64,000 bases of DNA, taken from Chara braunii (Eukaryota > Plantae > Charophyceae). A model generated the notes under the pieces. The model searched no databases and was not told the DNA's origin. It saw only the letters and a list, made by a program, of their open reading frames with translations. Numbering within the stretch: position 1 is the first letter of the stretch; the number at the start of each line of letters is the position of its first letter. The position numbers and the translations under genes are program-made. Location of the stretch: positions 4,431,832-4,495,831 of the forward strand of contig BFEA01000011.1 in NCBI GenBank assembly GCA_003427395.1, given 5' to 3'. Positions 1 to 64,000 of the stretch are shown here, piece after piece.

Positions 1-1220
1 AGATCCTTAAGTTCCTTGGCTTTCGGGGCTACTTCATCGAAGGGATGTTTCGGTTCCTTTATAGGGACTGAAGACCTTCTTAGAAGTAGCTTTTGAAAAG
101 TTTCTTTGGTCATCCGGTCATTAACCGTGATGCCTTTGACCCTTAGCCGCTCTATCCAAACTTCTGATTGTTTCACTTGAAGATCATCCCATTCTGAAAG
201 GATACGTGTCCGCTCCTTCCCCCACACTTTCTCCGATACTGGATCTTCCAGCACGCGGGACTCTGCATAGGCAACTTATTTTTGAAGGTTAACTAACCTC
301 TTGTTCCTTTCAAAGGCCAGAATCCTTGAAAAAACGTTTAGCAGATTTGAGAAAATATTCATACCTGCATCCCACCATTTTGCAGCTGACGTGAAATTCA
401 AACGTGAGGTGGACCAATCCCTCCAAAAGCACTTCATCCATGCGATAAGGCCAGGTTCATTAAGATTTTGGGTATTGAACCTAAAAAGGTCTTTGCCCCT
501 TACGGTCTCCGAAGTGATTATCGAGATGGTTACTGGGTTATGGTCCGACATAGGGTGGTATCGAGATTGTACATTCTCGATTGACTTCCACAGATTTGCA
601 GAAGTGAGGAAGTAATCAAGGCGACGTTTGGTAATCCCGGTATTCTCACGGTAGTGAGAGTACCATGTAAAACCTGCGTCGTCTGGGCGTAGGAGTCTGA
701 ATGGATCTATCAACTCAAGTTCTGTCATGGTTGTATCCAGCGCGAATTTATCGTTAGTGCTTCTACCTTCCGATAGGGCATCCAACGTTAAATTCCAGTC
801 TCCGGTAATAATTAATTTTTCGCTTTCATGGATAATCATCGAGAGTTCAGAAAATAAAATAGCTCTTTCCCTGATTTCTACTGGAGCATAAATACATAAG
901 ATGACCCAATAGCATTCGTCCATAAAGCACTTGATCCAGGGCCATCTTCCCCACAAGTCTGAGTAAAACTCCGCCGCAAGATTCCTGTGTACTAAAATGG
1001 TGGTACCTCCCCTCGTGTCTACAGCTAGAGACCATAACTGTGGTCCGTCCCACCAATTGCCGAGTGCAACAATCTTCTCTTCGTTTAATTTCGTCTCTTG
1101 TAAACAGATAATTTCAATGTTGTTCTAAAAAACCCAGGATTTTAGTCTCTCCTCCTTGTATCTACCAGTGGTTTCCCCTAACCCCTTTACGTTCCATGAT
1201 GCAATCCTTAACTTAACCAT
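1..1220 (-). pseudogene. LINE-A ORF2 N-terminus (APE endonuclease), disrupted
   Basis: ATG at 1220-1218; SWNVRGL, CLQETK, GDWN and SDH motifs; stops and frameshifts present. Confidence 0.88.
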
Positions 1221-3428
1221 TTAGCAGGGATCCCCGCTCACCTGAATGGATCTGGGGAGAACCCTGCGACGACAACAACCAAGCACTGGTCAGCATGTGC
1301 TGAACGTACGGGGAATTCAGTTTCTTTTCCCTGAGCAGCCTTCCATCAACTTCCGCCAAACATTCAGCTGTTTGCAGCGGCGGAATTTTCAATCTCCTGA
1401 GCTCCGATTTCCGAGGGTCGGCTATCCACGTAAGAGGGATAAGTTTCATGCCCTCACTTTCCAGTTTCTCTAACTGACCAGGGATGAAATGAGCATCCTG
1501 GATCGGGACAAAGAACTTAATTCTCTTGCCGTCACCTTCTGGGCTGTCCATAATAATACGGGGCATAGAGCAATCCGGAATGATACGAAAAATAAAACGA
1601 TCGGCAATCGCCGGTCTGATCATCGCAACCATTGCCGATGGCATAGGTTGCTCTGGTGCGGGGAGAGAGATAAACACGTTGGACCCATCCAGCATAGACC
1701 ACGTTATGACCCAATACGAGTTGCGAGCATAAGTGCAGAAGAGAGGCAGAATTCGGTTATCCACTTTTGGAAGTTGCCCTTTCGAAAGAGAGGCGACCGA
1801 CGTGCGGTGCCTAGTGGTTTTACTGCCCGGGGTTCCAATTTCCCTAATCTGACCCTGTGAGGGATCTGAGTGGGGAAGAGAGTTATCCGAATTCTCGCCC
1901 TGGACTCTACCGCTTGATGCGACACTATCGTCCATACTCAACCGACGGTGCTTACCTGGGGTGGTTGAACGTTGATCCGTGAGACTGCTGCTTACTCCTT
2001 TCGGAGGAAGCCCAATCTTTTCTCCATTATTGATGCTGCCCTCCGGTTGTCCTGGCGGTATGATGAGACCTTGAGCGCCTTGAGGCTGTGAACTTGTTGG
2101 CGTCGGCTGATGACTAGTTCCGGCGGCCTGTGCCCCTCCCACCCCTGGGTAAGTACCCAAAGGGGGACGGGGGGGGGGGGATAAAACATTTGCGCTGGAT
2201 ACATCACGGATTGGCCCCCCTGCTGAGAAATCCAGGGGCCGAAGGCGTGGGCCAGGCCGTTTTGCAAGCCATACAAAGGCATGTGCATGCCATGCTGAAC
2301 AGCCATGGGGTCGAAGCCTTGGTTAAAAATAGGATTGAGGTGCGCACTTGGGAACACTGGGAGAGGTTGTCCTTTCGATGTGGTAGCCTGACCGCTCGTT
2401 CCGCCTGCTGCGAGTTGTGATGGAGATGAAGAAATCCCCATATAGCTCATATGCCCTACATATCTTGATTGATGTTGACCTTGTTGCTGACCTTGCTGTT
2501 GAGACTGGTTGTTGATCTGGCTTCCTTGTTGAGCTTGGTTGCCGTGTTGACCTTGGTTACCTTGGTTGTTGACTTGCTGTCCTGCCCCTCCTCTTCGACA
2601 CTCGTTTGCAGTATGAAAGAAAGCACGACAACGCTGGCATCGAGGAGTGTCAGACGATGCGAGCTTGACTTCTAGTTCATCTCCTTCGGAGGTGACGACC
2701 CAGATTTTGTCCTTCATGTTAGGACGTGAGTCTGGTTCGAGGTCAAATTTCACGTTTATAAGCGAAGACTTCAGTCTGTTTGGCTCAATAGGGCGCCTAT
2801 GGATGACAGGACCAATGGCTTTGCTAACTTGAGCTTCTAAGTAAATGAAGGAATCCAGAGGGACTTGTACCGCTATCACCCAAAAGGATTGGCGGTCTTC
2901 GTCTTGTCCCTGGTCCCTCAATTGTGCTTCAGTGAGCCATGGTTTGAAGTCAAACCGATAAGTGGAGGAGCCTATCGAGATTTCTTCCTGTCCTTTAGTA
3001 ACAAGCCAAGAAGCAATAACTTTGTTCTTTGCTACGTAGGACAATACGTTGGGGATCTCAATTTTGACTCTTCCTCTTCTAAACACTTCGGCCTCGAAAC
3101 TGCCGTCCTGCACTTTTTCATCCTCGTAAGCCCTAACGATATCATCTTTTACCTTCTTTGGTAAGAACCTGGCTCCTTCTCTGAAAATAATCGTCACTGT
3201 ATGCTCTTTGAGCCATGCGATCTTAACCCGATCCAACGTGAGGTTCACTTTGAACCTGACCTCTCTTCCTTCGATCGTCATCTCACCAGGATCAATTTCA
3301 GTTGGGAGGATCCCTTCCTCATAACAAAGTCTCATTAGTTCCTTCACCCTATCTTCATCCTCTCTATCTATCCCTGGGTCTGGTGGAGGGGAGCGAGGTT
3401 CTCTCGCGTCCTCACCATCCGCCATCAT
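1213..3428 (-). pseudogene. LINE-A ORF1 (zinc-knuckle gag-like protein), split by a frameshift
   Basis: ORFs 1992..3428 and 1213..2160 are both homologous to parts of LINE-B ORF1. The frame change falls at the G/C homopolymer at 2162-2180. Confidence 0.85.
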
Positions 3429-3928
3429 TCCTGACTCCGTCTTGATATACTAAAGTTATGAAGAAAAGATCGTGGGCAGGTAAATACGAAATCCTCCTTC
3501 TCTCCAACTAGACGAGGCTGACAAGAATAGCTTCTAAGGGAGCTAGTTTCACTTAGCGTCTTCTAACAGTGTCGGGTTCGGTGACGGCTGGGCGAAGGGG
3601 GAGCCACAGATCGTGACAGCCTAAGTAGACTGTGGCGAAAAGCTCTTCGAAGACAGTGCGGAGTAGTACGGCTACCTCCATAGCCGTGGCGCCATCATGT
3701 TGGTGACGTCAACGACTGTCCCAGTCCCGTCGTTACCGATGGGATAGCGCTTGGTCCGAAACGTAGCGCGCCGGCGGAAGCACTCCAGACGAACCCTCTC
3801 AGTTAAAATGGCGATTTCCGTGTTCTACGGAAATGTTCGTTCTAATTTTGCACATTTGGTGAGTAGTGGAGCAAGGCCCTTAGTGAAATTTCTCAGGACT
3901 ATGGTAGTCCTCGAAAAATGCCTCTTGG

Positions 3929-4458
3929 ATCCACTGGCCTAACTCAGTTGGTAAGGCACGCAAGTGGCATTCATGAGGTCTTGGGTTCAATCCCCGTTGG
4001 CCCCATGTACCTTCCTGGGCAACCTATGCCATTGGTTCCCCCGAGTGCCATTGAGCAGAGACTGTTGATGTTCATAGGGGAAGGGGACCGGAGGGGAAGC
4101 ATAGTCACTGGCCCATCGAAGAAGATCGGTCCTCGTGCTACCGGCTGACCCCTGGCCGGTATCCCCCGCCTGCTACAGCAGGTATCACACCTGCTGGCCG
4201 GTGCAGCTCCCGCATGCTCCCTGGTTGGCGGCTTGAGCACGGATGTCCTGCTACGGAGTTCCCCGTAATACTATAATAATGACAATAAAAAAGGCCTGAA
4301 AGAGGGTCCGGCCCAGATTCGACAGGTAATTGAATTGGTAGGGCAGTCTGTACCCTATTTCAATAAAAAAAAAAAGGCCTGAAAGGGGGTCCGGTCCAGA
4401 TTCGACAGGTAATTGAATTGGTTGGGCAGTCTATACCCTATTTCAAAAAAAAAAAAAA
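3929..4458 (+). mobile_element. tRNA-derived SINE, family 1 (tRNA-Ala(GGC)-like head) with a duplicated 3' tail
   Basis: A box (TAACTCAGTTGG) and B box (GGTTCAATCC), a body shared with copies at ~53930 and ~63200, a ~76-bp tail present twice, and poly(A). Confidence 0.9.
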
Positions 4459-4459
4459 C

Positions 4460-7400
4460 TGCCGCGTGGAGTGAAGAGTGGGATTTCCGCTAGCGATAGC
4501 GTTATTCGGTGCGCTATTCCGGAGGTTTGATACCCTCCCTGTTTAGTGGTCGCCGAGGAAGCGCAGGGTTTTGACGCTACAGGTAAACTCTAGGCCCGGG
4601 GGAACACGACGGTTGGCACGTTAATGCTCTAAGTTAGTGTTTTCGGGTAACAATGGATAAGCCATCTCCGAGTAGTCAGCGCCATGATGACCTTGGTGAG
4701 GTCTGTGCTTCTTGTTTGGCAATTTCCGAACACTCTCCGAGGAGAAGGAAGACGGACAGGATGACCCCCTTATTTCGTATTATCCATCAGTTAATGCGAT
4801 TTTTTTCGAAGTCTAGCAGTTCGCGTTTGGTGTGAGAGGTTTCCAAGGGCGTGCGTCACAGTAGGTGCCCGCCATTGAAGTGTACAGCGATAACTGGTTT
4901 TTAATAACAATTGAAGAAGACTCGTTAAACAAGCTATGGCATCACAAGGAGAGATCCTGCAAGGGAGAGCAAGGGGGCAACAAGGCAGTAGAGGACGTTC
5001 CCCTCCGAACAGTGCAGATGTGCCACTCTCGGAGGAAGACCGGATGAAGATGCTGATATCTAAATGTTATGACGACGGCATTTTACCAGAGAAATTTCAA
5101 CATGGTGAATGGATCATCGAGAATGGAGTACGGGTTTTTGTAGTCAATCCACAACTCGACGAGCTCACCACAACCTGGCTTAAGGAACGCACCGTTACAA
5201 TAATATTCCAAGGTGCTGCGAGGGATCTACTGATGAGAACCAGAGAAGACTTGATACGGGGTGATGAGAACGGCTGGCATAGAGAACGTAGTTTTGACTG
5301 TAATTCTGAAAAGGGTCGAGTGCATGCCAAGGGACCCAACGTCTTCTCTTATGTAGCGAAGTCTAGAGAGGTAGCGCAGTGGATGGTGCCGAAGGTGGAG
5401 GACGAAGTGACTATCCGAGGTATTGATTACGACATGATTTTTAAACCTTGGTGGATGCGCTCATAACTAGATGAGAGAAGAAGGCTTGAAGACAAATCCA
5501 AGTTCTGGGTTATGGCAATTTGTGTCCCCTTGCGGGCAATGTTCCATATTGAGAGTATGGTGGAAACTTCGATGGGACACGTAATAAACAGTATCCCTCC
5601 AGAACAAGATCGCACCAAGCCTAAACTCATGAACCTCAAATTCGAGCTCAATAAAGAGGCAAAAGGTAACTTTGAGCCCGAGTTTTCCATCCGTTTGGGA
5701 AGCGAGACCATCCTGATTAAGTTTGTGTGTAAACATATGCCATGGTTTACGAGATGCGGATGGTGGAACCATACGGCAGAAGACGGCTGCCCAAGAGTTG
5801 AAGAAGATGAAGCTAATCAGGAAGAAAACGTGCAGCGACAGCCAAACTCTACTCGCAACCGTCAACAACGAGGACAAGAGAATTATCAAATTCGACACGC
5901 AACTTCTCAAGACCGCTCTTCGAACACAGAAGGAGCAAACCAGTTCCATTCTACGGGTGGAGAACGGAGTAGCAGACAACCGGTTATGCAAGCAACATCG
6001 AGAGCAAGAGGTCCAAGTGGAGAGGTCCGTTGCAGAGAAAGGGGTGAATCCAGCGGCAACCAAAGGGCGTCTGTGACAAGGCAAAACCAACTACTACCTC
6101 TGCAGCAACAACATCGAGGGGCTTTCAGGCTAAACACACCCCTAGGAATTCAAGTCTCAAGGCTTGATCAAGCAATTTTACCATACTTTTCGGTTTCGCT
6201 AAGGTATGGTATTTTTTTTCGGCCACAACACGAAGGCTCAGAGGGAGGTAATTACCTCATGACCTCTGTTGGCACAAGGACTCTGGCAGCCAAAAGCGCA
6301 CCAAGAGGAAGCAGCAATAATTGCTGTAAATTTTCCGAGCGTACAAAGCCCGAACGGATGAGAGGCGTCGGGTCTATGGCAGAGCAGGTGAGGGAGGTCA
6401 CACAAATGGAAGATGAACATGAGGGGGAAGGGGACGAGGGAGTGGATGGACTGCCCGATGGCTCGATTGACAGAAACCAATCTCAAGGATAAAGGATGAA
6501 GGAATCCCCTCGTATTATTCCTTTGGGGGTTGAAAGAGATATTTTGGAAGATAGGGTCTTCGAAGAACAAATGCTTTTGCCGCTGGTTTGCGCAAGACGC
6601 GACCGGGAAGTCTTTGTCGTTGGCCTACTAGTTGACAGAGAAGATAACTTGATTATGCCGATAGTGAGGGTCGAAGAAATACCGATGGAAACGTCGATCC
6701 GGGAAAGGGTGAGATACCTCTACGCAGACAGATTCCCCTTTCGTCTATTCCCGGAGTTTATGTTGCCTAAACTCAGGGCGGAGGTAGCAAAGGACAAGGT
6801 AGTTCGTTACACTATTGCCTTCATCGATGCACGTCTTCCGAGTGAGGTCTGGACAGGCCTATCCTCAGTAGGACTAGGCATTTTCCCGCTGGATGCACTT
6901 TTACAACCATCCATCGATCTGATGTCCGATGTGATAGTTGAACCAGGTGTACCGACTTCATTTCTGACGGATTTCCACCCCAACATGCCCGGAATGTGTA
7001 ATTGTCATCAGACCTGTTTAACAACCATTTCGTCGAAATGGACATTTTTTATTTTTTGCCGAAAACTCGTCAAAATTTGTTATTTTTGAGGGTTTAGCGT
7101 TTTACAAACGCTGGACCCCCTGGCTGTACATAGACCTCGTTTGAGACCAGGCACCTCTAGGCAGGACTGGAGGTGCCAGGTCTCAAGCGAGGTCCATGTA
7201 CAGCCAGGGGGTCCAGCGTTTGTAAAACGCTAGACCCTCAGAAACAACAAATTTTGACGAGTTTTCGGCAAAAAAACTCAGTTTCAATTTCGTTCAAAAA
7301 ATAAAAGATGTCCATTTTGATGAAATGGCAGTTTTTCATGAATGCCTCTCCGAAGAGTGGGCGATTGACGATGGTCAAGAAGACGAGGAAGGCACCGACG

Positions 7401-10400
7401 ATCAAAATTCAGTTTCAGCAGGCATCCAGTCAGCAGGCCTGAACCCAGTGGTTGATGGGTAGTCTAAAGATAGCAAGTTGGAATGTGAGGGGGCTTGGGG
7501 ATACAAATGGTAAACAAAAATGGAAAAGGCTAAAGAGTTGGGACTCATGAAAAATGGATAGATGTGAAGATGCTACAGGAAACAAAGCTATCTGAGGTTA
7601 AACTAGCTCAACTGACGAAATGGTGGGATGAACCACAACTCTGGTCCCCGACCAAAGGATCTAAAAAAGGGGTGGCGATGCTCATCCACAGAAGACTGGA
7701 AGCAAGACTTATTGATTCACATTGTGATATATGGGGTCATTGGTGTTGTGTTAGGATAGAGATAGGTGAGACAGAATGGGCCTTCACGCCTCTGTACGCT
7801 CTGAATGAACCTAGAGAGAGAATCATATTCTTTGACATGCTGCCACATGTGCTCCCTAACTGTGGAAATTTCATCATTGGAGGTGACTGGAACACTGTTC
7901 TCAGTCCGGGGATGGATTCTGAGTCAGATGGCCGCCTCACAACGGACAGAGTCAAGCTGCTCAGGTGGATTGGTGCTTGGAAGCTCAGAGACATCTTCAG
8001 AGACTTTAACCCAATGAAACATGAATTCTTTTGGGTAGGCCAATTTGTCCAGCACGCGGGAGTCAGAAGAATAATTGATTTCTTTCTCACCTCCGAAGTA
8101 GCAGGAAACACAGTTCGGAATGTCCACATACAAAATGCACCATTTTTTTATCACAAGCAGAGTGCATCACTTCCGCTTTGACCGAGAGAGGCTCTGACTA
8201 TTTCCGACTAAATTCGCTCCTTCTGCAAGATGAAGGCATCGGTCGATGGATGGAGGAGTTTTGGCAGAGCTGGAGATCTTCCAGACAGGACTTCGATGCC
8301 TCAGTAGAATGGATTGACACAGGTCTTAGAATTATCTCCTTGATGCTGGATTTGTGCTCCCGAATAGCAGCTTTCCTGCAAAACAAGGAAGAACAAATTC
8401 TTTGAAAAAAGGTGGAAGCGGCAGAAGAGAAACTAGGGGAACACTTGATTTCGGGCCTCTTCTGGGCTGAGGAACGGAAAGAGAGATTGCAGGAGTGAGA
8501 GAGTTATCAGTGTCGTAAAGAAGAAAGGTGAAACTAAATTCTACAGACAAAAGGGATTGGGACATCAGACAGAATGACTAAAGAGACTTTCAAAAAATTT
8601 CTTCCAAGAAACAGAACGGTGCAGATGAGGGAACTGCAACATCCACATTTGTTGGGTCAGCCACGAGCAACACCAAGTGAGAATCTGTGCAAATACGTTG
8701 CATCCTACTTTCAAGACATTTTAACGACAAGGCGCCCATTTGATGATTTGAACATCGATATAACTGAACTGTCCCCGCTCTGAAACAACATGGAGGTGAA
8801 AATTTCAGCTGAGTCTAGACAAGGGCTGGACATGCCTATTACGAAAGAGAAATTTATCACTACAGTCAAGTCAATGACCCTTAGAAAAAACTCCGGGGGA
8901 AGATGGGCTACCGGTGGAATTCTTCATTGCCTATATGCAACCGTTTGTAGGAGATCTCATTGACATGAATAACTCCATCTTGGATGGTGGGACGTTAGGG
9001 AGGACGATGACTCAGGGCATCATTTCCTTGCTCTACAAGAAAGGTGATCAAAGTGAAGTCCGCAATTGGCGTCACATCTCTCTTCTGAACGTGGTATATA
9101 AATTTCTAGCGAAGGCTCTGGCATGCAGACTGTCGAAATTTCTCCCCAGTTTGATCCAAAGAGACCAAGGAGTGTTCGTTTGAGGGTGATCCATCTTTGA
9201 AAACATCGTAACAACTATTGAGGTTTTGAAACTCGTGGAAAGGGAGGAGGAAGACGTTGCAATCCTTCTGTTGGACTTAGAAAAGGCTTATGACCGAGTC
9301 AACTGGACTTTTGTACAAAATTCAGGGTGGTTGGCTTTGGACAACCCTTCTGCAATTGGGTAAAGGTCATGTATAGCTTGTCTACAGCAGCAGTTCGTGT
9401 AAACGGGCATATATCGGATGAATTTCATCTGTCGTGCTCTCTGCGATAGGGATGTCCCTTGGCGTTGTTGCTCTTTGCCTTGCATCTGGAGCCCCTTCTC
9501 TGTAACTTCAGGAGGCACCCAGAAATCACGGGTATTGTTTTGGAGAACGGAAAGAAGAGTCGTGTCAAAGCACTAGCGGATGACTTGTTTACCATTTCTC
9601 AAAATTCATGTCAGTCTTTGGATGCACTCAAATCTTGTTTGTCTAACTTCGCTGAACTGTCTGAGGCAGCGGTGAATTGAAACAAGTTCGTCTTTTTCCT
9701 TCCGAAGAAGTTCTCGCCGAGTGTTCAATGGGGTATGGAAAGAGTACAGGCTGACACGGCGGAATGATTTCTGGGCGTCCAAGTGACATTGGGAGATTGC
9801 TACTCCTCACAGGACTTTATAAGCAAGAAAAAATTTCCAAACGAGTCAAGGGGTGAGGGAGAGCCTTCCACATGTCTCTCATAGAAAGAGCGTTGGTAAT
9901 AACGGTGTTTGCTTTTGCTCTTCTCTGGTACGTAGCAGCACTCTGAAGATTGTCCCCAGCGACACTCAAAACGGTAAAAGAAGTAGCATGCTGATTTATC
10001 TGGAAGCCGGACAGCCACTAAGACCAATGTTACATCTCCAAGATCGCCTGGGACAACATCTGTCTACCGAAAGCGGGAGGTGGGTTATCTGTGGTTGATA
10101 AGGCTCTGCAAAATACGACACTATTAGCTAAGTGGATCACCAGAGTGGCGACATGAGATCAGGAAGCCGACTGGATTCTTCTGGCAGAACTGTTGCTAGT
10201 AAGAGAATGAAAGTTGTCTAGAGCGAAAAACTTTTGGTTCGTCATTATGACGGACACATATTCTTGTAAGCGTCTTAGATCGAGGTTTTGGTGTGACGTA
10301 TTGCTGGCCTGGAAGAAGGCAAAGCCCACGATAGTGATCCCCCCATGCTCAAAGGAGGAAGTAAAACACCAACCTTTATTTGAGAATCCATGGATTCAAG

Positions 10401-12115
10401 AAAGTGAAGGAAGTTGGTTCTCATTGCACAGAAAACCAAGCTCCTTCGGTCAGAGTTCGCTTCAAAAGGGGATCAGTACTGTTGGCGACTTGTGGGACGA
10501 TTCAACAAACCAGTGGAAGTCTCATCTACAACTGAAACAGACTCCTGGCCAACTACCAATGCAAGAAGACAGGGCAAAGCAGTTAAAGGAAGCCATACCG
10601 AAAAACTGGAGACTTTTGTTGGGCCCGGAAGGCCTCAATAGACCAGGAACGTGGTACAAACAGTTAAACAGTGAAGCGGACCTGTTTTTTAGAGTAGAGA
10701 GCTGGTATGAAGGCGGTGTGGGCAAACGCTGGATGAAATCGTACGAACAGGAGGTCCAAGGCCTTCCAAAATTAGAAAGAGTTGGCATGCAATTGCATTA
10801 TGGCCTTAATAGATTCACAAAAGTCAGGGTAAGGATGCAGGTACCTGTAGATGCAGACCTCCCGATGATCCCTTTCTTAGTTGGCAATGACACCCCTCTC
10901 AATAAGTCGAGGATTGATGAGGCAGCCTGGGGATGGAAGGTGGAGGAAAATCTGGTTAAAGGATTGGGTAACCTCGATGAGAACTTGCTTCCGAAACTTA
11001 AAACAGAACCAAAGACGCTAATTTCTAAGATCAATGGAAGGTGGCAAAGGGAGATTTTGGAGTTGCCACCTCCGATGTACAGAGAGTTGTCACGCGTATG
11101 GTCATAGTTGGAGTTTCTCCTGTCGCAAAAATGGCCTCCCTACTATGGCGTCAGTTACACCTAGCAGTTCCGACCTCAAAATGGTTGTCGGATAAGAGAA
11201 TGGTTGTCAACACAGTTTGTGTCCGCTGTCAAAATGAAACGAAATCGACATCCCACCTTTGGTGGGACTGTCCCAAATCACGACGATAGTGGGAATGGTG
11301 GGAGTATCATTGGAAGAGATTTACAGGGCTAGCGGAATTCATAGGTCAACAGTAGACCCTTTAGGTGGGACCCCGGAGGGCTTCAACCGCAAGGAGCGAT
11401 GGGGGTATATAGCATAGGTGTGTTGTGCAATCCTTCTTTAGGTTATCTAGCTCGATCAGAATAGTAAGAGATTCCAGGGTGTTATTATGACAGAGCGGCA
11501 AGCAGGAGTAACTTTCAAACTCCTACTGACCAACACCATTCGCCAGGCAGACTAGTACAAGAGGGTCAAGGACTTTGATAAAGCTACTGGGCTGGCTTGG
11601 TTCAAGAAGACCTGGTGCATCAGGGAGCAACTTGCTCGGATCACTCATGAAGGGAAATTGACCCTGTGCAATTGGATTGAGCGTAGGTAGTGAGGTAGGT
11701 AGGAAATAGGGGTTAGAATATAGGAATAAAGTAAGTTTGGCTCAATGAACCAGGTGCACTCGGTTCCAGTTGGGGAACGAAGTAGTTCGCACCGGAGTAA
11801 GGGGGGTGGGAGAGTGTCAGTCATATATAACGGAACAGGGTTCCTCTCGACCGAATTAGGCCGAGGTAGTAGTGACAGGTGGTAAGGTCACGTGCATGAT
11901 TTCTAAATTAATTGAAGTATAACATGAGAATTGATTAATAGGAATAGCTTGAGTTGTGGGTTAAACAGGAGATTCAAGTTGGTTGTCTTTGAATGGTTGG
12001 AAAACTAAACCGGTTGATGCTGTCGGGATAACTCCGGGTTGAATTGTGAGGACCCCCGACCTCGTTCATTGATGTTTTTAGAATATAAGACATTAAAAAA
12101 AAAAAGAAAAAAAAA
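4460..12115 (+). mobile_element. Near full-length degenerate L1/Tx1-clade LINE (LINE-B)
   Basis: ORF1 ~4936-7462 with a knuckle remnant. ORF2 from 7455 has APE, RT motifs (DLEKAYDRV, GCPLA, LADD) and a C-terminal CCHC (CVRC...HLWWDC). 3'UTR and poly(A) at ~12095-12115; many stops. It starts directly after the SINE poly(A). Confidence 0.93.
7020..7333. mobile_element. Fold-back MITE inserted in the 3' end of LINE-B ORF1
   Basis: Near-perfect ~310-bp hairpin centred near 7160. Removing it restores ...LSSDLFHECLSEEW..., which is collinear with LINE-A ORF1. Its arms match those of 41892-42937. Confidence 0.9.
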
Positions 12116-13499
12116 GCGGGTTGTGACTTAAGAAAAGAACAAAAAAATCAAAAGGGATAATTGCATCTGTATCCTATTTCAAGATCGGAATTCCCGCTAT
12201 GCCCAGTCCCAGCACCCAACTGGCATCTATATCCTACTTTGGTCGTACACCACGTGAAAATAGCACCAACGGGCCCAAGGCTATTAACATGGAAACTTGA
12301 GATAGAATCAAGCTGGCTATTAACATGGAAACTTGAGATCTGGAACTAGATGAAGGAAATTAAGTACTTCTGAATGAGTTGGGGCCTCAAGGCCATCAAA
12401 CGAGCTAATTCCGAAATATTTCATTTCCATTACTTCGCAGACACTTTTCTCCAATGCTGGAAATGCACGCTGGAAATGCCCTGCGCGCCAAGCTTTGTTG
12501 AGCCTTCAGGGATACTTTTTTTTTTCATTTGCCCGACACCTCCAGCCATTGTGGGCAGGGCCTACCCCGCATATGCGATAAGGGCCTGCAACGGTGTTTT
12601 GGACCAAGTGCTAAAAGGAGAAAAACAAATTATACACCTCCCGGTCTCACAGGTCCTTGGTTGGTCAGCACAAAATTATCCACATCCCTAAAATCTGGGC
12701 AGTCAAAATTGGATATGCAGTATTATGCACATAATTTGCACGGGTGTGAGCATAATTTGAGCATTCCGGTGTCGGTGTTATTACCCTTACAAGGGTATCC
12801 GCCATAGTTTTTGCAAGTGTCAGAAATGGGTGTTGATTCGAGATTTGGGTACTCCACGCAAACCGCAACCAGTTTCTTTTTGTGACCAGCCGTGTGTTGA
12901 AAGAAAATAGGGAGTATGTGAGTATGCAGTTTTGAGGCGTGCGTGATAATTCTTATTGACGTTACAGAGCCAGCACATTTGCCGACCAACTTTTTACTTT
13001 TGATTAAATTAGGATAAAGTGGTCTTTCCTATTTGACGATGCATCGACCGTGACGCGTGTGTGCGCGCAGAGGCGGCACCATTGTGACCAACGTCAGATC
13101 TAGTTACCGACACCACGCATTAAAAAATTTTACTTTCGACTTTACTTTTGAGGCGGTGGTTGAACCCGCGTGGAGTAGGATTCATAAGGGGGGAGGTTAT
13201 TATGCTGGTTTAAACGGTGCGGGCAACCATTGGCCGACATGGTGGATGCTAAGCGGAGTCCAGCATAGGAAAAATTGTTTGACTGCGGATACAAGTGGGG
13301 TATGACTTTGGAGGAGTGGATTTTTGCGAGGGTCAAGATCGACACCAGCATTGACTGTTGCATGGTAAGCGGTGTTAACGATGGGCGTAAAATGGGTTGG
13401 GCTCCTCTGCGGGGTGCTTGCCAGTCATGGGGTTAACTGGTGGGCCAAGGGGTGGCCTCGGTGTGTGTTGGTAGGGCTGCGCCCCGCTCAACACCCACT

Positions 13500-13812
13500 T
13501 TGGCGGATGTCTATTGGATGACTCTGCCAGCACCTTGTGAGAAATCAAAGTTTACAGGTTCCAAGGGGAGTATGGTCACAAGGATGAAACTTAAAGGACT
13601 TGACGGAAGGGCACCCCCAGGCGTGGAGCCTGCGGCTTAGTTTGACTCAACACGGGGAAACTCACCAGGTCCAGACATAGCAAGGATTGACAGATTGAGA
13701 GCTCTTTCTTGATTCTATGGGTGGTGGTGCATGACCATTCTTAGTTGGTGGAGTGTTTTGTCTGGTTGATTTCATTAACGAACGAGACTTCGGCCTGCTA
13801 AATATCTACGTG
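13500..13812 (+). pseudogene. 18S rRNA fragment (degenerate)
   Basis: Contains GAAACTTAAAGGA-TTGACGGAAGGGCACC, GGAGCCTGCGGCTTA, GACTCAACACGGGGAAACTCACCAGGTCCAGACATAG and GGTGGTGCATG with scattered substitutions; no other rDNA flanks it. Confidence 0.95.
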
Positions 13813-14402
13813 GGGTCGGCGACTTGAAAAAGTCTCACGGGAGGATTCCTCGCTGCAATTTTGTGCCAACTCTAGAGGGTAAGGGGGAGGGCATGTCGTT
13901 CCTGAACTTCCTGGAAAAGTCTCACGGGAGACAACAACCAATAGCGATGGAGAGTGCCACCAAAAAAAAAAGGAAAAAAGAACAAAACAAACGAGTGCCC
14001 TCGAAAATTGACAACGATTGGCTCAACTGATTTCCAAAGGGTTTTCCAAGCGCATTTGGTCCACCGTGATTGGGTCCCCGCAAAATTGTTTCCCGCCTTT
14101 CCAAAATCCTTTGCCCGTTTTTTTTGGCCGACCGCTTTTTCCATCATTTTTTCAGTGGGGTCCATGCCTAAGATATTGGAGCATCTTGGCTCTGACCTCA
14201 TTGACGTCGGTTGGGGATGGTTTCAAAATTTTGATTTCATAACTTTTAGCACTTCAATGTTGTCTGTACTTTTGAGGGGTCATTTAGCCTTTTTGATATT
14301 TTTATCGTGCTTGATTTGCTATTGGATTATGTTCTTGTAAAAAAACACTTGGTCAATTCGTAATTTGTCATTCTATTTATAGCTTGAATTTGATAACCCT
14401 CT

Positions 14403-17387
14403 CCTTTTTTTCTTTTTTTTTTTGGCTGCTCTGTCTATTGATGGGGAGTGACAACTGCTGGAAAATGGGTCCAGCATCCCTTGAATACATTCTCTCTTTT
14501 TTTAGCATGAACCATACGTGTTGAAAACTGGATCCACATCCCGTGGCAACCCTTCTCCCAACCCCCCTTCCTCACCCTTGACCTAACAGGGTATCGGAGG
14601 GAGTCACTAGGGGGCACCAGTGGGTCCTTCCTAGCCCGCCAACGTCTCCTGCCTCTGAACCATCCTCGAACTACCTATGCAAGGAATCTTTGTGTTGAGA
14701 TCCATGCTCAACCATGCTCATCCTCCTTTTTTTCTCCAAACTACTCGTGCCGAGAACTGGACTCAGTGTCTTTTGGATTACCTATGTCGAACCACTGTGC
14801 TGGAAATCGGGTACAGCATCCCATGGCTACGTTGGGGGGGGGGCGGGGGGGGGTCTCAGGCTGCCCCTTGCTCGGGTCCCATTAGAGCAAGCGGGTGTGG
14901 GGGAAAGGGGTCCGGGAACTCCACTGCGAGTCTCAATGGGATTCCGGGATCAACCACAGTCCAGTTCCGAAAGACTAGTCTGTAGTCCCTGTGCGCCTCC
15001 TCCTCTACCTCCCCCCGTTCCTCCTACAACCCCGAGTGTCGGGGAACATCGTCGGACCATGTCAAATCTGCCATCCACCCCTCTTGCTGCCTCCCAGCGA
15101 TTCCTTGCAGAAGGTTGATATGTTTCGTCGCGCGTGAACAAAATCCATCTTTTGTTTGGCCTCTTGCAAGTGATTCAGGATCTCAACTTGGACCAGTTGC
15201 TTGATCGATTCGGTTGCTTCGCCTTCCTCTATCTGTGCCCCTTCCAGCTCCAACACACACCTCCACCACCAGATCACCCAAACAATCGATAACCTGTCCA
15301 CCGGAAACAAGTTCTCTGTGAGGGGGTCATCCAGGCAGTGCGACCAGTATCCCGTTATCACCGCTCTGCAATCCCATGACCACTCCTGATCTGGTACAAT
15401 CTGCCGCCATATCCTGTCCCACCACCTCCACAACAATACCGATGAGGGGCACTGCATAAGAATGTGTCCAATTGTCTCAGTCCTTTCTTGCGGTAAATAC
15501 TTTTGCAGACACCTCCAACACCATGGTGTTGCCCGTCCTTGTTGCTCTAACCTCGTGTGGTTGATCAGCCAATCCTTAGCTAGGAGGCAGCGATGGGCAA
15601 TTTGCCATTGTAGAGCTGAGATCTTTATTGGCCTTAGCATCACCTCCCAGAACCATTTGATGGGGCGGAGGAGGAGCCAATCAATGTTCAGGTGGCACTG
15701 CCATCTATCCTCTATCCTGTCCCAGGGCCCCTTCTTGGGCCACAAAACATTCTGTATGCCTTTTTGACCTTCGTGTCAACTAGTGCCAGCAATCGCTGTG
15801 TGGCCCCGACCCTCCTCTCGCCCCTGGACCACCGCCACTCGACGAGGTCCAAGGCCAACTCTGTGATTGGTGTCATTGGTTGGAAGGTCCTCCAATCTTC
15901 TCTAATATTCAAGACTCAAATGCGGTAAATTGTGGACTTGTCTATCCCTACAAAGGGTTGTCTGCTCCCCATTAGGTGGTCCTCCCTACCTAGATTATAT
16001 CTTTTTACAAGGACCTCATTGCGTCCCTCAATATGCACCAATCGGTCCAATCTGACTTTATCCTTGTCCCATGGAATTCCAACCCAGTCCCCTTCTTTCA
16101 ACTTTGGGCCCTTCTTGAGTATGTCGTACCATTCGAGCGGGAAGTTCTCATCCATTTGCCCCAGTGCCTCTTCCGTGTGGGGGCAGTAGCACAACCATCG
16201 TTTCGTTCTTTCCGTACTCTTCCAATCCTGGGTTTTCCCATCGCACAAGTGTCCTACCCTTAGCACCCCATGCTTGACCCACCCCCTCTAAGGGGCATCC
16301 AAGTTGCACCTGATCCGGCCATGGGAGTCTGTGATCCATCTCTTACCAAACAAAGGTTGCCTGAACACCTCATCCCATCAATCCGATGATGGTCTATCAG
16401 GGATCAGGAGTCTCCTCCAGGTCTTTAGGAGGTGGACCCAAAAGGCATCTACCGCATCTCCGCCCCTGTATACTCGAGGTATCCTTCAGTACCTGTCCTC
16501 AAACCAAACCAAAGGATTTACCTCCGGGGGGGGCAGGGGGGCAAGGGCCACGATCTGTGCCAATGCTAGCGAGCGCCATGGGGAGTTTTGGTTAAAGATT
16601 ATTAGCAAGATACACCGTAGGGTTAGGGCTTGAAACTGTGGGCCAGGTCTATAATACCCAACCCTCCCTTAGCCTTGGGTTGAATTATCGATTCCCATAC
16701 CAACCGATTGATCACATAAGGGGATTCACTATCCCCTCTCCATAGAAAGATCGTTATTTGCCTCTTCAAGGCTTTAAGTCTCATCTCGCTTAACGACCAT
16801 AGCACTAACTTATACCATAAGAACGCTAAAACCACATTGTTAATAACCAGGGTTTTACCGACAATCGAGGTGTGCCGCCCGTTCCAAGCCGCCAACTTGG
16901 CTCTAGCCAGGTTCGCCACCACCGTCGTTGGTAGTTGGTTTACCCTTGGCTGATAGAGATGCTCCAAGGACTCTCAATGGAGCCTCCGGGGGTAACCATG
17001 TAATATGTGGTCTCTCCAAAGCTCTCCCACCCTGGTGGTGCAGCCACCAGCCCACCGTTTTTTGTCCCCAATTAATTGTCATATCCTATAGCCGATAAAA
17101 CCGTTCCATCAAGGCTTGCAATGCCTCCAGGTTCTGTGTGCATGCCTCCATTATGATCATTAGGTCAGCCGTGAAGAGGGAGCATACTGGGATCACCCCA
17201 TTGGGGATCCCTGCTATCCCAATCCTCCTAATGTCCTCGTGGCTTCGCAGATTAGCTGATAAGACCTCCATTATGATTAAGAAGAGGTGAGGAGCAATCG
17301 GGTCCAAATGCCTAATTGACCATTGTAGCGGGAACTGGGGGGGCACAATGTCGTTGACTTGAACACTTGTGGTCGCTCTGGCCAAGG
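14403..17387 (-). mobile_element. LINE-C, 3' piece (late RT, CCHC region, long 3'UTR, poly(A))
   Basis: TSVQVN..., LFTADL, GGLGIIDL, CWRC...HILMQC; T-tract at 14405-14422. Confidence 0.9.
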
Positions 17388-17419
17388 GGTGAAAACGATC
17401 ACGGCCGACTACAGTCATT

Positions 17420-17627
17420 GGATCGTCCCGACCGTCCGTATTCCCGGATCGGATGGCCAGCAGGCGCGCGCGGAGGGCCCACCCGGAAAACCACATATAT
17501 GAGGCAGGCCCACCACTCCCTATTGGAACATCCCGACCGTCAGTATCCCCGGATCGGACGGCCAGCAGGTGCCCGCGAAGGGTCCTCCCGAAAAACTATA
17601 TATACGAGGGAGGGCCACCAGTTCCCA
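17420..17627. repeat. ~105-bp tandem duplication
   Basis: TCCCGACCGTC...CGGATCGGA...GGCCAGCAGG...GGCCCACCA occurs twice. Confidence 0.85.
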
Positions 17628-17942
17628 TTTTCGTTTCAGTTTGGCAACCCAGCGGTAGCGCAGCGCAGCGGAGGCTTGTGCCACAGCACAGCGCATTGGA
17701 GGCTCGTGTACAACGCGGCAACGCAGCGCAGGGATTCGGTCCGTGCATAGCAGACCACCTGCTCGACGCGACGACGGACCACAGCGCTGTCGAGAGGCGT
17801 GTTCAGCGCTACGACGGAGCGAGCATACGGCCCAAGATCGAGACGCACAACCACAGCGGAGCACCCCGAGTTTGAAGGATCGGACAATGAGGAAACAACC
17901 ACGCAGCCCAGCTGCAACCACGTAACGCCATGTGGCACTTCC

Positions 17943-19127
17943 GGTCGTTGAGTCGAACACGATCGTGCCTGATCGTCGAGTCGAACACGATCGCGCCCGA
18001 TCGTCGAGTCCAACACGATCGTGTCCGATCGTCGTGTCGAACACGATCGTGCCCGATCGTCGAGTCGAACACGACAGTGCCCGACAATCGAGTCGAACAC
18101 GATCGTGCCCGATGTCTGATTGTCGAGTCGAACACGCTCGTCGAGTCGAACACAGTCGTCGAGTCGAACACGATCTTCGAGTCGAACACGATCGTCGAGT
18201 CAAACACGATCGTCGAGTCGAACACGATCGTGCCCGATCGTCGACTCGAACACGATCGTTGAGTTGAACACGATACTGCCCGATCGTCGAGTCGAACACG
18301 GTAGTCGAGTCGAACACGACACTGCCCGATCGTCAAGTCGAACACGACACTGCCCAATCGTCGAGTCGAACACGACAGTGACTGATCGTCAAGTCAAACA
18401 CTATCGAGGAGTCGAACACTATCGAATAGTTGAACACGATAGTCGAGTCGAACAACGATCGTCGAGTCGAACACGATCGTCGAGTCGGATACGATAGTCG
18501 ATTCGAACACGATCGTCGATTGCGTTCGTCGAGTCGAACACGATAGTCGTGTCGAACACGATAGGCGAGTCGAACACGTCGAGTCGGACACGATCGTNNN
18601 NNNNNNNNNNNNNNNNNNNNNNNNNNNNNNNNNNNNNNNNNNNNNNNNNNNNNNNNNNNNNNNNNNNNNNNNNNNNNNNNNNNNNNNNNNNNNNNNNNNN
18701 NNNNNNNNNNNNNNNNNNNNNNNNNNNNNNNNNNNNNNNNNNNNNNNNNNNNNNNNNNNNNNNNNNNNNNNNNNNNNNNNNNNNNNNNNNNNNNNNNTCC
18801 GACGTCGAGTAGAACACGATCGTCGAGTCGAACACGATAGTCGAGTCGAACACGATCGTCGATTGCGTTCGTCGAGTCGAACACGATAGTCGAGTTGAAC
18901 ACGATCGTCGAATCGAACACGATCGTCGAGTCGGACACGATCGTCGAGTCGAACACGATCATCGAGTCGAACACGATCGTCGAGTCGAACACGATCGTCA
19001 ATTGCGTTCGTCGAGTCGAACACGATCGTCGAGTCCGACACGATCGTCGAGTCGAACACGATCGTCGATTGCGTTTGTCGAATCTAACACGATAGGTGAG
19101 TGCCCTGTCGTCGAGTCGAACACGATC
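17943..19127. repeat. CpG-rich ~18-bp tandem array (GTCGAGTCGAACACGATC), containing an assembly gap
   Basis: Dozens of directly visible units; N-run at 18598-18797. Confidence 0.97.
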
Positions 19128-19445
19128 CTTCCCTGTCCTCTAGTGGAACAAGATTGTGCGCGGTGCAATGTCATCGAATCGTTCATGATTGTGTGCAGTG
19201 CTATGGGCCGCGCACGTCGTATCCTGAAAGATCGTGCATGGGTTGTGTGCGTGGAATTATGGGCGTGGATTGCGCACGTAGATTCTGTGCATTGTGCTGT
19301 CGTGCAGCCTGGTTTGTTTCCATTGTTAGGGGGAGCGGGGTGAATAGTTCTATGCTGCTGTTGGTTGTTCTATTGTTGTTGTTGACCGTTGCCCTTGTGT
19401 CGTGCAAGGCGTCTTCTCTTCACTGTTGCTATGGAGATCTCTAAT

Positions 19446-20262
19446 ATGACCCCAACACTTTGGCATGCACGCAAGGCACACCCTTTCCCGCCTTGTGCGC
19501 TGTACGACCGACAATGTCAGGGCAACGTAACCTATGAAGGCGCTTGTCCAGAAGACTTCGAATGCGACCTTTGGATGAGAATCCTCCCGTTTGGCGACAA
19601 ACAGTTGGACTCGTGGGAGGAGTGCGAGTGGGTGAACATGACGGAGAGATGCCCGTGGGCGTGCGATTATGAGTTCGCGAATATGTTCGAATTCGGCAAA
19701 CGCATTCCCGTGCCGTTCGATGTGTTGCGTTCCGTGCGCTTGCCGCTACTGTGTAAAAAGCTTAAAAATAAGCCGTGTTATGGGGGTTTTGGACTGCGAA
19801 TACGTGACAACCTCGCCCCGCTCCTGGTGCCGTGTTATGGATCAGGAGTTACTCGATTGTGCGCGACATTCTCAGTTCCTCGATCATTATCCGTTGCGAT
19901 CTCCCGGTCTGTCGCCAGGAGCAGTTTCGTATTGTTGTGTGAGATTGCGTCTGACACACTTTATCTTCTGTAGGGTCCTCTGTATTGCCGTTTTGAGCAG
20001 GGCAAGAAACTTGACCGATGCTGTCGTGTATGTGTCCAGGAACGAGTTGTCTATGTCTGGGAGGGATATGTGTTTAGTTCAAAGAAGGGTAGATGGGAGA
20101 CTGAATATCGTGGTGGGTGGCCAGGTGGAGGATGTTGTTGCATGGCGTGAGGTCGAGGCTAAAGTCGTTTCAATTCGGGATGCTATAGGTGCTTCTCTCG
20201 TCGGGAACTCCGGGTTCGTGCGAATGACATACATTTCGGTGTTTGCTGAGACGGCGCAATAG
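19446..20262 (+). CDS. Possible small spliced gene within the transposon
   Basis: Two overlapping protein-like ORFs (Cys/Trp-rich first part) with an acceptor-like TTCTGTAG at 19973. Confidence 0.3.
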
Positions 20263-20804
20263 CTGACCTTCGAATCGCCAATTAGCGTGTTGAATGGCCT
20301 CAACGGCGGGATTGTTCCCCGTAGTCGGTAGATAGCCTTCGTCATATTGAATGGCCAAAACGGCATACTGAATGGCCGCAATGGCCGCAACAGCGAGATT
20401 GTTCCCCGTAGTCGATAGATAGCCTCGTGGAATTCGCATTGCGATTGCTGTTCTAAATGTGTTATTTCGATAACAATACGAGGTATCTGCTAGTTGTTCT
20501 CATCATGTGTTCAGTGCCCAAAAGTACACACGTTTGACGTTGTTGTCCTCATATTGTTTTTCGATTCATTGAAACCCGGGAATGATGACTTGTGTTTTTG
20601 GTTTGGCTGTGGACACCGACACATCGTTGCCAGCCGAGTGTTTGATTGTTGTTCTCATGTTGTGTTTCCTTTCAGAAAAAAAACTCGTTGTTCTGATGTT
20701 TTGCGTGCACAAACATTGAGCAGTCAATGTTTCTCCGTGTTAACCAGTGCCTGTGATCTGTTGTCTTGTGTTCTCGTGATCAAGTGCCCCTTTAGGCACC
20801 GTCC

Positions 20805-21362
20805 GCCGACCATTGTGTCGAACACGACAAACGTCGCACAGCACACCCCAGTGTCGCTGTCGTGTTCGACACGATGGTAGCCGCCGACCATTGTGTCGAA
20901 CACGACAAATGTCGCACAACACACCCTAGTGTCGCTGTCGTGTTCGACACGATGGTCGCCAGACGGTGCCCGTAAGGGCATGTGGTCGACTGTCGAACGG
21001 CAGACGACAGTGTCGCTGTCGTGTCGAACACGACAGTCAGCTCCCCTTCAGGCACCGTTTGGCGACCATCGTGTCAAACACGACATGGACACTGTTATCT
21101 GCGACCAGGCGGTGCATGAAGGGCCGCTTGGTCGACTGTCACACGACAGACAACAGTGTAACTATCGTGTCCAACACGACGGTTGGTCAGCCTGCGCAGT
21201 GCTGAGCTCGACGTCGAGCAGGACGACGAGTTGGTCGACCGTCGGGTTCGACACGACAGTGACACAACGACACCTCAATGTCGCTCTCGTGTCGAATTCG
21301 ACGGTACTGGAGGACGTCGTGGCACGGCCGTCGAGTTCGACACAACAGTGAAAACGACGACG
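20805..21362. repeat. Dispersed copies of the GTGTCGAACACGAC motif in both orientations
   Basis: Visible motif copies, including a ~78-bp tandem duplication. Confidence 0.9.
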
Positions 21363-21503
21363 AGCTGGCGGGCTGTGGCCCGTTTCCGTTGCTCTGTGTT
21401 CCTGTCTATTCTTGTTCTCAAGTGTTGTGGTGTTTGCACGTTGGCAAAGCAATGACTGCTTTCTCGCTTGTGCATTTTCTTCAGTTGCGACTAGCTACTC
21501 GAC

Positions 21504-24500
21504 ATGGATCGCGAGGGGAAGCCAAGCAAACGACGTACTAGTACTGGTTCCGGGAGCATGGAGCAGTCTCCGAAAAAACCGAAGGGGACACCAACGGCTG
21601 GCGTGGGGGCTGGCGACACATCGGGGTCTAAGGGCCACCGAACCCCAGTGCTGCGGGGTGCACCTTCTACGGGCACTCCTTCCGCCCATGTTCGAGGTTC
21701 GGGACCGGATTCGGCTGTGTTGATGACTGGTGGGGCTGCGGGTCAAGAAGAGGAGGCTACTGGTCGGCAGGGGAAATCTACGATGGACGTTGTGTCTAGG
21801 CGTAAAAGGTCTGGTGAGACATCCGTTGCAGGTGTGGGAGACGAGCTTTCTGTCGTCGACCACAAAGACAGGTGCTGGATGTTGGAGTGGGTGGGTGGAA
21901 TCGGGGAACCCTCGGGTGGGCTGGTTTTGTACGTGGTGATCAAAGATAACATTGTTCCGATTGGCGGTGTGGTGAAGTGGAGTGGAGGAAATTCACAGTT
22001 CGCCATGTTGGAGTTGACGATGGTCCTTAACGCTAGAGGTGAGCGGATGGCGAATGTCAAACGCGTTGCTCTTCGTTGGGCCAAACACGCTGGGTACGGC
22101 AAGAAGCTTTATGACATTTTCAATCCGCCCGGGACGAAGAAATTGATGTTGCCGGACCTTCGAGCAGTTTTCACATTCTTCGACAAAAATGTGGTCGCAG
22201 GGCATGAGCCGGTGGTGCATGCTTTCGACCGCATATCTAAACCGAAAAGCGTGCTTTCGTCGTCTTTGGAGGAGGCTCCGTCGTCGAAACCAATCATTAT
22301 AGGTGCCCGCCCACCGCCATCGCTTCGGACTACGGTTGCTGCGGAGGCGGCTCCGTCGTCGAAACCAATCATTATAGGTGTCCGCCCAACGCCATCGCTT
22401 CGGACTACGGTTGCTGCAACACGAGTTCCAAAATCTGGGCAGATCGGGGAGAAAGGTCCGTGTCGNGGGCAAATCATGCCGTCAGCCCCTGTGAAGCGTA
22501 GACCAACATCAACCAAGGAACCCGTTTCCTTGGTCCGCCCGCCACGCTATGAGTTGGTCATTCCTGCTGGGTCGCATTATTTTGGAGATGACGACGAGGA
22601 GAACAGCAAGGAAGATTGGGAGCGCGATGAAGAACGCGAAGAATATGAGGAGGGTGGCGAAGAAGAGGAAGTAGAGAGTGAGCACACAATCAGCGAGAGG
22701 GGTGGGCCAGGCGAATTGGAGGGTCGTCTAGGGGTTGAGTATGAGGACGAAGGGCAAGAAGAGGAAACGACCAGCGAGGGAGGGTATGAGATGTGCATTG
22801 GGGTTCCAAACGAATGCAGCTGCTCGCTTCGGGTCATGGGCATTGGGAAGCGGATCCAGGGAGCGGGGAAATGCACCGCGAAGTTGGGGTTGAGCCGGTG
22901 CATGCCGATGCAGCCCGACTAGCTGAGAAGAAAAGGAAGAACAGGCAAGAGAGGAGAAGTGCTTTGGACAGTAAGAAAACCAAGCAGGAGGGGGGAGCCA
23001 AGCAAGAGGAGGGCAAACTCAAGTTGAAAATGCTGGTAGTTGAGGAGGCCGTCCAACATACGCGGGAGGTTGAGGAGGCCATGAAGAAAAAACGGCAGCC
23101 AAGAAAAAAAGCAGCGAAGGGAGGTGTGATGGAAAAAACTTCCGTTTTTCCACCGGACCAGCCACAATCGGATGAAGACGCTGTGGGCAAGACAGTCACC
23201 AGACCGTCCGGTTTGCAGATTCTGCTGCCTGGGAATTCTTCTGGTCATCTTAGCAAAGACTTCTTCCTTGAGTTCGACGAGAATGGTAAACAGAGGCCGG
23301 AAATGCAGTTCATTTCTGTCAAGTTGGACAAGATTCTAGATATCCCTGATGAGAAATTCAGATATAATCAACGCTTCCTCGATCAGGAGCTTATTGATGA
23401 CCTTTACAAAACAATGGTTGAGTCGGGTGAGGCAGCTATCAGAGAGAGAACGACCGGGGCAGCCGGGGTGAATGTATGTGCATTGTCCGAGAAGCCTGTC
23501 CTTTTGTTGATTGAGCTACATGATACAATGCATATTGACGCTTCCGGTACGAATGTGAGGGCGAGAAGAGTGACGCCCGGTGAATTCGATCTCCAATCCG
23601 TGCGCAAGTACTACTGGTACCCTCTCAGTGGTCAACACAATGTTGCGGCGGCGAGGAAATGTTCTCAAGAACGCCCTGACATCGCCCGTGAGCTCCGTTT
23701 GGATTGCTGGACTGCAAGGCCTGTTTACTATCCGGATAGGAGCATGGAGAATTACTGCACCTTGAACACTTTCCAAAATGCGAAGGACAAATGGAATACT
23801 CCTCCGCACCAGATTGCTATCATTAAGAACATACGAAAGTTGTGGCAAGCAGCCGGTCGTCCAGAAGCTATAGGCGGATCTGCTGCAGACGTCAAAAATA
23901 AGGATTACAGAGAGTTTGCGGCAATGACTCTGCGCGCGATCGGGAGTGATCATTTGGTTACTCTTTCACTTCAGGCTTGGAGCAAGGAGTGGTCCGACTT
24001 CCTCGGGCCTTATATGGTATTGGCAAGGGCGACGGGCGATGTGTTCGAGAAGGTGCAACAAGTGTATTCTGCTTGGGAGAATGGACAGTTGCCGAGGAGA
24101 GATGGTGTGAAGCCTGCCACCAAACAAGGTGAATCGGGGAAGCGTCGAGACCTGGTCCCGGATTTGAGTTGGAAAAAGGAGTCAGGGTTCCAGTGCACTG
24201 GATTCAGGGTACTAGATGACCTGGTTACCTCGTGGCTGTGCGCGATCCGGATGTCAGATCATGGAAGGCTATGTCTACGTTGGGGAGGCGTGAGAGGCTT
24301 CAGTTGTTGCGAGACATTCTCACGGGAAGTGTCATACTGGCTCCAAGGCTAAGTAAAGTTGCTCACACTGCCGGGAAACATTCGATGGAGACATACGTGG
24401 AAATGGTGAAGCAGGAAAGAGCAATGTTGAGAATGTTTTACTACTTCGTCTTCATTTCTGACCCTCACAAGAAGCCGTCAGAGTGGAAGGAACNATTCTN

Positions 24501-27500
24501 CGACAACCTTTCTNATTTGTTCNNTAGNTATTGTGATCAAGGATNGACATCGNAGAGGTGGATCGACCAGCGACGACATTTCAAAGAAACGAGTTGGGTG
24601 AGGTCATTTCCGGCTACACTTGGAGGCGGGGATGAAAAAGGAGAGGAGGGCTTCAAGAAAACAAAATCGCTTGCAAACAAATGCCCCGAAGAGTTCATTC
24701 AATTTGTCAACAAGTTGTTGCGTAGATCTGAAACTGGGGGTTCGCATAGCATTCGTATGTCGGGGCAAGCGAGATATATATATTTCCAGAAACAGAACGT
24801 GACATCTGTATTCGTGTCGTTCCAGTGGGAACCGAACGATGTTTCAGACGAGATGGATTGCAAGGAGATGTTTAGAGCCGTCACACACCTGACGTGCCAC
24901 ACAGCCGTTCTGGATTTGTGCCGCCCGACCCAGATGGGTGCGTGGACTGAACAAGTGTTTCACGGACTCAAGAAGTTCATGGATAAACTTGGCGGCGAGT
25001 ATTGGACATTGTTGTGCTTCGTTCCACGCCCTTGCGAGTTCACATTCTTGAGGCGAGTCGCGATGTGGGACATTCAATTGGATCTTCTCAAATGGACTCG
25101 TCTACAACAAACAAAGGGGAAAGTGTATAAGGTTGCAAACTTGCCTTTGGAGGACACAGACAGAATGGTCGTCATCATGTACTCCAACGACGGGGATTTT
25201 TATCGCAACACTATTCTCTTGTTTGAAGATATTCAAGCTGCAGGTTCATCATCTGCCGAGCGGGTGACTGACATATCGACACTTGTGCAGAGAGAGAGAA
25301 AGCCGAAGATGTTGACTGATGTCGTGGAGAAAAACTTTCTACCATCAAAGTGGAAAATGGCAGGTATGGATCCACCGGAGAAAGTGGTCTATGATGGTAT
25401 GGAAAGGGAGCCGAATGCGATGGTGGAGACATTGGAGCATTTTTGTCATGCGGATGAGGCCGTCGTTTTCCTCGGGAAAGGTCATGCGGGATTGGTTTGG
25501 GAGTTGTTAAAGAGTCACCGTCATTGCATTGTGCTAGAAGGGGAGGGTATGAAGTTCAAGTTCCTCACTCAGTTCATTGACAAGATGGTCAAAACTCGAG
25601 ATTACTACACCAACTTTACTAAGCCGCCTCCTCGATATGATGAAGGGCGTGATCTCGTCTACAAGGTTGGCCAAAACGTGGTCAATATTTGGGAGTTTCT
25701 CTTCGAAACAAAGTCGCAAGACAGAGGGGAACATACTTATGTCCTCAGAAGAATAAAAGTGGAGAAGCTCTTGAGGGGTTATCATAAAGCACCATCGAAG
25801 AGGGAGGTTTCATTTCTCGACCGCTTGGAGACAATGTACTTCGACCAACAAATCGGGGCATTTACAATCGCAGGTTATGCGACTTGTTTTGTGGATGGTG
25901 AGGACTTTGATGCCGATGACTCAGAAGAAGAGAGTATTGATGGCACTTTGCAAGCGGTTTTGGCAGCTGAGAGGCAAAGAGCTTGTAGCCCGGCTTCGCA
26001 TTCGCAGAGAATGGGTGTTCCAGGCACATCGTCCGGTTCTGGAGGAGCTTCGAGCATGGCGGTTTCAACGGATCAGTTAATGACTCATCCGCCGACTTCT
26101 TCTATTGTTACACCGACTCAGATGGCGGGCAATACGATGACGGTGGCATCAGGAGACATTCTGGATCCGAATGTTCTAGCAATGCTCTCCCCAGAGTTGG
26201 TGGAAACTCTGGCACCATTTGCACACAGCCCAAGTACTATTATGGAATTACTACGCTCTCGAACTCCACAACAACCGCCACCTGATGAGCCTTTGGAGTA
26301 CGAGATTGGAGACACAATCCCTGCAGACATTCGACTGCTTCCGGGGCCTATAGTGTGCCGAGACGATTATACGGTGACGGATGATGCCACGTGGGGTTAT
26401 CACATCATATGGCACCCCCAACACTTCCAACCTCCATTGGCGAGAGGGAGGTGGATTATGGCTATAAAAAAAGAAGGGGAGTGGCAGTTTTGCCTCCATA
26501 GACGTATGTCAGGATCGAACTTTCTGAAACATGTCAAAAATCAGATTGTCAAGCGACTCATGCGACTTAATCCGGAGGTTTCTCAATCAAGACTAATGTA
26601 AGAACAGAAAAAAATTTCCAAAAGTTCAAAACATCGCAGTGGCTTGAGTATCTGGAAGAGTTCTATGATAGACAAACCAGCCCGGCTTATGGATATTATT
26701 GGCATGTCAGAGAAGATCTTGGGGAGAGGAAAAAATCAAGCGGCGGTGGTGACCATGGCAAGGGATCCGGATCGAGCGGAGGTGCGCATGGCAAAGGATT
26801 GCGATCGGGGAGCGGTGCAAGTGACAAGGGTCCGGAACCAAATGACGGTGCAAGGGGCAAGGACGCAAGTCATGGGGAACGACAACAAACCGAAAAGTCT
26901 AAGGGGTGTCAAGCAACAGAAGGCAAGGGATCAGCACCAAGCGGCGGTGGGCATGGCAAACCTACAGGACCAAGCGGCGGTGGTTCAACTGTCGAAGGGT
27001 CTCAGGGGCCTCAAGAAACAGGGCGCAAGGGATCAGGATTGAGTGGTGGCTTAACTGTCGAAGGGTCCCACGGTCGAGTCGAACACGACAATGGCTTCGC
27101 ATTGGAGCGTTCCCAGCTTGACCAAGCGAAGAAACTCACGGTCTAGTCGAACCCGACAGTGGGATCGGAAACGATCGTCGGTGCGACTGGCAAGGCTTTG
27201 GGACCAGGGGGGGGCAGTACAACTATCGACGGTGCTTCACCTGTCAAAGAGTCACACGGTCGTGTCGGACACGACACTCGTCCAGCATTCGAGCGCTCGC
27301 GGCTTGACCAAGCGAAGAAACTCACTGTCGAGTCAAACCGACAGTGGGATCGGGATCAATCGTCGATACAAGTGGCAAGGCTTCGGAACCAATCGACGTT
27401 GTTTCACCTGTCGAAGGCTCACACGGTTGAGTCGAACACGGCAGGGGTCCACTATTGGAGCGCTCCCAGCTTGAGCGAGCGGAGAAACTCGTGGTTGAGT

Positions 27501-29430
27501 CAAAACCGACACAGCAATAGGGATTGATTGCCGGTGTGAGTGTCAAAACTTCGAACGAAAAGGAGATGTGAGTTGCGAGGGCGTGAGTACAGCTGACCAA
27601 GTTTGGGCGACTACGATACTAGTGGGCGACAATGTCGCTATGGAAGTGGATATTACTGGTACACTCACGGAATTGCAGATGCCGTCGTCAACGATGCCAG
27701 CCGAAGTAAGCGGCACTTTCCAGGATACTTTTGAGGGCGTAAAGGAGGAAGAAACTTTCCATGTACAGGGCATCGAAGAGGATGAAGGACATATAGTACT
27801 CAGTACACCGGAGGAAGCTGTACTTGTACAACCTCAACAAATGCTTGAACAACCTCAAACACCACAGTCTGCTAACCTCATGATAACTATCGAGGAATCT
27901 CCTATTGCGCCATTGCATATGGAAGGTGTGACAAAAGGTCGTGTTGAAGAAAAACTGAGAGTTAGTCATCGAGGTGAGCACTTTCTTATCTTAGGAGCAA
28001 TATCTAATACTATATGCGGATTAGTGGGTACATCACATGCACTCATCTCCCATTGTGTCGATCCCTCAGATGTATTGTTTATTTACCTAGCTTTGGAACT
28101 GTGCGTTTTCTGAAGAAAAATACTACAATTGTTTTGTATGAAGACTTACTGCAATTGCCATATATTTTGTATTGGTACTCATGAGTCAGTTTCAACAACG
28201 GAAAGTCGGACTTGTAACTCATTATGTTTTATTTTGTCAATCATGCATGGCGACGAAAAGAACTGTGGAAAACGACACATGTACACTCGCAAAGGAAGAG
28301 AGAGAAGAATATCATTCGTCGTGGTTTGCAAGCTTTGTCAACTTTGCCGTTATTGCCAAAAAATGAGAGAAGAAGTCGTACACCCATGACATTTCCATCT
28401 GTGAAGCCAACTGCCTTAAGGATGTTTAAAGCTGTTGAAATAAGCCTCACAGAAGGGAAGAAATTGCATCGCGCAGGTTGCAGTTTATCTGTTATGGATA
28501 GCAACACTGATGACGAAACAGATAGACAACCAACAATATGAACTCATATTTATGTAGTCTATCACTTGTTTTTGTGTGAAGTCTTAGTCGCTCTATTGTT
28601 GTTTATATATGTGTTTGTATGCAGTGCATGACCCTTCGTTCCAGATTCCTTTAGCAACAGTACGCCTTACTGTAGAAGAAAAGGAGTATCTTGAAATGAT
28701 TACCGGCAGCACTGAAGAGAATGAAGAATACGGCATTGTCGATTACAAGGGGAGATGGAAGGTGGAAAAGAAAGACGCCATGCTCGCCGCCAAAGATGGA
28801 GAATGGTTAAATGATGAAGTCGTCAATTTGTACCTGTTAGCCATTCAGATCACCAATGACTACATCAAGAAGGTGGATTCGACATGTGCAGAAGTGGCAA
28901 AAGATGAAAGTTCTTGTAGCATTCCATCTGTGCATATTCTAAATTCTTTTTTCTTTCCCGGATTGTCAAAAGCTCAGTCCGCTGAAATCGCATACTCCGA
29001 AGGGACGAGATGGGTGAAGGACATAAATCTTTTCAATTTTGATCTGGTAATTATCCCTCTCCATTTCGGAAATCATTGGGTTTTAGCTTATGTCAGTATA
29101 GATCGCTCTGAGTGTAAATTCCGCCTCGTAGACTCTCTCCATCGTGTTGACTACGGTCCAACCCTCGAACTTTTGGCAGGTTTTTTCAGAGCAGAGTTTC
29201 AGCGACAAAATCTTCGAGAAAAATATCATGTGGAGGAGCCTACATCCTACTTTGATACATCAGTAGATGGGATTCCTGCTCAAGAGGATTCTTCTAGTTG
29301 TGGTGTTTTTATGTTAGGTTTTGCATCTTTGCTTGCAAAATGTCACTTCCCTCCGTTCGGTTTCTCACAAGATAGTATTCCTGATATGAGACTTAGAATA
29401 ACATTTGACATTTTGTCCATGGTTAGATAG
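21504..29430 (+). pseudogene. Large multidomain cargo gene: ParB/DGQHR-like, degenerate DNA methyltransferase-like and Ulp1 protease; frameshifted, with predicted intron 27974-28624
   Basis: Consecutive overlapping same-strand ORFs (21504, 22793, 24232, ~26620-27973, 28609) joined by frameshifts or single stops. GT..AG intron with phase 1 at both ends. Confidence 0.7.
28625..29430 (+). CDS. Ulp1/SENP (peptidase C48) catalytic domain exon
   Basis: WLNDEVVNLY, LNSFFF, IPLHFGNHW (His), DSL (Asp) and QEDSSSCGVF (Gln/Cys); the triad is intact and the frame is open. Confidence 0.93.
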
Positions 29431-29837
29431 GAAAGTCGATGAGAAATTCAGTTTCTAGGTTTGGAAAAATGAGGTTGACATGTTTACTTAGTGTGAACAT
29501 TCTGGGTGAAAATGTGTATTGTAGGCAATTTTAAAAATATGTTGACAATGTATAATGACATTTCCTAGACTTCTCATCAATTGTTGATGAGGTTAGCGTG
29601 TTTTACTGTGTGACATGTTTACAGAGTGGATTGTCAATCCTTGAGTGACATTTTTGCAGCTTGTGTACGTGTGAATATTCGAGGTGAAAATTTTTGTTTA
29701 ATTTCCTTCAACAACTTTCATATATAACCATTGTTTTCTCGTTGTTTGCTTATTTTTTCCTCAGTTCTTAGTGTCATTTTACAATTAAAATAAAAAGTGA
29801 ACATGAAAACAATTTCACTTTTAACGAAAGCACCGTT

Positions 29838-31562
29838 GGGACCAATTAAAAGGTGTTGGGGGGAGGAGTTGGCCGCCCACAGGATGGTGTGGCCACACAC
29901 ATCCTTTAGAGCCCACGGTCCGGGCCTGGGTATTGCAGGAGTGGCAATCTGACTCCCTCCAAACTCAAGGTAAGTTGATGAGCAGAAAGGGAGATGGGTC
30001 TATATGTTGGGGATGTTGGAGTTGAAAGTGATGTTCATCCTATGCATTTATGACCCCAAAAATACGGTGAGTGAAAGGAGGTTGTTTTTCGACAGTTTGG
30101 GAACGATGGTTCCAGAGGGGATCCCGCTCGTAATTGCAGGGGATTTCAACGCAGCCCCGAACATATCGCTTGATCGTTGGAACCTGCAGGTTTCCCCTTC
30201 TCACACGATAGAAGAGGATAAGCAGATTCGAGGGAAGCTATGCGACTCCCTCTCAGTATTTGACACGTTGCCCTGTCTACACCCGAATGCCCGCACATTT
30301 TCCTGCGTACGTGACAACGACCCTGCGAGGCAGATAAAGTTTTGTATCGACCTCGTCATCATCTCAAAAACGACCTGGAAGGAGCCCTTCGAGTCTTCGA
30401 CTAGCGGTTATCCTCCCGCGGAGCCCCCATCTGGGACTAAACTACAAAACGTGTGGATTGGTCCTCACAACATGAAAACGACCAGATCAAGGGTCGGGCT
30501 AGTATAAACTTAGCACATCCCTTATACTGGACAAACACTTCCAATCCCTCATCAAGGACATATGGCGATTCTGGCAGCAGCAAAAACCATAATTCGACTC
30601 AGAACTAGCATGGCTAAATAACAAGTTGTACTACATCGCAAGGAAACGCAATGAATATTTGAAAGAACGAGCAGCACAGAGGAACAAACATAAGATAGAG
30701 ATCCACAAAAAGGTCCATGATCTGGAGCAACAGGCAGACTCACAAGCTCAAGAACGGGACATTGAACAGTTGAAAAAACAATTGTTGCAATTCTCGCAGC
30801 AAAGATGGCAAGGACTAATTAAATGCAGTAAATTAGTCCATGTTAACCAGGAAGCTACCATGGACACCAGATTTTTCAACATGGCCTCGGGCAGAACGAG
30901 GTGAACAGTTATCGAACCCTCTTTGATTTAGACAAGGGGGATGACAGTCTAGCCACCTCCACGTCACATTGTACCCACGTCACTAGGATATTTTTTCAAA
31001 AACCATACATGTCTCAGTATGGAAGAGGGATCTAAACGATTTTCTTAAGGCTATACAGAGAGTGTTGTCAACACAACAAATTGAAAGTGTATATGCTCTG
31101 CTGACAAAGCAAGAGATATGGATAGCGCTGCACCAAATGGACGAAGGGAAGACCCCAGGTATTGATGGGTTCCCCAAGGAGTTTTGGGAGTCCATGTTGC
31201 CGATCCTGAGCTCTGACTTGTGGTCATACTACCAAAAGGTATGGGAGGAGGGATGTATGGGGGAAGTGGTTGGACAACGGGTTTTGATGCTCCTGTATAA
31301 GAAAGGGGATAAGATAAACCTTAGGAACTACAAACCCATCACCCTTCTGACATTTGTCTGTAAAATGTTGGCATTGGCCTTGGCCAATTGTATGGTCGGG
31401 GTCTTGGAGGATATCTTTCACCCAACTCAAACTGACTTCATATGCAACCCAAACATCCAAGAAAACATTCTTCTTGTTAATGAGATAGTTAACTTGTCTC
31501 GACGTCATGACCAAAATGCGACAATCATTTTTATTGACTTCGAAAAGGCTTGCGACAGTGTG
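29838..31562 (+). mobile_element. LINE-C, middle piece (APE body to early RT), inverted relative to the other two pieces
   Basis: GVAI, AGDFN, KTPGIDGFP, NYKPITLL and IDFEKACDSV. It starts at the transposon TSD and ends just before the RT segment found at 17387. Confidence 0.88.
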
Positions 31563-31744
31563 TCATTGTTCGCGTTCTGGGAGAATCAGCGCAGCGGTCC
31601 GCCAACGTCGACACGACAACTGCCCCGCTCTCCAGGTTAGTGTCGCTTCGGCCAACACGGAAAGAGAAAAGCCTCTGTGGACGGCCGTGTCCAGTGCTGG
31701 TTTATCGGTGACGTCAACAAGTTTTCTCCAACACTTTCACCGCA

Positions 31745-32692
31745 GTCGTTGTCGTGTCAAACACGATGGTCGATACGGTCGTCGTCGTGTCGAACACGAT
31801 GGTCGATACGGTCGTCGTCGTGTTGAACACGATCGTTGTCGTGTCCGACACGCTGGTCGTCGTGTCAAACACGATGGTCGTCGTGTTGAACATGATCGTT
31901 GTCGTGTTNNNNNNNNNNNNNNNNNNNNNNNNNNNNNNNNNNNNNNNNNNNNNNNNNNNNNNNNNNNNNNNNNNNNNNNNNNNNNNNNNNNNNNNNNNNN
32001 NNNNNNNNNNNNNNNNNNNNNNNNNNNNNNNNNNNNNNNNNNNNNNNNNNNNNNNNNNNNNNNNNNNNNNNNNNNNNNNNNNNNNNNNNNNNNNNNNNNN
32101 NNNNNNNNNNNNNNNNNNNNNNNNNNNNNNNNNNNNNNNNNNNNNNNNNNNNNNNNNNNNNNNNNNNNNNNNNNNNNNNNNNNNNNNNGGTCGTCGTGTC
32201 AAACACGATGGTCGTCGTGTTGAACACGATCGTTGTCGTGTCCGACACGCTGGTCGTCGTGTCAAACACGATGGTCGTCGTGTCCGACACGGTCATCGTC
32301 GTGTCGAACATGATGGTCGTCGTGCCGAACACGATCCTTGTCGTGTCGAACACGCTGGTTGTCGTGTCGAACACGATCAGCGTCGGGTCGAACACGATCT
32401 CCATCGCGTCAAACATGACCGTCGTCGTGTCGAACGCTCTCGTCCTCGTGTCCGGCTCGTTGTCATGCACGGCCGTCGTCGTGACCGACGTCGTGTCGAA
32501 CACGGCCGTCGTATTGTCGAACACGACCGCCATCGTATCGAGCACGACCGTCTTCATGTCCGACACGATCGTCGACGATGGTCGTCGTGTCCTGCACGAT
32601 GGTCGTCGGGTCGGACACGGTGGCCGTCGTGCCGAGCACGGCGGTCGTCGTGTCCGCCACGGTCAAACGCGGTCTTGGTCGTGTCGAACACC
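31745..32692. repeat. CpG-rich ~21-bp tandem array (GTCGTCGTGTCGAACACGATG), containing an assembly gap
   Basis: Same core motif as the 18-kb array with a different period; N-run at 31909-32188. Confidence 0.97.
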
Positions 32693-32989
32693 CTGCTCTT
32701 TTTGGCCACGACCCCCACCTACGTTTCGACTTGCACAGAGTTTAATGCGAGTTGCGCCAGCAGAACATAGTGCCCGGGTGACTGTCTTTTGTCTCTTGTA
32801 GCACTGATTGCTTATTGCGAGATTGCGCCACGACCCCCACCATGTAATATACAATGGAGCTCCTATCGTGTTGGGCGCGACATTGGCGTTGCCGCAGTCG
32901 TTTGCCTTCTCAGCCTGGCTATCTGGAAATCCGTCGTGCGTCATGGAATGAACTCTACGCGAATTTTGCTTCGAATCCTCGGAGTCTGG

Positions 32990-33258
32990 TACGCGGGAAT
33001 CAAGACGGGGAACCCTTCCGTGTTGGGCGAGGCGGTCGCGTTGCCACGATGGTTTTCCTGCTCACTCGTGGCAGTTTTCCTGCCCGCTCTTCGTGGGTGG
33101 TGAGTACCACGCGTGCCGGGAATCAAGATGGGGGACCCTTCCATGTTGGGCGAGGCGGTCGCTTTGCCACGATGGTACGGTCGCGTTGCCACGATGGTAT
33201 TCTTGCTCACTCGTGGCAGTTTTCCTGCCCGCTTTGCGTGGGTGGTGATTACCACGCG
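32990..33258. repeat. ~125-bp tandem duplication upstream of the transposase
   Basis: GGGAATCAAGA...TTGGGCGAGGCGGTCGC...TCACTCGTGGCAGTTTTCCTGCCCGCT occurs twice. Confidence 0.85.
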
Positions 33259-33818
33259 TGTCCAGTCGCTGCAGTTCCTGGAGTAATATAGAATCTTTCC
33301 TATCAATGTTCTTGTGCCAAGCTGTGTGCTGCGCGCCAGAGTCTTCGCCGATCCGCTGTTGGTGCCCGCTGGGTTTTGCACGCCGTGGTCTCTGCCTTTC
33401 CGAAGCTGGTGCCCGACGTGACATGTGCTGCGTTTCCTGTTGCGCGTCAAGATCTCCGCCTTTTCAATGTTGTTGCACGCTGTGTTTCCAGTTGCTGGTG
33501 CCCCGACTCGACATGTGCTACGCTTCCCACTGTCGTTCGATCTCCGACTTGGACAAACTCTTTCGCGTGTATTGCGCCTTTGGCACGGATTGGGCCTGAC
33601 GACTGGATTGCCACCCTGATTCCATGGTCGTGTGTTATCCTCTCTCGGATGTTTCCTGTTCCCCTCCGTCCAGTGTAGGGCTGTGTTTCTCAAGGTCATT
33701 TGTACGGCTGTGTTTCTTACTGTTGTGTAGGGATGGTTGTCTGCTCCATTTCATTAACCTCTGATTTTCGCCTTTTGACAGTGGTCCGCTGTTTTGTTGT
33801 CGCATACACGTCTCATGC

Positions 33819-36735
33819 ATGGCTTGTGGTGTGCATGCTATGCCACAGCAGACTTGCAGCACAACCTTGGAAAGCATGGACTGTGTGGCGTCTAATACAA
33901 TGCTCAATGAGGATTTTCCTCCACCGCACCTGCCATTTTGTTCACAAGATGTTCGAAGTGGTCACGAACATGTCGATAATGCTCCAGAATCTCCTGCTCG
34001 TAAGATGTCACGAAATATTGCGTGTGCGGACACTACATGTGAAAGTGTGTATCCCGTCCTTCGATGCCCGGTTCGAACCTGTGAGCAGAGAGTGCTGAAG
34101 GTTAGGAGGGTAAGACCTCCTCTACTGACAATGACGCATCCGATGTCGATCGTGTTGTATGGGTGCCGAGGAGTTCACTTCGATATTTCGAGTACACAGG
34201 TCTTCTGTTTGGTGAGAGTGATGAAGGTGGTTCAGATTCAAGTGCTTCGGTGTCGTCTAGTGCTGATAGTTCTCCAGATAAAACCGATCTTCCACAAACG
34301 TACGCTGACCGGAACAGTGACCACTGTTGTCGAAATGACGATGAGAATTGTGACGTGATCTCTGATTTCGATGACATTTTTCCAAAACGTCTGTCCTCAG
34401 AGAAGCGTCCTTATACTTTTCGTCTCAGAATGCCGCGGTCAAAAAAGATTCTGCAATCAGTTCATAGAAAACTCACAAAAAAAACACTGGCGAGTGTGTG
34501 TGGGCAGGTTTGCTGTAAGTGAGAGTGTTGCGCTCAGATGACCCTGGACGACATCAAAGCTGTCCGGAGCGCATACTACTCTAAGAACTAGCAGAGCAGG
34601 GATGCGTGGTGGGTTGAAACGTTGAAGAGGTTCACCTTCATAGAAGATGAAAAAGAGATTGTTCAACCTATTGTGGGGAGACGAAAGGTATGCATTAGTG
34701 CTTGGTGTTTCACACTGGGTGTATGTAGGAATACATTTCTAAAAAAAAGGATGACTTTGTCAAAAGGCTACAATATGTCGGAGCATGGCAGTACTGGACT
34801 CAGACGCACATCAGCAACATATGCGACGATGGACGGGAAACTAAGCTTCTTCGTGCGAGACAACGGAGATTCCATGCCCAATGACATGAAGATCAAAGAG
34901 GGGGAATCAAGAGTGGTGTTGAGATTGCCTGCTTGCTATAACAAGGTTGATATTTATAAGTTGCTACAGTCGCAATTCGACAACGTGGGTGCTCCTTGTG
35001 TTTCTCTCCAAGTTTTTTACAACATGTGGAGAACGCAGTTTTGGCATGTGAAATTCCAAGACATTGATCAAAACTTTGCGAAATGCGAGAAATGTGTTGA
35101 ATACAAAGAATCTATCAATTCCGTAAAGTTCGTGCTGTGCGTGAGTACTTTGTTTCGTTACGCGAGAAACACTTGGACTTGCAGCTCCAACATCGTGTTG
35201 CGTATGAGGTGTGGAAGGATGAGTCGAAGAGACCGGGTTCCAACAGTTTGTGCATCATCATTGACAGCATGAACCAAAGCAAAACCAACATTCCACACTT
35301 TGGCGAAGAGAACAAATCGAAGGCATTCGCAAATATTCCGATGTTGAAAACGAATCTAACAGCTATTATTGCACACGGTCTCTCACCATCGGTCCATGTT
35401 CACACATGGTACCCTTGCTATCCACATGATTCTAATGCTGTAGTGTCATCCATTATGAAAGTTCTCCGCGACATCCAGACGACGAATGACTTGCCTCCTA
35501 AACTGAGGATACAAGCTGACAACTGTTGGAGAGAAAACAAAAACAGATACGTTTTGGCACTCGCTACAACTTTGGTGAAATTTGGCTTCTTCAAAGAACT
35601 CGAATTCGGTTTTATGTTAGTGGGACACACACATACGGGCGTTGATGCCACTTTCAGTCATTTCTCTCGCAAACTGAAAATGCACGATGCATATACCATG
35701 CTCGACCTCTTCAAGCTCGTTGCCAGTTCTAAAAAAGAACGTTCATCGTGCACATTCATGGATGAAATTGCTGATTGGCGAGCTGCTGTTAAGCCCTTCC
35801 TGGTCAAGAGACTGACCGGTCATACTCGTCCACAAGCATTTAGGTTTTATATGCAGGATGACAATCCTGTGTTCCAGTGGAAAGAGTATTGCACTTCTCC
35901 TGAATGGTCTGCTCCAGTCTATTGCTTTAAACGAGATGAAAACAAAGCATTTGCTGGACCCGAATGACCATTCATGCCATCACCTGTTCCGCCGTCAGCT
36001 TCTCTGCCTACTAAAGATAGGAATTCGGATTTCAAATCGGGAATTGAAGGTGTGAAGACGTTTGTTGGGTGGTTGGAGAACAAGAGGCACGAGTGGTTGG
36101 GAATGAAAGATGAGGTTAGTTTCTCAAAGGAGAGTGTTCTTTCACACTGGAAAACTTTCCTCGAGACAGTCGAGGAGCATTACGGGTCTGGGTTTGCGAA
36201 AACTTCACTCAAGGCTGACTTCTGGCCCTCACAAGACAAAATTAAGAAGGATGATCCAAATGATATTGATATTGCCTTCCTCTTGAAGAGCAATGAGAAT
36301 AAGGAGCCGTTGTTCGTTGGACCGACCAACGAGCGTCCAAAGGCGGAACTCAACCCAGTTGTGGATGTCGAAAAAGGTCAATTTGTTCTCTTGCGTCCTT
36401 CCCAAGATGATATCGATGAGGGAGTTCCTGTATGAAAGGGTAGAGTCATTTCCGATGTAGACAACGATATGAAGTCGCTAACTTTCAATCATATTCTTAT
36501 TGAATATTGGGTGCCACAACCTATTGCTAAACGTCTTTCTGTGCAATATTCGAACGCATGGAAGAAGACATGAAAGAAAGACAACACAACATCACAGCAG
36601 TGGCAGCATGTAGACTGTGTTGTGTGGAGCTGGACATCCAAGAGATTGCATTTAGAAAATGAATTGCATATTCCAAAATCGGCCAGAGAGAAGGCCTTGG
36701 TATGCCTTTCATTTTCCGATAATGAAGATCAGTAG
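33819..36735 (+). pseudogene. Sola-like DDD transposase, disrupted
   Basis: CxxC (FAKCEKC) precedes the triad IIID...QADNCWRENKN...FMLVGHTHTGVDATFS. Several in-frame stops and a frameshift near 35120. The start position is uncertain. Confidence 0.82.
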
Positions 36736-36854
36736 GTTTTCAATAGGTTTTGAAGAAAAGCTAATCGTAGTTCTTTACACGTATTAGTACGTTATTTAGT
36801 TGTCATTGAGCTTTTATTTATATATATTTAAACTGTATTTTCATGTGTTGCAGA

Positions 36855-37466
36855 ATGGTTCAACCATTTGTGACGACTGAATGACCGCCAAGTAACATGG
36901 TGTGGGGAAGAAATATATGGCATGATATGGGTCCAGTTTTCTTCATATCTGAACTGATTTTTGACAGTGCAGTACTCAGTGTTAGAGGTGTGGATGCCCC
37001 ACCGGAAGATTGGGAACATTCTCCTCGAGAATCACTCTATATTTGTGGTCGGAGGTGTTGTGGAACGAGAACATACCCGCGAGAAGTGCTCGCACCCTTT
37101 TCGAAATTGTATTATTCAACAGTCAAATTCTGCCACAACAATTTGAACGTGATGACCTTGTTTTGTGCAGCGACAACTGTTCGAGGTCGGTGCAAAATAT
37201 CTTTCCTTATTTATAATGACTATTCTACAAGTGCAAGTGTTTCCAATGCAGACAACATCGATGAACGACGACGACAAGAATTCCGAAGGAGGATCATGAC
37301 ACTCATGGATGGGCTTGTGGACACGGCCATCAAATATTTCCGAAGTCTCATGCTGAGCAAATATGAAGTAATAGAAAGTTATATAGAGTACAAGGACCCG
37401 ACGTTTGACGGACAAACTAATACCATCATTGTAGAAGATTGGACAACTTATACAAGGACAGACTGA
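36855..37466 (+). CDS. Hypothetical protein or exon within the transposon
   Basis: 189-aa open frame preceded by a splice-acceptor-like TTGCAG; no recognisable motif. Confidence 0.35.
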
Positions 37467-38385
37467 AATGTTGTCTTGATCGCAGACTGAAATGTTGTCT
37501 TGATCGCATTAGTTTATCTTTGTAGTCGATCTAGTTACTAGGCTTGTTTTGCCTATTTTCGGAGTGTCGTTTGTGCTTTGCATTTAATTTTTTTTTTCCT
37601 CTTACTCGGTCAATGGCCTTGAGACATCATCTAAGTTCGAATAACCCAGTCCTGCATTAATATAGAGTTATTTGGTTATCCGAGTTCAGCGGGATTCGAA
37701 CTAAGGTTTGTGTTTTGACAGTTTATGTGTGATACTGCTTTCAAATTGCTTTTAATATTGAACTTTTGCACGTGTTTTCATTTCATTGTGTTGTTGTAGT
37801 TAAGCAAATTTTTTGTACGTGTTTTTTTAGTGTCCGTTGCACTTTGCTGTCAAATATTAATAGATATTTAAATTTTTTTCAAAGGTCACATGCAAGGTTT
37901 TTCTGTTCTTTCATGTTAGCCTTTAAGTTCAAGGAACATCAGATTCCGAACTGATTGAAATATTGTCAAGTTCAACTTGATCCGACACTCACTGAGTCTC
38001 ACGTTTTGCAATATGTGTNNATGNTGTGTAAGCTTGGTATTATAATTAATATAATAAATTGAATATGACTTCTTGGATTTTGCGATAGAATGGATGTATT
38101 CATGTTATGAAAGGTTGGGATAATATACAATGGTTAACTCATGAAACTTGTATTGATGCAGATACGCGACTTTCTTTAAAAATAGAATCATGGATAGTTG
38201 ACTAATGAAACTTGTATTGATGCGGATATGCAATTTTCTTTTCAATACTTGATTATATAATATTTGTCAATAAGATGCTAAAATCCTCTGCTCTTGTTGT
38301 TAAATTTACTTTTGTTCTGGCAAATTTGTTAATTTCATTATGTTCACTTTTTACAAAACATTTAATTTTTAACAAAAACACCGTT

Positions 38386-39290
38386 TCCCGGATTGCTTGT
38401 CGTTTGTCTGCGTCTGGGTTGCTAGGTCATTGACATTGATCGAACGAAGATCCAAGTCGGCCGCCCGCACATAGTGTCACCAGGCCGGGCTCCTGCAATA
38501 CAATGTGTCTATATCATCCATTTAATGCGCTCCCTTCCCTGCCCCTGGGGACCATGGGGTGCGTGTAGCTACAGCGGTTGTAGTGGCTGCCACAACCGCA
38601 AATCTCATCTGTCCACGTTCAAGATGTCGTGGCGGATCATTGCTCATATGCATCTGTAAACATCTTCTTCTGGCCAACATTGAACTGCCTTGATCTTAAA
38701 TCCTTGCAGGTCAAGTAAGGAGTTGTGGTTGTGCCATCGCAGTCCCTCAACTTTGTCGAAGAGGACATACAAATCAATTGGAGCGATTTGAAATCGGCTC
38801 TCACCGATCCTCTTGATAGCCCGGTAGCCAACTGTGTAACGTTTTAGACTAAATTTCCGGGCTTGGCGGGTGAAGGCAGTGTCCCTCCCTTCCGGGTTTT
38901 CACGGTCAACCGATAAGCCCCACCTCTGAAGTGTGACCCATCCCTTCCACTCCTCTCCTCCCCCTCCTGGTGGTGACAATCCCACTTCCCATCTTCCATC
39001 GGTCCTCCTCAATGGAATCACCAACACTCTATCATTCATCGACAAGGGTCTTTCATACAAACCCCGGTCTACCAAGTTCGGTGTCCTCATCAATGGAAGC
39101 CTCTAAAGTGTAACCCATCCCTTCCACTCCTCTCCTCCCCCTCCTGCGTGAGATCAGCCCTGCCTCGTCGGGGTCCTCCTCCTTCCCCTTCGTCGAATTA
39201 ACCCTCTCCTTGTCTACATATTGTTCGTTCCTCTTTTGTTGTGGAATAAACCAGAGCACAAAGTTGAGGCAGGGTTAAGTGAGAGATTAT
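38386..39290 (-). mobile_element. LINE-C, 5' piece (ORF1 C-terminus and APE N-terminus)
   Basis: The minus strand reads LRSINVNDL...DKRQAIR and joins through the GGGA TSD to DQLK at 29838+. ORF 38644..39093 loosely resembles the ORF1 C-terminal domain of LINE-A/B. The upstream boundary is uncertain. Confidence 0.75.
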
Positions 39291-40399
39291 CCTTCACTAC
39301 TTTGAGAGTTGTCTGTAATACTTGTTTCCTTCGTTTTCTATATTGATAATCTTTTTGAAGACTATACAAGTTGTTTTTGAAAGAGAAAGATAGTTTTTAA
39401 AGAACCGGTCTTCATTTCTTCTGTGTTGTAAAAAAATCATTTCCCACTCGTTGCCAAAAGTTGACTAAAAGAGAATTATTAAGTTTGAAAAAACTTCAAC
39501 CTTTCTTCATGTATTGTATTACAATATCGACTAATTCCGAAGTACAAATTCATAAGGAAAGACAATGCCACAAGTGCAAAAGATATTAAAGCACTTGCAA
39601 AGAGATGGTGAATCAAGAAGAAGCAAAAAGAAGAATCGAGAGAAGAAAAAAAAAAATTACACTGCCAAGACCAAAGACAAATCTCTCTTTCTCTCTCCAG
39701 TCTCCTCCTCCTCCTTATCTCCACCAATCTTATTCTTCATCAAATAATAATAGTAATAGTAATAATGAATGGTTGAGCCAGAACCAATATCCGAAGTTCC
39801 CTCTTAATGCCAATACAACAAGTGGTTCACCATAGCCACGACCTCCCTCTTCTTCTACAATGAACATGCTTCGACTATGGCAAACTACTAAGAGTCTTGC
39901 CCTCACATTCAAAAGACAGCGCAAAAGCAACAATGTCCACTGCCCTTCAGGCCGCCATGCCTGACCCTGCCCTAAACTCTTCTTGGTTGAGGGCTACCCC
40001 AAGGGGGGCTGCCATATGCAACTCGTAACAAGTTGATGAAGATGATGTCCTCCATAGCCAGGTAAGTACCGTGCCACTCTCCTCCTTCGCCCCCTTCAAT
40101 TTCTTCCCCTGCAAGCTGGGCTGCTCACCATAGCCAGGTAAAGCGCCCAACTCTCCTTCTTCCTCCCCAGGAGCTCACTTGAGAACCAACGCCCGCTCAA
40201 GCAGCATGACGCCGAAACTTGCATACCGCAAATGAGGAGGAGCTACCTGCTTCTGCAAGAGATAGCGGTCAACCAGCCTCATGGCTGGTGACTTCCAGGC
40301 TACACAACCTCCAAGCAACCGGTCGCTCCTCCCTTCCGGAGAGAAACATAATTGCAGACTCTGATGTCCGCACAAGCCCTAGACTCAGGGCCTCAAGCT

Positions 40400-41885
40400 A
40401 CTTGGACTGATACCCGCCTAAAACTAATTTTACCGCTATTGGGCCTCTAAAAGTACTAACTTCTGGTCTTCTTCTGCTAGGCCTACCGCAACTTTTAGTT
40501 CTATCAGCCTAGCCTACCCGCTACTTGAGTGTTTTTCCCATCTTCCCTAAGCATCGCGGGCCTACCACTTGCTACTTGAGTGTTTTCCCCCTGCTGCAAC
40601 CCTCAAAGTCACGGCCACATGTAAGTACCAACCTCATTGGCCTTTCAGACACACAAGTGCCCTGGCGGACCACACACACTCGAGCACACACACAAAAATC
40701 ACCAGACACACTCACACACAAACTTAGAAATCTCAGCAAACAGCGGGAATCTCAGCAGACACACAATCCAACGAAAAAACAAAAAAATCAGCACAGTTCT
40801 CAGTCGGTGACTTTCCAAGTCATTACATTATCCCCCTCTCAAGGCGACGCCCCTTCGAGCGAGTAACTCATTTTGAGTATCTGCAAAAGACATCATAGGC
40901 ATAAATGAGAAAATGAGTTGTGGTGTGTTCATAAGGCGTGAGTGTTACAAAAAATTTGACTATCTGCCGAGCAACTATCTATCCTTTGTAAGCGTTGACA
41001 ACAAGAGGTACATTCTGTAACAAATCTTTCCGATTAATCCAGTAGAACTAATCCAACGGGTGATATAGGAAGTGAACTTTATACTGTTTGCTCGTCTCAT
41101 TTCCCTCATGTAAAACAATTCTGTCGATTTCGTGACAACCATCAATACCACGGGGGATCATAGGCTCTCGATAAGGAATAGACTCGTCAGCAATGTGGGC
41201 ATTGTGGGGAAACAATTTGGATGCATGAAAGACCGGATACGTGTGCTGATCAGGTGGCACGTTAATCACCTTCTACCACCTTTAGAACCTGTCAAGGACC
41301 ATAGTACAATGGAAGAAGATTTCGCGACACTCCCTCTTCTTCAGAAAATTCAGACATTTTGACCAGACATAACTTCCTACTTCGAATTTCCCGTCTTTGC
41401 GTAAATTCTTAGCGTACTTTATCATGACATGTTGATGCTTGGTCATTGTTGCAACAACAACTTTGAGCAAGCATGCATACTGGGTATTGTAACCAGGCAC
41501 GTCGAGAGTCCGACTAGGCGACCAATTAGGGAACAAGAAGGATAGAGGATTGTGTATCTGTCAGCCGTAGTGCAACTGATTCGACGTCACCCGGGAAGCA
41601 GGGCGGATGAAGTTGTTGTGTAACCCCTTCACTTTATCCAGCTCTTTGTCCCACGTGTCATGATCAGGGATAATTAGAGCACGAAGAAGTTGAGTGACAA
41701 CCTGGTTGATTTCCTCAGCCAACCCATGTGCTTTGGGTGTCGGCCAAATGTTATCTCCAGTTCGATGTCATAGATTTGAGATTTGGAGGCCTTCCAATCT
41801 GCAGTAATGAACCTTGTGTGTCGCAAGAGTTTTCGGGGGACCATACTGCAGAATGTACTTTTGATGGAACTCCTCAATCACAAGA
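40400..41885 (-). mobile_element. Chromovirus-type Ty3/Gypsy remnant (integrase C-terminus, chromodomain, PPT, 3' LTR)
   Basis: YPVFHASKL, then HEIDRIV...QYKVHF (chromodomain-like). Purine tract GAGAGGGGGA at ~40831-40840 is followed by TGTAATG at 40827. The LTR end is uncertain. Confidence 0.8.
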
Positions 41886-41891
41886 TGAGTA

Positions 41892-42937
41892 AATTGCCAT
41901 TTCGTCAAAATAGACATCTTTTATTTTTTGAACGAAATCGAAACCGAGTTTTTTGGTAAAAAACTTGGCCAAATTTGCTGCTCCTGAGGGTTCGGCATTC
42001 TTAAAACGCTGCACCCCCTGGATGTATATGGACTTAGCTTGAGACCAAACACGAATTTTTTTATTTTTTAAAAATAAAAATAAAAACTATAATCGTGTTG
42101 TGTTTGGAAATTTCAAGCGGTATTTTTCACTAGGAAGATTCTCACGCCCAGCCGGTCCTGCCCGGCCGGGCACCCGGGCCTGACGTCCGGCAGGGTCTGA
42201 CGCCCGGGGTACCCAGGCATGCAAAAAAAATAAAAAATAAAAAAAATAAAAATAAAAAAAATTGGTTTTCTGCGCTCTCCCAGAGGACTCCAAATCCGGG
42301 CTCATTTCGTTTTTTGTGAGTTGGCTGTCAAGCGGGGGGGAGGGGGGTATAAATCGCTTTTAAAGGGGCTAAAGGGATCTAAAGGGGGTTGCCTTTGTGT
42401 GATTCTGTTATTTTCTTTTTTATCTCCGATTCTGTGACGAATTATAATGTGACCCTCAGCCAAAAGTCGTTTGTATTTCAATCCTACACAACATATTTTT
42501 TTCCGGAATTTTTTTTATTTTATTTTTTTTTGGCGCTGGGGCTGCCCGGAACCCTGCCCGGGGGTCATGCCCAGCCGGGCACCCGGGGCTGTACCCGGGC
42601 AGAAGTTGAGTGCCCAGGCGCCCGGGAAAACAGCCTAGGTATTTCATTCATAAGTTCTCCAATTTAAACATAAGAGAATTTTTCATGTTTTTAGTAACTT
42701 TTACGAAAATTTTACCTTTTGTAATGGGAATCTTTTGGACTCCTTCCCATACTAAAAACATTTGAATCAAGTTGTTCCCCCTGGATGTATCCGGTCGCAA
42801 GATAAGTCTGCATACATCCACGGGGTCCAAAATTTTAAGAACGCCCAACCCTAGGAGCAGCAAATTTGGACAAGTTTTCAGCCAATTTCAATTTCGTTCA
42901 AGAAATAAAAAATGTCCATTTTGACGAAATGGCAGTT
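41892..42937. mobile_element. ~1-kb non-autonomous TIR element, same family as 7020-7333
   Basis: ~160-bp imperfect TIRs starting AAYTGCCATTTCGTCAAAAT; no TSD seen. Confidence 0.85.
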
Positions 42938-43828
42938 TTGTCACGGCCGCCGCTGCCCTTGTCGCCGTTGGTGATGTTGTTGTTGTTGATGTTGCCGCTG
43001 TTGTTTTGTTGGTGTTGCCGTTGTGGCCATCATCGCTGCTGCCAGCATCATCCAGTGTCCACGAGCGGTCTTCGAGCTGGTTGTGCAGGTCGCGACCATT
43101 CTCGAAGAATCATGTCATCCGCTTGCCCGCAATCAGTGAAGGCATCTGGCTGGGGATACAGCCCCTCCTCCAGCTCCCAGATGATGTCCAGCATGCCCTG
43201 AGTCGTGTCTTCCAACCAAGCGGCCAATGAGATAGCCCCCCCTTCAACCTCCAGCCCGTTCTGCCACTGCGATGATAACCCCCACACAACTGCCCGCAAC
43301 TGCCTACATCCCTCCAAGATAACCAGGCACTCCTCTGCTCCACGTTGTAGCTCTTCCATTGAAGCCATTACTTACCCTAAAACTGTGCCGCTGTTGCTGC
43401 TCAAACCTCCAAAACACAAGGCTGACGCTTCCGCTGTTCACGCATCACAAGACGTCCCCGCCACCAGACAACAGGTGGCAGGTGGCAAATGAGCCACTGG
43501 CCCACTGCCATGTGTCGGGCGTGCGCACAGGCCCAGCAGGCGGCTAGCCTCACCTCCCCTGGCGCTGGTCGAGCTGGGGCAACCGGGCCTCGCCGGTTGG
43601 CCAATGTCGAAGCACTAGCGCTAGCGCAAATTTCCCTCCCCGTGAGGCGCTCAATCATGGGGCAGGGGCCATGCTGTGCTCTACTCACTGAGCTAATCAG
43701 CTGCCTTTTGCTTAACTCACCTGGCAGCGTCAAGCCAAGCCTTCCAAGGCTCGCCAGCCTGCAACTGCGCCTTTCCAGAGTGGCCTGCCGCGTTCACTAC
43801 CGGCCCAGGCCTGAATCAAAACCTTATT

Positions 43829-43928
43829 ACCGACCTTTGGGACATCCGTTAAAATTGGAACGATACGGAGAAGCTTGGCATGACCACTGTGCAAGGATGA
43901 CACACGTAAATCGAAAATGGTCCACATA
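43829..43928 (+). pseudogene. U6 snRNA pseudogene (near full length)
   Basis: GGACATCCGTTAAAATTGGAACGATACGGAGAAG...GCAAGGATGACAC...AAATCGAAAATGGTCCA; the ACAGAGA box and AGC triad are mutated. Confidence 0.92.
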
Positions 43929-43949
43929 AATACAGGAAAAAAGTTCTTA

Positions 43950-44444
43950 TCGCGTATACCAGTAAGAGCACTACTTAGGTATGGGAGCTGGACCCGGTTG
44001 GGCAGCACATTTCCGTCCATTCTGCGTTGCCTGTTCCCCAGCCTTTTCAAACACATATTTTGCAGAGTGCAAGACACAATAGGCGCCACGAGGATGGCAG
44101 AGGCTAAGGGATGGAGGGAGATCCTACTGGTGCCCCCCGGTGGTCCCCCCCCAACACCCGACCCTACTGCAGGATAGGTACGGAAGTGCAGACTGGAGAT
44201 GGGACGCTGGACCCGGTTTCCAGCATATTGGCATCACCCTCATTGATGTACATTGATGTACTGTTCTGCAAAGCTGCATTTAAGGGACGCTGGACCCGGT
44301 TTCCAGCAGGTGTTACTCCCCACCAATAGATGGAGCGGCCCGCTAGGCAAAACCTCAATCCTGGTGGTTCTCTTACCACCACCAGGATAGTGGTCTTGCA
44401 CAAGGGCCTTTTTCCAAAAAAAATAAAAAAAAATAAAATAAAAA
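43950..44444 (+). mobile_element. 5'-truncated LINE-C-related 3'UTR copy or derived SINE
   Basis: Repeated GCTGGACCCGGTTTCCAGC hairpin motif, CTCCCCACCAATAGA, a terminal stem-loop and an A-rich tail; similar to 57200-57630 and 14403-14830. Confidence 0.8.
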
Positions 44445-45524
44445 GGTTCATGTGAACTGGTGGATTAAGAGCACCGATTCAGATAGGAAGAGTGGTGTAG
44501 CTCTCTGCATTGATGAATTTGAAGCTCTCATACTCCGCAATGCCACATCGATTGATGCATTAGTAGGTTTACCGTAGGTACTGGTACTCCGGGGATGATC
44601 TCCGGGCTCAAATAGCTCTTTTATTCTCATTGTATGAGGGACGCTGGAACCGCTTTCCAGCAGGTGCTGCTCCCCACCAATAGATTGGAGCCACAAACCA
44701 AGTTGCTAGGGGTGATGGGTCATATCATCACTCCTAGCAAACTTGGTGGGTGTTTGTATCAAAAAAAAAAAAAAAAAAAAAAAAAAAGAGTGGAAAGTGA
44801 TTGTTTTGTCGGCAGCCCATGTGTGAAGTTCAGTCATATGAAGCGACTGGGTTTGGAAATGATTTTGATAGTGATTGTTTTTACGGCAGCTCGCGCGTGA
44901 AGTTCACTCGTATGAAGTGACCGGGCTTGGAATTTTTTTTTTTTTTTTTTTTTAATTATTTTGATTCGACTGTTTGCAGCAATTTTGTGCCACCACCATG
45001 GTCCTCAAGGCAGCTTGGCAATTCCCTCTCCACGTACTCTCACTTCTACACAGGATTACTGCCCCCATGATCATCGTGCGCTCGACTTCGTTGCATTCAA
45101 AGGTTCGGTGCGATAGTACTTTTCTCTACCTTCTAGTATGTCACAATTAGGAAATACAGCTTCCGTGGTCCTCATAAATTGTCACCTGTAGCCTTTCTGC
45201 TGTCGACCCCTTGCTTGGTATTCTTCATCAAGTCAAACCACTTCTTTCCAGTGCATATCAAACAATGCATTCACTCTGGTATCATTGCTGCTTGTGATTT
45301 ACATTCCCGCCTGGGTATTGTTGAAACTTTGAAACCCCCAATAATTGTGGTTTGCAGTGCACAACTCTACCGAGGACATCGAGCCGCGCTCCGCTTCTCT
45401 CAAAATGTGCAAAACGAGAGTGAATCTTCCGCTAGAACATGAAAAGATACACCGCCATGATAAGGTCTGCCAGACCCTCTCATTACACTAAGTCTTGCTA
45501 GGGGCTAGAGGAAGATGATAGCTT

Positions 45525-46270
45525 GAGCCTGGCGTCCGAAGTTCCCGTATGACAAGGCTCGTGTTCGACTCCGCTTCCACCAGGGTTGGCTCATGGCTAC
45601 CTTCTTCCCCCTAATACAACGTACGGTCATTATAGCTGTAGTTGGGCTGTCTTTCAGACTAAATACAGCTATGATGACCGTACATTGTATTCGGGGGAAG
45701 AAGGTAGTCCTGGTGTCTGTCACTGCTGACCAGTCCAAGTTCCCCTCGATACTGGTAGAGGTAGGGTACTAGGAATAGGGGGTGCGCTAGAAGTATTGAC
45801 GCGAGGATGGGATGGGAGATAGCCTCGTCTCTTCAGGCCAACCATGGCTGACAGCTTCTGGCGATCAATGTGAGCCTAGTAACTGGCCTCTACAACACCC
45901 TGGACTTTTTAGGAATGAAAAAAAAAAAAAAAAAAGATTGCATGAGCCTGGTGTCCGAAGTTCCTGTACGGCAAGGTTCGTACGCTTCTGCTTCCACTAG
46001 GGCTGGGGGGTTGGCCCAGCCTTGGTGCCTGTCACCTCTGTCTGGTCCAAGTTGCCCTCGATACTGGTAGGATAATGGTCCTGAGTGCTGGTCACACTCA
46101 GGCTGAGGTAGGATAGTAGGGACAGGGGGTGCGCTAGGAGTATTGACGTGAGGATGGGATGGGACGTAGTCTTGTCTTCTCAGGGCAACCATGGCTGACC
46201 AGTCCCAGTAATCACTGTGTGCCCAGTGACTGGCCTCTACAACACCCTGGACTTCTTGGGAAAAAAAAAA
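45525..46270 (+). mobile_element. Two tandem copies of SINE family 2 (45525-45935 and 45943-46270)
   Basis: Shared head TGAGCCTGGYGTCCGAAGTTCC (B-box-like GTTCGACTCC in copy 1), shared tail TGGCCTCTACAACACCCTGGACTT, and poly(A). Confidence 0.8.
45600..45704. mobile_element. Tc1/mariner-type hairpin MITE with TA TSD (other copies at 55138-55262, 58334-58438, 58613-58723)
   Basis: TA|CCTTCTTCCCCC...GGGGGAAGAAGG|TA; absent from the adjacent SINE copy. Confidence 0.88.
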
Positions 46271-47894
46271 GAAAAGATACATGGCCATGATTTTCGTCTT
46301 TTGCGCAGGTCGAGAGTAGTGGAGCGAGGCTCATGCTCCCGCTCTTGCTTTGTCTGTTCATGCTTTCCTGCCAGGTGCCTCGATCTGTTCGAAATTCGAA
46401 GTCTTACACGATCACAATTAGCAGTTTGTTGTTCCATGCTATAGCGGACAGCGACTCGGACAGGAAAGAAGAGAAGAACTCAAAATATATTCACACAGAA
46501 TTATCTGGGACAATGCAGATTAGGAATTGGCCTACTGGTAGTACAGGGATTAAAACACCCAGCTGATGAGAAAGTCATCTGTGAGGGAAAACAAGCCGGA
46601 GACCTTGTCGCTGTTGGCAGAGGGAATAGTAGAACAACTAGTGTGAGCATTACTACAAAAGCCATACTCAGAAGGTGGGCAGCACTCATCTAGTGATCAC
46701 AGGTTAGACCACCAGTACTTGGCCCATACATCGGCCGCGCTGCTTCCTCGTTAACGCGCCGCGCCGCGCCTTTAGGGCTTCGCGCTACCGGGGCACAATG
46801 GCTGGAGGCGCCAGCCAAAACGCAAACAAAAAGTCGCGCTGGCGGTTCGTTCAAACTTGTCGCATGGGTGCTCCGAGGCTCGACATCGATAGCTGGGCCA
46901 AGTTCTGGTGGTTTAAGGCTCAGGACTAGATGATAGGGGCTGGGCAATGAAAGGTCTTAAGAGCTCAAGGCACAAGTGTACAGATCAGGCAGTCTGAGAA
47001 GACTGGGAGGGGCGAGCTGCCAGACCAGTGCTGCAAGTCGAGACGGGAAAACTACTAGAACAAGACGAACAGAGGTGCAGCTGGAGTAATCCTTCCTCTC
47101 TGCAGAAAGTAACCGGTGGCACCGATGGCACCGATGGCACCGATGGCACCGATGGCAGTCTCTCAGGGACCCTTGGCCATAATGAAGGGATGCTGGAGCC
47201 GGTTTTAAGCAATTAAGTGAATTTTTGCTTTTTGAAATAAAGAAAAGAAGGCAAAGGCCCAGTGTGAGCATGCCTGGAGTGTTTTTTTCTATCATTATTA
47301 TTATTAATAATTTTTTAATGTCGACTGTTCACTTTGCAATGAAGTTAGGAGGGTGGATTGCCACTTGGTATGAAAGGGCCACAGGCTGTGGTGGCTCCAT
47401 GAAAACATCTACTACCACTCGAAACAGTTTTTACCTAATGCAATTTTGAATGATGCAGATCTGCTGAGTCTGATGCGTGTGCATTTGCTGCCATCCTGTA
47501 TGTGTTCTTCCCTTGAGAACATCTTTCTTTCCCCTGAAAAGGGCCTGAAAGCATCTTCGTTTATTTGTTTTAAAATTTAAAGTTCAAACTTCAAAGTTTA
47601 AACAGAAAGCCAGCCTCACCTATTGCATGATATGTGGAGGGGGGCATCCAGGGGCCTGCATCATATCTTGGAGTCTTCTCTATTTGGTTGATTTGCCGGT
47701 TCTCTTGAACATTCACCCCTTTTAACTCGCACGGCATTTGAGTCCGTCGAGCATCTGTGCCACAATCATCATGATGCAGTGATGCACCAATCGCAATCTA
47801 CAGCTGCCAGTATTCACAACATGTGACTGGCATTATCATCATCATGCGTGAAAGATTTACAAGGCAGATCCCGACGCATGTGATTCATCGATGC

Positions 47895-47968
47895 CAAGTA
47901 CCGAGGTAAAAGGTAGCCCGTCAGGCTCATAATCTGCATGGTGAAGGTTCAAATCCCACTGCCACCCG
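47895..47968 (+). pseudogene. tRNA-Met(CAT)-like relic resembling organellar trnfM
   Basis: GGTAGCCCGTCAGGCTCATAATCTG...GGTTCAAATCC; the acceptor stem is not intact. Confidence 0.65.
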
Positions 47969-48267
47969 CAAGACGCGGAGGCACACGCGAAGCACACGCA
48001 AAGCGTCCCTGTTCGATCCTCGACACGTAGAATTCTCATTGGAAGATATTGTGAATGCAGGGGTCCGTGGATAGACATGTGTGACACACAGCATCACACA
48101 CGGAGCAAAACGGATGACAAAGATAGGAGGTGGGAGCAGTGGGTGGTGAAGCATTCCAGTATCCATCGTACCTGATTAGGAAGGATACGCCCGCTTCAAG
48201 GATTTCACATGGTCAAGGGTCATCAAATATGCTCACAAGGCACAATTCAAGGGAGAAAAGTGGGTTG

Positions 48268-48608
48268 CCTGCTGCTGCTGCTGCTGCCTTGTGCTGCTAT
48301 TGCTTCTGCTTGCTGCCTTGTGCTGCTGTTGCTTCTGCTTGTTGCCTTGTACTGCTGTTGCTTCTGCTTGCTGGTACAGCTGCTGATGCGTCTGCTTGCT
48401 GGTACAGCTGCTGATGCTTGCTGCCTTGTGCTGCTGTTGCTTCTGCTTGCTGGTACAGCTGCTGATGCTTGCTGCCTTGTGCTGCTGTTGCTTCTGCTTG
48501 CTGCCTTGTGCTGCTGTTGCTTCTGCTTGCTGGTACAGCTGCTGATGCTGGCTGCCTACCGGTAGTGCTGCTGCTTCCCGCTGCTGTGCCCGCTGCTGCT
48601 GCTGCTGT
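48268..48608. repeat. CTG/CAG-rich minisatellite
   Basis: Interleaved units GCTGCCTTGTGCTGCTGTTGCTTCTGCTT and GCTGGTACAGCTGCTGATGC. Confidence 0.9.
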
Positions 48609-48861
48609 CGAATTTGGCCTTTATGTGCCATATGTGGATTTACTCTTGATGGTCGCATAAACCTAACCAACGCCATTATGACGCCGCTCAGTAGAAGAAA
48701 GCAAGCCTCATAGGCGCATCCCGGCTGTATGGTTGGCTAGTCAGCTGATCAGCTCTGCCTGTCTGCCGGTCAAGCTGACGTCTTTGCCAAGCAGTAGGCA
48801 TATAACTGTCTGACATAGCATCAACAAGTTACACTACCATAACGATATACTGATAATCCTA

Positions 48862-48995
48862 CCGTAGCTCAGTTGGTACACCCATGAACTGTTGAAATAC
48901 AGACTCAAGTTCGAATCCTATCCGATGAACAGAACAAAATCACTTTGAATTACCTGGGACCGGGGTCAGTTCAACGATGATATCTTAAGGCCGTC
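48862..48995 (+). mobile_element. tRNA-headed short repeat, family 3 (related pieces at ~55458, ~57635-57740, ~59790-59905, ~60720-60960)
   Basis: TAGCTCAGTTGG...AAATACAGAC...GTTCGAATCC, then the conserved TTGAATTACCTGGG..CCGGGGTCAGTT..ATGATATC..AAGGCC. Confidence 0.65.
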
Positions 48996-48999
48996 NCCC

Positions 49000-49545
49000 C
49001 CATCTGTTCCTCCTGTGGGAGAGCATCACCNCCCGCCTGTGCAACGCTCGAACACTGTCTCCTGGGCCCTGCCATGCCCGATGGTCGCCCAACTGTGGCA
49101 GTGGTGGGACGCGGCCTTCCACTCTATAACGACATTCCTCATCCCTTGGGACCTGGGCCTCCTCTTACTACGTAAGAATCAGCAACTGCTGACCCGGTGG
49201 ACTCCCTTTGCAGTTAACCGATTCTCATACACAAGACATACACAAGACTGTGAATACTAATGCTGGCCTGGCGTGCAAGATGCTCCTTCGAAAGAAAAGG
49301 CCCTGGTCATCAATTCAGCCGACAGCAGGCCCAACAAGCTTAGGGAAAGCCACTTAGGGAATTCCAAGTCCCATACCTTCCAGCTAACTTCTTCCTCGCC
49401 CCTACCCCTCCATCCCCAATGCCACACACTCAGCCCGCGCCTGTCCCGCAGACCCCTGCATCACTATCCTCACCACCCACTCCTCTTCCCCCCATGCTCC
49501 TGCCCTTTCTCTCGATTTGCGAGTGCCATCCTTTTTTTTTTTGGT
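49000..49545 (+). mobile_element. LINE ORF2 C-terminal fragment
   Basis: CPMVAQLWQWW... resembles the post-CCHC region of LINE-B and LINE-C. Confidence 0.55.
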
Positions 49546-50407
49546 TAATGTGCCATACTTTCATGTGTATGGGACGCCGTATGGCATGCTAATAATCACC
49601 GTTATGAGCGGTGCGCTGTCATAGCATGCCATGCCACGTAGAATAGTTCTCTCGATTATTTGCATGGCATTAGCATGGCATGCTAATAATCCAAACACTT
49701 GTGGTACATCAAGAAGTCGGAGGAGAGAGATTCAGAGGTACATCAAATCTAATTAATACAATCGTTAAAATGTATGAAGGCCAGGAAGTGGGAGAGGCAA
49801 GATTGGTACCTACCTCGACAGATTAACCGTCTGTCGATTTTAGCCACGATTTAGGGCACGCTCACACTGCCATAGCAAATCCACATAATCTGATTTGGGA
49901 AAATAGTAGTGGCGCCGGTCACACACTGTCCCCAAATCTCCCATTTCCCGATCGAGAAAGCTCACCTTCTGTGGAGCTTGGGAGGAAGCCAGTCACACGA
50001 GGCACACCCTTTTTCCATCACCTGATTTTCTTTCTTTCTTTCTTTATTTATTTATTTTTGGGGCAAGTACGTCCATGTCACAGGTGCAGTTTGGAATGGG
50101 CAAAAATATCACTTCGTCGGCACTTCCGTTGCGTCCCAGTTTCTAAACGCAAGAGTAACACCTAGCGGCGCTTCAGACACGAGGCATGTTAGTATTGAGC
50201 AGTTTTGTCGCTTTTTGGACCGGTTCCTTCCCAGGTAGTGGGCCGGTCCACTTGAGTCGGGAAACGGGCTCCATTGAGTGGGGACATGGGATACAGGCCA
50301 TTCCTGATCTCTTGGAAAACGGCACAGGACAGCCCAATCCTTAGGGAACCGGGCTGACAGGCCAGAGGTCGCCGCTGGGGAAGTAGTTTGGCAGTGAGTG
50401 CATCCCC

Positions 50408-50575
<168 letters not shown>

Positions 50576-51131
50576 GGCCCAGGACAGAACGCTCCCCGAC
50601 AACGAATGTAGACATTTCATGTTTCTTGTCAGATGCAGGTATTATCGGGGTGAGTTCTGTTCCGTGTCCGTCTGTTGCGTGTTCATGTGCGGGCTAACAC
50701 CCGCCCAGTGCCGCCCACTTTTTGTGCTGTTTATGCCTCATACGAACTACAGCCCTGGTACGCCTGGCATCTTAAGTTTTTTTTGCCTATTTGAACTCCG
50801 AAATGTTGATGTTGCGACGGTCTGTTTTTCTTGCCTATTTTGAACTGAAGTTGTGACCCAGGGGCAGTTGCCCCTTTATTTTTTCACTTTTCCCCTTCGT
50901 TTAAGAATTTTCTATCATTTTCTTGGGGGGGACCCCCTTTTCCCCTCACCCAACTTTCTGTTTTTTTTTTTTTTGTTTTTTTTTTTTTTCCCACTTTTCT
51001 GGGTTTTCCCCAATATCTCCATTTAAGAATTTTCCATCATTTTTTTGAAAGTTAATTAAAAAAAGAAATAAGGAATTTGCGGTAACCTCCCGACGTTACC
51101 GCAAATTCCCAACCGAATGGGCGGCCCCTCA

Positions 51132-51297
51132 GGGGCCAAGTCCCACTAGCAGCTTTGAGTTTCCTCAACTCCTGAATCTGGCCGTCTTTGTGGAGATGTG
51201 CTGTTGAGAAAACTCAACGCCATTTCTCCACATCTCCACGAACAGGACCAGATTCAGGAGTTGAGGAAACTCAACGCTGCTAGCGGGACCTGACCCC
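51132..51297. mobile_element. PIF/Harbinger-like MITE with TIR GGGGCCAAGTCCCACT (other copies at 54763-54926, 55737-55834, 57816-57919, 59050-59157, 60827-60926, 62397-62666)
   Basis: Recurrent TIR pairs with hairpin interiors; the 55737 copy interrupts a recognisable LINE-B-type tail. Confidence 0.8.
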
Positions 51298-51616
51298 AGG
51301 CCTCTGACAAAAGGGTTCACGGATGTTGAGCGAATAGTTTGCAAGAATGCGAGCTGGGGGTGACTGCCCCTCCACACTATTTTTTGGGGATTTTGGGGAT
51401 TATGCTGATTTGGTACTTGCAGTGTGAGCACGCCCTTCGTATGATTCTTTCTGCACTTTTGCTTCTGATCACAGATTGCAAAAAGAACAATGGCCCTCGC
51501 TCCACTAATACCAAAATTATGCCGGATTCGTTTGCCGGCCACACTGTCGCCCACACTTACAATTCATTGGCCCTCACTGCACCACTCTCCAAATGCGCAA
51601 AATGAGAATGAACTAA

Positions 51617-52149
51617 GAGCCTCGTTCGACACCCCCTTGAACTCAAGGAAGGGTTGACGGAAAATTCTCCGTTCCACCCCCCTCCATAATGACCCCCACC
51701 CCCCCTTGGTAAGGTTTTCACTTTGAATTCCTGCTCTCAAGTGCCCATACTTGAAACTCCCAAGTGCCGCTGGGGCCAAATCGCACCTGGAACTCAAGGT
51801 ACCCCCCGCTACCTCCGGGAGGTACCTTGAGTTCAAGTGCCAGCGGATACCGCCAGCACTCCCTCCAAGTGGGGCTTTTTTTTTCTTTTTTTCCTTTTCT
51901 TTTTTTCCAGCAGGCGATGATGGTCCAGGATATGCTGGTCCAGGATTGGTCAGCAAGCCGTGGAGTTCGGTTTCAAGTGTGCAGGCTGTTCAAACTTCAA
52001 AGGTTTCCTCAAGTGTACATATGGAACCATAAATGGAGTTTCAACTTTCAAGTGTAAATTAATCACAATTTCTCGTTGAGTGTGCATACTAGAAACTTCA
52101 AAGGTTTCCTCGTTAAATGTGTATTTTCAAGTGGTGTCGAACGAGGCTC
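51617..52149. mobile_element. Tourist-like MITE with TAA TSD
   Basis: TAA|GAGCCTCGTTCGACACC...GGTGTCGAACGAGGCTC|TAA. Confidence 0.9.
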
Positions 52150-52472
52150 TAACTCTTCCCCTAGAACATGCATTGGGAAGATAGCCCGTCATATTTTTTT
52201 GTCTTTTCTGCATGCGAACAACAGTGGAGCCACAGCCATTGGTGGCATACTCACACTAGCACTTTCCTCAACGTATCGAACTGCAATTACGTCCAGAGAC
52301 CAGAGTCAGAGTCCGGAGTGCACCTGACTGCAATCACGTCGACCGACAAGTCTACAAAGTTCTAACGCTAGGGTCGGTACGGCCTGAGCCTCACACTGGC
52401 ACTTTGGGAGACGAATCGCCTCCTGTCAATGATCCACCGTATTATTACTCGACTCATCTTTTACTACTCTAA

Positions 52473-52609
52473 GAGCATACTCACACTAGGCCCTCAAACT
52501 CGCAAAATCACAAAATGAGCGGCCAGATGGAGTCCTTGTCAAGGAAGAATTATATCTGGCCGCTCATTTTGGGATTTTGTGAATTTGAGGGCCTAGTGTG
52601 AGTTTGCCC
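52473..52609. mobile_element. Tourist-like hairpin MITE with TAA TSD (related ends at ~52244, 52900, 55370, 58545, 63583-63708)
   Basis: TAA|GAGCATACTCACACTAGG...CCTAGTGTGAGTTTGCCC|TAA. Confidence 0.9.
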
Positions 52610-53052
52610 TAATAGACTCTTCTTTTACTACTCTAATCCACTCATTTTTTACTACTCTAATCGACTGCGAGTCGATGGACGGCCTTGGATTTTCGAAGAA
52701 AGACAAAGGGCATCACAACATACCGAGCACATCAGATTCTGGTCTTCTTCCAAGGACTGTAGAGGTACTTATGGTGTGAACAGTTCCGCTCCACAAAGAC
52801 GGAGGCCGGCAGACGTCATCAAGAGCTCGTCCACGTGCCTTTTGCGGCGATGAAACAGGAGCGAATCATCACGGCCGCTGATAGTAAGCAATCATATTCA
52901 GGCCATACTCACACTCACACTTTTTGAAATGTATTTGACTGCAGTTAATGCCAGACCTCGACGGATCTGACTGCAATCCCGTCCAGATCTTCCTAGAGAA
53001 AATTCCTGGTATTAGAATTGAGCACCCCTTAATTCGGTGAAAAATGTGTGCA

Positions 53053-53143
53053 GTCCTTCGTGACATCCATTAAAATTGGAACGATACAGAGAAGGGTAAT
53101 TAGCAAAATAACCCCTGCACAAGAAAAAAAAGAGGAAAAAAAA
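53053..53143 (+). pseudogene. Processed, 3'-truncated U6 retrocopy with an A-rich tail and TSD
   Basis: U6 5' ~70 nt including ACAGAGA, then an A-tail; GTGTGCA flanks both sides (53046-53052 and 53144-53150). Confidence 0.88.
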
Positions 53144-53159
53144 GTGTGCAGAGCTGTCT

Positions 53160-53420
53160 TTCTTTTCCCAGGCCTCTTCTCTTTTTTCTGCTTCCTTTTT
53201 TCCGCCAAAAAGGAAAAAGAGAAGCTTTGTTGCTTCCTTTTTCCCAGGCCTCTTCTCTTTTTTCTGNTTCCNTTTTTCCGCCAAAAAGGAAAAAGAGAAG
53301 CTTTGTTGCTTCCTTTTTCCCAGGCCTCTTCTCTTTTTTCTGNTTCCCTTTTTCCGCCAAAAAGGAAAAAGAGAAGCTTTGTTGCTTCCTTTTTCCCAGG
53401 CCTCTTCTCTTTTTGCTGCT
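53160..53420. repeat. ~77-bp tandem repeat, about 3.3 copies
   Basis: TTTTCCCAGGCCTCTTCTC...CCGCCAAAAAGGAAAAAGAGAAGCTTTGTTGCTTCC. Confidence 0.95.
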
Positions 53421-53929
53421 CCCAGAAAAGTGGAAAAATTCCTTAATGAGGATGTATCCTCATCCTCATTAAGTGGTCCCCCCCTGTCGAAGGCTTCATC
53501 TATTGGTGGGGACTGACACCTGCTGGACAGTGGGTCCAGCATCCCAGTATGATGATACAACAGCAGTTACACAGAGCAAGTAATTTACCCAATTGGTAAG
53601 GGGGGGGGGGGGGGAAACCTCCTTTCTTGAACCACCAGTACATGCCAGCTACCGGCTGCGGGCCCCTTTGTGAGGCCGCCCACCACCTTTTCATTTTTTT
53701 AATCTACAGGCCTCCTAAATTTTCGTTGAGAAGGGCTCAAAACAGGTTCGACGGCATCCTTTTGTTGTTTTGTTTTTTGTTTTGTTTTGTTTTGTTTTGT
53801 TTTGTTTTGTTTTGTTTTGTTTTGTTTTTAAATTGAAACTCCCTTTTTTTTTCTTTTTTTTTTTTTTCTTTTTTTTTTTGAAGGAAAATAGCTTTTGAAA
53901 AAAAAAAAAAAACTCCCTTTTGGATGTTA

Positions 53930-54337
53930 GGGGGTAGCTCAGCTGGTAAGGCACGCAAGTGGCATTCAGGAGGTCATGGGTTCAATCCCCATTGGCCTCA
54001 TGTACCTTCCTGGGCAAGCTATGTCGTTGGTTCCCCCGAGTGCCATTGAGCAGAGACTGCTGATGTTCACAGGGGGAGGGGACCACCACCTGAGGGGAGG
54101 CACAGTGAGTGGCCCATCGAAGAAGCTCGGTCCTGATGCTACCGGCTGACCCCTGGCCGGTATCGCCCACCTGCTGTAGCAGGTATCGCACCCGCTGGTG
54201 GGTGCAGCTCCCGCATGTTCCCTAGTTGGAGGCTTGAGCACGGATGTGGCTGCTACGGGGTTCCCCGTAATATAATACTATAATGACAATAAAAAAAGGC
54301 CTGAAAGGCCGTCCTGTCCAGATTTGACGGGTAATTG

Positions 54338-54381
<44 letters not shown>
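53930..54381 (+). mobile_element. SINE family 1 copy
   Basis: Collinear with 3929-4458; long poly(A). Confidence 0.92.
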
Positions 54382-54383
<2 letters not shown>

Positions 54384-55605
54384 TGTTAGGGGTGTTGATA
54401 CGAGCAGCCACCTCCAACTCCATAGGGGAGGCTCGATCTATTAGTGGGGCGCATCGCCGGAAAACGGGTCCAGCGTCCCATATACAATGTCTGAATTGTG
54501 TCTTCTGAGTGTCTGAAGTTATGACTGCAAGAAGGCTGCTCACACTGCAATTTTTATTATTATTATTTTTTCCTTTTCTCTGCCAGTTTTTCAACTGCAT
54601 TGGCGATGGAATTGGGGTTAGGTTGTGACTGCAAGAAGGCTACTCACACTGCAACTTTTTTTCTTCTTCTTTTCACTGCGAGTTTTTAAACTGCACTGAG
54701 GATGTAATTGGGGTTAGTCAGGTGCATCAAGAGGCGGCCACAAAATCCGTCAGAAACATCCAGGGGCCAAGGCCAACTACCGGTAGCAGCATTCAGTGTC
54801 CTGAATGGCTGAATCTGCACGTATTTGCGGAGATGTGCAGAAATTGCGTTGAGTTTCCTCAACCCCTCGTCTCCATCCAAATTCAGGCTTTGAGGAAACG
54901 GAACGCTGCTAGTGGGACTTGGCCCCCACGAAAGTCCTCGTATGAGTGTGGCTCAGACTTTCGCCCCGCGAAAGTCCTTGGGTGAGTGTGACCTGGGGCG
55001 AGCCGTGGACTTTCACGACGTTTCCTGTCTCCTCTGCAGATAGAAGTAATAAGACGAGATGCACAATTTCGGGCTTAGTTATCGAGCACGAATAAGGAAC
55101 TGTATTACGGCAACATCCAGGGCATATAGTCACAGAACCTTCTTTACCCGCTTTACCCGAATCCGACAGACGGGCGTACGGTCATTATCGTTGTGTATAT
55201 GGACTAGTTTTCCGTCTAAATATAGCAGGGATGACCGTACGTTGTTTTCGGGTGAAGAAGATAGGGACCTTTGCGCCTCACCTGTACACGTGATTCTGTC
55301 AGATGAACCGCTATATGGCCGTAATTGCGGTCAGATACATTTAGAGGAGTGCTAGTGTGAGTATATGCCCTCAGTGGAGCCAGCACTCATGAGACCATGG
55401 CCTAAAGAGTTTAGTGACAACCAGAAGCGACGAGATGCAAAACTCACTCTACCACAAGAGCCTAGCTCAGTGTGTAAGCCCATCAACTGCTTAAATACAG
55501 ACCAAAGTTTTTTTTTTCTTTTTTTCCTTAATAACTAAGCTACATTCTTCTCTCAAGTCCCCTCACACTACCTACCTACCACTACTCCTAATTATAGTCA
55601 CTTAA

Positions 55606-55656
<51 letters not shown>

Positions 55657-55684
55657 TATAATAATAAATTATAGACATACAGTT

Positions 55685-56260
55685 CTTTTTTATACGAAAA
55701 TATGAATCAAGGCCGGGGACCTCACAATTCAACCCAGGGCCAGGTCCCACTTACGCTGATCCTTGATTTCTGGTCGTTGATCTTCCAAATCTGTGGTCAG
55801 AAATCGGTAATTCAGGTAAGTGGGACTTGGCCCCCGGAGTTATCCTGGCAGCATCAGCCGGTTTGGCTTATGTAAAACAGTTCCTACACTGAGACACTGT
55901 GACTGAAACGAGTCTTCACTCAATGCACTCGCGATCAGACAAGGCTGTCCTAAGCACAGGTTACACTGATGAATTGCTAACTTGGGCCCGGTCCTGCATG
56001 AGGAGGGCTTTTCAATACCAACTGCTCTAACTACCTCAAGCTACTATCTGCTCTACAAACCAAGGAACGAGGCAACACTGAGGGGTTGTGAAGACAGGTG
56101 CGAGTGATGAGGTCAGATGGAGACTTGGGGGAGAATAGCGAGGAGCGGAAGATTTAGGTAAGAGGGGGTCTGGTGTCAGTGGGGGAGCTCTAAACTAAAA
56201 CCAGGCCTAACCGGCCTGACCTCGAGCTAAGACGATTAAGAGGAACACTAGACTAAGTTC
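55685..56260 (-). mobile_element. LINE-B-related 3'UTR fragment (similar piece at ~61085-61385)
   Basis: Reverse complement of the LINE-B tail GATGCTG..GGATAACTCCGGGTTGAATTGTGAGG.CCCC is present. Confidence 0.7.
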
Positions 56261-56429
56261 CTTATACTACGTCCTGGGCGCTCTCCTCCCTACCCCACCC
56301 TTTGCAGCCTACTGTGACTGCCAATAGGAGCCGAGTGCCCTCGTTCTCAGCTTTGAACAGCAGGGACAAGGGAAGAACATACAGGAAGGAGAGGTGGGGG
56401 AAGGAAAAGGCCAAGGGGAGTGTAGGGCT

Positions 56430-57632
56430 CAGTGAGGGATGTCATTCGAATCATCCAGATGATGTGGAGAAGATGTTGTTTGGAGCTAGAGGGAGCATGG
56501 GTGGAGGACGGAGAGGCGATGGATCAAATTCGGACATTGATTCAATTTGAACTGGCGGCACAATGGAAGAAAACTAAAGACAAGCTCGACCAAACGTCCT
56601 CCTGGGGTGACATGAACCGGATCATTGCTACCTTCTGCAGGAACTGGCTGGGGGGGGAAAGGGAGGGATGGGTGGCAGCAGTAAAGTGGACCGGTCCCAG
56701 ACAGAGAGAGAAGCACGAGGGGAACCCCGGGCAGAAATAATAAGGGATTATCAGTTGATCTTTCACGACTGGACCAAGATAGACCCCGGCTCCCCGTTAC
56801 GTCCCGCCCAGGACTTCGCAGATCCATTCCCACCCCATCCGCTGTCCCTAGCAGAAATCCTGCCGCCTGCATAAGCTCGGACTGAAAAGCGTCCAGAAAG
56901 TCTCAGAATACTTCAGCTGTGCAGAAGAGTTCAGNGCAGCTCAGAGCAGCTTGGCTGAGGCTGGGGGAGGGAGGGAGGTCAGCGCAGCTCAGAACAGCCT
57001 AGTCCAGCCTGGTGTCTCAGCCTGTTTTCTGTTGCTCTTTGTTGCACTGCAGCAGATCTCAGCGCAGCTTAGAGCAGCCTGGTTCAGCTTAGCTCAGCCT
57101 GGTTTTTCAGCCCGTTTTTCTGTTGCTCTTCGCTCTTTCATTGCTCTCTGTTTCTTCCAGTCCTTCCTTTTTTTGCAGTTGCTTCAGTTGTTCCAAGTTT
57201 GTTTCAGTGGTTTCCAAACACTTGCACACTCTGGCTATTATAGATGTGCCAGACACAATAGGCGCCAAGAGGATAGTAGAGGATAATAGGTGGTTGGCTG
57301 AGGCTAGGGGAGGGAGGGAGGGAGACCCCACTGGTGCCCCCTGGTGCCCCCTCCCCCCCCAATACCCGACTGTGGGGCAGGTAGGTAGGGAAGAGTAGAT
57401 TGAATATGGGATGCTGGACCCGGTTTCCAGCACATTGACGTCACTGCATTGAGGTGTTGTTTTGCAAAGATGTACTTAAGGGACGCTGGACCCGGTTTCC
57501 AGCAGGTGCTGCTCCCCACCAATAGATGGAGCGGCCCACTAGGCAAAGCCTCAATCCCGGTGGTTCTCCTACCACCACCAGGATAGAGGTCTTGCACAAG
57601 GGCCTCAGGCTGGGAAAAAGAAAAAAAAAAAG
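56430..57632 (+). mobile_element. 5'-truncated LINE-C-family copy
   Basis: WRRCCLELEGAWVEDGEA...ATFCRNWLGG matches the LINE-C C-terminus WWRCVLELEGAQIEEGEA...STFCKESLGG; family 3' tail and poly(A). Confidence 0.85.
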
Positions 57633-57944
57633 GAACTTGCTGAGTAAAACCAATTACTTCTGAATTGCCTGCTGGGGCCGGGGAGCTCAATGATGATATC
57701 ACAAGGTCGTCGCCCTTCTTAATAAATAAATAAATAAATAAATCACTCTCACTCGCGTTCCAAATTATCGGACAGAAACTCTGCAGGCAACCCCCTCTTT
57801 CCTACTCGCACAACCGGGGCAAGGTCACACTTGCACGGATTAAGAGATTCTGTCCGTTGATCTTTGCTATCTTATCTACGGTCAATATCGCTTAATTCGT
57901 GTAAGTGGGACCTAGCCCCCGAGTAGCACGCGTGGTCATTATCC

Positions 57945-58063
57945 AGTAGCAGGTACCGGCACTTCTCGTGAGGTCACCCAACCCAGTACTATTCCGACCC
58001 AACGGCGCTGCGCTTCTGAGTTCGGATGGGATAGGGTGCATTAGCGATGGCATGACCGTAACA
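57945..58063 (-). pseudogene. Divergent full-length 5S rRNA-like sequence
   Basis: GGTCATGCC...CTAATGCACC.TATCCCATCCGAACTC.GAAG...TAGTACTGGGTTGGGTGACC...GAAGT; ~119 nt; no oligo-T terminator. Confidence 0.85.
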
Positions 58064-59404
58064 TCGCCCGCTGATTATCGCGGGGTATCTATCTACAACA
58101 AAAGCGTTCTATTCGGGTGAAAAAGGTAGCATGTTGCCCAAATGTGTACGTGCAACTGCACGTACGTCCAGACATGGACGAATCTAGCCGCGATCACGTC
58201 CACAGCTTATTCGAAAAACTCCTAGTAGCGTGACTGTGCCCTCAGTCGTACACCGAGCCAAATGCGAGATCCGCAGAGAATCCGCGACGAAAACGTTCAG
58301 CTGGTACTGCTTCAGGCCATATTCACACTACTACCGTCTTCCCCCGAACACAACGCACCCTCATTTTGGCTGTATCTGGCCGGAAATATCGTTTGTATAC
58401 ATTCATTTTCGGGGTGCGTTGTGTTCGGGGGAAGACGGAAGGACTGTTCCCGATGTATATCACCGCTTTTCCAGCGTCGACAGAAGCACCTAACCGGGAT
58501 CACGTCCACAGAGAAGTGGAAAAAGTCCTCGTGTGAGAGTATGCCCTCACTCTCGTACGGACCTACCTACAGGGTTCGGGAGAGGCACGGGTTGGTGGGT
58601 GTTCCGCTGCTACCTTCTTCGGAATCCCCCGAATACAACCGACGGTCATTGAAGCTGTATTTAGACAACATGATACCCCAAATGCAGCTGTAATGACAGT
58701 ACGTTGTATTCGGGGGAAGAAGGTAGTGTAAATACAACAGTGAGATGAAGAGATGAGAAAAAAAAAGGCGAAGCAGCACAGAGATGACGGAGCTGCAGAA
58801 TTGAAAACAAAGAAAACCGAGTTTTAAATTAGCTGTCGTCCCCTGACTCCCAGCTTTCCTTCGAATCGAGTGCAATGTGTGTGCATGCATCCGTATGAAC
58901 GATATCACACTATTCGGGAGGACATTGCGCCCAGAGAGCGACCTCGGGTAGTGATCCGCGACTCCAATCCGGCGCGTTGTTTCGTGCGATCTATTCGGCA
59001 TGGAACTGCGCCCAAGGAGAGACCTCTGCAGGCGAAACACGAAGACAAAGCGCCAGATCCCACTAGCCCCCCACTAGCCCCTAGAGTTCATTTCTGACCG
59101 TTGATCTTCGTAATCGAGGGTCAAAAATGAATAATCCAGGGTAGTGGGATCTGACCCAAAGACGAGGGAAATGGAAAGACGAGAAAAATGTACAACATCC
59201 GTAGAACAGCGGAGTTCTTTCCCCCCACGGCCAGGGGAGAAAAAAAAAAAACCGCTGCATATGCACATGCCAAGCGGCTGACAACACGAAATAGTCAGAC
59301 GAGCCCTGTGACTCCCCTCTCCCCCCGAAGTATAAAAAAAAGAACCACCAACAAACAGTCCCGTCGGAAGAACAACCTGATTCCGCCCTTGACATGGACA
59401 GCCA

Positions 59405-59472
<68 letters not shown>

Positions 59473-59763
59473 CAGGCCTGAGTGTGAGGACGATAAGACG
59501 AAAAAGGGGGACGAAGGATAAAGCACAGATAGGACGCATCATTATAATGAGATCTACGTAAAGCTGTTAGACATAATTTTCTATTGAGATTACATCTTGG
59601 CTGGTTGGTTCCCCCTGACCAGAACGAGCGGGAGCGAGGGATGGATGTCAGTGGAATGTACAAGGACTTCCCGCTGATGGAAGAAGAACTGCAATGACGT
59701 GACCCGCCGGAATAGAAGCTGCCCGTAGCTATATGGTGAAAAAAAAAAAAAAAAAAACCTCGA

Positions 59764-59951
59764 ATAATCCGTTAAAATTGGAATGAACCATGGCCATTGA
59801 GCTGACTGGCACAAGCATCGACACCTGAGTTCCAATTCTAATGCAATCAGATGAAGTGAAATGCGTGTGAATTTCCTGGGGCAGGTCGGTTCGATCATGA
59901 TATCTTTCTTTTTCTTTTCTTTTTTTTTTTCGTTTTTTTGTTAGTAAAATG

Positions 59952-60026
<75 letters not shown>

Positions 60027-60673
60027 ACGATGATGATATCTCAAACGAGTCACCCTTTAAAAAATAAAATAAACACTGAAAAATTTGGAACGAATCGAGA
60101 AATGATGGTCCAAATAAAATAAGACTGCTGTCCAGTCATATCAGAAGACGGAACAGTGAAAAACAGTACCGTGAACAGCGACATAAAAACGCCGAGTCTC
60201 TTTGTAAAAAAAAAAAGAAAAAAAAGAGTCTCTTTGTTAAAAAAAAAAAAAAAAAACAGTGTAGTGAACAGTGAAAAACAGTGGGCTATTAAAAAAAAAA
60301 AAAAGGAAAAAAAAAAAAAAGAAAAAAAAAAAGTGGGCATAGTCCCTGCGCAAGGAGGACACGCATAAATCGAGACATCCGTTAAAATTGAAATGATACA
60401 CAGAAGATTAGCATGGCCCCCTGGCGCAAGAATGACACGCATAAGGGCCTGGCTCCACTACAATATTCTACATGCATTTGGATGCTTTCTGGGAGCAGTA
60501 CATTCAGAATGCTGGACTCGTCCTAATGCACCTGGTCCTCAAAGCGTCCAAGTACATGTAGAGTGATGTGTAGTGGAGCTAGGCCCTACCTATGTCAAGA
60601 AATTGTCCCAAAAAAAAAAAAAAAAACAGTGGTCATAGTCCTTCGGCACATCCGTTAAATTTGGAACGAAACG
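59764..60673 (+). pseudogene. Cluster of rearranged U6 snRNA fragments
   Basis: U6 pieces at ~59766-59781, 60080-60115, 60343-60444 and 60638-60670. Confidence 0.85.
60445..60586. mobile_element. Tourist-like MITE abutting a U6 fragment
   Basis: GGGCCTGGCTCCACTACA...TGTAGTGGAGCTAGGCCC. Confidence 0.85.
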
Positions 60674-60977
60674 AAGGAACAAGACTTCGGCGGTATAAGG
60701 AAAAAAGAAAACGAAGATTTGCGTAGAGCAGAGCCACACACTGAACTGCTGAAATACAGACCCGAGTTCGAACACCACTGAAGTCAAAAAATGACTAAAG
60801 CATTACAATCTTGAATTACGTAGAGCCGGGGCCAAGTCCCACTTACGCTGATCCTTGATTTCTGGTCGTTGATCTTCCAAATCTGTGGTCAGAAATCGAT
60901 CATTCGGGAAAGTGGGACTTGGCCCCCGGTCAGTTTGATGATCGTATCCCAAGGCCCTTTTTTTCTTTCTTTCTTTC

Positions 60978-61008
<31 letters not shown>

Positions 61009-61491
61009 TCAAAACGGGCCCTTTTTTTTTTTTTTTTTTTTTTAATCAAAACGGGCCCAGTGCCCAAGGCTTATATTTCCAATTGAAACAAAGGAGGCCG
61101 GGGTCCTCACAGTCTACCCGGATAGTTGCTTCTGGGAGCATTACCCAGTTTCGCTTACAGGGTGGGACCACACCCTGGGAGGCATACCTGCCCCAGACTC
61201 CTTCCAAACTTCACTCTTAGGGTCCTAGCTGCTCAGACCTACACGGTTGTCTGAAGCTTCGACTGACCACCCCTAACCCGGGGCGGCGGAGCTGAGCTCC
61301 CGGAACTGGCAAAGACGCTCCCTCCTACCCCACAACCCACCAACTGCTGCCCTCCTACCGCGGAGAATAACCGAGCGCCCAGGTAGTTGTTTTTTTTTTT
61401 AACTACACTGTGTTCTTCTCTCAAATTCTTTTTCTTTTTTAACTACACTATGTTCTTCTCTCAAATTCTTTTTCTTTTTTAACTACACTAT

Positions 61492-61936
61492 GGGCCTCGT
61501 TCCACACCACTAAAAATGTAAGGACCCTCAGAAAATCATCCTTCCACCACTCCCTAATGACGAAAAAACGGAACTGCAGAATGTTTCCACATTGTTGGCT
61601 TTTAGGGTCCGCCTTCACTTTTTTAGGGCGGCCCAGGCAAAACGAGGCCAAATCTCTAGGGAGCCCCCGGAGGTGACTAGAAATGTGAGGGAAATGTGAG
61701 GGTGGGGACGTACGTGGCGCGTATTTGACGGATGCTGCCGCAGGGTTGTTCTTTTCCCAGCGAATCCGTGGCCGACAGGCCGAAAATCTGACACCCTCCC
61801 TCCCCACCTCAGATGTAAGGGAGAGTAAGTGTAGGGTGTTGTGGAACGAAAAACAAGTTAGTGTAAATTAATCACCCTCGGCCAGTTAGGGCGCCCTTAT
61901 AAAGTTAGGATTTTCTAGTGGTGTGGAACGAGGCCC
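61492..61936. mobile_element. Tourist-like MITE with TAT TSD
   Basis: TAT|GGGCCTCGTTCCACACCACT...AGTGGTGTGGAACGAGGCCC|TAT. Confidence 0.9.
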
Positions 61937-62687
61937 TATGTTCTTCTCTCAAATTCTTTTTTGCCTTTCACTACCTTCCTACCCCTTCTCCTAAGGCTAT
62001 ATATAGAGGGGGCTCCTGCAAGCCTAGGGCCTCGCAAACGAGGTAATTCATGTTGCCCCCCGCCCCAACAGCAGTAGTCAGAGATGGGGTGGGGCCTCCT
62101 AGACTATATAGAGGGGACCCCTGCAAGCATAGGGCCTCAAAAACGATGTAAATCAAGTTCCCCCTCCGCCCCCCTCGCCCCAACAGCGGTAGTCAGAGAT
62201 GGGGTGGGTGGGGTCCGGCTAACGCAAAGACCAAGCATTTTGCCAGTAGCTAGCTGCGCCTCCCTTTCTCATCGTGCCCCACCCCTCATCGAGTAGCAGC
62301 GGAGGCTATGGCCAACACTCTCCCACACACCACACACAACCCACTCGTGCTCGCACTCGCACCCGTGTTGGTCTTAGACCCCTTTAATACCGATCAGGGG
62401 TCCCATTAGCAAAGAGGATTGGATTGAATGCCTGAATCTGGCCGTGTTTGTTGACAAGTGCAGAAAATCGAGATTGAAATCCTTTTCTGCATCTCTGCCC
62501 GAACGTGGACGTGTTTGTGGAGATGTGCAGAAAATTTGCGTTGTGTTTGGTCGTGTTTGTGGAGATGTGCAGAAATGGCGTTGGGCTTTCTCAACAGCAC
62601 ATCTCCACAAAGACCTCCAGATTCAGGAGGTGAGGAACATCAACGCTGCTAGTGGGACTCGGCCCCTGAATTCCTATGCTTCATAGG

Positions 62688-62775
62688 ACCTTTTTCGGCC
62701 TTTTGGCTACGATCAAGTGTAGTGACCGTCCGTGGTCCATTGGACCACACGATATTCAAAAAAAAAAAAAAAAAA
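62688..62775 (+). pseudogene. U2 snRNA 5' fragment fused to a short hairpin tail and poly(A)
   Basis: ACCTTTTTCGGCCTTTTGGCTACGATCAAGTGTAGT, then non-U2 GACCGTCCGTGGTCCATTGGACCACACGATATTC and A18. Confidence 0.88.
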
Positions 62776-63218
62776 GAGGATTCAAGCCCAACCAATTCAA
62801 TTACCTGTCAAATCTGGACAGGACGGCCTTTCAGGCCTTTTTTATTGCCATTATAGTATTACGGGAACCCCGTAGCAGCCACATCCGTGCTCAAGCCTCC
62901 AACGAGGGAACATGCGGGAGCTGCACCCACCAGCAGGTGCGATACCTGCTACAGCAGGTGGGCGATACCGGCCAGGGGTCAGCCGGTAGCATCAGGATCG
63001 AGCTTCTTCGATGGGCCAGTCACTGTGCCTCCCCTCCGGTCCCCTCCCTCTACGAACATCAGCAGTCTCTGCTCAATGCCACTCGGGGGGACCAACGGCA
63101 TATCTCTAGGTGGCGGGCACCAAGCTCGCCCAGGAAGTGCATGAGGCCAATGGGGATTGAACCCAAGACCTCCTGAATGCCACTTGCGTGCCTTACCAAC
63201 TGAGCTAGGCCGCTGGAT
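62776..63218 (-). mobile_element. SINE family 1 copy
   Basis: Reverse complement is collinear with 3929-4350. Confidence 0.92.
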
Positions 63219-64000
63219 GGATTCATATGTTCAGGAAAACTGTGATACCAAAAAAAAAAAAAAGAAAAAAGAAAAAAAAAAAGCACAACAACAACACTGT
63301 GATGCCGATAGATGGGCCTGTGGTGTAGGAAGATTTTTTCCCAATAGAGGAGAAGTTGGAGAACACAACCACGTCCTCCTTGGGTCAGGAAGGTTTTGCT
63401 GCACTGCCAGAAGAATGGGTTAGGAGAGAAGATTTCACCTTCACGAAGGATTATTACAGTAGAAGACTAAGAAGAGGGATTTGAGACTGAACTCTCTGTC
63501 AGTGAGCGGGTGTATAGAGATCCAAGTAAGTCTCAAAGCAGAGAGAGCACCAGCTGGCGGTAGTTTGACGATCACAACGACAGGCATACTCGCACTAGAA
63601 CTTTTTTAACCACGCTCTGGACGTGATTGCAGTTAGATTCATCCAGATCTGGCCGAAATTGCAGTCAGATACGTTTAACTTTAGGAAAGCGTTAGTGTGA
63701 GTTATGGCCTGAGATCGCGTGTTCGCAGCTCTCCCTTTCCTCTTTACTTTTTTCTTTTCGTCTCTCGTATCCAGTCGGGCAAAAGGAAAGGGACTCAGAG
63801 ATCTGGATCCCTATACAGGTCGTTGTGATCGTCAAACTACGGCCAGCTGGTCCTCTCTCTGCTTTGTATCTTACTATGGTAGGATCTCTATACAACGCAG
63901 TCAGACTGAAACAGACTAGCTGTACATAGCCCAAGCAGCAAGGGCAATCGTTATGAAAGTTATATGGGAGGACGATCACAACGACAGGATCTTCTCGATC

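Follow-up and report, generated by a model that had tools for sequence, protein, structure and literature searches.

Genes and features of the locus

The window, i.e., the whole 64,000-nt stretch of Chara braunii DNA analysed here, contains a DDD transposase gene, a long accessory gene (the cargo), two further open reading frames (ORF-X and ORF-Y), two tandem arrays of a short palindrome, and two matching ends that abut an L1-type LINE (Table 1). In our opinion, this feature is probably a decayed copy of an autonomous, Sola-like cut-and-paste transposon of ~19.4 kb sitting in the L1 element. The loci designated L001–L012 belong to assembly GCA_003427395.1.

Table 1. Features of the transposon copy and its host LINE (window coordinates)
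Feature	Position	Strand	Remarks
Inversion breakpoint 1	17374..17387		14-bp microhomology, LINE reverse transcriptase (RT) = element
Array 1	17941..19127		18/28-bp units, motif TCGAGTCGAACACGA, 38 copies; contains gap 18598-18797
ORF-X	19446..20259	+	conserved gene, frameshifted here; 45–59% identity in distant families
Dispersed palindromes	20813..21345		11 copies of the 15-bp palindrome, upstream of the cargo gene
Cargo exon 1	21504..27973	+	one frame throughout in other copies, broken by several frameshifts in the window; ends at invariant GAG/GTGAG donor
ParB/Srx-fold domain, then helical region	23246..24109	+	YNQR at 23363, SGQH at 23627
Beta-class N6/N4 DNA methyltransferase (MTase) fold	24781..25640	+	DLCxP for DPPY (24910), FLGKxHA for FxGxG (25468)
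Predicted cargo exon 2	28249..28476	+	228 nt, phase 1-1; acceptor AG changed to AT in the window copy
Ulp1/C48 SUMO-type protease exon	28625..29430	+	Pfam PF02902, E 2.6e-17; His-Asp-Cys and Gln intact; invariant acceptor
Cargo-side terminal inverted repeat (TIR)	29806..29837	-	~31 bp, inward AACGGTG..; same end in L002, L004, L005, L007
Target-site duplication (TSD), copy GGGA	29838..29841		TCCC after the segment is turned back
Host L1-type LINE (endonuclease-RT)	29842..31551	+	5' part beyond 38389 (-), 3' part left of 17374 (-)
Inversion breakpoint 2	31552..31562		11-bp microhomology, LINE = element; 60 bp of element and ~20–25 LINE codons lost
Array 2	31745..32663		21/33-bp units, motif TCGTGTCGAACACGA, 25 copies; contains gap 31909-32188
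DUF7869 DDD transposase	34106..36432	+	Pfam PF25273, E 4e-56; motifs at 35257, 35515, 35626; stops and frameshifts
ORF-Y	36885..37463	+	separate ORF or final exon of the transposase; L010, a distant family, has a weak homologue in the corresponding position
Transposase-side TIR	38355..38385	+	84% match to the cargo-side end over 32 nt
TSD copy TCCC	38386..38389		

Ends, target site and inversion

With its segments put back in order, the element measures 19,358 bp. Its two ends match at 84% over 32 nt, and an intact copy has ends that are identical over their first 19 nt. Since GGGA follows position 29837 and TCCC follows 38385, the restored order gives TCCC/TCCC. Thus, the end match and the TSDs confirm the initial annotation, which had read two ~30-bp ends as inverted repeats flanked by TCCC/TCCC after a flip. 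Perfect 4-bp TSDs also bound L010 (CATC/CATC) and L012 (ACGT/ACGT), and those of L002/L008 (ATAG/ATAA) agree at three of four positions. The TIRs, which are ~31 bp long in the window and 33–50 bp in L010 and L012, begin in all of these (window, L002/L008, L010 and L012) with AAC, six bases and TT(C/T)GTTAAAA. The annotated multi-copy, Sola-like TIR element with a 4-bp TSD is supported by these loci and by the other copies.

A contig of DNA reads spanning 29800-31193 covers the cargo-side TIR, the TSD and the LINE with 0 differences at a depth of ~10; the read run is probably the assembly's own sample. Depth within the element is ~50–300x higher, which is a rough sign of multiple copies and not a copy count. 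The close copies are 2.7–3.8% away from the majority sequence, and every one of them is broken. The named relatives of one window-encoded protein are all Chara braunii proteins (66–91% identity).

In four other copies the order is un-inverted: the transposase and cargo genes are divergent, with the arrays between them, ~31-bp TIRs, a 4-bp TSD and a length of 19.4 kb. In L002, L003, L005 and L006, the sequence from window position 17374 (+) meets that from 31552 (reverse complement) head to head, and the join is bridged in these loci by a 60-bp stretch that is gone from the window. Comparison with the other copies shows a later inversion of the window copy through a microhomology-mediated double break. 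The annotated flip of 17388-31562 therefore stands as an inversion, with its exact breakpoints revised to start at 17374 and 31552. One contig of DNA reads (31168-31571) extends just 20 nt beyond the 31552 join. Two separate tandem elements are ruled out, as 17374 is joined to 31552 in four copies. Restoring the join also repairs the host: the LINE RT reads DFEKACDSV followed by LARATTSVQVN, its motifs rejoining minus ~20–25 codons, and the empty site translates as an L1 endonuclease N-terminus. No close copy of the LINE was found for an empty-site comparison.

Each of the two N gaps of the assembly lies within a tandem array, and neither touches any gene. An assembly artefact at the gaps is ruled out by L002 and L005, which traverse both regions without N and are colinear with the window on either side.

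Transposase and additional ORFs

The triad motifs IID(G)MDQ, ADNC and HTHT(D)VD are present in the window and in the copies; together with the Pfam match, they confirm the DDD transposase of the initial annotation. By its motifs, we take DUF7869 to be the Sola transposase. With its DUF7869 DDD triad, its 4-bp TSD and TIRs that fall within 11–1124 bp, the element fits the definition of the Sola superfamily, namely a DDD transposase, a 4-bp TSD, TIRs of 11–1124 bp and, in some elements, a size of >15 kb (Bao et al. 2009, summarised in PMC10741241).

Two conserved ORFs were missing from the first description. ORF-X is more conserved than the cargo and also occurs apart from it; it had no match in Pfam, PDB or PHROG. 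The ORF-Y homologue in L010 is 22% identical over 164 aa (pairwise E 1e-6), and ORF-Y matched no family.

The cargo gene

The cargo gene comprises ~2,500 codons, provided that the predicted splicing holds; the initial annotation gave ~2400 codons for this divergent gene. Pieces that are out of frame in the window share one frame in L004 and L007. Introns as the cause of the exon 1 frameshifts are ruled out, because other copies hold one frame.

The splice signals from the end of exon 1 onwards are all of phase 1. The donors lie at 27973 (invariant) and 28476, and the acceptors at 28248 (mutated in the window copy) and 28624 (invariant). Purifying selection over exon 2 ends at the second donor, and an alternative frame for this exon is ruled out by its phase and by dN/dS >1 against divergent copies. 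The splice signals and the selection boundaries, together with ab initio gene models, make it likely that the Ulp1 exon is spliced onto the cargo. In three distant loci (26–30% cargo identity), Ulp1 follows the MTase fold in every case. The Ulp1 domain, a SUMO protease in the initial annotation, matches PF02902 and keeps its catalytic triad and oxyanion Gln. Of 2.6 Gb of RNA sequence, only 38 reads fell on the 5.8 kb compared, mostly at the Ulp1 3' end and probably sense; none of them matched at 99% identity and none contained a splice joint.

Against the 77% and 68% subfamilies, dN/dS indicates purifying selection in all three domains, with values of 0.20 in the ParB part, 0.31/0.11 in the MTase fold and 0.49/0.29 in Ulp1. 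Judged by these ratios, selection is shown to have retained the cargo during the spread of the element.

The spliced cargo model was searched exon by exon. The ParB and MTase parts had no sequence-level match in Pfam, PHROGs or PDB, and a scan of viral and metagenome contigs with the ParB pattern was blank. The initial annotation had proposed both folds, and AlphaFold models built from family alignments bear it out. The model of the ParB part (pLDDT 85) was compared with 48,161 chains (VIA), and the best seven matches are all of the ParB/Srx fold (Z 5.5–7.7), PadC being the best (Z 7.7, rmsd 3.1, 98 aligned). The best Foldseek match of this model (E 0.09) is below significance, and we grade its match to the ParB/Srx fold as moderate. 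The structural comparison established no helix-turn-helix behind the domain. Among the pocket residues, N-x-R (41/46), G-Q-H and an invariant Asn are conserved, and in place of GxxRxxA of the CTPase ParBs 54 of 57 sequences have GQH(N/T)xAA.

The MTase model (pLDDT 79) clearly matches the fold of beta-class N6/N4 DNA MTases. For the L004 orthologue, the Foldseek E is 5e-7 and the match to CcrM has Z 16.8 (rmsd 3.4, 214 aligned). The predicted Rossmann fold is permuted, with the catalytic motif ahead of the SAM motif, and the closest atlas models are phage fusions of ParB_N with N6_N4_Mtase. The motifs (D/N/S)PP(Y/F) and FxGxG are replaced family-wide by DLCxP and FLGKxHA. By alignment, DLCxP and FLGKxHA, like GQH(N/T) of the ParB part, are conserved substitutions and not the decay of a single copy. 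This bears on the "pseudo"-MTase of the initial annotation: the catalytic motif is indeed replaced and the pseudoenzyme status is likely, but it is not certain, because the replacement D-L-C-x-P is itself conserved.

An alternative reading is a living MTase with altered chemistry. Such an enzyme would mark the DNA of the element, for instance within the CpG-rich palindromes, thereby blocking or mimicking host methylation. Across ~28% identity, the catalytic loop retains Asp (19/21), Cys (18/21) and Pro (19/21), motif I retains its Gly (25/27), the acidic residue after the next strand is present in 24/24, and E-R-x-P is kept. Eukaryotic N4C MTases of the same fold are found in bdelloids and Marchantia. 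Lost, however, are the aromatic residue and the first proline of DPPY and the spacing of FxGxG, which in characterised enzymes are needed for amino methylation. Inactive MTase domains are, moreover, known in DIRS1 elements (PMC4738411). On balance, we find an active enzyme of this kind quite improbable and regard the fold as a likely pseudoenzyme.

Distribution of the lineage

At 50% clustering, the ParB-MTase region yields 161 representatives. A sample of 17 consists of 16 "hypothetical proteins" from Chara braunii and one sequence from a metagenome contig. With at least 150 clusters (50% identity) and this composition of the sample, many annotated Chara genes would be transposon cargo.

L011 and L012, in which cargo identity is ~28%, have divergent pairs of a DUF7869-type transposase and a cargo, and the distant families of L010 and L012 are TIR-bounded with 4-bp TSDs. 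The association of the cargo with this transposase and TIR pair, on which the initial annotation depended, is thus stable across copies. Two other arrangements were rejected. A convergent cargo-transposase pair in L001 is ruled out, the transposase lying outside the L012 TIR pair. Linkage of the cargo to a hAT in L010 is not accepted, because the hAT piece lies amid large gaps between paired TIRs of Sola type and is probably nested. Comparison of the loci shows an old, diversified Chara lineage of giant elements, characterized by a common TIR type, 4-bp TSDs, a divergent cargo with ParB, degenerate amino-MTase and Ulp1 parts, ORF-X and a family-specific spaced palindrome.

Outside Chara, 72 metagenomic transposase loci on contigs of 1–12 kb gave no ParB, MTase, Ulp1 or ORF-X match. 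Eight loci of the metagenome set that might stem from gut material (L023, L025-L027, L042 and L088-L090) were left out of the scripted comparisons.

Family-specific palindromes

Within the element, the motif TCG(T/A)GT-NNN-ACACGA is present in 78 copies, whereas the remaining 44.7 kb of the window have none. The initial annotation placed the arrays between the two genes and not at the termini. This is correct, as no palindrome was found in the TIRs and subterminal kilobases, but it omitted the copies dispersed upstream of and inside the cargo gene. Two of the latter lie at 27074 and 27260, and the low-complexity tail of the cargo carries the palindrome. In the non-tandem region, the 11 copies compare with a shuffle mean of 0.29 and a maximum of 3.

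Among the distant families examined, each has a motif of its own. A table of four motifs by locus is diagonal, with 78, 82, 26 and 9 copies in the own family vs 0–3 in the others. L007, at 58% cargo identity, shares the window motif (5 copies), the L012 element has 28 copies of a different one, and L001, L010, L011 and L012 each have their own palindrome, at similar positions in L010, L011 and L012.

It could be argued that hairpin-prone DNA gave rise to the arrays as neutral minisatellites and that the cargo is passively carried along. Their units are indeed tandem, array length varies among copies, and motif positions in recent copies mutate at the pace of their neighbours. The flanks of the dispersed copies, however, are unrelated, corresponding places hold a different motif in each family, and purifying selection acts on the cargo. 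We consider neutrality very unlikely and favour the view that the palindromes would serve as a family-specific address, recognised by a protein that the element itself encodes.

Possible readers of the palindromes

The most probable reader, in our estimate, is the transposase, at slightly less than an even chance. The cargo is a weaker candidate, the absence of any reader is distinctly unlikely, and ORF-X or ORF-Y would be the least expected choice.

Non-Chara DUF7869 contigs of 4–6 kb (L017, L019, L031 and L032) carry dispersed palindromes of their own, with no cargo on the contig. TCCCAG-W-CTGGGA occurs within the transposase gene and around it, 21 times in L017 and 14 times in L019, and in L031 and L032 another palindrome flanks the gene on both sides. 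The palindromes may accordingly be sites for the transposase only, acting in autoregulation or as internal transposition enhancers, with a cargo that is sequence-nonspecific and, for instance, deSUMOylates the transposase or serves as a decoy. Sequence-specific activation of cognate copies is known for the AtMu1 transposase (bioRxiv 10.64898/2026.08.24.746577), and the 72 metagenomic loci free of cargo-domain and ORF-X matches point the same way. It should be noted, however, that contigs of 1–12 kb could miss a cargo, that most non-Chara transposase contigs have no array, and that neither the TIRs nor the subterminal kilobases contain the motif. We hold this reading tentatively, as a plausible one that falls short of being probable.

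Alternatively, the ParB part of the cargo would bind the palindromes in the manner of ParB on parS, perhaps forming a nucleotide-gated clamp that spreads, and bring Ulp1 to act against silencing, as VANC does on VANDAL elements. Spaced palindromes of 15–20 bp suit a dimeric ParB-type binder, the pocket residues are conserved, and in the window, L007, L010, L011 and L012 the motifs crowd both upstream of the cargo gene and within it. In L010 and L007, cargo and motif are kept with no Sola transposase visible, but non-autonomous copies would keep their motifs under any model. The role of array binder, assigned to the cargo by the initial annotation, is weakened by the cargo-less DUF7869 contigs with their own palindromes, and the arginine of GxxR in CTPase ParBs is replaced by Asn/Thr. 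Nor do the arrays appear protected, which counts against the proposed counter-silencing: CpG transitions amount to 3.4% and 6.4% in the arrays vs 4–6% in the rest of the element, a weak test given that CpG decay is mild everywhere. Binding by the cargo is, in our judgment, possible, and we would lean against it.

The organization of the element suggests that the element may control its own chromatin. The cargo could be a self-serving chromatin factor, in which the ParB-MTase module, an old phage-type pairing, would contact DNA without normal methyl transfer. Ulp1 might then strip SUMO from silencing proteins or from the transposase, and the removal of SUMO would favour expression or transposition of the element. 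A more elaborate scheme would have the phage-type module re-used as a eukaryotic, parS-like self-recognition system: the cargo of each family would load on its own palindrome, spread and deliver the SUMO protease (perhaps with a non-standard DNA mark), protein and palindrome co-diverging across many families. We regard this scheme as unlikely.

Significance

The elements constitute an apparently undescribed lineage of giant DNA transposons, and the several families with different palindromes offer a ready cross-specificity test of transposon self-recognition. Should the cargo prove to be the reader, prokaryotic folds for partition and methylation would have been assembled into a second VANC-like system, independent of the first, which might also supply chromatin tools aimed at chosen sequences. 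With the transposase as reader, autoregulation by transposases would extend to Sola elements.

Comparison with known systems

Each part of the element has a precedent, namely Sola elements, Ulp1 capture, phage ParB-MTase pairs, inactive DIRS1 MTases, VANC and TET-bearing transposons. A literature search, with most subscription papers and Repbase Reports outside its scope, found no description of this combined architecture. The DDD transposase, 4-bp TSD and TIR length are those of the Sola superfamily and the size is in its upper range, whereas the ~2,500-codon cargo, the two further ORFs and the internal palindrome arrays set this element apart.

Ulp1 proteases are carried by Kaonashi MULEs and by some CACTA and Zisupton transposons. 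The likeness lies in a captured C48 protease that retains its triad and forms the end of a long accessory protein; here, however, the protease is predicted to be joined to ParB and MTase folds, and the element is Sola-like.

The phage ParB-Tls locus encodes fusions of ParB_N with N6/N4 MTases and has eukaryotic offshoots, the published ones being FHA-fused enzymes of haptophytes and ParB-HTH-fused enzymes of chlorophytes and chytrids (PMC4738411). The Chara cargo shares with these a ParB/Srx domain N-terminal to a beta-class amino-MTase fold and differs in its replaced catalytic motif, its predicted Ulp1 fusion and its location in a TIR transposon of a streptophyte. Fungal DUF3723 proteins score 0.97 with the ParB part by language-model features, which is a lead only, with no alignment and no HMM match.

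Fungal DNA transposons of 11 lineages carry TET/JBP, a DNA-modification domain derived from prokaryotes or phages for which a counter-silencing role has been proposed (PMC12730594). In both cases, a DNA-modification-type domain of prokaryotic or phage origin travels aboard a transposon; there it is a dioxygenase, whereas here it is an amino-MTase fold, seen only in Characeae-like data.

A further parallel is VANC of the Arabidopsis VANDAL MULEs, an anti-silencing accessory protein associated with short family-specific motifs (PMC5735166). In both systems a DNA transposon carries an accessory gene, and family-specific, non-coding short motifs are multiplied by tandem repeats. The superfamily is another one, the cargo is unrelated to VANC (DUF1985/DUF287), no Pfam match to DUF1985/DUF287 or to a MuDR transposase was found in the element, and the motifs are palindromes of 15–20 bp here vs 9-mers in VANDAL. 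VANC causes loss of methylation, whereas the likeness drawn here is one of element sequence.

Accessory genes and related elements

ORF-X is better conserved between families of these Sola-like elements (45-59% identity) than their ParB-MTase cargo (~28%). Additional copies of it, in reverse orientation, are present in L010 and L012, two distant Chara braunii loci. The TIR-bounded element of L010 carries cargo and its own motif, with no Sola transposase visible within its bounds; a hAT DUF659 piece also lies inside it. At L012, a second DUF7869 transposase directly adjoins the first element, an adjacency that represents clustering or nesting of related elements. The only cargo relative sampled that does not bear the Chara braunii name is P0027 (JGI contig, 7.7 kb), a 1419-aa metagenome ParB-MTase protein with 34% identity.

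Repeats and palindromes

Both ends of the window element share a 14-bp subterminal sequence (29791-29804 and 38340-38353), which is oriented oppositely to the TIRs. The 75-bp duplication of the cargo is particular to the window copy.

Features of the window and of related Chara braunii loci (L005, close copy)
Feature	Position	Strand	Remarks
Tandem duplication	window 17417-17620		internal, short, 105 bp
Tandem duplication	window 20803-20960		internal, short, 78 bp
Tandem duplication	window 22268-22417		internal, short, 75 bp; within cargo
ORF-X	window 19446-20259	+	gene of ~230-350 aa across the listed loci
ORF-X	L012:35404-36474
ORF-X	L005:7232-8209
ORF-Y	window 36885-37463	+	adjoins transposase-side TIR
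ORF-Y counterpart	L010:6199-7044	-	distant family; weakly conserved
TIR-bounded element	L010:5144-40908		TSD CATC; cargo; GACCAT-NNN-ATGGTC
Second DUF7869 transposase	L012:48155-51407		with further TIR of same type
Additional L1-type LINE	window 279-3449	-	decayed
Additional L1-type LINE	window 4915-11104	+	decayed
Hairpin	window 7052-7275		109-bp arms; within LINE 4915-11104
Small dispersed repeat family	window 4025-4246, 53909-54265, 62786-63218	both	MITE- or SINE-like

Palindromes of 17-19 bp are scattered around and within the transposase gene of metagenomic eukaryotic DUF7869 elements (L017:188-5500, L019, L031 and L032). Dispersed palindromes are possibly a general, hitherto unreported trait of Sola-like elements.

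Follow-up and report, generated by a model that had tools for sequence, protein, structure and literature searches.

The window analysed here, a 64,000-nucleotide stretch of Chara braunii DNA, carries a gene whose protein includes what the predicted model identifies as a genuine, extremely diverged ParB N-terminal domain. A second domain downstream in the same protein looks, from its motifs, like a disabled pseudo-methylase. The gene itself probably belongs to a giant cut-and-paste transposon of Chara braunii, as one of its accessory (cargo) genes. The reading that we favour, by no wide measure of confidence, is that this diverged ParB domain and its pseudo-methylase are transposon cargo that would bind the palindromes of their own element.

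ParB-type proteins are classic bacterial devices that mark and move their own DNA. Recent papers on algal genomes have reported such proteins from giant transposons of eukaryotes, with no test of their function. The Chara family offers a large natural series: about 100 copies have diverged, none has the canonical arginine, and the rest of the pocket is kept. It also adds a partner methylase that looks disabled, and different palindromes beside different subfamilies. Taken together, these three features make it possible to match protein to site in a direct and testable way.

The gene and its family

The features of the window are collected in Table 1. Gene models P0004, P0012 and P0236, the last of them an example of an intact copy, span both junctions between the three pieces of the gene. 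The first break is a 1-bp loss at ~22788-22789, and the second combines a 1-bp loss at ~24142 with an in-frame TGA at 24217-24219; N bases at 24494-24555 interrupt the gene as well. In the searches described below, each piece was used separately. RNA over 21400-24490 amounts to 10 reads from three poly-A runs. Most of these reads run on into unlike sequence, and most are derived from paralogs. The window's copy of the ParB-methylase gene is broken and silent; it is dead.

Table 1. Features of the ParB-methylase gene and its surroundings in the window
Feature	Position	Strand	Remarks
Tandem array, 18/28-bp units with half-palindrome ...GTCGAACACGA...	17941..19127		Homologous to arrays in L003 and L006
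78-bp repeats, inverted copies of the CGTGT-N3-ACACG palindrome	20803..21184		Just upstream of the gene
One decayed gene, three ORF pieces (21504-22922, 22793-24352, 24232-26601)	21504..26601	+	Gene models
ParB N-terminal-like (ParB/Srx fold) domain	23294..23797	+	Model residues ~19-186 of piece 23240-24130
Y-N-Q-R motif	23363..23374	+	Family consensus Y-N-[HQ]-R; counterpart of ParB Q/N-P-R box
SGQHN	23627-23641	+	Inside ORF 22793..24352, part of YWYPLSGQHNVAAARK
G-Q-H-N	23630..23641	+	Strand-helix junction; counterpart of ParB G-E-R-R and DndB (D)G-Q-H-R; final Arg replaced by Asn
Conserved Asn N180	23777..23779	+	Helix 170-181; counterpart of Asn in ParB E-N-x-x-R box
Helical domain after ParB-like core	23798..24079	+	Model helices 191-280
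Beta-class N6A/N4C DNA methyltransferase fold	24742..25629	+	Same protein, downstream of ParB-like domain; catalytic and SAM-loop motifs absent
Ulp1/SUMO-protease catalytic domain (Peptidase_C48)	28918..29412	+	Pfam E 2.4e-17; downstream of ParB gene
21-bp tandem array of CGTGT-N3-ACACG, split by N run	31745..32663		Matches L003 array 11413-12445, reversed
DUF7869 domain, probable transposase of same element	35329..35895	+	Pfam E 3.7e-56

The family comprises about 100 Chara braunii gene models, and 115 proteins entered the motif census. A profile search of 1.84 billion representatives returned 101 matches, of which 20 were looked up: 17 were from Chara and three were metagenome contigs. A word search with the two-domain alignment for relatives outside Chara gave Chara only, and neither relatives nor a donor lineage emerged when metagenome, viral and bacterial/archaeal contigs were scanned for patterns.

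Fold of the ParB-like domain

An AlphaFold (AF2) model of 23240-24130 (m3732f63c1c74), built without templates, has a pLDDT of 85.2 and a pTM of 0.79. Its core runs strand, loop, helix, strand, strand, helix, strand, helix, and can be superimposed on solved ParB/Srx members. The original prediction had assigned the region to this superfamily. As to structure the assignment is borne out, with all seven matches at Z of at least 5 among 48,161 PDB representatives being ParB/Srx proteins: KorB (7.6), PadC (7.3), pNOB8 ParB (6.5), SerK (6.4), SbnI (5.7), Srx (5.6) and Atu1540 (5.5). A second comparison put M. xanthus ParB-CDP first (Z 8.9, 2.3 A over 95 residues, model range 23-185), followed by B. 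subtilis ParB-CDP (Z 8.6) and C. crescentus ParB-CTPgS (Z 8.4). In that comparison, 26 ParB/Srx entries reached a Z of at least 4.8, and the next value was 3.1. Foldseek likewise filled all of its top 26 places with ParB, Noc, Srx, PadC and KorB, at a best E-value of 0.075. By the comparison tool's own scale, Z values of 7-9 are 'middling'; the ParB assignment therefore depends not on any single score but on how uniform the hits are and on motifs that lie in register. Shape searches of the Atlas led to ParB_N, DndB and DUF6551 clusters, and language-model features of the core led to ParB_N clusters (score 0.90).

The helices that follow the core may be the DNA-binding part of the protein. The KorB co-complex chain 8qa9_B aligned over 139 residues, as far as model residue 265, and clusters that combine ParB_N with HTH_ParB aligned over 183 residues in the Atlas shape search.

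As to profiles the assignment found no support, every HMM search having come back blank. Pfam gave no ParB, DndB or DUF3723 match for the three ORF pieces or for 10 close, 42 diverse and 32 full-length family members. Even at E<=10, ParB_N (PF02195) matched none of the 42 diverse members and PF12520 (DUF3723) matched no member. NCBIfam and PHROGs gave no ParB, DndB or DUF3723 match, the PADLOC HMMs matched none of the 42 members, and PDB sequences, searched by phmmer and by profile, were equally blank. When the 42-member alignment was compared by hhalign with single F-plasmid ParB-family and SopB sequences, the probability was 0.1. Domains of this kind can diverge beyond the reach of all HMM libraries, and their fold will still reveal them. 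A word search with F YubM returned near-identical proteins only, and a scan of viral contigs returned four loci.

Motifs and their conservation

The strings on which the original prediction was built all occur, in order, in ORF 22793..24352 (519 aa): ISVKLDKI (from 23312), YNQRFLDQELIDDLYKTM, PVLLL, YWYPLSGQHNVAAARK and WTARPVY. Their significance is best judged from an alignment of 42 relatives with identities down to ~20%. Y127 and Q132 are invariant in this alignment, and N43, R45, L90, P113, G131, H133, A137, N180 and W202 are at least 90% conserved. Within the first motif, N43 is kept in 39 and R45 in 38 of the 42; it precedes helix 49-72, a position that agrees with the ranges structurally aligned to solved ParB. 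The G-Q-H-N block is similarly stable (G in 41, Q in 42 and H in 38 of 42), and N180 is asparagine in 38 of 39 aligned sequences, five residues before the stretch aligned to M. xanthus ParB 37-132 ends. Because the same blocks are kept in relatives this distant, the sequences indicate that the motif pattern is not due to chance.

Set against the phosphate motifs of ParB, in the register suggested by the aligned ranges, N-x-R is kept, G-E-R-R has become G-Q-H-N, and the third box retains its asparagine only. In the GxxR motif of the ParB/Srx superfamily, the glycine is conserved, and the arginine position is never arginine. In the census of 115 family proteins, the residue after G-Q-H was N in 49, T in 32, M in two, S in one, K in one and R in none; of the 96 motif-bearing members, 81 thus have N or T as the fourth residue. 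Since G-Q-H is never followed by R, the original prediction was correct in reading SGQHN for DGQHR with the key arginine replaced. On this census, the loss is a trait of the whole family rather than a fault of the window's copy.

The methyltransferase-like domain

The model of the downstream region (m2fead636a7f8, pLDDT 78.9) matches CcrM at Z 16.8, M.BceJIV at 16.4, M.RsrI at 16.0 and M.PvuII at 15.6. The top match is a CcrM-DNA complex. Twenty methyltransferases score at least 8.7, and the next match falls to 5.9. The combination of a ParB fold with a CcrM-like methylase fold agrees with the bacterial or phage-type ancestry that had been proposed for the ParB-like domain. The DPPY and FxGxG motifs are absent, and the family consensus has D-L-C-x-P and F-L-G-K-x-H-A in their places. 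The domain was found in 69 of the 115 family proteins; it is co-conserved with the ParB-like domain, and the two are continuous in gene models P0004, P0012 and P0236.

Element context and palindrome arrays

A transposon setting had also been predicted, and related loci make it probable. The gene is multi-copy, and the window is collinear with locus L006 over 12.5 kb and with locus L003, including the opposite-strand DUF7869 gene. Window positions 33619-35590 correspond to L003 8418-10372 (90.5%), reversed, and in L003 the DUF7869 gene adjoins an array and lies on the strand opposite to the ParB gene. Linkage of an Ulp1 gene to the ParB gene recurs in a metagenome contig (L002) and in three of 32 family gene models.

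Exact copies of CGTGT-N3-ACACG number 21 in the window against 0.04 expected. All lie within 18033-32504, in clusters on either side of the ParB gene. L003 has 13 such palindromes, of which 12 are clustered at 11559-12162, with the DUF7869 gene on one side and the ParB gene on the other. The 18/28-bp array of the window is homologous to arrays in both L003 and L006. At L004, a locus of a diverged subfamily, eight copies of a different palindrome, ATTATAG-NN-CTATAAT, lie upstream of the gene; L005, one of four loci examined, has no obvious array. The protein that binds the arrays could also be the transposase rather than the ParB-like one, as is the case for subterminal repeats in CACTA-type elements.

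Function of the protein

Under the favoured reading, the ParB-like module and the helical domain would form a dimeric, sequence-specific DNA binder. Its targets would be the palindrome arrays of its own element, much as parS and OB sites are the targets of ParB and KorB. The bound protein would then tether the pseudo-methylase, and possibly also the Ulp1 protease, to the element's copies. Such tethering might regulate the divergent promoters of transposase and cargo, or counter silencing by the host.

Canonical ParB needs the GxxR arginine for CTP binding. As the pocket of the Chara domain keeps N-x-R, G-Q-H and the later asparagine without the canonical arginine, any nucleotide switch is presumably altered, for example by histidine replacing arginine, or by a different or weaker ligand. 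Binding of CTP itself is doubtful.

A different view of the same pocket is that the fold is real and the pocket dead. The domain would then be a scaffold for dimerisation or protein interaction, and DNA recognition would fall to the methylase-shaped domain or to some other protein. The absence of the GxxR arginine from every member points in this direction. A fully non-enzymatic protein is plausible because the methylase domain has lost its catalytic motifs too, and beta-class methylase folds can bind specific DNA unaided, as in the CcrM-DNA complex that is the top match here. However, around the site that corresponds to the ParB pocket, N43, R45, G131, Q132, H133 and N180 are at least 90% kept at ~20% identity, which exceeds what a scaffold needs, and the best structural matches are nucleotide-bound forms of ParB. 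A dead pocket is a serious but rather unlikely explanation.

At the other extreme, the family could represent a working eukaryotic system of the ParB-parS type, with a nucleotide-gated, arginine-less clamp on subfamily palindromes that shields the element. The G-Q-H-N/T pocket would still switch, with histidine standing in for arginine and a nucleotide perhaps other than CTP. The clamp would load on subfamily-specific arrays and spread over the transposon in chromatin, while silencing of the element would be held off by the pseudo-methylase together with the linked SUMO protease. DUF3723 of the fungal Starships could be a module of the same type. This fuller system, DUF3723 included, is improbable as a whole.

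The original prediction went further than the superfamily and held the domain to be closest to DGQHR/DndB proteins. If so, it would be a regulator of the DGQHR/DUF262 branch; instead of working as a ParB clamp, it would sense DNA modification or be an ATP-modulated repressor. The Q-H dipeptide agrees with DGQHR, the Atlas shape search has a DndB cluster model at TM 0.45 over 196 aligned residues, and SspE reaches Z 3.9. But that cluster is just one of several similar shape matches, nucleotide-bound ParB, Noc and KorB rank first (Z 8.9-7.5), and solved canonical ParB outscores SspE, the sole structure of the DGQHR branch (DUF262-type) seen. Pfam DndB and the PADLOC HMMs match none of the 42 members, and DGQHR has lost both its Asp and its Arg here. 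Moreover, ParB_N joined to a beta-class methylase is a known architecture, with PMC12477816 describing a case. The closer affinity to DndB is thus not established, and a regulator of this branch is very unlikely.

Less likely still is a ParB-like nuclease that nicks or cuts DNA during transposition or against competing DNA. Some proteins of the ParB/Srx fold are annotated as nucleases, and Atu1540, whose function is unknown, is among the matches (Z 5.5). Against this, the element has a candidate transposase of its own, the nearest structures are clamps and repressors, and there is no conserved nuclease-type cluster of acidic or histidine residues beyond G-Q-H. That the domain is no ParB at all, owing its likeness to a common alpha/beta arrangement with chance motifs or to an artefact of the predicted model, is hardly credible: blank sequence and profile searches, Z values all below 9 and the weak Foldseek E-value speak for it, but the Z>=5 matches come from one small superfamily, Z drops sharply after the 26 ParB/Srx entries, three conserved motifs lie in the expected register, the partner domain reproduces a known ParB-methylase architecture, and the model was made without templates.

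Comparison with known systems

The closest published counterpart is in Ectocarpus. The 21.5 kb transposon Sola1-1_Ec32 encodes an accessory protein that joins a ParB-like domain to an N4C/N6A methyltransferase, on the strand opposite to the transposase (Dinatale et al. 2025, PMC12477816). Proteins of this type have been proposed to bind and modify their own element (PMC12477816), and the same article cites Iyer, Abhiman & Aravind 2011 for green algae. In both Chara and Ectocarpus, a ParB-like domain precedes an amino-methyltransferase domain within one protein of ~1,100-1,700 aa. The Ectocarpus gene is cargo of a giant DNA transposon on the strand opposite to the transposase, and so, probably, is the Chara gene, which in L003 lies opposite to the putative transposase gene. 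In Chara, however, neither domain is recognised by Pfam. The Chara gene further differs in its lost methylase motifs, its lost ParB arginine and its linked Ulp1 protease gene.

A second counterpart comes from the giant Plavaka transposons of the red alga Bostrychia moritziana, where PAG3 combines ParB with a 2OG-dependent oxygenase (Petroll et al. 2025, bioRxiv 10.1101/2025.02.11.637652). PAG3 adjoins tandem arrays of inverted repeats that have been proposed as its binding sites (10.1101/2025.02.11.637652). The Chara protein shares with PAG3 an N-terminal ParB-homologous domain, the status of an accessory protein, and inverted-repeat arrays beside the gene. The partner domain is an oxygenase in one and a methylase fold in the other, the transposon superfamily (EnSpm/Plavaka) differs from that of Chara, and the text on PAG3 makes no mention of Ulp1. 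Since ParB-methylase cargo genes of the same kind have been reported before in other algae, the Chara family is not a new class.

Among bacterial systems, the closest structures are those of the CTP-dependent clamps ParB, Noc and KorB (Z 8.9-7.5 over ~95 residues at 2.3-2.8 A). They share with the Chara protein the motif order Q/N-x-R, G-x-x-x, Asn and a helical domain after the core. They also share clustered palindromic sites near the gene, which in L003 are placed between divergent genes as in KorB. In contrast to these proteins, the Chara domain has G-Q-H-N/T for G-E-R-R and two insertions in the core, together ~45 residues long. It has no visible ParA partner, and it is eukaryotic, nuclear and fused to a pseudo-methylase. 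DndB and DGQHR proteins (PF14072, TIGR03187) share the superfamily and a Q-H dipeptide at the same junction. They differ in the Asp and Arg of their motif and in the dnd/ssp gene context that is missing in Chara, and their HMMs do not match the Chara family. The Q-H of Chara could equally derive from G-E-R-R.

The fungal DUF3723 (PF12520) is a conserved cargo gene of Starships, with unknown function (Gluck-Thaler et al. 2022, PMC9156397). It was the top language-model feature match (score 0.97) and supplied 13 of the 30 matches. The link to the Chara family is a lead only; if it is true, it would give the first functional handle on a conserved Starship gene. The likeness lies in what both are, namely conserved accessory genes of giant, cargo-carrying transposons.

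Sequence searches and the ParB-like fold

All of the motif strings behind the original prediction of a ParB/Srx-superfamily domain lie, in the order given there, within one plus-strand open reading frame of 519 aa, the second of three successive pieces (Table). None of the pieces has a match in Pfam, NCBIfam or a PDB sequence search. The ParB idea was unsupported by Pfam searches with 10 close, 42 diverse (E<=10) and 32 full-length members, by PADLOC, and by the family profile against PDB sequences. A PHROGs search was negative, with a single ParB-like match at E 0.19 in one of 42 members, as was hhalign against single F-plasmid ParB-family proteins. Taken by themselves, these results would suit a domain that is no ParB at all.

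Structure points the other way. The core was modelled with AlphaFold2 from an alignment of 42 diverse family members (A3), without templates (pLDDT 85.2, pTM 0.79). Foldseek gave no match to this model at E<=1e-3, and its best 26 rows were all ParB, Noc, sulfiredoxin, PadC or KorB. A second, Foldseek-independent aligner was run on all 48,161 PDB cluster representatives. Only seven reached Z>=5, and all seven are ParB/Srx-fold proteins: KorB (7.6), PadC (7.3), pNOB8 ParB-N (6.5), serine kinase SerK (6.4), SbnI (5.7), plant sulfiredoxin (5.6) and Atu1540 (5.5). When Foldseek's list was re-aligned separately, Myxococcus xanthus ParB-CDP ranked first (Z 8.9, rmsd 2.3 Å, 95 residues, model 23-185), followed by Bacillus subtilis ParB-CDP (8.6), Caulobacter crescentus ParB-CTPgS (8.4), Noc (8.4), KorB (7.6) and PadC (7.5); 26 ParB/Srx entries had Z>=4.8, and the next match 3.1. 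An ESM Atlas shape search with the core model retrieved clusters of ParB_N(+HTH_ParB), DndB, Noc and DUF6551, and language-model features of the core alone retrieved ParB_N clusters at 0.90. Although no single score is decisive, chance resemblance is very unlikely, because the matches are uniform, cover the full 95-residue domain and agree in motif register. The predicted fold is upheld.

For residues 150-470 of window 22793-24349, 13 of 30 language-model neighbours were DUF3723 clusters from fungi (score 0.97). In Starships, DUF3723 is a conserved cargo gene with no known function. Pfam found no PF12520 (DUF3723) match in the family, and a literature search found no link of DUF3723 to ParB.

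Conserved motifs and the nucleotide pocket

The conserved blocks in A3 are h-x-V-D-x-x-x-I-L-x-I-P; Y-N-[HQ]-R-x-L-D, ahead of a helix; P-x-L-x-L-A-P; R-V-x-P; [WY]-Y-x-V-x-G-Q-H-[NT]-x-x-A-A; W-x-A-R-x-V-Y-F; and S-x-x-D-N-x-[KR]. Y127 and Q132 are invariant, and N43, R45, G131, H133, A137, N180 and W202 are kept in at least 90% of members (numbering of the modelled piece, window 23240-24130). In a register to M. xanthus ParB taken from aligned ranges and secondary structure rather than residue-level superposition, N43 and R45 would correspond to Q52 and R54, G131-Q132-H133-N134 to G92-E93-R94-R95, and N180 to N127. The extra length of the core consists of two insertions, at about residues 73-87 and 94-117.

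In ParB CTPases, the second arginine of G-E-R-R is reportedly required for CTP binding (Soh 2019; Osorio-Valeriano 2019 and 2021; Jalal 2020). That position is N or T family-wide, while the remaining pocket positions are retained. The residue after G-Q-H is N in 49 proteins, T in 32, M in two, S in one and K in one, and never R, so that the missing arginine first noticed in the window holds for the whole family. A dead scaffold would suit this loss; the deep conservation of the other pocket residues speaks for a domain under constraint, in which any nucleotide switch would be altered. The claim that the domain is closest to DGQHR proteins is unproven: a DndB-type regulator would fit the DndB clusters in the shape search, which also returned ParB_N and Noc. 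A nuclease, the remaining alternative, fits poorly with the closest structures, which are clamps and repressors.

Family range and state of the window copy

A word search found 20 hypothetical proteins (51-92% identity), all from Chara braunii. A close-paralog profile gave 101 matches at E<=1e-3 among 1.84 billion representatives; of 20 looked up, 17 were Chara braunii gene models and three came from JGI metagenome contigs. A word search with the two-domain alignment found nothing outside Chara, and no relative turned up when metagenome, viral and bacterial/archaeal contigs were scanned by pattern. Pairwise identity falls to about 20%. From these matches and scans, the family is large and old within Chara and, at HMM level, so far unseen elsewhere.

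The window copy carries two 1-bp losses, an in-frame stop and a run of N bases (Table). Ten RNA reads from three poly-A runs of Chara braunii fall on 21400-24490; most extend into unlike sequence, their loose ends fitting a P0007-like paralog. Reads at 23771-23802 agree with the copy over its 30 best-conserved bases alone and then continue as P0007-like sequence; therefore, diverged family copies are transcribed at a low level and the window copy is not. It is dead and silent. In its first piece, 75 bp are also duplicated in tandem and in exact register (96% identity), doubling a 25-residue Pro/Ser-rich segment that is single in some paralogs (family alignment A1).

Features of the element in the window and at locus L003, a further copy
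Feature	Position	Strand	Remark
Tandem arrays with most CGTGT-N3-ACACG copies	17941-19127, 20803-21184, 31745-32663
First ORF piece	21504-22922
75-bp duplication	22268-22417
1-bp losses	~22788-22789, ~24142
Second ORF piece	22793-24352	+	519 aa
G-Q-H-N	23630-23641	+	read from ORF 22793-24352
In-frame TGA	24217-24219		Gly in intact models
Third ORF piece	24232-26601
N bases	24494-24555
Methyltransferase-like piece	24559-25920		454 residues
Imperfect ~170-185 bp repeats	26743-27559
Peptidase_C48 (Ulp1) ORF	28609-29430		E 2.4e-17; downstream of methylase-like piece
LINE-like ORFs	30004-31640
DUF7869 ORF	34622-36435		E 3.7e-56; adjoins palindrome arrays
DUF7869 ORF	L003 7294-8940		E 3.2e-22; adjoins palindrome arrays

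A methyltransferase-like domain and Ulp1

The downstream piece, searched as a separate reference, occurs in 69 of 115 family proteins. Its model (pLDDT 78.9) has a second fold, that of a beta-class amino-methyltransferase: CcrM scores Z 16.8 over 217 residues, ahead of M.BceJIV (16.4), Mod Mbo45V (16.0), M.RsrI (16.0), M.PvuII (15.6) and rotifer N4CMT (14.9). Twenty entries, all methyltransferases, have Z>=8.7, followed by a match at 5.9. The family consensus has D-L-C-x-P and F-L-G-K-x-H-A at the expected DPPY and FxGxG sites; with both motifs lost, the domain looks catalytically dead. Linkage of the methylase-like gene to Ulp1 recurs on metagenome contig L002. Imperfect repeats between this domain and the Ulp1 exon region hold one further CGTGT-N3-ACACG site, at 27261.

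Palindromes and element layout

The CGTGT-N3-ACACG palindrome occurs 21 times in the window (0.04 expected), always within 18033-32504, and 12 of the 13 sites in L003 are grouped at 11559-12162. At L004, the locus of the diverged P0082 subfamily, ATTATAG-NN-CTATAAT occurs eight times (0.00 expected) upstream of the gene; these copies sit inside ~100-bp repeats (2947-4353), 6-7 kb from it. Locus L005 showed no palindrome cluster. These clusters hint that protein and palindrome co-vary between subfamilies.

By BLASTN, the window is collinear with locus L006 over 17374-29838 (82-92% identity). Against L003, 17529-29838 aligns forward and 31550-35590 (array and DUF7869 gene) in reverse; L003 28190-29247 also aligns to window 17137-16084, again inverted. 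The DUF7869 gene (minus), arrays and ParB-methylase-Ulp1 genes (plus) of L003 are adjacent, with the arrays lying between the divergent genes. The opposite block orientations thus fit an inversion of the window copy between about 17.4 and 31.5 kb (~14 kb), or a misassembly, considered because of an N run (~31.9-32.2 kb) in the right-hand array.

Homology to L006 and L003 ends at 29838, in the stretch that separates Ulp1 from the right-hand array. The LINE-like ORFs of this stretch resemble an endonuclease and a reverse transcriptase and probably represent a LINE fragment, either an insertion into the element or a neighbour at its border. The L003 DUF7869 sequence is cut off by reverse-transcriptase sequence inside the same ORF.

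The DUF7869 protein is probably the element's transposase. The layout supports the transposon setting first proposed. The arrays might serve the transposase instead of the ParB-like protein.

Proposed role and comparison with known elements

We favour a ParB-like protein acting on its own element. As a dimer, the ParB-like module with its helical domain would bind the palindromes of the element and tether the pseudo-methylase, perhaps Ulp1 too, to copies of it, so that the element could regulate itself or escape silencing.

A literature search found no link of Chara to ParB as a transposon accessory protein. According to Dinatale et al. (2025, PMC12477816), the giant transposon Sola1-1 of Ectocarpus encodes a 1,104-aa accessory protein combining ParB-like and N4C/N6A methylase domains, and its transposase is on the other strand. 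PAG3, a ParB and 2OG oxygenase fusion, adjoins tandem inverted-repeat arrays and is proposed to bind the arrays of its own element (Petroll et al., 10.1101/2025.02.11.637652). The Chara gene is a new, more degenerate variant of this published type of algal transposon cargo gene.

What the first reader, a model, noticed from the sequence alone, without database searches (positions are those of the whole stretch)
24880..25580. Catalytically degenerate beta-class N6A/N4C DNA methyltransferase-like domain downstream of the ParB-like domain
Seen: EREPNAMVETLEHFCHADEAVVFLGKGHAGLVWELLKSHRHCIVLE follows the spacing of motif X-I-II (KPxxLxxxLxxxFSxxGDxVLDxFxGSG...GRxxIGxE). Upstream, TAVLDLCRP...W...WTLLCF sits where motif IV (DPPY) lies in beta-class enzymes. 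Known: ParB-MTase fusions occur in phages and have been noted in some eukaryotes. Inference: the changes DPPY to DLCR and FxGxG to LGKGH in a long open frame suggest a retained non-catalytic DNA-binding or reader module.
Basis: inference. Interest (0 to 1): 0.8.

Follow-up and report, generated by a model that had tools for sequence, protein, structure and literature searches.

The report
Transposon-borne pseudo-methyltransferase in stonewort alga
A repeated, probably mobile element of the alga Chara braunii encodes a protein predicted to fold like a bacterial DNA methyltransferase, with the catalytic motif replaced in every copy examined, so it likely binds DNA rather than modifying it.

Summary
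The fold call is right. With 47 relatives aligned, the region folds confidently (pLDDT 85.5). It matches beta-class amino-methyltransferases: CcrM Z 17.2, M.BceJIV 16.4, M.PvuII 16.1; best unrelated fold Z 5.8. Pfam and PDB sequence profiles miss it.

The degeneracy is family-wide. In 0 of 72 aligned copies does the motif IV position read (D/N/S)PP(Y/F/W); the Asp stays in 70 of 72 and the motif II acid in 111 of 114. Seven subfamilies at median 26% identity share this. Relatives are Chara braunii gene models, plus one metagenome protein.

The domain follows a ParB/DUF3723-like domain. A Ulp1 protease lies downstream in the same gene model in 5 of 7 subfamilies. CpG-rich repeat arrays flank the gene, with a DUF7869 transposase-like gene beyond.

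Likely role (inferred): a dimeric DNA-binding accessory protein of a large DNA transposon. Binding and inactivity are untested.

The parts
17941..19127 (+). Left array of 18-28 bp units built on TCGAACACGA, same orientation, CpG observed/expected 2.4 (assembly gap 18598-18797)
20803..21360 (.). Further copies of the motif in both orientations, just upstream of the gene
21495..22922 (+). N-terminal part of the polyprotein, mostly low complexity. Out of frame with the next part in this copy; in one chain with it in paralogous models such as P0012, P0015, P0022
23300..23863 (+). ParB-like / DUF3723-like domain with conserved N(Q/H)R, GQH(N/T) and (E/D/Q)N motifs. Assignment is a lead only
   Evidence: Atlas 0.96 to DUF3723 clusters, 0.90 to a cluster 35% ParB_N; motif tallies; no Pfam or PDB sequence hit
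24135..24219 (+). Lesions of this copy: a one-base frameshift and a premature TGA between the ParB-like and MTase-like parts
   Evidence: linker continuous in 9 of 11 models that match the search pattern
24796..25600 (+). Beta-class amino-methyltransferase fold with degenerate catalytic motifs (the finding)
24913..24924 (+). Motif IV position: DLCR instead of DPPY/SPPY; Asp at the end of strand E51-57 of the model
   Evidence: mapping inferred from strand order
25402..25413 (+). Motif X position: EREP (E 109, R 101, P 96 of 114 rows)
25468..25491 (+). Motif I position: FLGKGHAG (first G 104 of 114, second G only 24 of 114, H 102 of 114)
25531..25542 (+). Motif II position: VLEG (E or D in 111 of 114)
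25640..25900 (+). Conserved helical domain after the MTase fold; no family or fold assigned
27974..28624 (+). Predicted in-phase GT-AG intron linking the low-complexity tail to the Ulp1 exon, as in models P0008 and P0017; no RNA joint seen
28625..29430 (+). Ulp1/C48 SUMO-protease domain; His, Asp and Cys catalytic positions present by eye
   Evidence: PF02902 E 2.6e-17; sequence
31745..32663 (+). Second array of the same motif, same orientation, 21-33 bp units (gap 31909-32188)
34106..36700 (+). DUF7869 gene, transposase-like by recalled DDE-type motifs; broken by stops and a frameshift; physical link to the MTase gene in other copies not shown
   Evidence: PF25273 E 4e-56

Best explanation
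This is a decayed copy of a gene, repeated in many diverged forms in Chara braunii and likely part of a large DNA transposon, whose product is predicted to carry a ParB-like domain, a beta-class methyltransferase fold that has lost its catalytic motif family-wide, and a Ulp1 protease. The likely mechanism has three steps. (1, predicted) The pseudo-enzyme dimerises through the beta-class interface. (2, inferred) The dimer, with the ParB-like domain, binds DNA without methylating it, most plausibly the element's own same-orientation TCGAACACGA arrays. (3, inferred) This tethers the Ulp1 deSUMOylase to the element and keeps it open for transcription and transposition, in the manner of a VANC-type self-targeting accessory protein. 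Shown: fold, motif loss, domain order, multicopy state, arrays, lesions in this copy. Not shown: inactivity, DNA binding, target, mobility.
For: Fold: Z 17.2 CcrM, 16.4 M.BceJIV, 16.1 M.PvuII, 15.3 rotifer N4CMT. Motif IV is non-canonical in 72 of 72 rows and in all 7 subfamilies: DLCE, DLCD, DLCR, DLAP, DMST, DISS, DLCD. 36 columns agree in at least 6 of 7 subfamily majorities despite median 26% identity, which argues for constraint on an already degenerate domain. ParB-like and MTase-like domains share a model in 78 of the 83 proteins with a ParB-like hit. Ulp1 is in the same model in 5 of 7 subfamilies. Homodimer model scores 0.75 against best control 0.00, contacts agree at least 92%, pLDDT at least 78. 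That mark was reached by 21 of 30 solved microbial homodimers and 0 of 23 single chains, and by 17 of 29 eukaryotic ones. Beta-class dimers are solved, so the pass may reflect likeness only. 71 of 74 motif matches in the window fall in 17.5-33 kb, 63 of those 71 on one strand. 1783 and 2247 DNA contigs at 85-100% identity lie on the gene and on the DUF7869 region. Low sense-biased RNA over the domain in 1 of 3 runs.
Against: No DNA of other copies was available, so neither dN/dS nor linkage to DUF7869 could be tested. None of 164 proteins carried DUF7869 in the same model. No terminal inverted repeats or target-site duplication were found. The Asp of motif IV (70 of 72) and the motif II acid (111 of 114) are kept, as expected if cofactor binding or catalysis persisted. 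RNA is scant: 12, 60 and 19 reads on 5.1 kb, none at 99% identity or more, and two of three runs gave none or one read over the domain. Nothing ties the protein to the arrays except proximity in one locus. Many database gene models are fragmentary, so no demonstrably intact autonomous copy was seen in C. braunii.
Confidence: 0.45

Rival explanations
1. The protein is a structural transposition accessory factor. The pseudo-MTase dimer binds and bridges the repeat arrays to assemble the transpososome, with no role in counter-silencing.
For: Predicted dimer; arrays upstream of both the MTase-like gene and the DUF7869 gene; similar repeat depth over both.
Against: The arrays are in the same orientation, not inverted as subterminal end repeats would be; no TIRs found. 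The conserved Ulp1 tail points to chromatin regulation.
Confidence: 0.2
2. The domain is still an enzyme: a non-canonical amino-methyltransferase, or another SAM-using activity, that marks the element's own CpG/TCGA-rich arrays.
For: Asp in 70 of 72 at motif IV, Gly in 104 of 114 at motif I, acid in 111 of 114 at motif II, and a family-specific conserved His in 102 of 114 and E-R-x-P. Iyer et al. note clades with unusual strand-4 motifs (PMC4738411, section 8).
Against: No PP and almost no aromatic residue at the fourth position (1 Tyr, 3 His of 72). Positions 2-4 vary freely between subfamilies, unlike an active site. The second Gly of motif I is lost in 90 of 114.
Confidence: 0.17
3. It is the inactive half of a heterodimer, like METTL14 or MTA9/AMT6-7, and directs an active partner encoded elsewhere in Chara.
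For: Beta-class subunits divide catalysis and DNA recognition (PMC10406627 passages). Inactive partners are known in the MT-A70 family (PMC12695648 passages).
Against: No active paralog among 116 representatives from 1.84 billion proteins. The model ranks bacterial beta-class enzymes (Z 13-17) above MT-A70 proteins (Z 9-13). The homodimer model passes.
Confidence: 0.1
4. It is a neutral relic: a once-captured phage or bacterial ParB-MTase gene decaying passively as repeats multiply, or an expanded host gene family that is not mobile.
For: This copy has several frameshifts and stops, RNA is sparse, and many models are fragments.
Against: Seven subfamilies about 26% identical keep the same core residues, motif replacements and domain order. 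One metagenome protein (P0078) is a single 1419-aa record with both domains and the same replacements. Passive decay does not produce that pattern.
Confidence: 0.08

Closest known systems
Bacterial beta-class N6A/N4C DNA methyltransferases (CcrM 6pbd, M.BceJIV 8urk, M.PvuII 1boo, M.RsrI 1eg2, M.MboIIa 1g60)
   Same: Permuted fold with motif IV before motif I, Z 15.8-17.2; predicted homodimer.
   Different: Only 7-9% identity, no (D/N/S)PP(Y/F/W), altered motif I, no Pfam N6_N4_Mtase hit, eukaryotic repeat context with Ulp1.
Eukaryotic horizontally acquired N4C MTases: bdelloid N4CMT (8s9n) and Marchantia DN4MT1
   Same: Same structural class in a eukaryote (Z 15.3 to N4CMT).
   Different: Those keep SPPY/TSPPY and are active. 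No sequence relationship was detected; Marchantia proteins were not among the 29 hits whose source was checked.
DIRS1 retrotransposon inactive Dam-like domains; fungal clade-4 inactive second MTase; METTL14/MTA9
   Same: Precedent for a retained, probably inactive adenine-MTase domain, including inside a transposon polyprotein (PMC4738411 passages).
   Different: DIRS domains are group-2 (PCIF1-like) in a retroelement. This one is group-1/beta-class, fused to a ParB-like domain, with no reverse transcriptase in the consistent architecture.
Phage ParB-MTase loci and eukaryotic derivatives (Iyer et al. clade 6 in haptophytes; chlorophyte-type Dam with ParB-type HTH)
   Same: ParB-related module next to an adenine-MTase fold, lineage-specific expansion in an alga.
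   Different: Those clades are unpermuted or group-2 enzymes, with FHA-fold or HTH partners. No phage sequence match here.
VANC anti-silencing proteins of Arabidopsis VANDAL transposons
   Same: Working analogy: a transposon accessory protein with same-orientation tandem arrays of a short motif in non-coding regions (PMC5735166 passages).
   Different: No homology shown or expected; binding and hypomethylation are untested here.
Fungal DUF3723, conserved Starship cargo
   Same: Best language-model look-alike of the upstream ParB-like domain (0.96); also carried by large mobile elements (bioRxiv 2021.12.13.472469 passages).
   Different: No Pfam hit for DUF3723; no tyrosine-recombinase captain seen in the window.

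Membership tests
Beta-class amino-MTase (fold) | Permuted Rossmann fold with motif IV N-terminal to motif I | tested here: met
   Z 17.2, rmsd 3.4 A, 218 aligned to CcrM; model 20-282 onto chain 3-254
Beta-class amino-MTase (active enzyme) | Catalytic (D/N/S)PP(Y/F/W) motif IV | tested here: not met
   0 of 72 rows; column mapped from the model's strand order
Beta-class amino-MTase (active enzyme) | SAM-binding motif I (FxGxG, recalled consensus) and motif II acid | tested here: inconclusive
   First G 104 of 114, second G 24 of 114, acid 111 of 114
Beta-class amino-MTase (active enzyme) | Homodimer | tested here: inconclusive
   Model passes, 0.75 against control 0.00, but may be from likeness to solved dimers
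Beta-class amino-MTase (active enzyme) | Methyl transfer to DNA | not testable with these tools
   Needs an assay
Pfam N6_N4_Mtase PF01555 | Profile score above the gathering threshold | tested here: not met
   No hit for window ORFs, 11 diverse domains or 90 full-length models; Atlas lead only, 0.86
ParB N-terminal domain | ParB/Srx fold and GxxR nucleotide-binding motif (recalled) | tested here: inconclusive
   Atlas lead; motif reads GQH(N/T), without the Arg; not folded; no Pfam or PDB sequence hit
Cut-and-paste DNA transposon | Many dispersed diverged copies | tested here: met
   Models on many different contigs; 1783 contigs laid
Cut-and-paste DNA transposon | Linked transposase | tested here: inconclusive
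   DUF7869 gene about 5 kb past Ulp1 with similar repeat depth; in 0 of 164 models; transposase nature of DUF7869 is recalled
Cut-and-paste DNA transposon | Terminal inverted repeats and target-site duplication | tested here: inconclusive
   None found in this decayed, LINE-interrupted copy; other copies' DNA not available
VANC-type anti-silencing system | Same-orientation motif arrays in non-coding parts of the element | tested here: met
VANC-type anti-silencing system | Protein binds the motif and causes hypomethylation | not testable with these tools
   Needs EMSA/ChIP and methylome data

The most novel reading that the evidence does not exclude
An undescribed group of large charophyte DNA transposons turned a bacterial-type ParB plus DNA-methyltransferase module into a sequence- or methylation-reading dimer. 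It recognises the element's own CpG-rich arrays and delivers a SUMO protease to switch off host silencing, each subfamily with its own motif. It may do so through a rebuilt active site (invariant Asp, His, E-R-x-P) that performs a chemistry other than canonical methylation.
Probability: 0.25. Interest if true: 0.85.

Novelty: new variant of a known kind. Interest (0 to 1): 0.58.

Why it matters
More than 150 'hypothetical' proteins, nearly all Chara braunii gene models where the source was checked, turn out to be one family with a bacterial-type DNA-methyltransferase fold that Pfam does not detect. It is a further independent case of a eukaryotic repeat carrying a methyltransferase module, and here the catalytic motif was replaced before the subfamilies split. 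If it reads DNA or methylation state, it would be a new kind of transposon accessory protein in a close relative of land plants, and a natural scaffold for a programmable DNA-binding pseudo-enzyme. This locus itself is only a broken copy; the value lies in the family.

Tried and rejected
Sequence-level tests gave nothing. Pfam on window ORFs, models and domain alignments, PHROGs and PDB sequences by phmmer or profile returned only low-complexity or non-significant hits.

The single-sequence fold was useless (pLDDT 38).

No relative was found in phage records, viral contigs or metagenome contigs, so no paralog DNA and no dN/dS. The alignment was too diverged for pattern scans. No whole genome was held.

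Terminal inverted repeats were not found. No RNA holder was listed in the run index.

The idea that DLC's Cys is a C5-type nucleophile was rejected: it is A or S in three subfamilies. Four SPPF strings in the set are in proteins that had no MTase-domain hit. Dynein, kinase, RT and hAT domains in single models are treated as chance gene-model fusions.

Earlier scan findings: none in three look-ups.

Literature searches that did not surface this family: searches returned 0 papers; some searches gave listings with no description of it. The library lacks most subscription papers. The supplement of PMC4738411 was not read.

Full report
Source and observation. The window encodes a protein identical to a database entry whose relatives are all named Chara braunii hypothetical proteins: 8 of 8 named hits, 22 of 22, 35 of 35. 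Pfam gives nothing for this ORF or the upstream one. A language-model search gave only a lead to N6_N4_Mtase (0.86, family on 39% of members).

Family. A four-sequence profile found 116 representatives at E up to 0.001 among 1.84 billion proteins. Of the 97 new ones I checked the source of 29: 28 are C. braunii models and one (P0078) is a 1419-aa JGI/IMG protein. In all, 156 of 164 stored proteins match the domain profile; two of these are the window's own. The 44 near-full-length domains fall into 7 groups at a 45% single-linkage cut, with between-group identity of median 26%. P0078 is its own group on a long branch.

Fold. With a 48-sequence alignment residues 176-560 fold at mean pLDDT 85.5, pTM 0.75. 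Foldseek's top PDB matches are M1.HpyAVI, CcrM, M.RsrI, M.MboIIa and M.BceJIV (E 4e-7 to 4e-6). The wide aligner gives CcrM Z 17.2 (rmsd 3.4 A, 218 residues), M.BceJIV 16.4, M.PvuII 16.1, M.RsrI 16.1, rotifer N4CMT 15.3 and MT-A70 proteins 8.9-12.8, then drops to 5.8 (same order). Viral models agree. Identity is 5-12%.

Motifs. I mapped motifs from the strand order of the model; no tool printed a residue-level superposition. Motif IV position: 72 rows, Asp in 70, none with (D/N/S)PP(Y/F/W). Motif I: first Gly in 104 of 114, second Gly in 24, His in 102. Motif II: acid in 111 of 114. Motif X position: E-R-x-P. Subfamily majorities at motif IV are DLCE, DLCD, DLCR, DLAP, DMST, DISS and DLCD, and 36 columns agree in at least 6 of 7 subfamilies. 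The catalytic motif was therefore replaced before the subfamilies split, and the domain has been conserved since (inference from protein sequences; dN/dS was not possible). The DPPY/SPPY role is taken from passages of PMC10406627; the FxGxG consensus is recalled. Two copies of the domain model as a homodimer, score 0.75 against best control 0.00, contact agreement at least 92%, pLDDT at least 78. The tool's calibration is 21 of 30 microbial homodimers, 0 of 23 single chains and 17 of 29 eukaryotic homodimers. Beta-class dimers are solved, so this shows likeness, not binding.

This copy is broken. A one-base frameshift near 24140 and a TGA at 24217-24219 separate the ParB-like and MTase-like parts, while paralogous models read through (9 of 11 models matching the linker pattern). 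Further frame breaks lie near 22.9 kb and 26.6 kb, and the DUF7869 gene has stops and a frameshift. The database model for this locus starts inside the domain, after motif IV (P0003).

Surroundings. Upstream is a domain with conserved N(Q/H)R, GQH(N/T) and (E/D/Q)N motifs. It resembles fungal DUF3723 (0.96) and ParB_N clusters (0.90) by language-model features, but has no Pfam or PDB sequence hit; ParB remains a lead. 78 of 83 proteins with this domain also carry the MTase-like one. Downstream is a Ulp1/C48 protease (E 2.6e-17), joined by a predicted in-phase GT-AG intron at 27974-28624 as in models P0008 and P0017. Ulp1 sequence shares a model with the domain in 10 proteins from 5 of 7 subfamilies. 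A 10-base motif occurs 74 times in the window at up to one mismatch, 71 of them between 17.5 and 33 kb and 63 of those on the + strand. It forms tandem arrays at 17.9-19.1 kb and 31.7-32.7 kb with CpG observed/expected 2.4 and 2.0, against 0.65 for 40-64 kb. A DUF7869 gene follows (E 4e-56); its transposase nature is my recollection, and the term returned no paper. In one DNA run, 1783 contigs lie on 24560-29700 and 2247 on 32200-38010 at 85-100% identity, with summed depth of the same order. The tool warns this is no copy number, but it shows both regions are repeated. No terminal inverted repeats were found and no model fuses DUF7869 (0 of 164). One element or two neighbours remains open.

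Expression. Three RNA runs, 6-13% of each read, gave 12, 60 and 19 reads on 24560-29700, none at 99% identity or more. Over the domain nearly all came from one run and were sense-biased, assuming the usual library direction. This fits weak transcription of other copies; the RNA is from another study, so strain differences cannot be excluded.

Mechanism. Most likely the product is an accessory polyprotein of a large DNA transposon. The pseudo-MTase dimer and ParB-like domain would bind DNA, plausibly the element's arrays, and tether a deSUMOylase to counter silencing. It would work like VANC, which binds same-orientation motif arrays in its own transposon (PMC5735166, passages); it is not a member of that family. 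Confidence is about 0.95 for the fold, about 0.8 for non-catalytic, about 0.75 for a transposon setting, and about 0.45 for the whole. Rivals are a transpososome scaffold (0.2), an atypical active enzyme (0.17), the inactive half of a heterodimer (0.1) and a neutral relic (0.08).

What is known. Iyer et al. (PMC4738411; passages and section 8) describe inactive MTase domains in DIRS1 retrotransposons, fungal clade 4 and METTL14, and ParB-linked algal clades, none with this architecture. Charophyte retrotransposons carry C5 DNMTs (PMC5890265, passages). Marchantia and rotifer N4C enzymes keep SPPY (bioRxiv 2021.02.12.428880 and PMC10406627, passages). AMT6/7 and METTL14 are non-catalytic partners (PMC12695648, passages). 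DUF3723 is Starship cargo (bioRxiv 2021.12.13.472469, passages). Ten searches did not surface this family. Subscription papers and supplements, including that of PMC4738411, were not seen.

Verdict. A real, apparently undescribed family of repeat-borne beta-class pseudo-methyltransferases: a new variant of a known kind. The locus itself is a pseudogene. Interest 0.58.

Noticed in passing
window 29974-31640 (+): LINE-like fragment (endonuclease and reverse-transcriptase motifs read by eye) lying between the Ulp1 exon and the second repeat array.
   Followed up: no
window 276-17300: Several decayed LINE-type ORFs on both strands (endonuclease, RT and ORF1-like pieces, by eye).
   Followed up: no
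window 26299-26594 (+): Small conserved W/H/P-rich domain late in the ORF, seen also in distant subfamilies (P0071, P0078, P0083); no Pfam hit.
   Followed up: partly
window 27000-27500 (+): Four copies of the array motif lie inside the low-complexity tail of the gene itself.
   Followed up: no
window 23300-23863 (+): The ParB-like domain lacks the Arg of the recalled GxxR motif in 61 tallied rows (mostly GQHN or GQHT), so it may be a second pseudo-enzyme; its closest look-alike is fungal Starship cargo DUF3723.
   Followed up: partly
protein P0078 (JGI/IMG record, contig 7672 bases): 1419-aa relative with both domains, about 28% identical, the only non-C. braunii member among 29 checked; its DNA could not be fetched.
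   Followed up: partly
window 41886-42943: Nested long inverted repeats (58, 33 and 60 nt arms) that look like a MITE or foldback element.
   Followed up: no
window 14424-14824 and 44115-44684: A dispersed repeat present twice in inverted orientation about 30 kb apart; not tested as ends of the element.
   Followed up: no
window 17417-17629: 105-bp tandem duplication just left of the first array; a candidate left-end region.
   Followed up: partly
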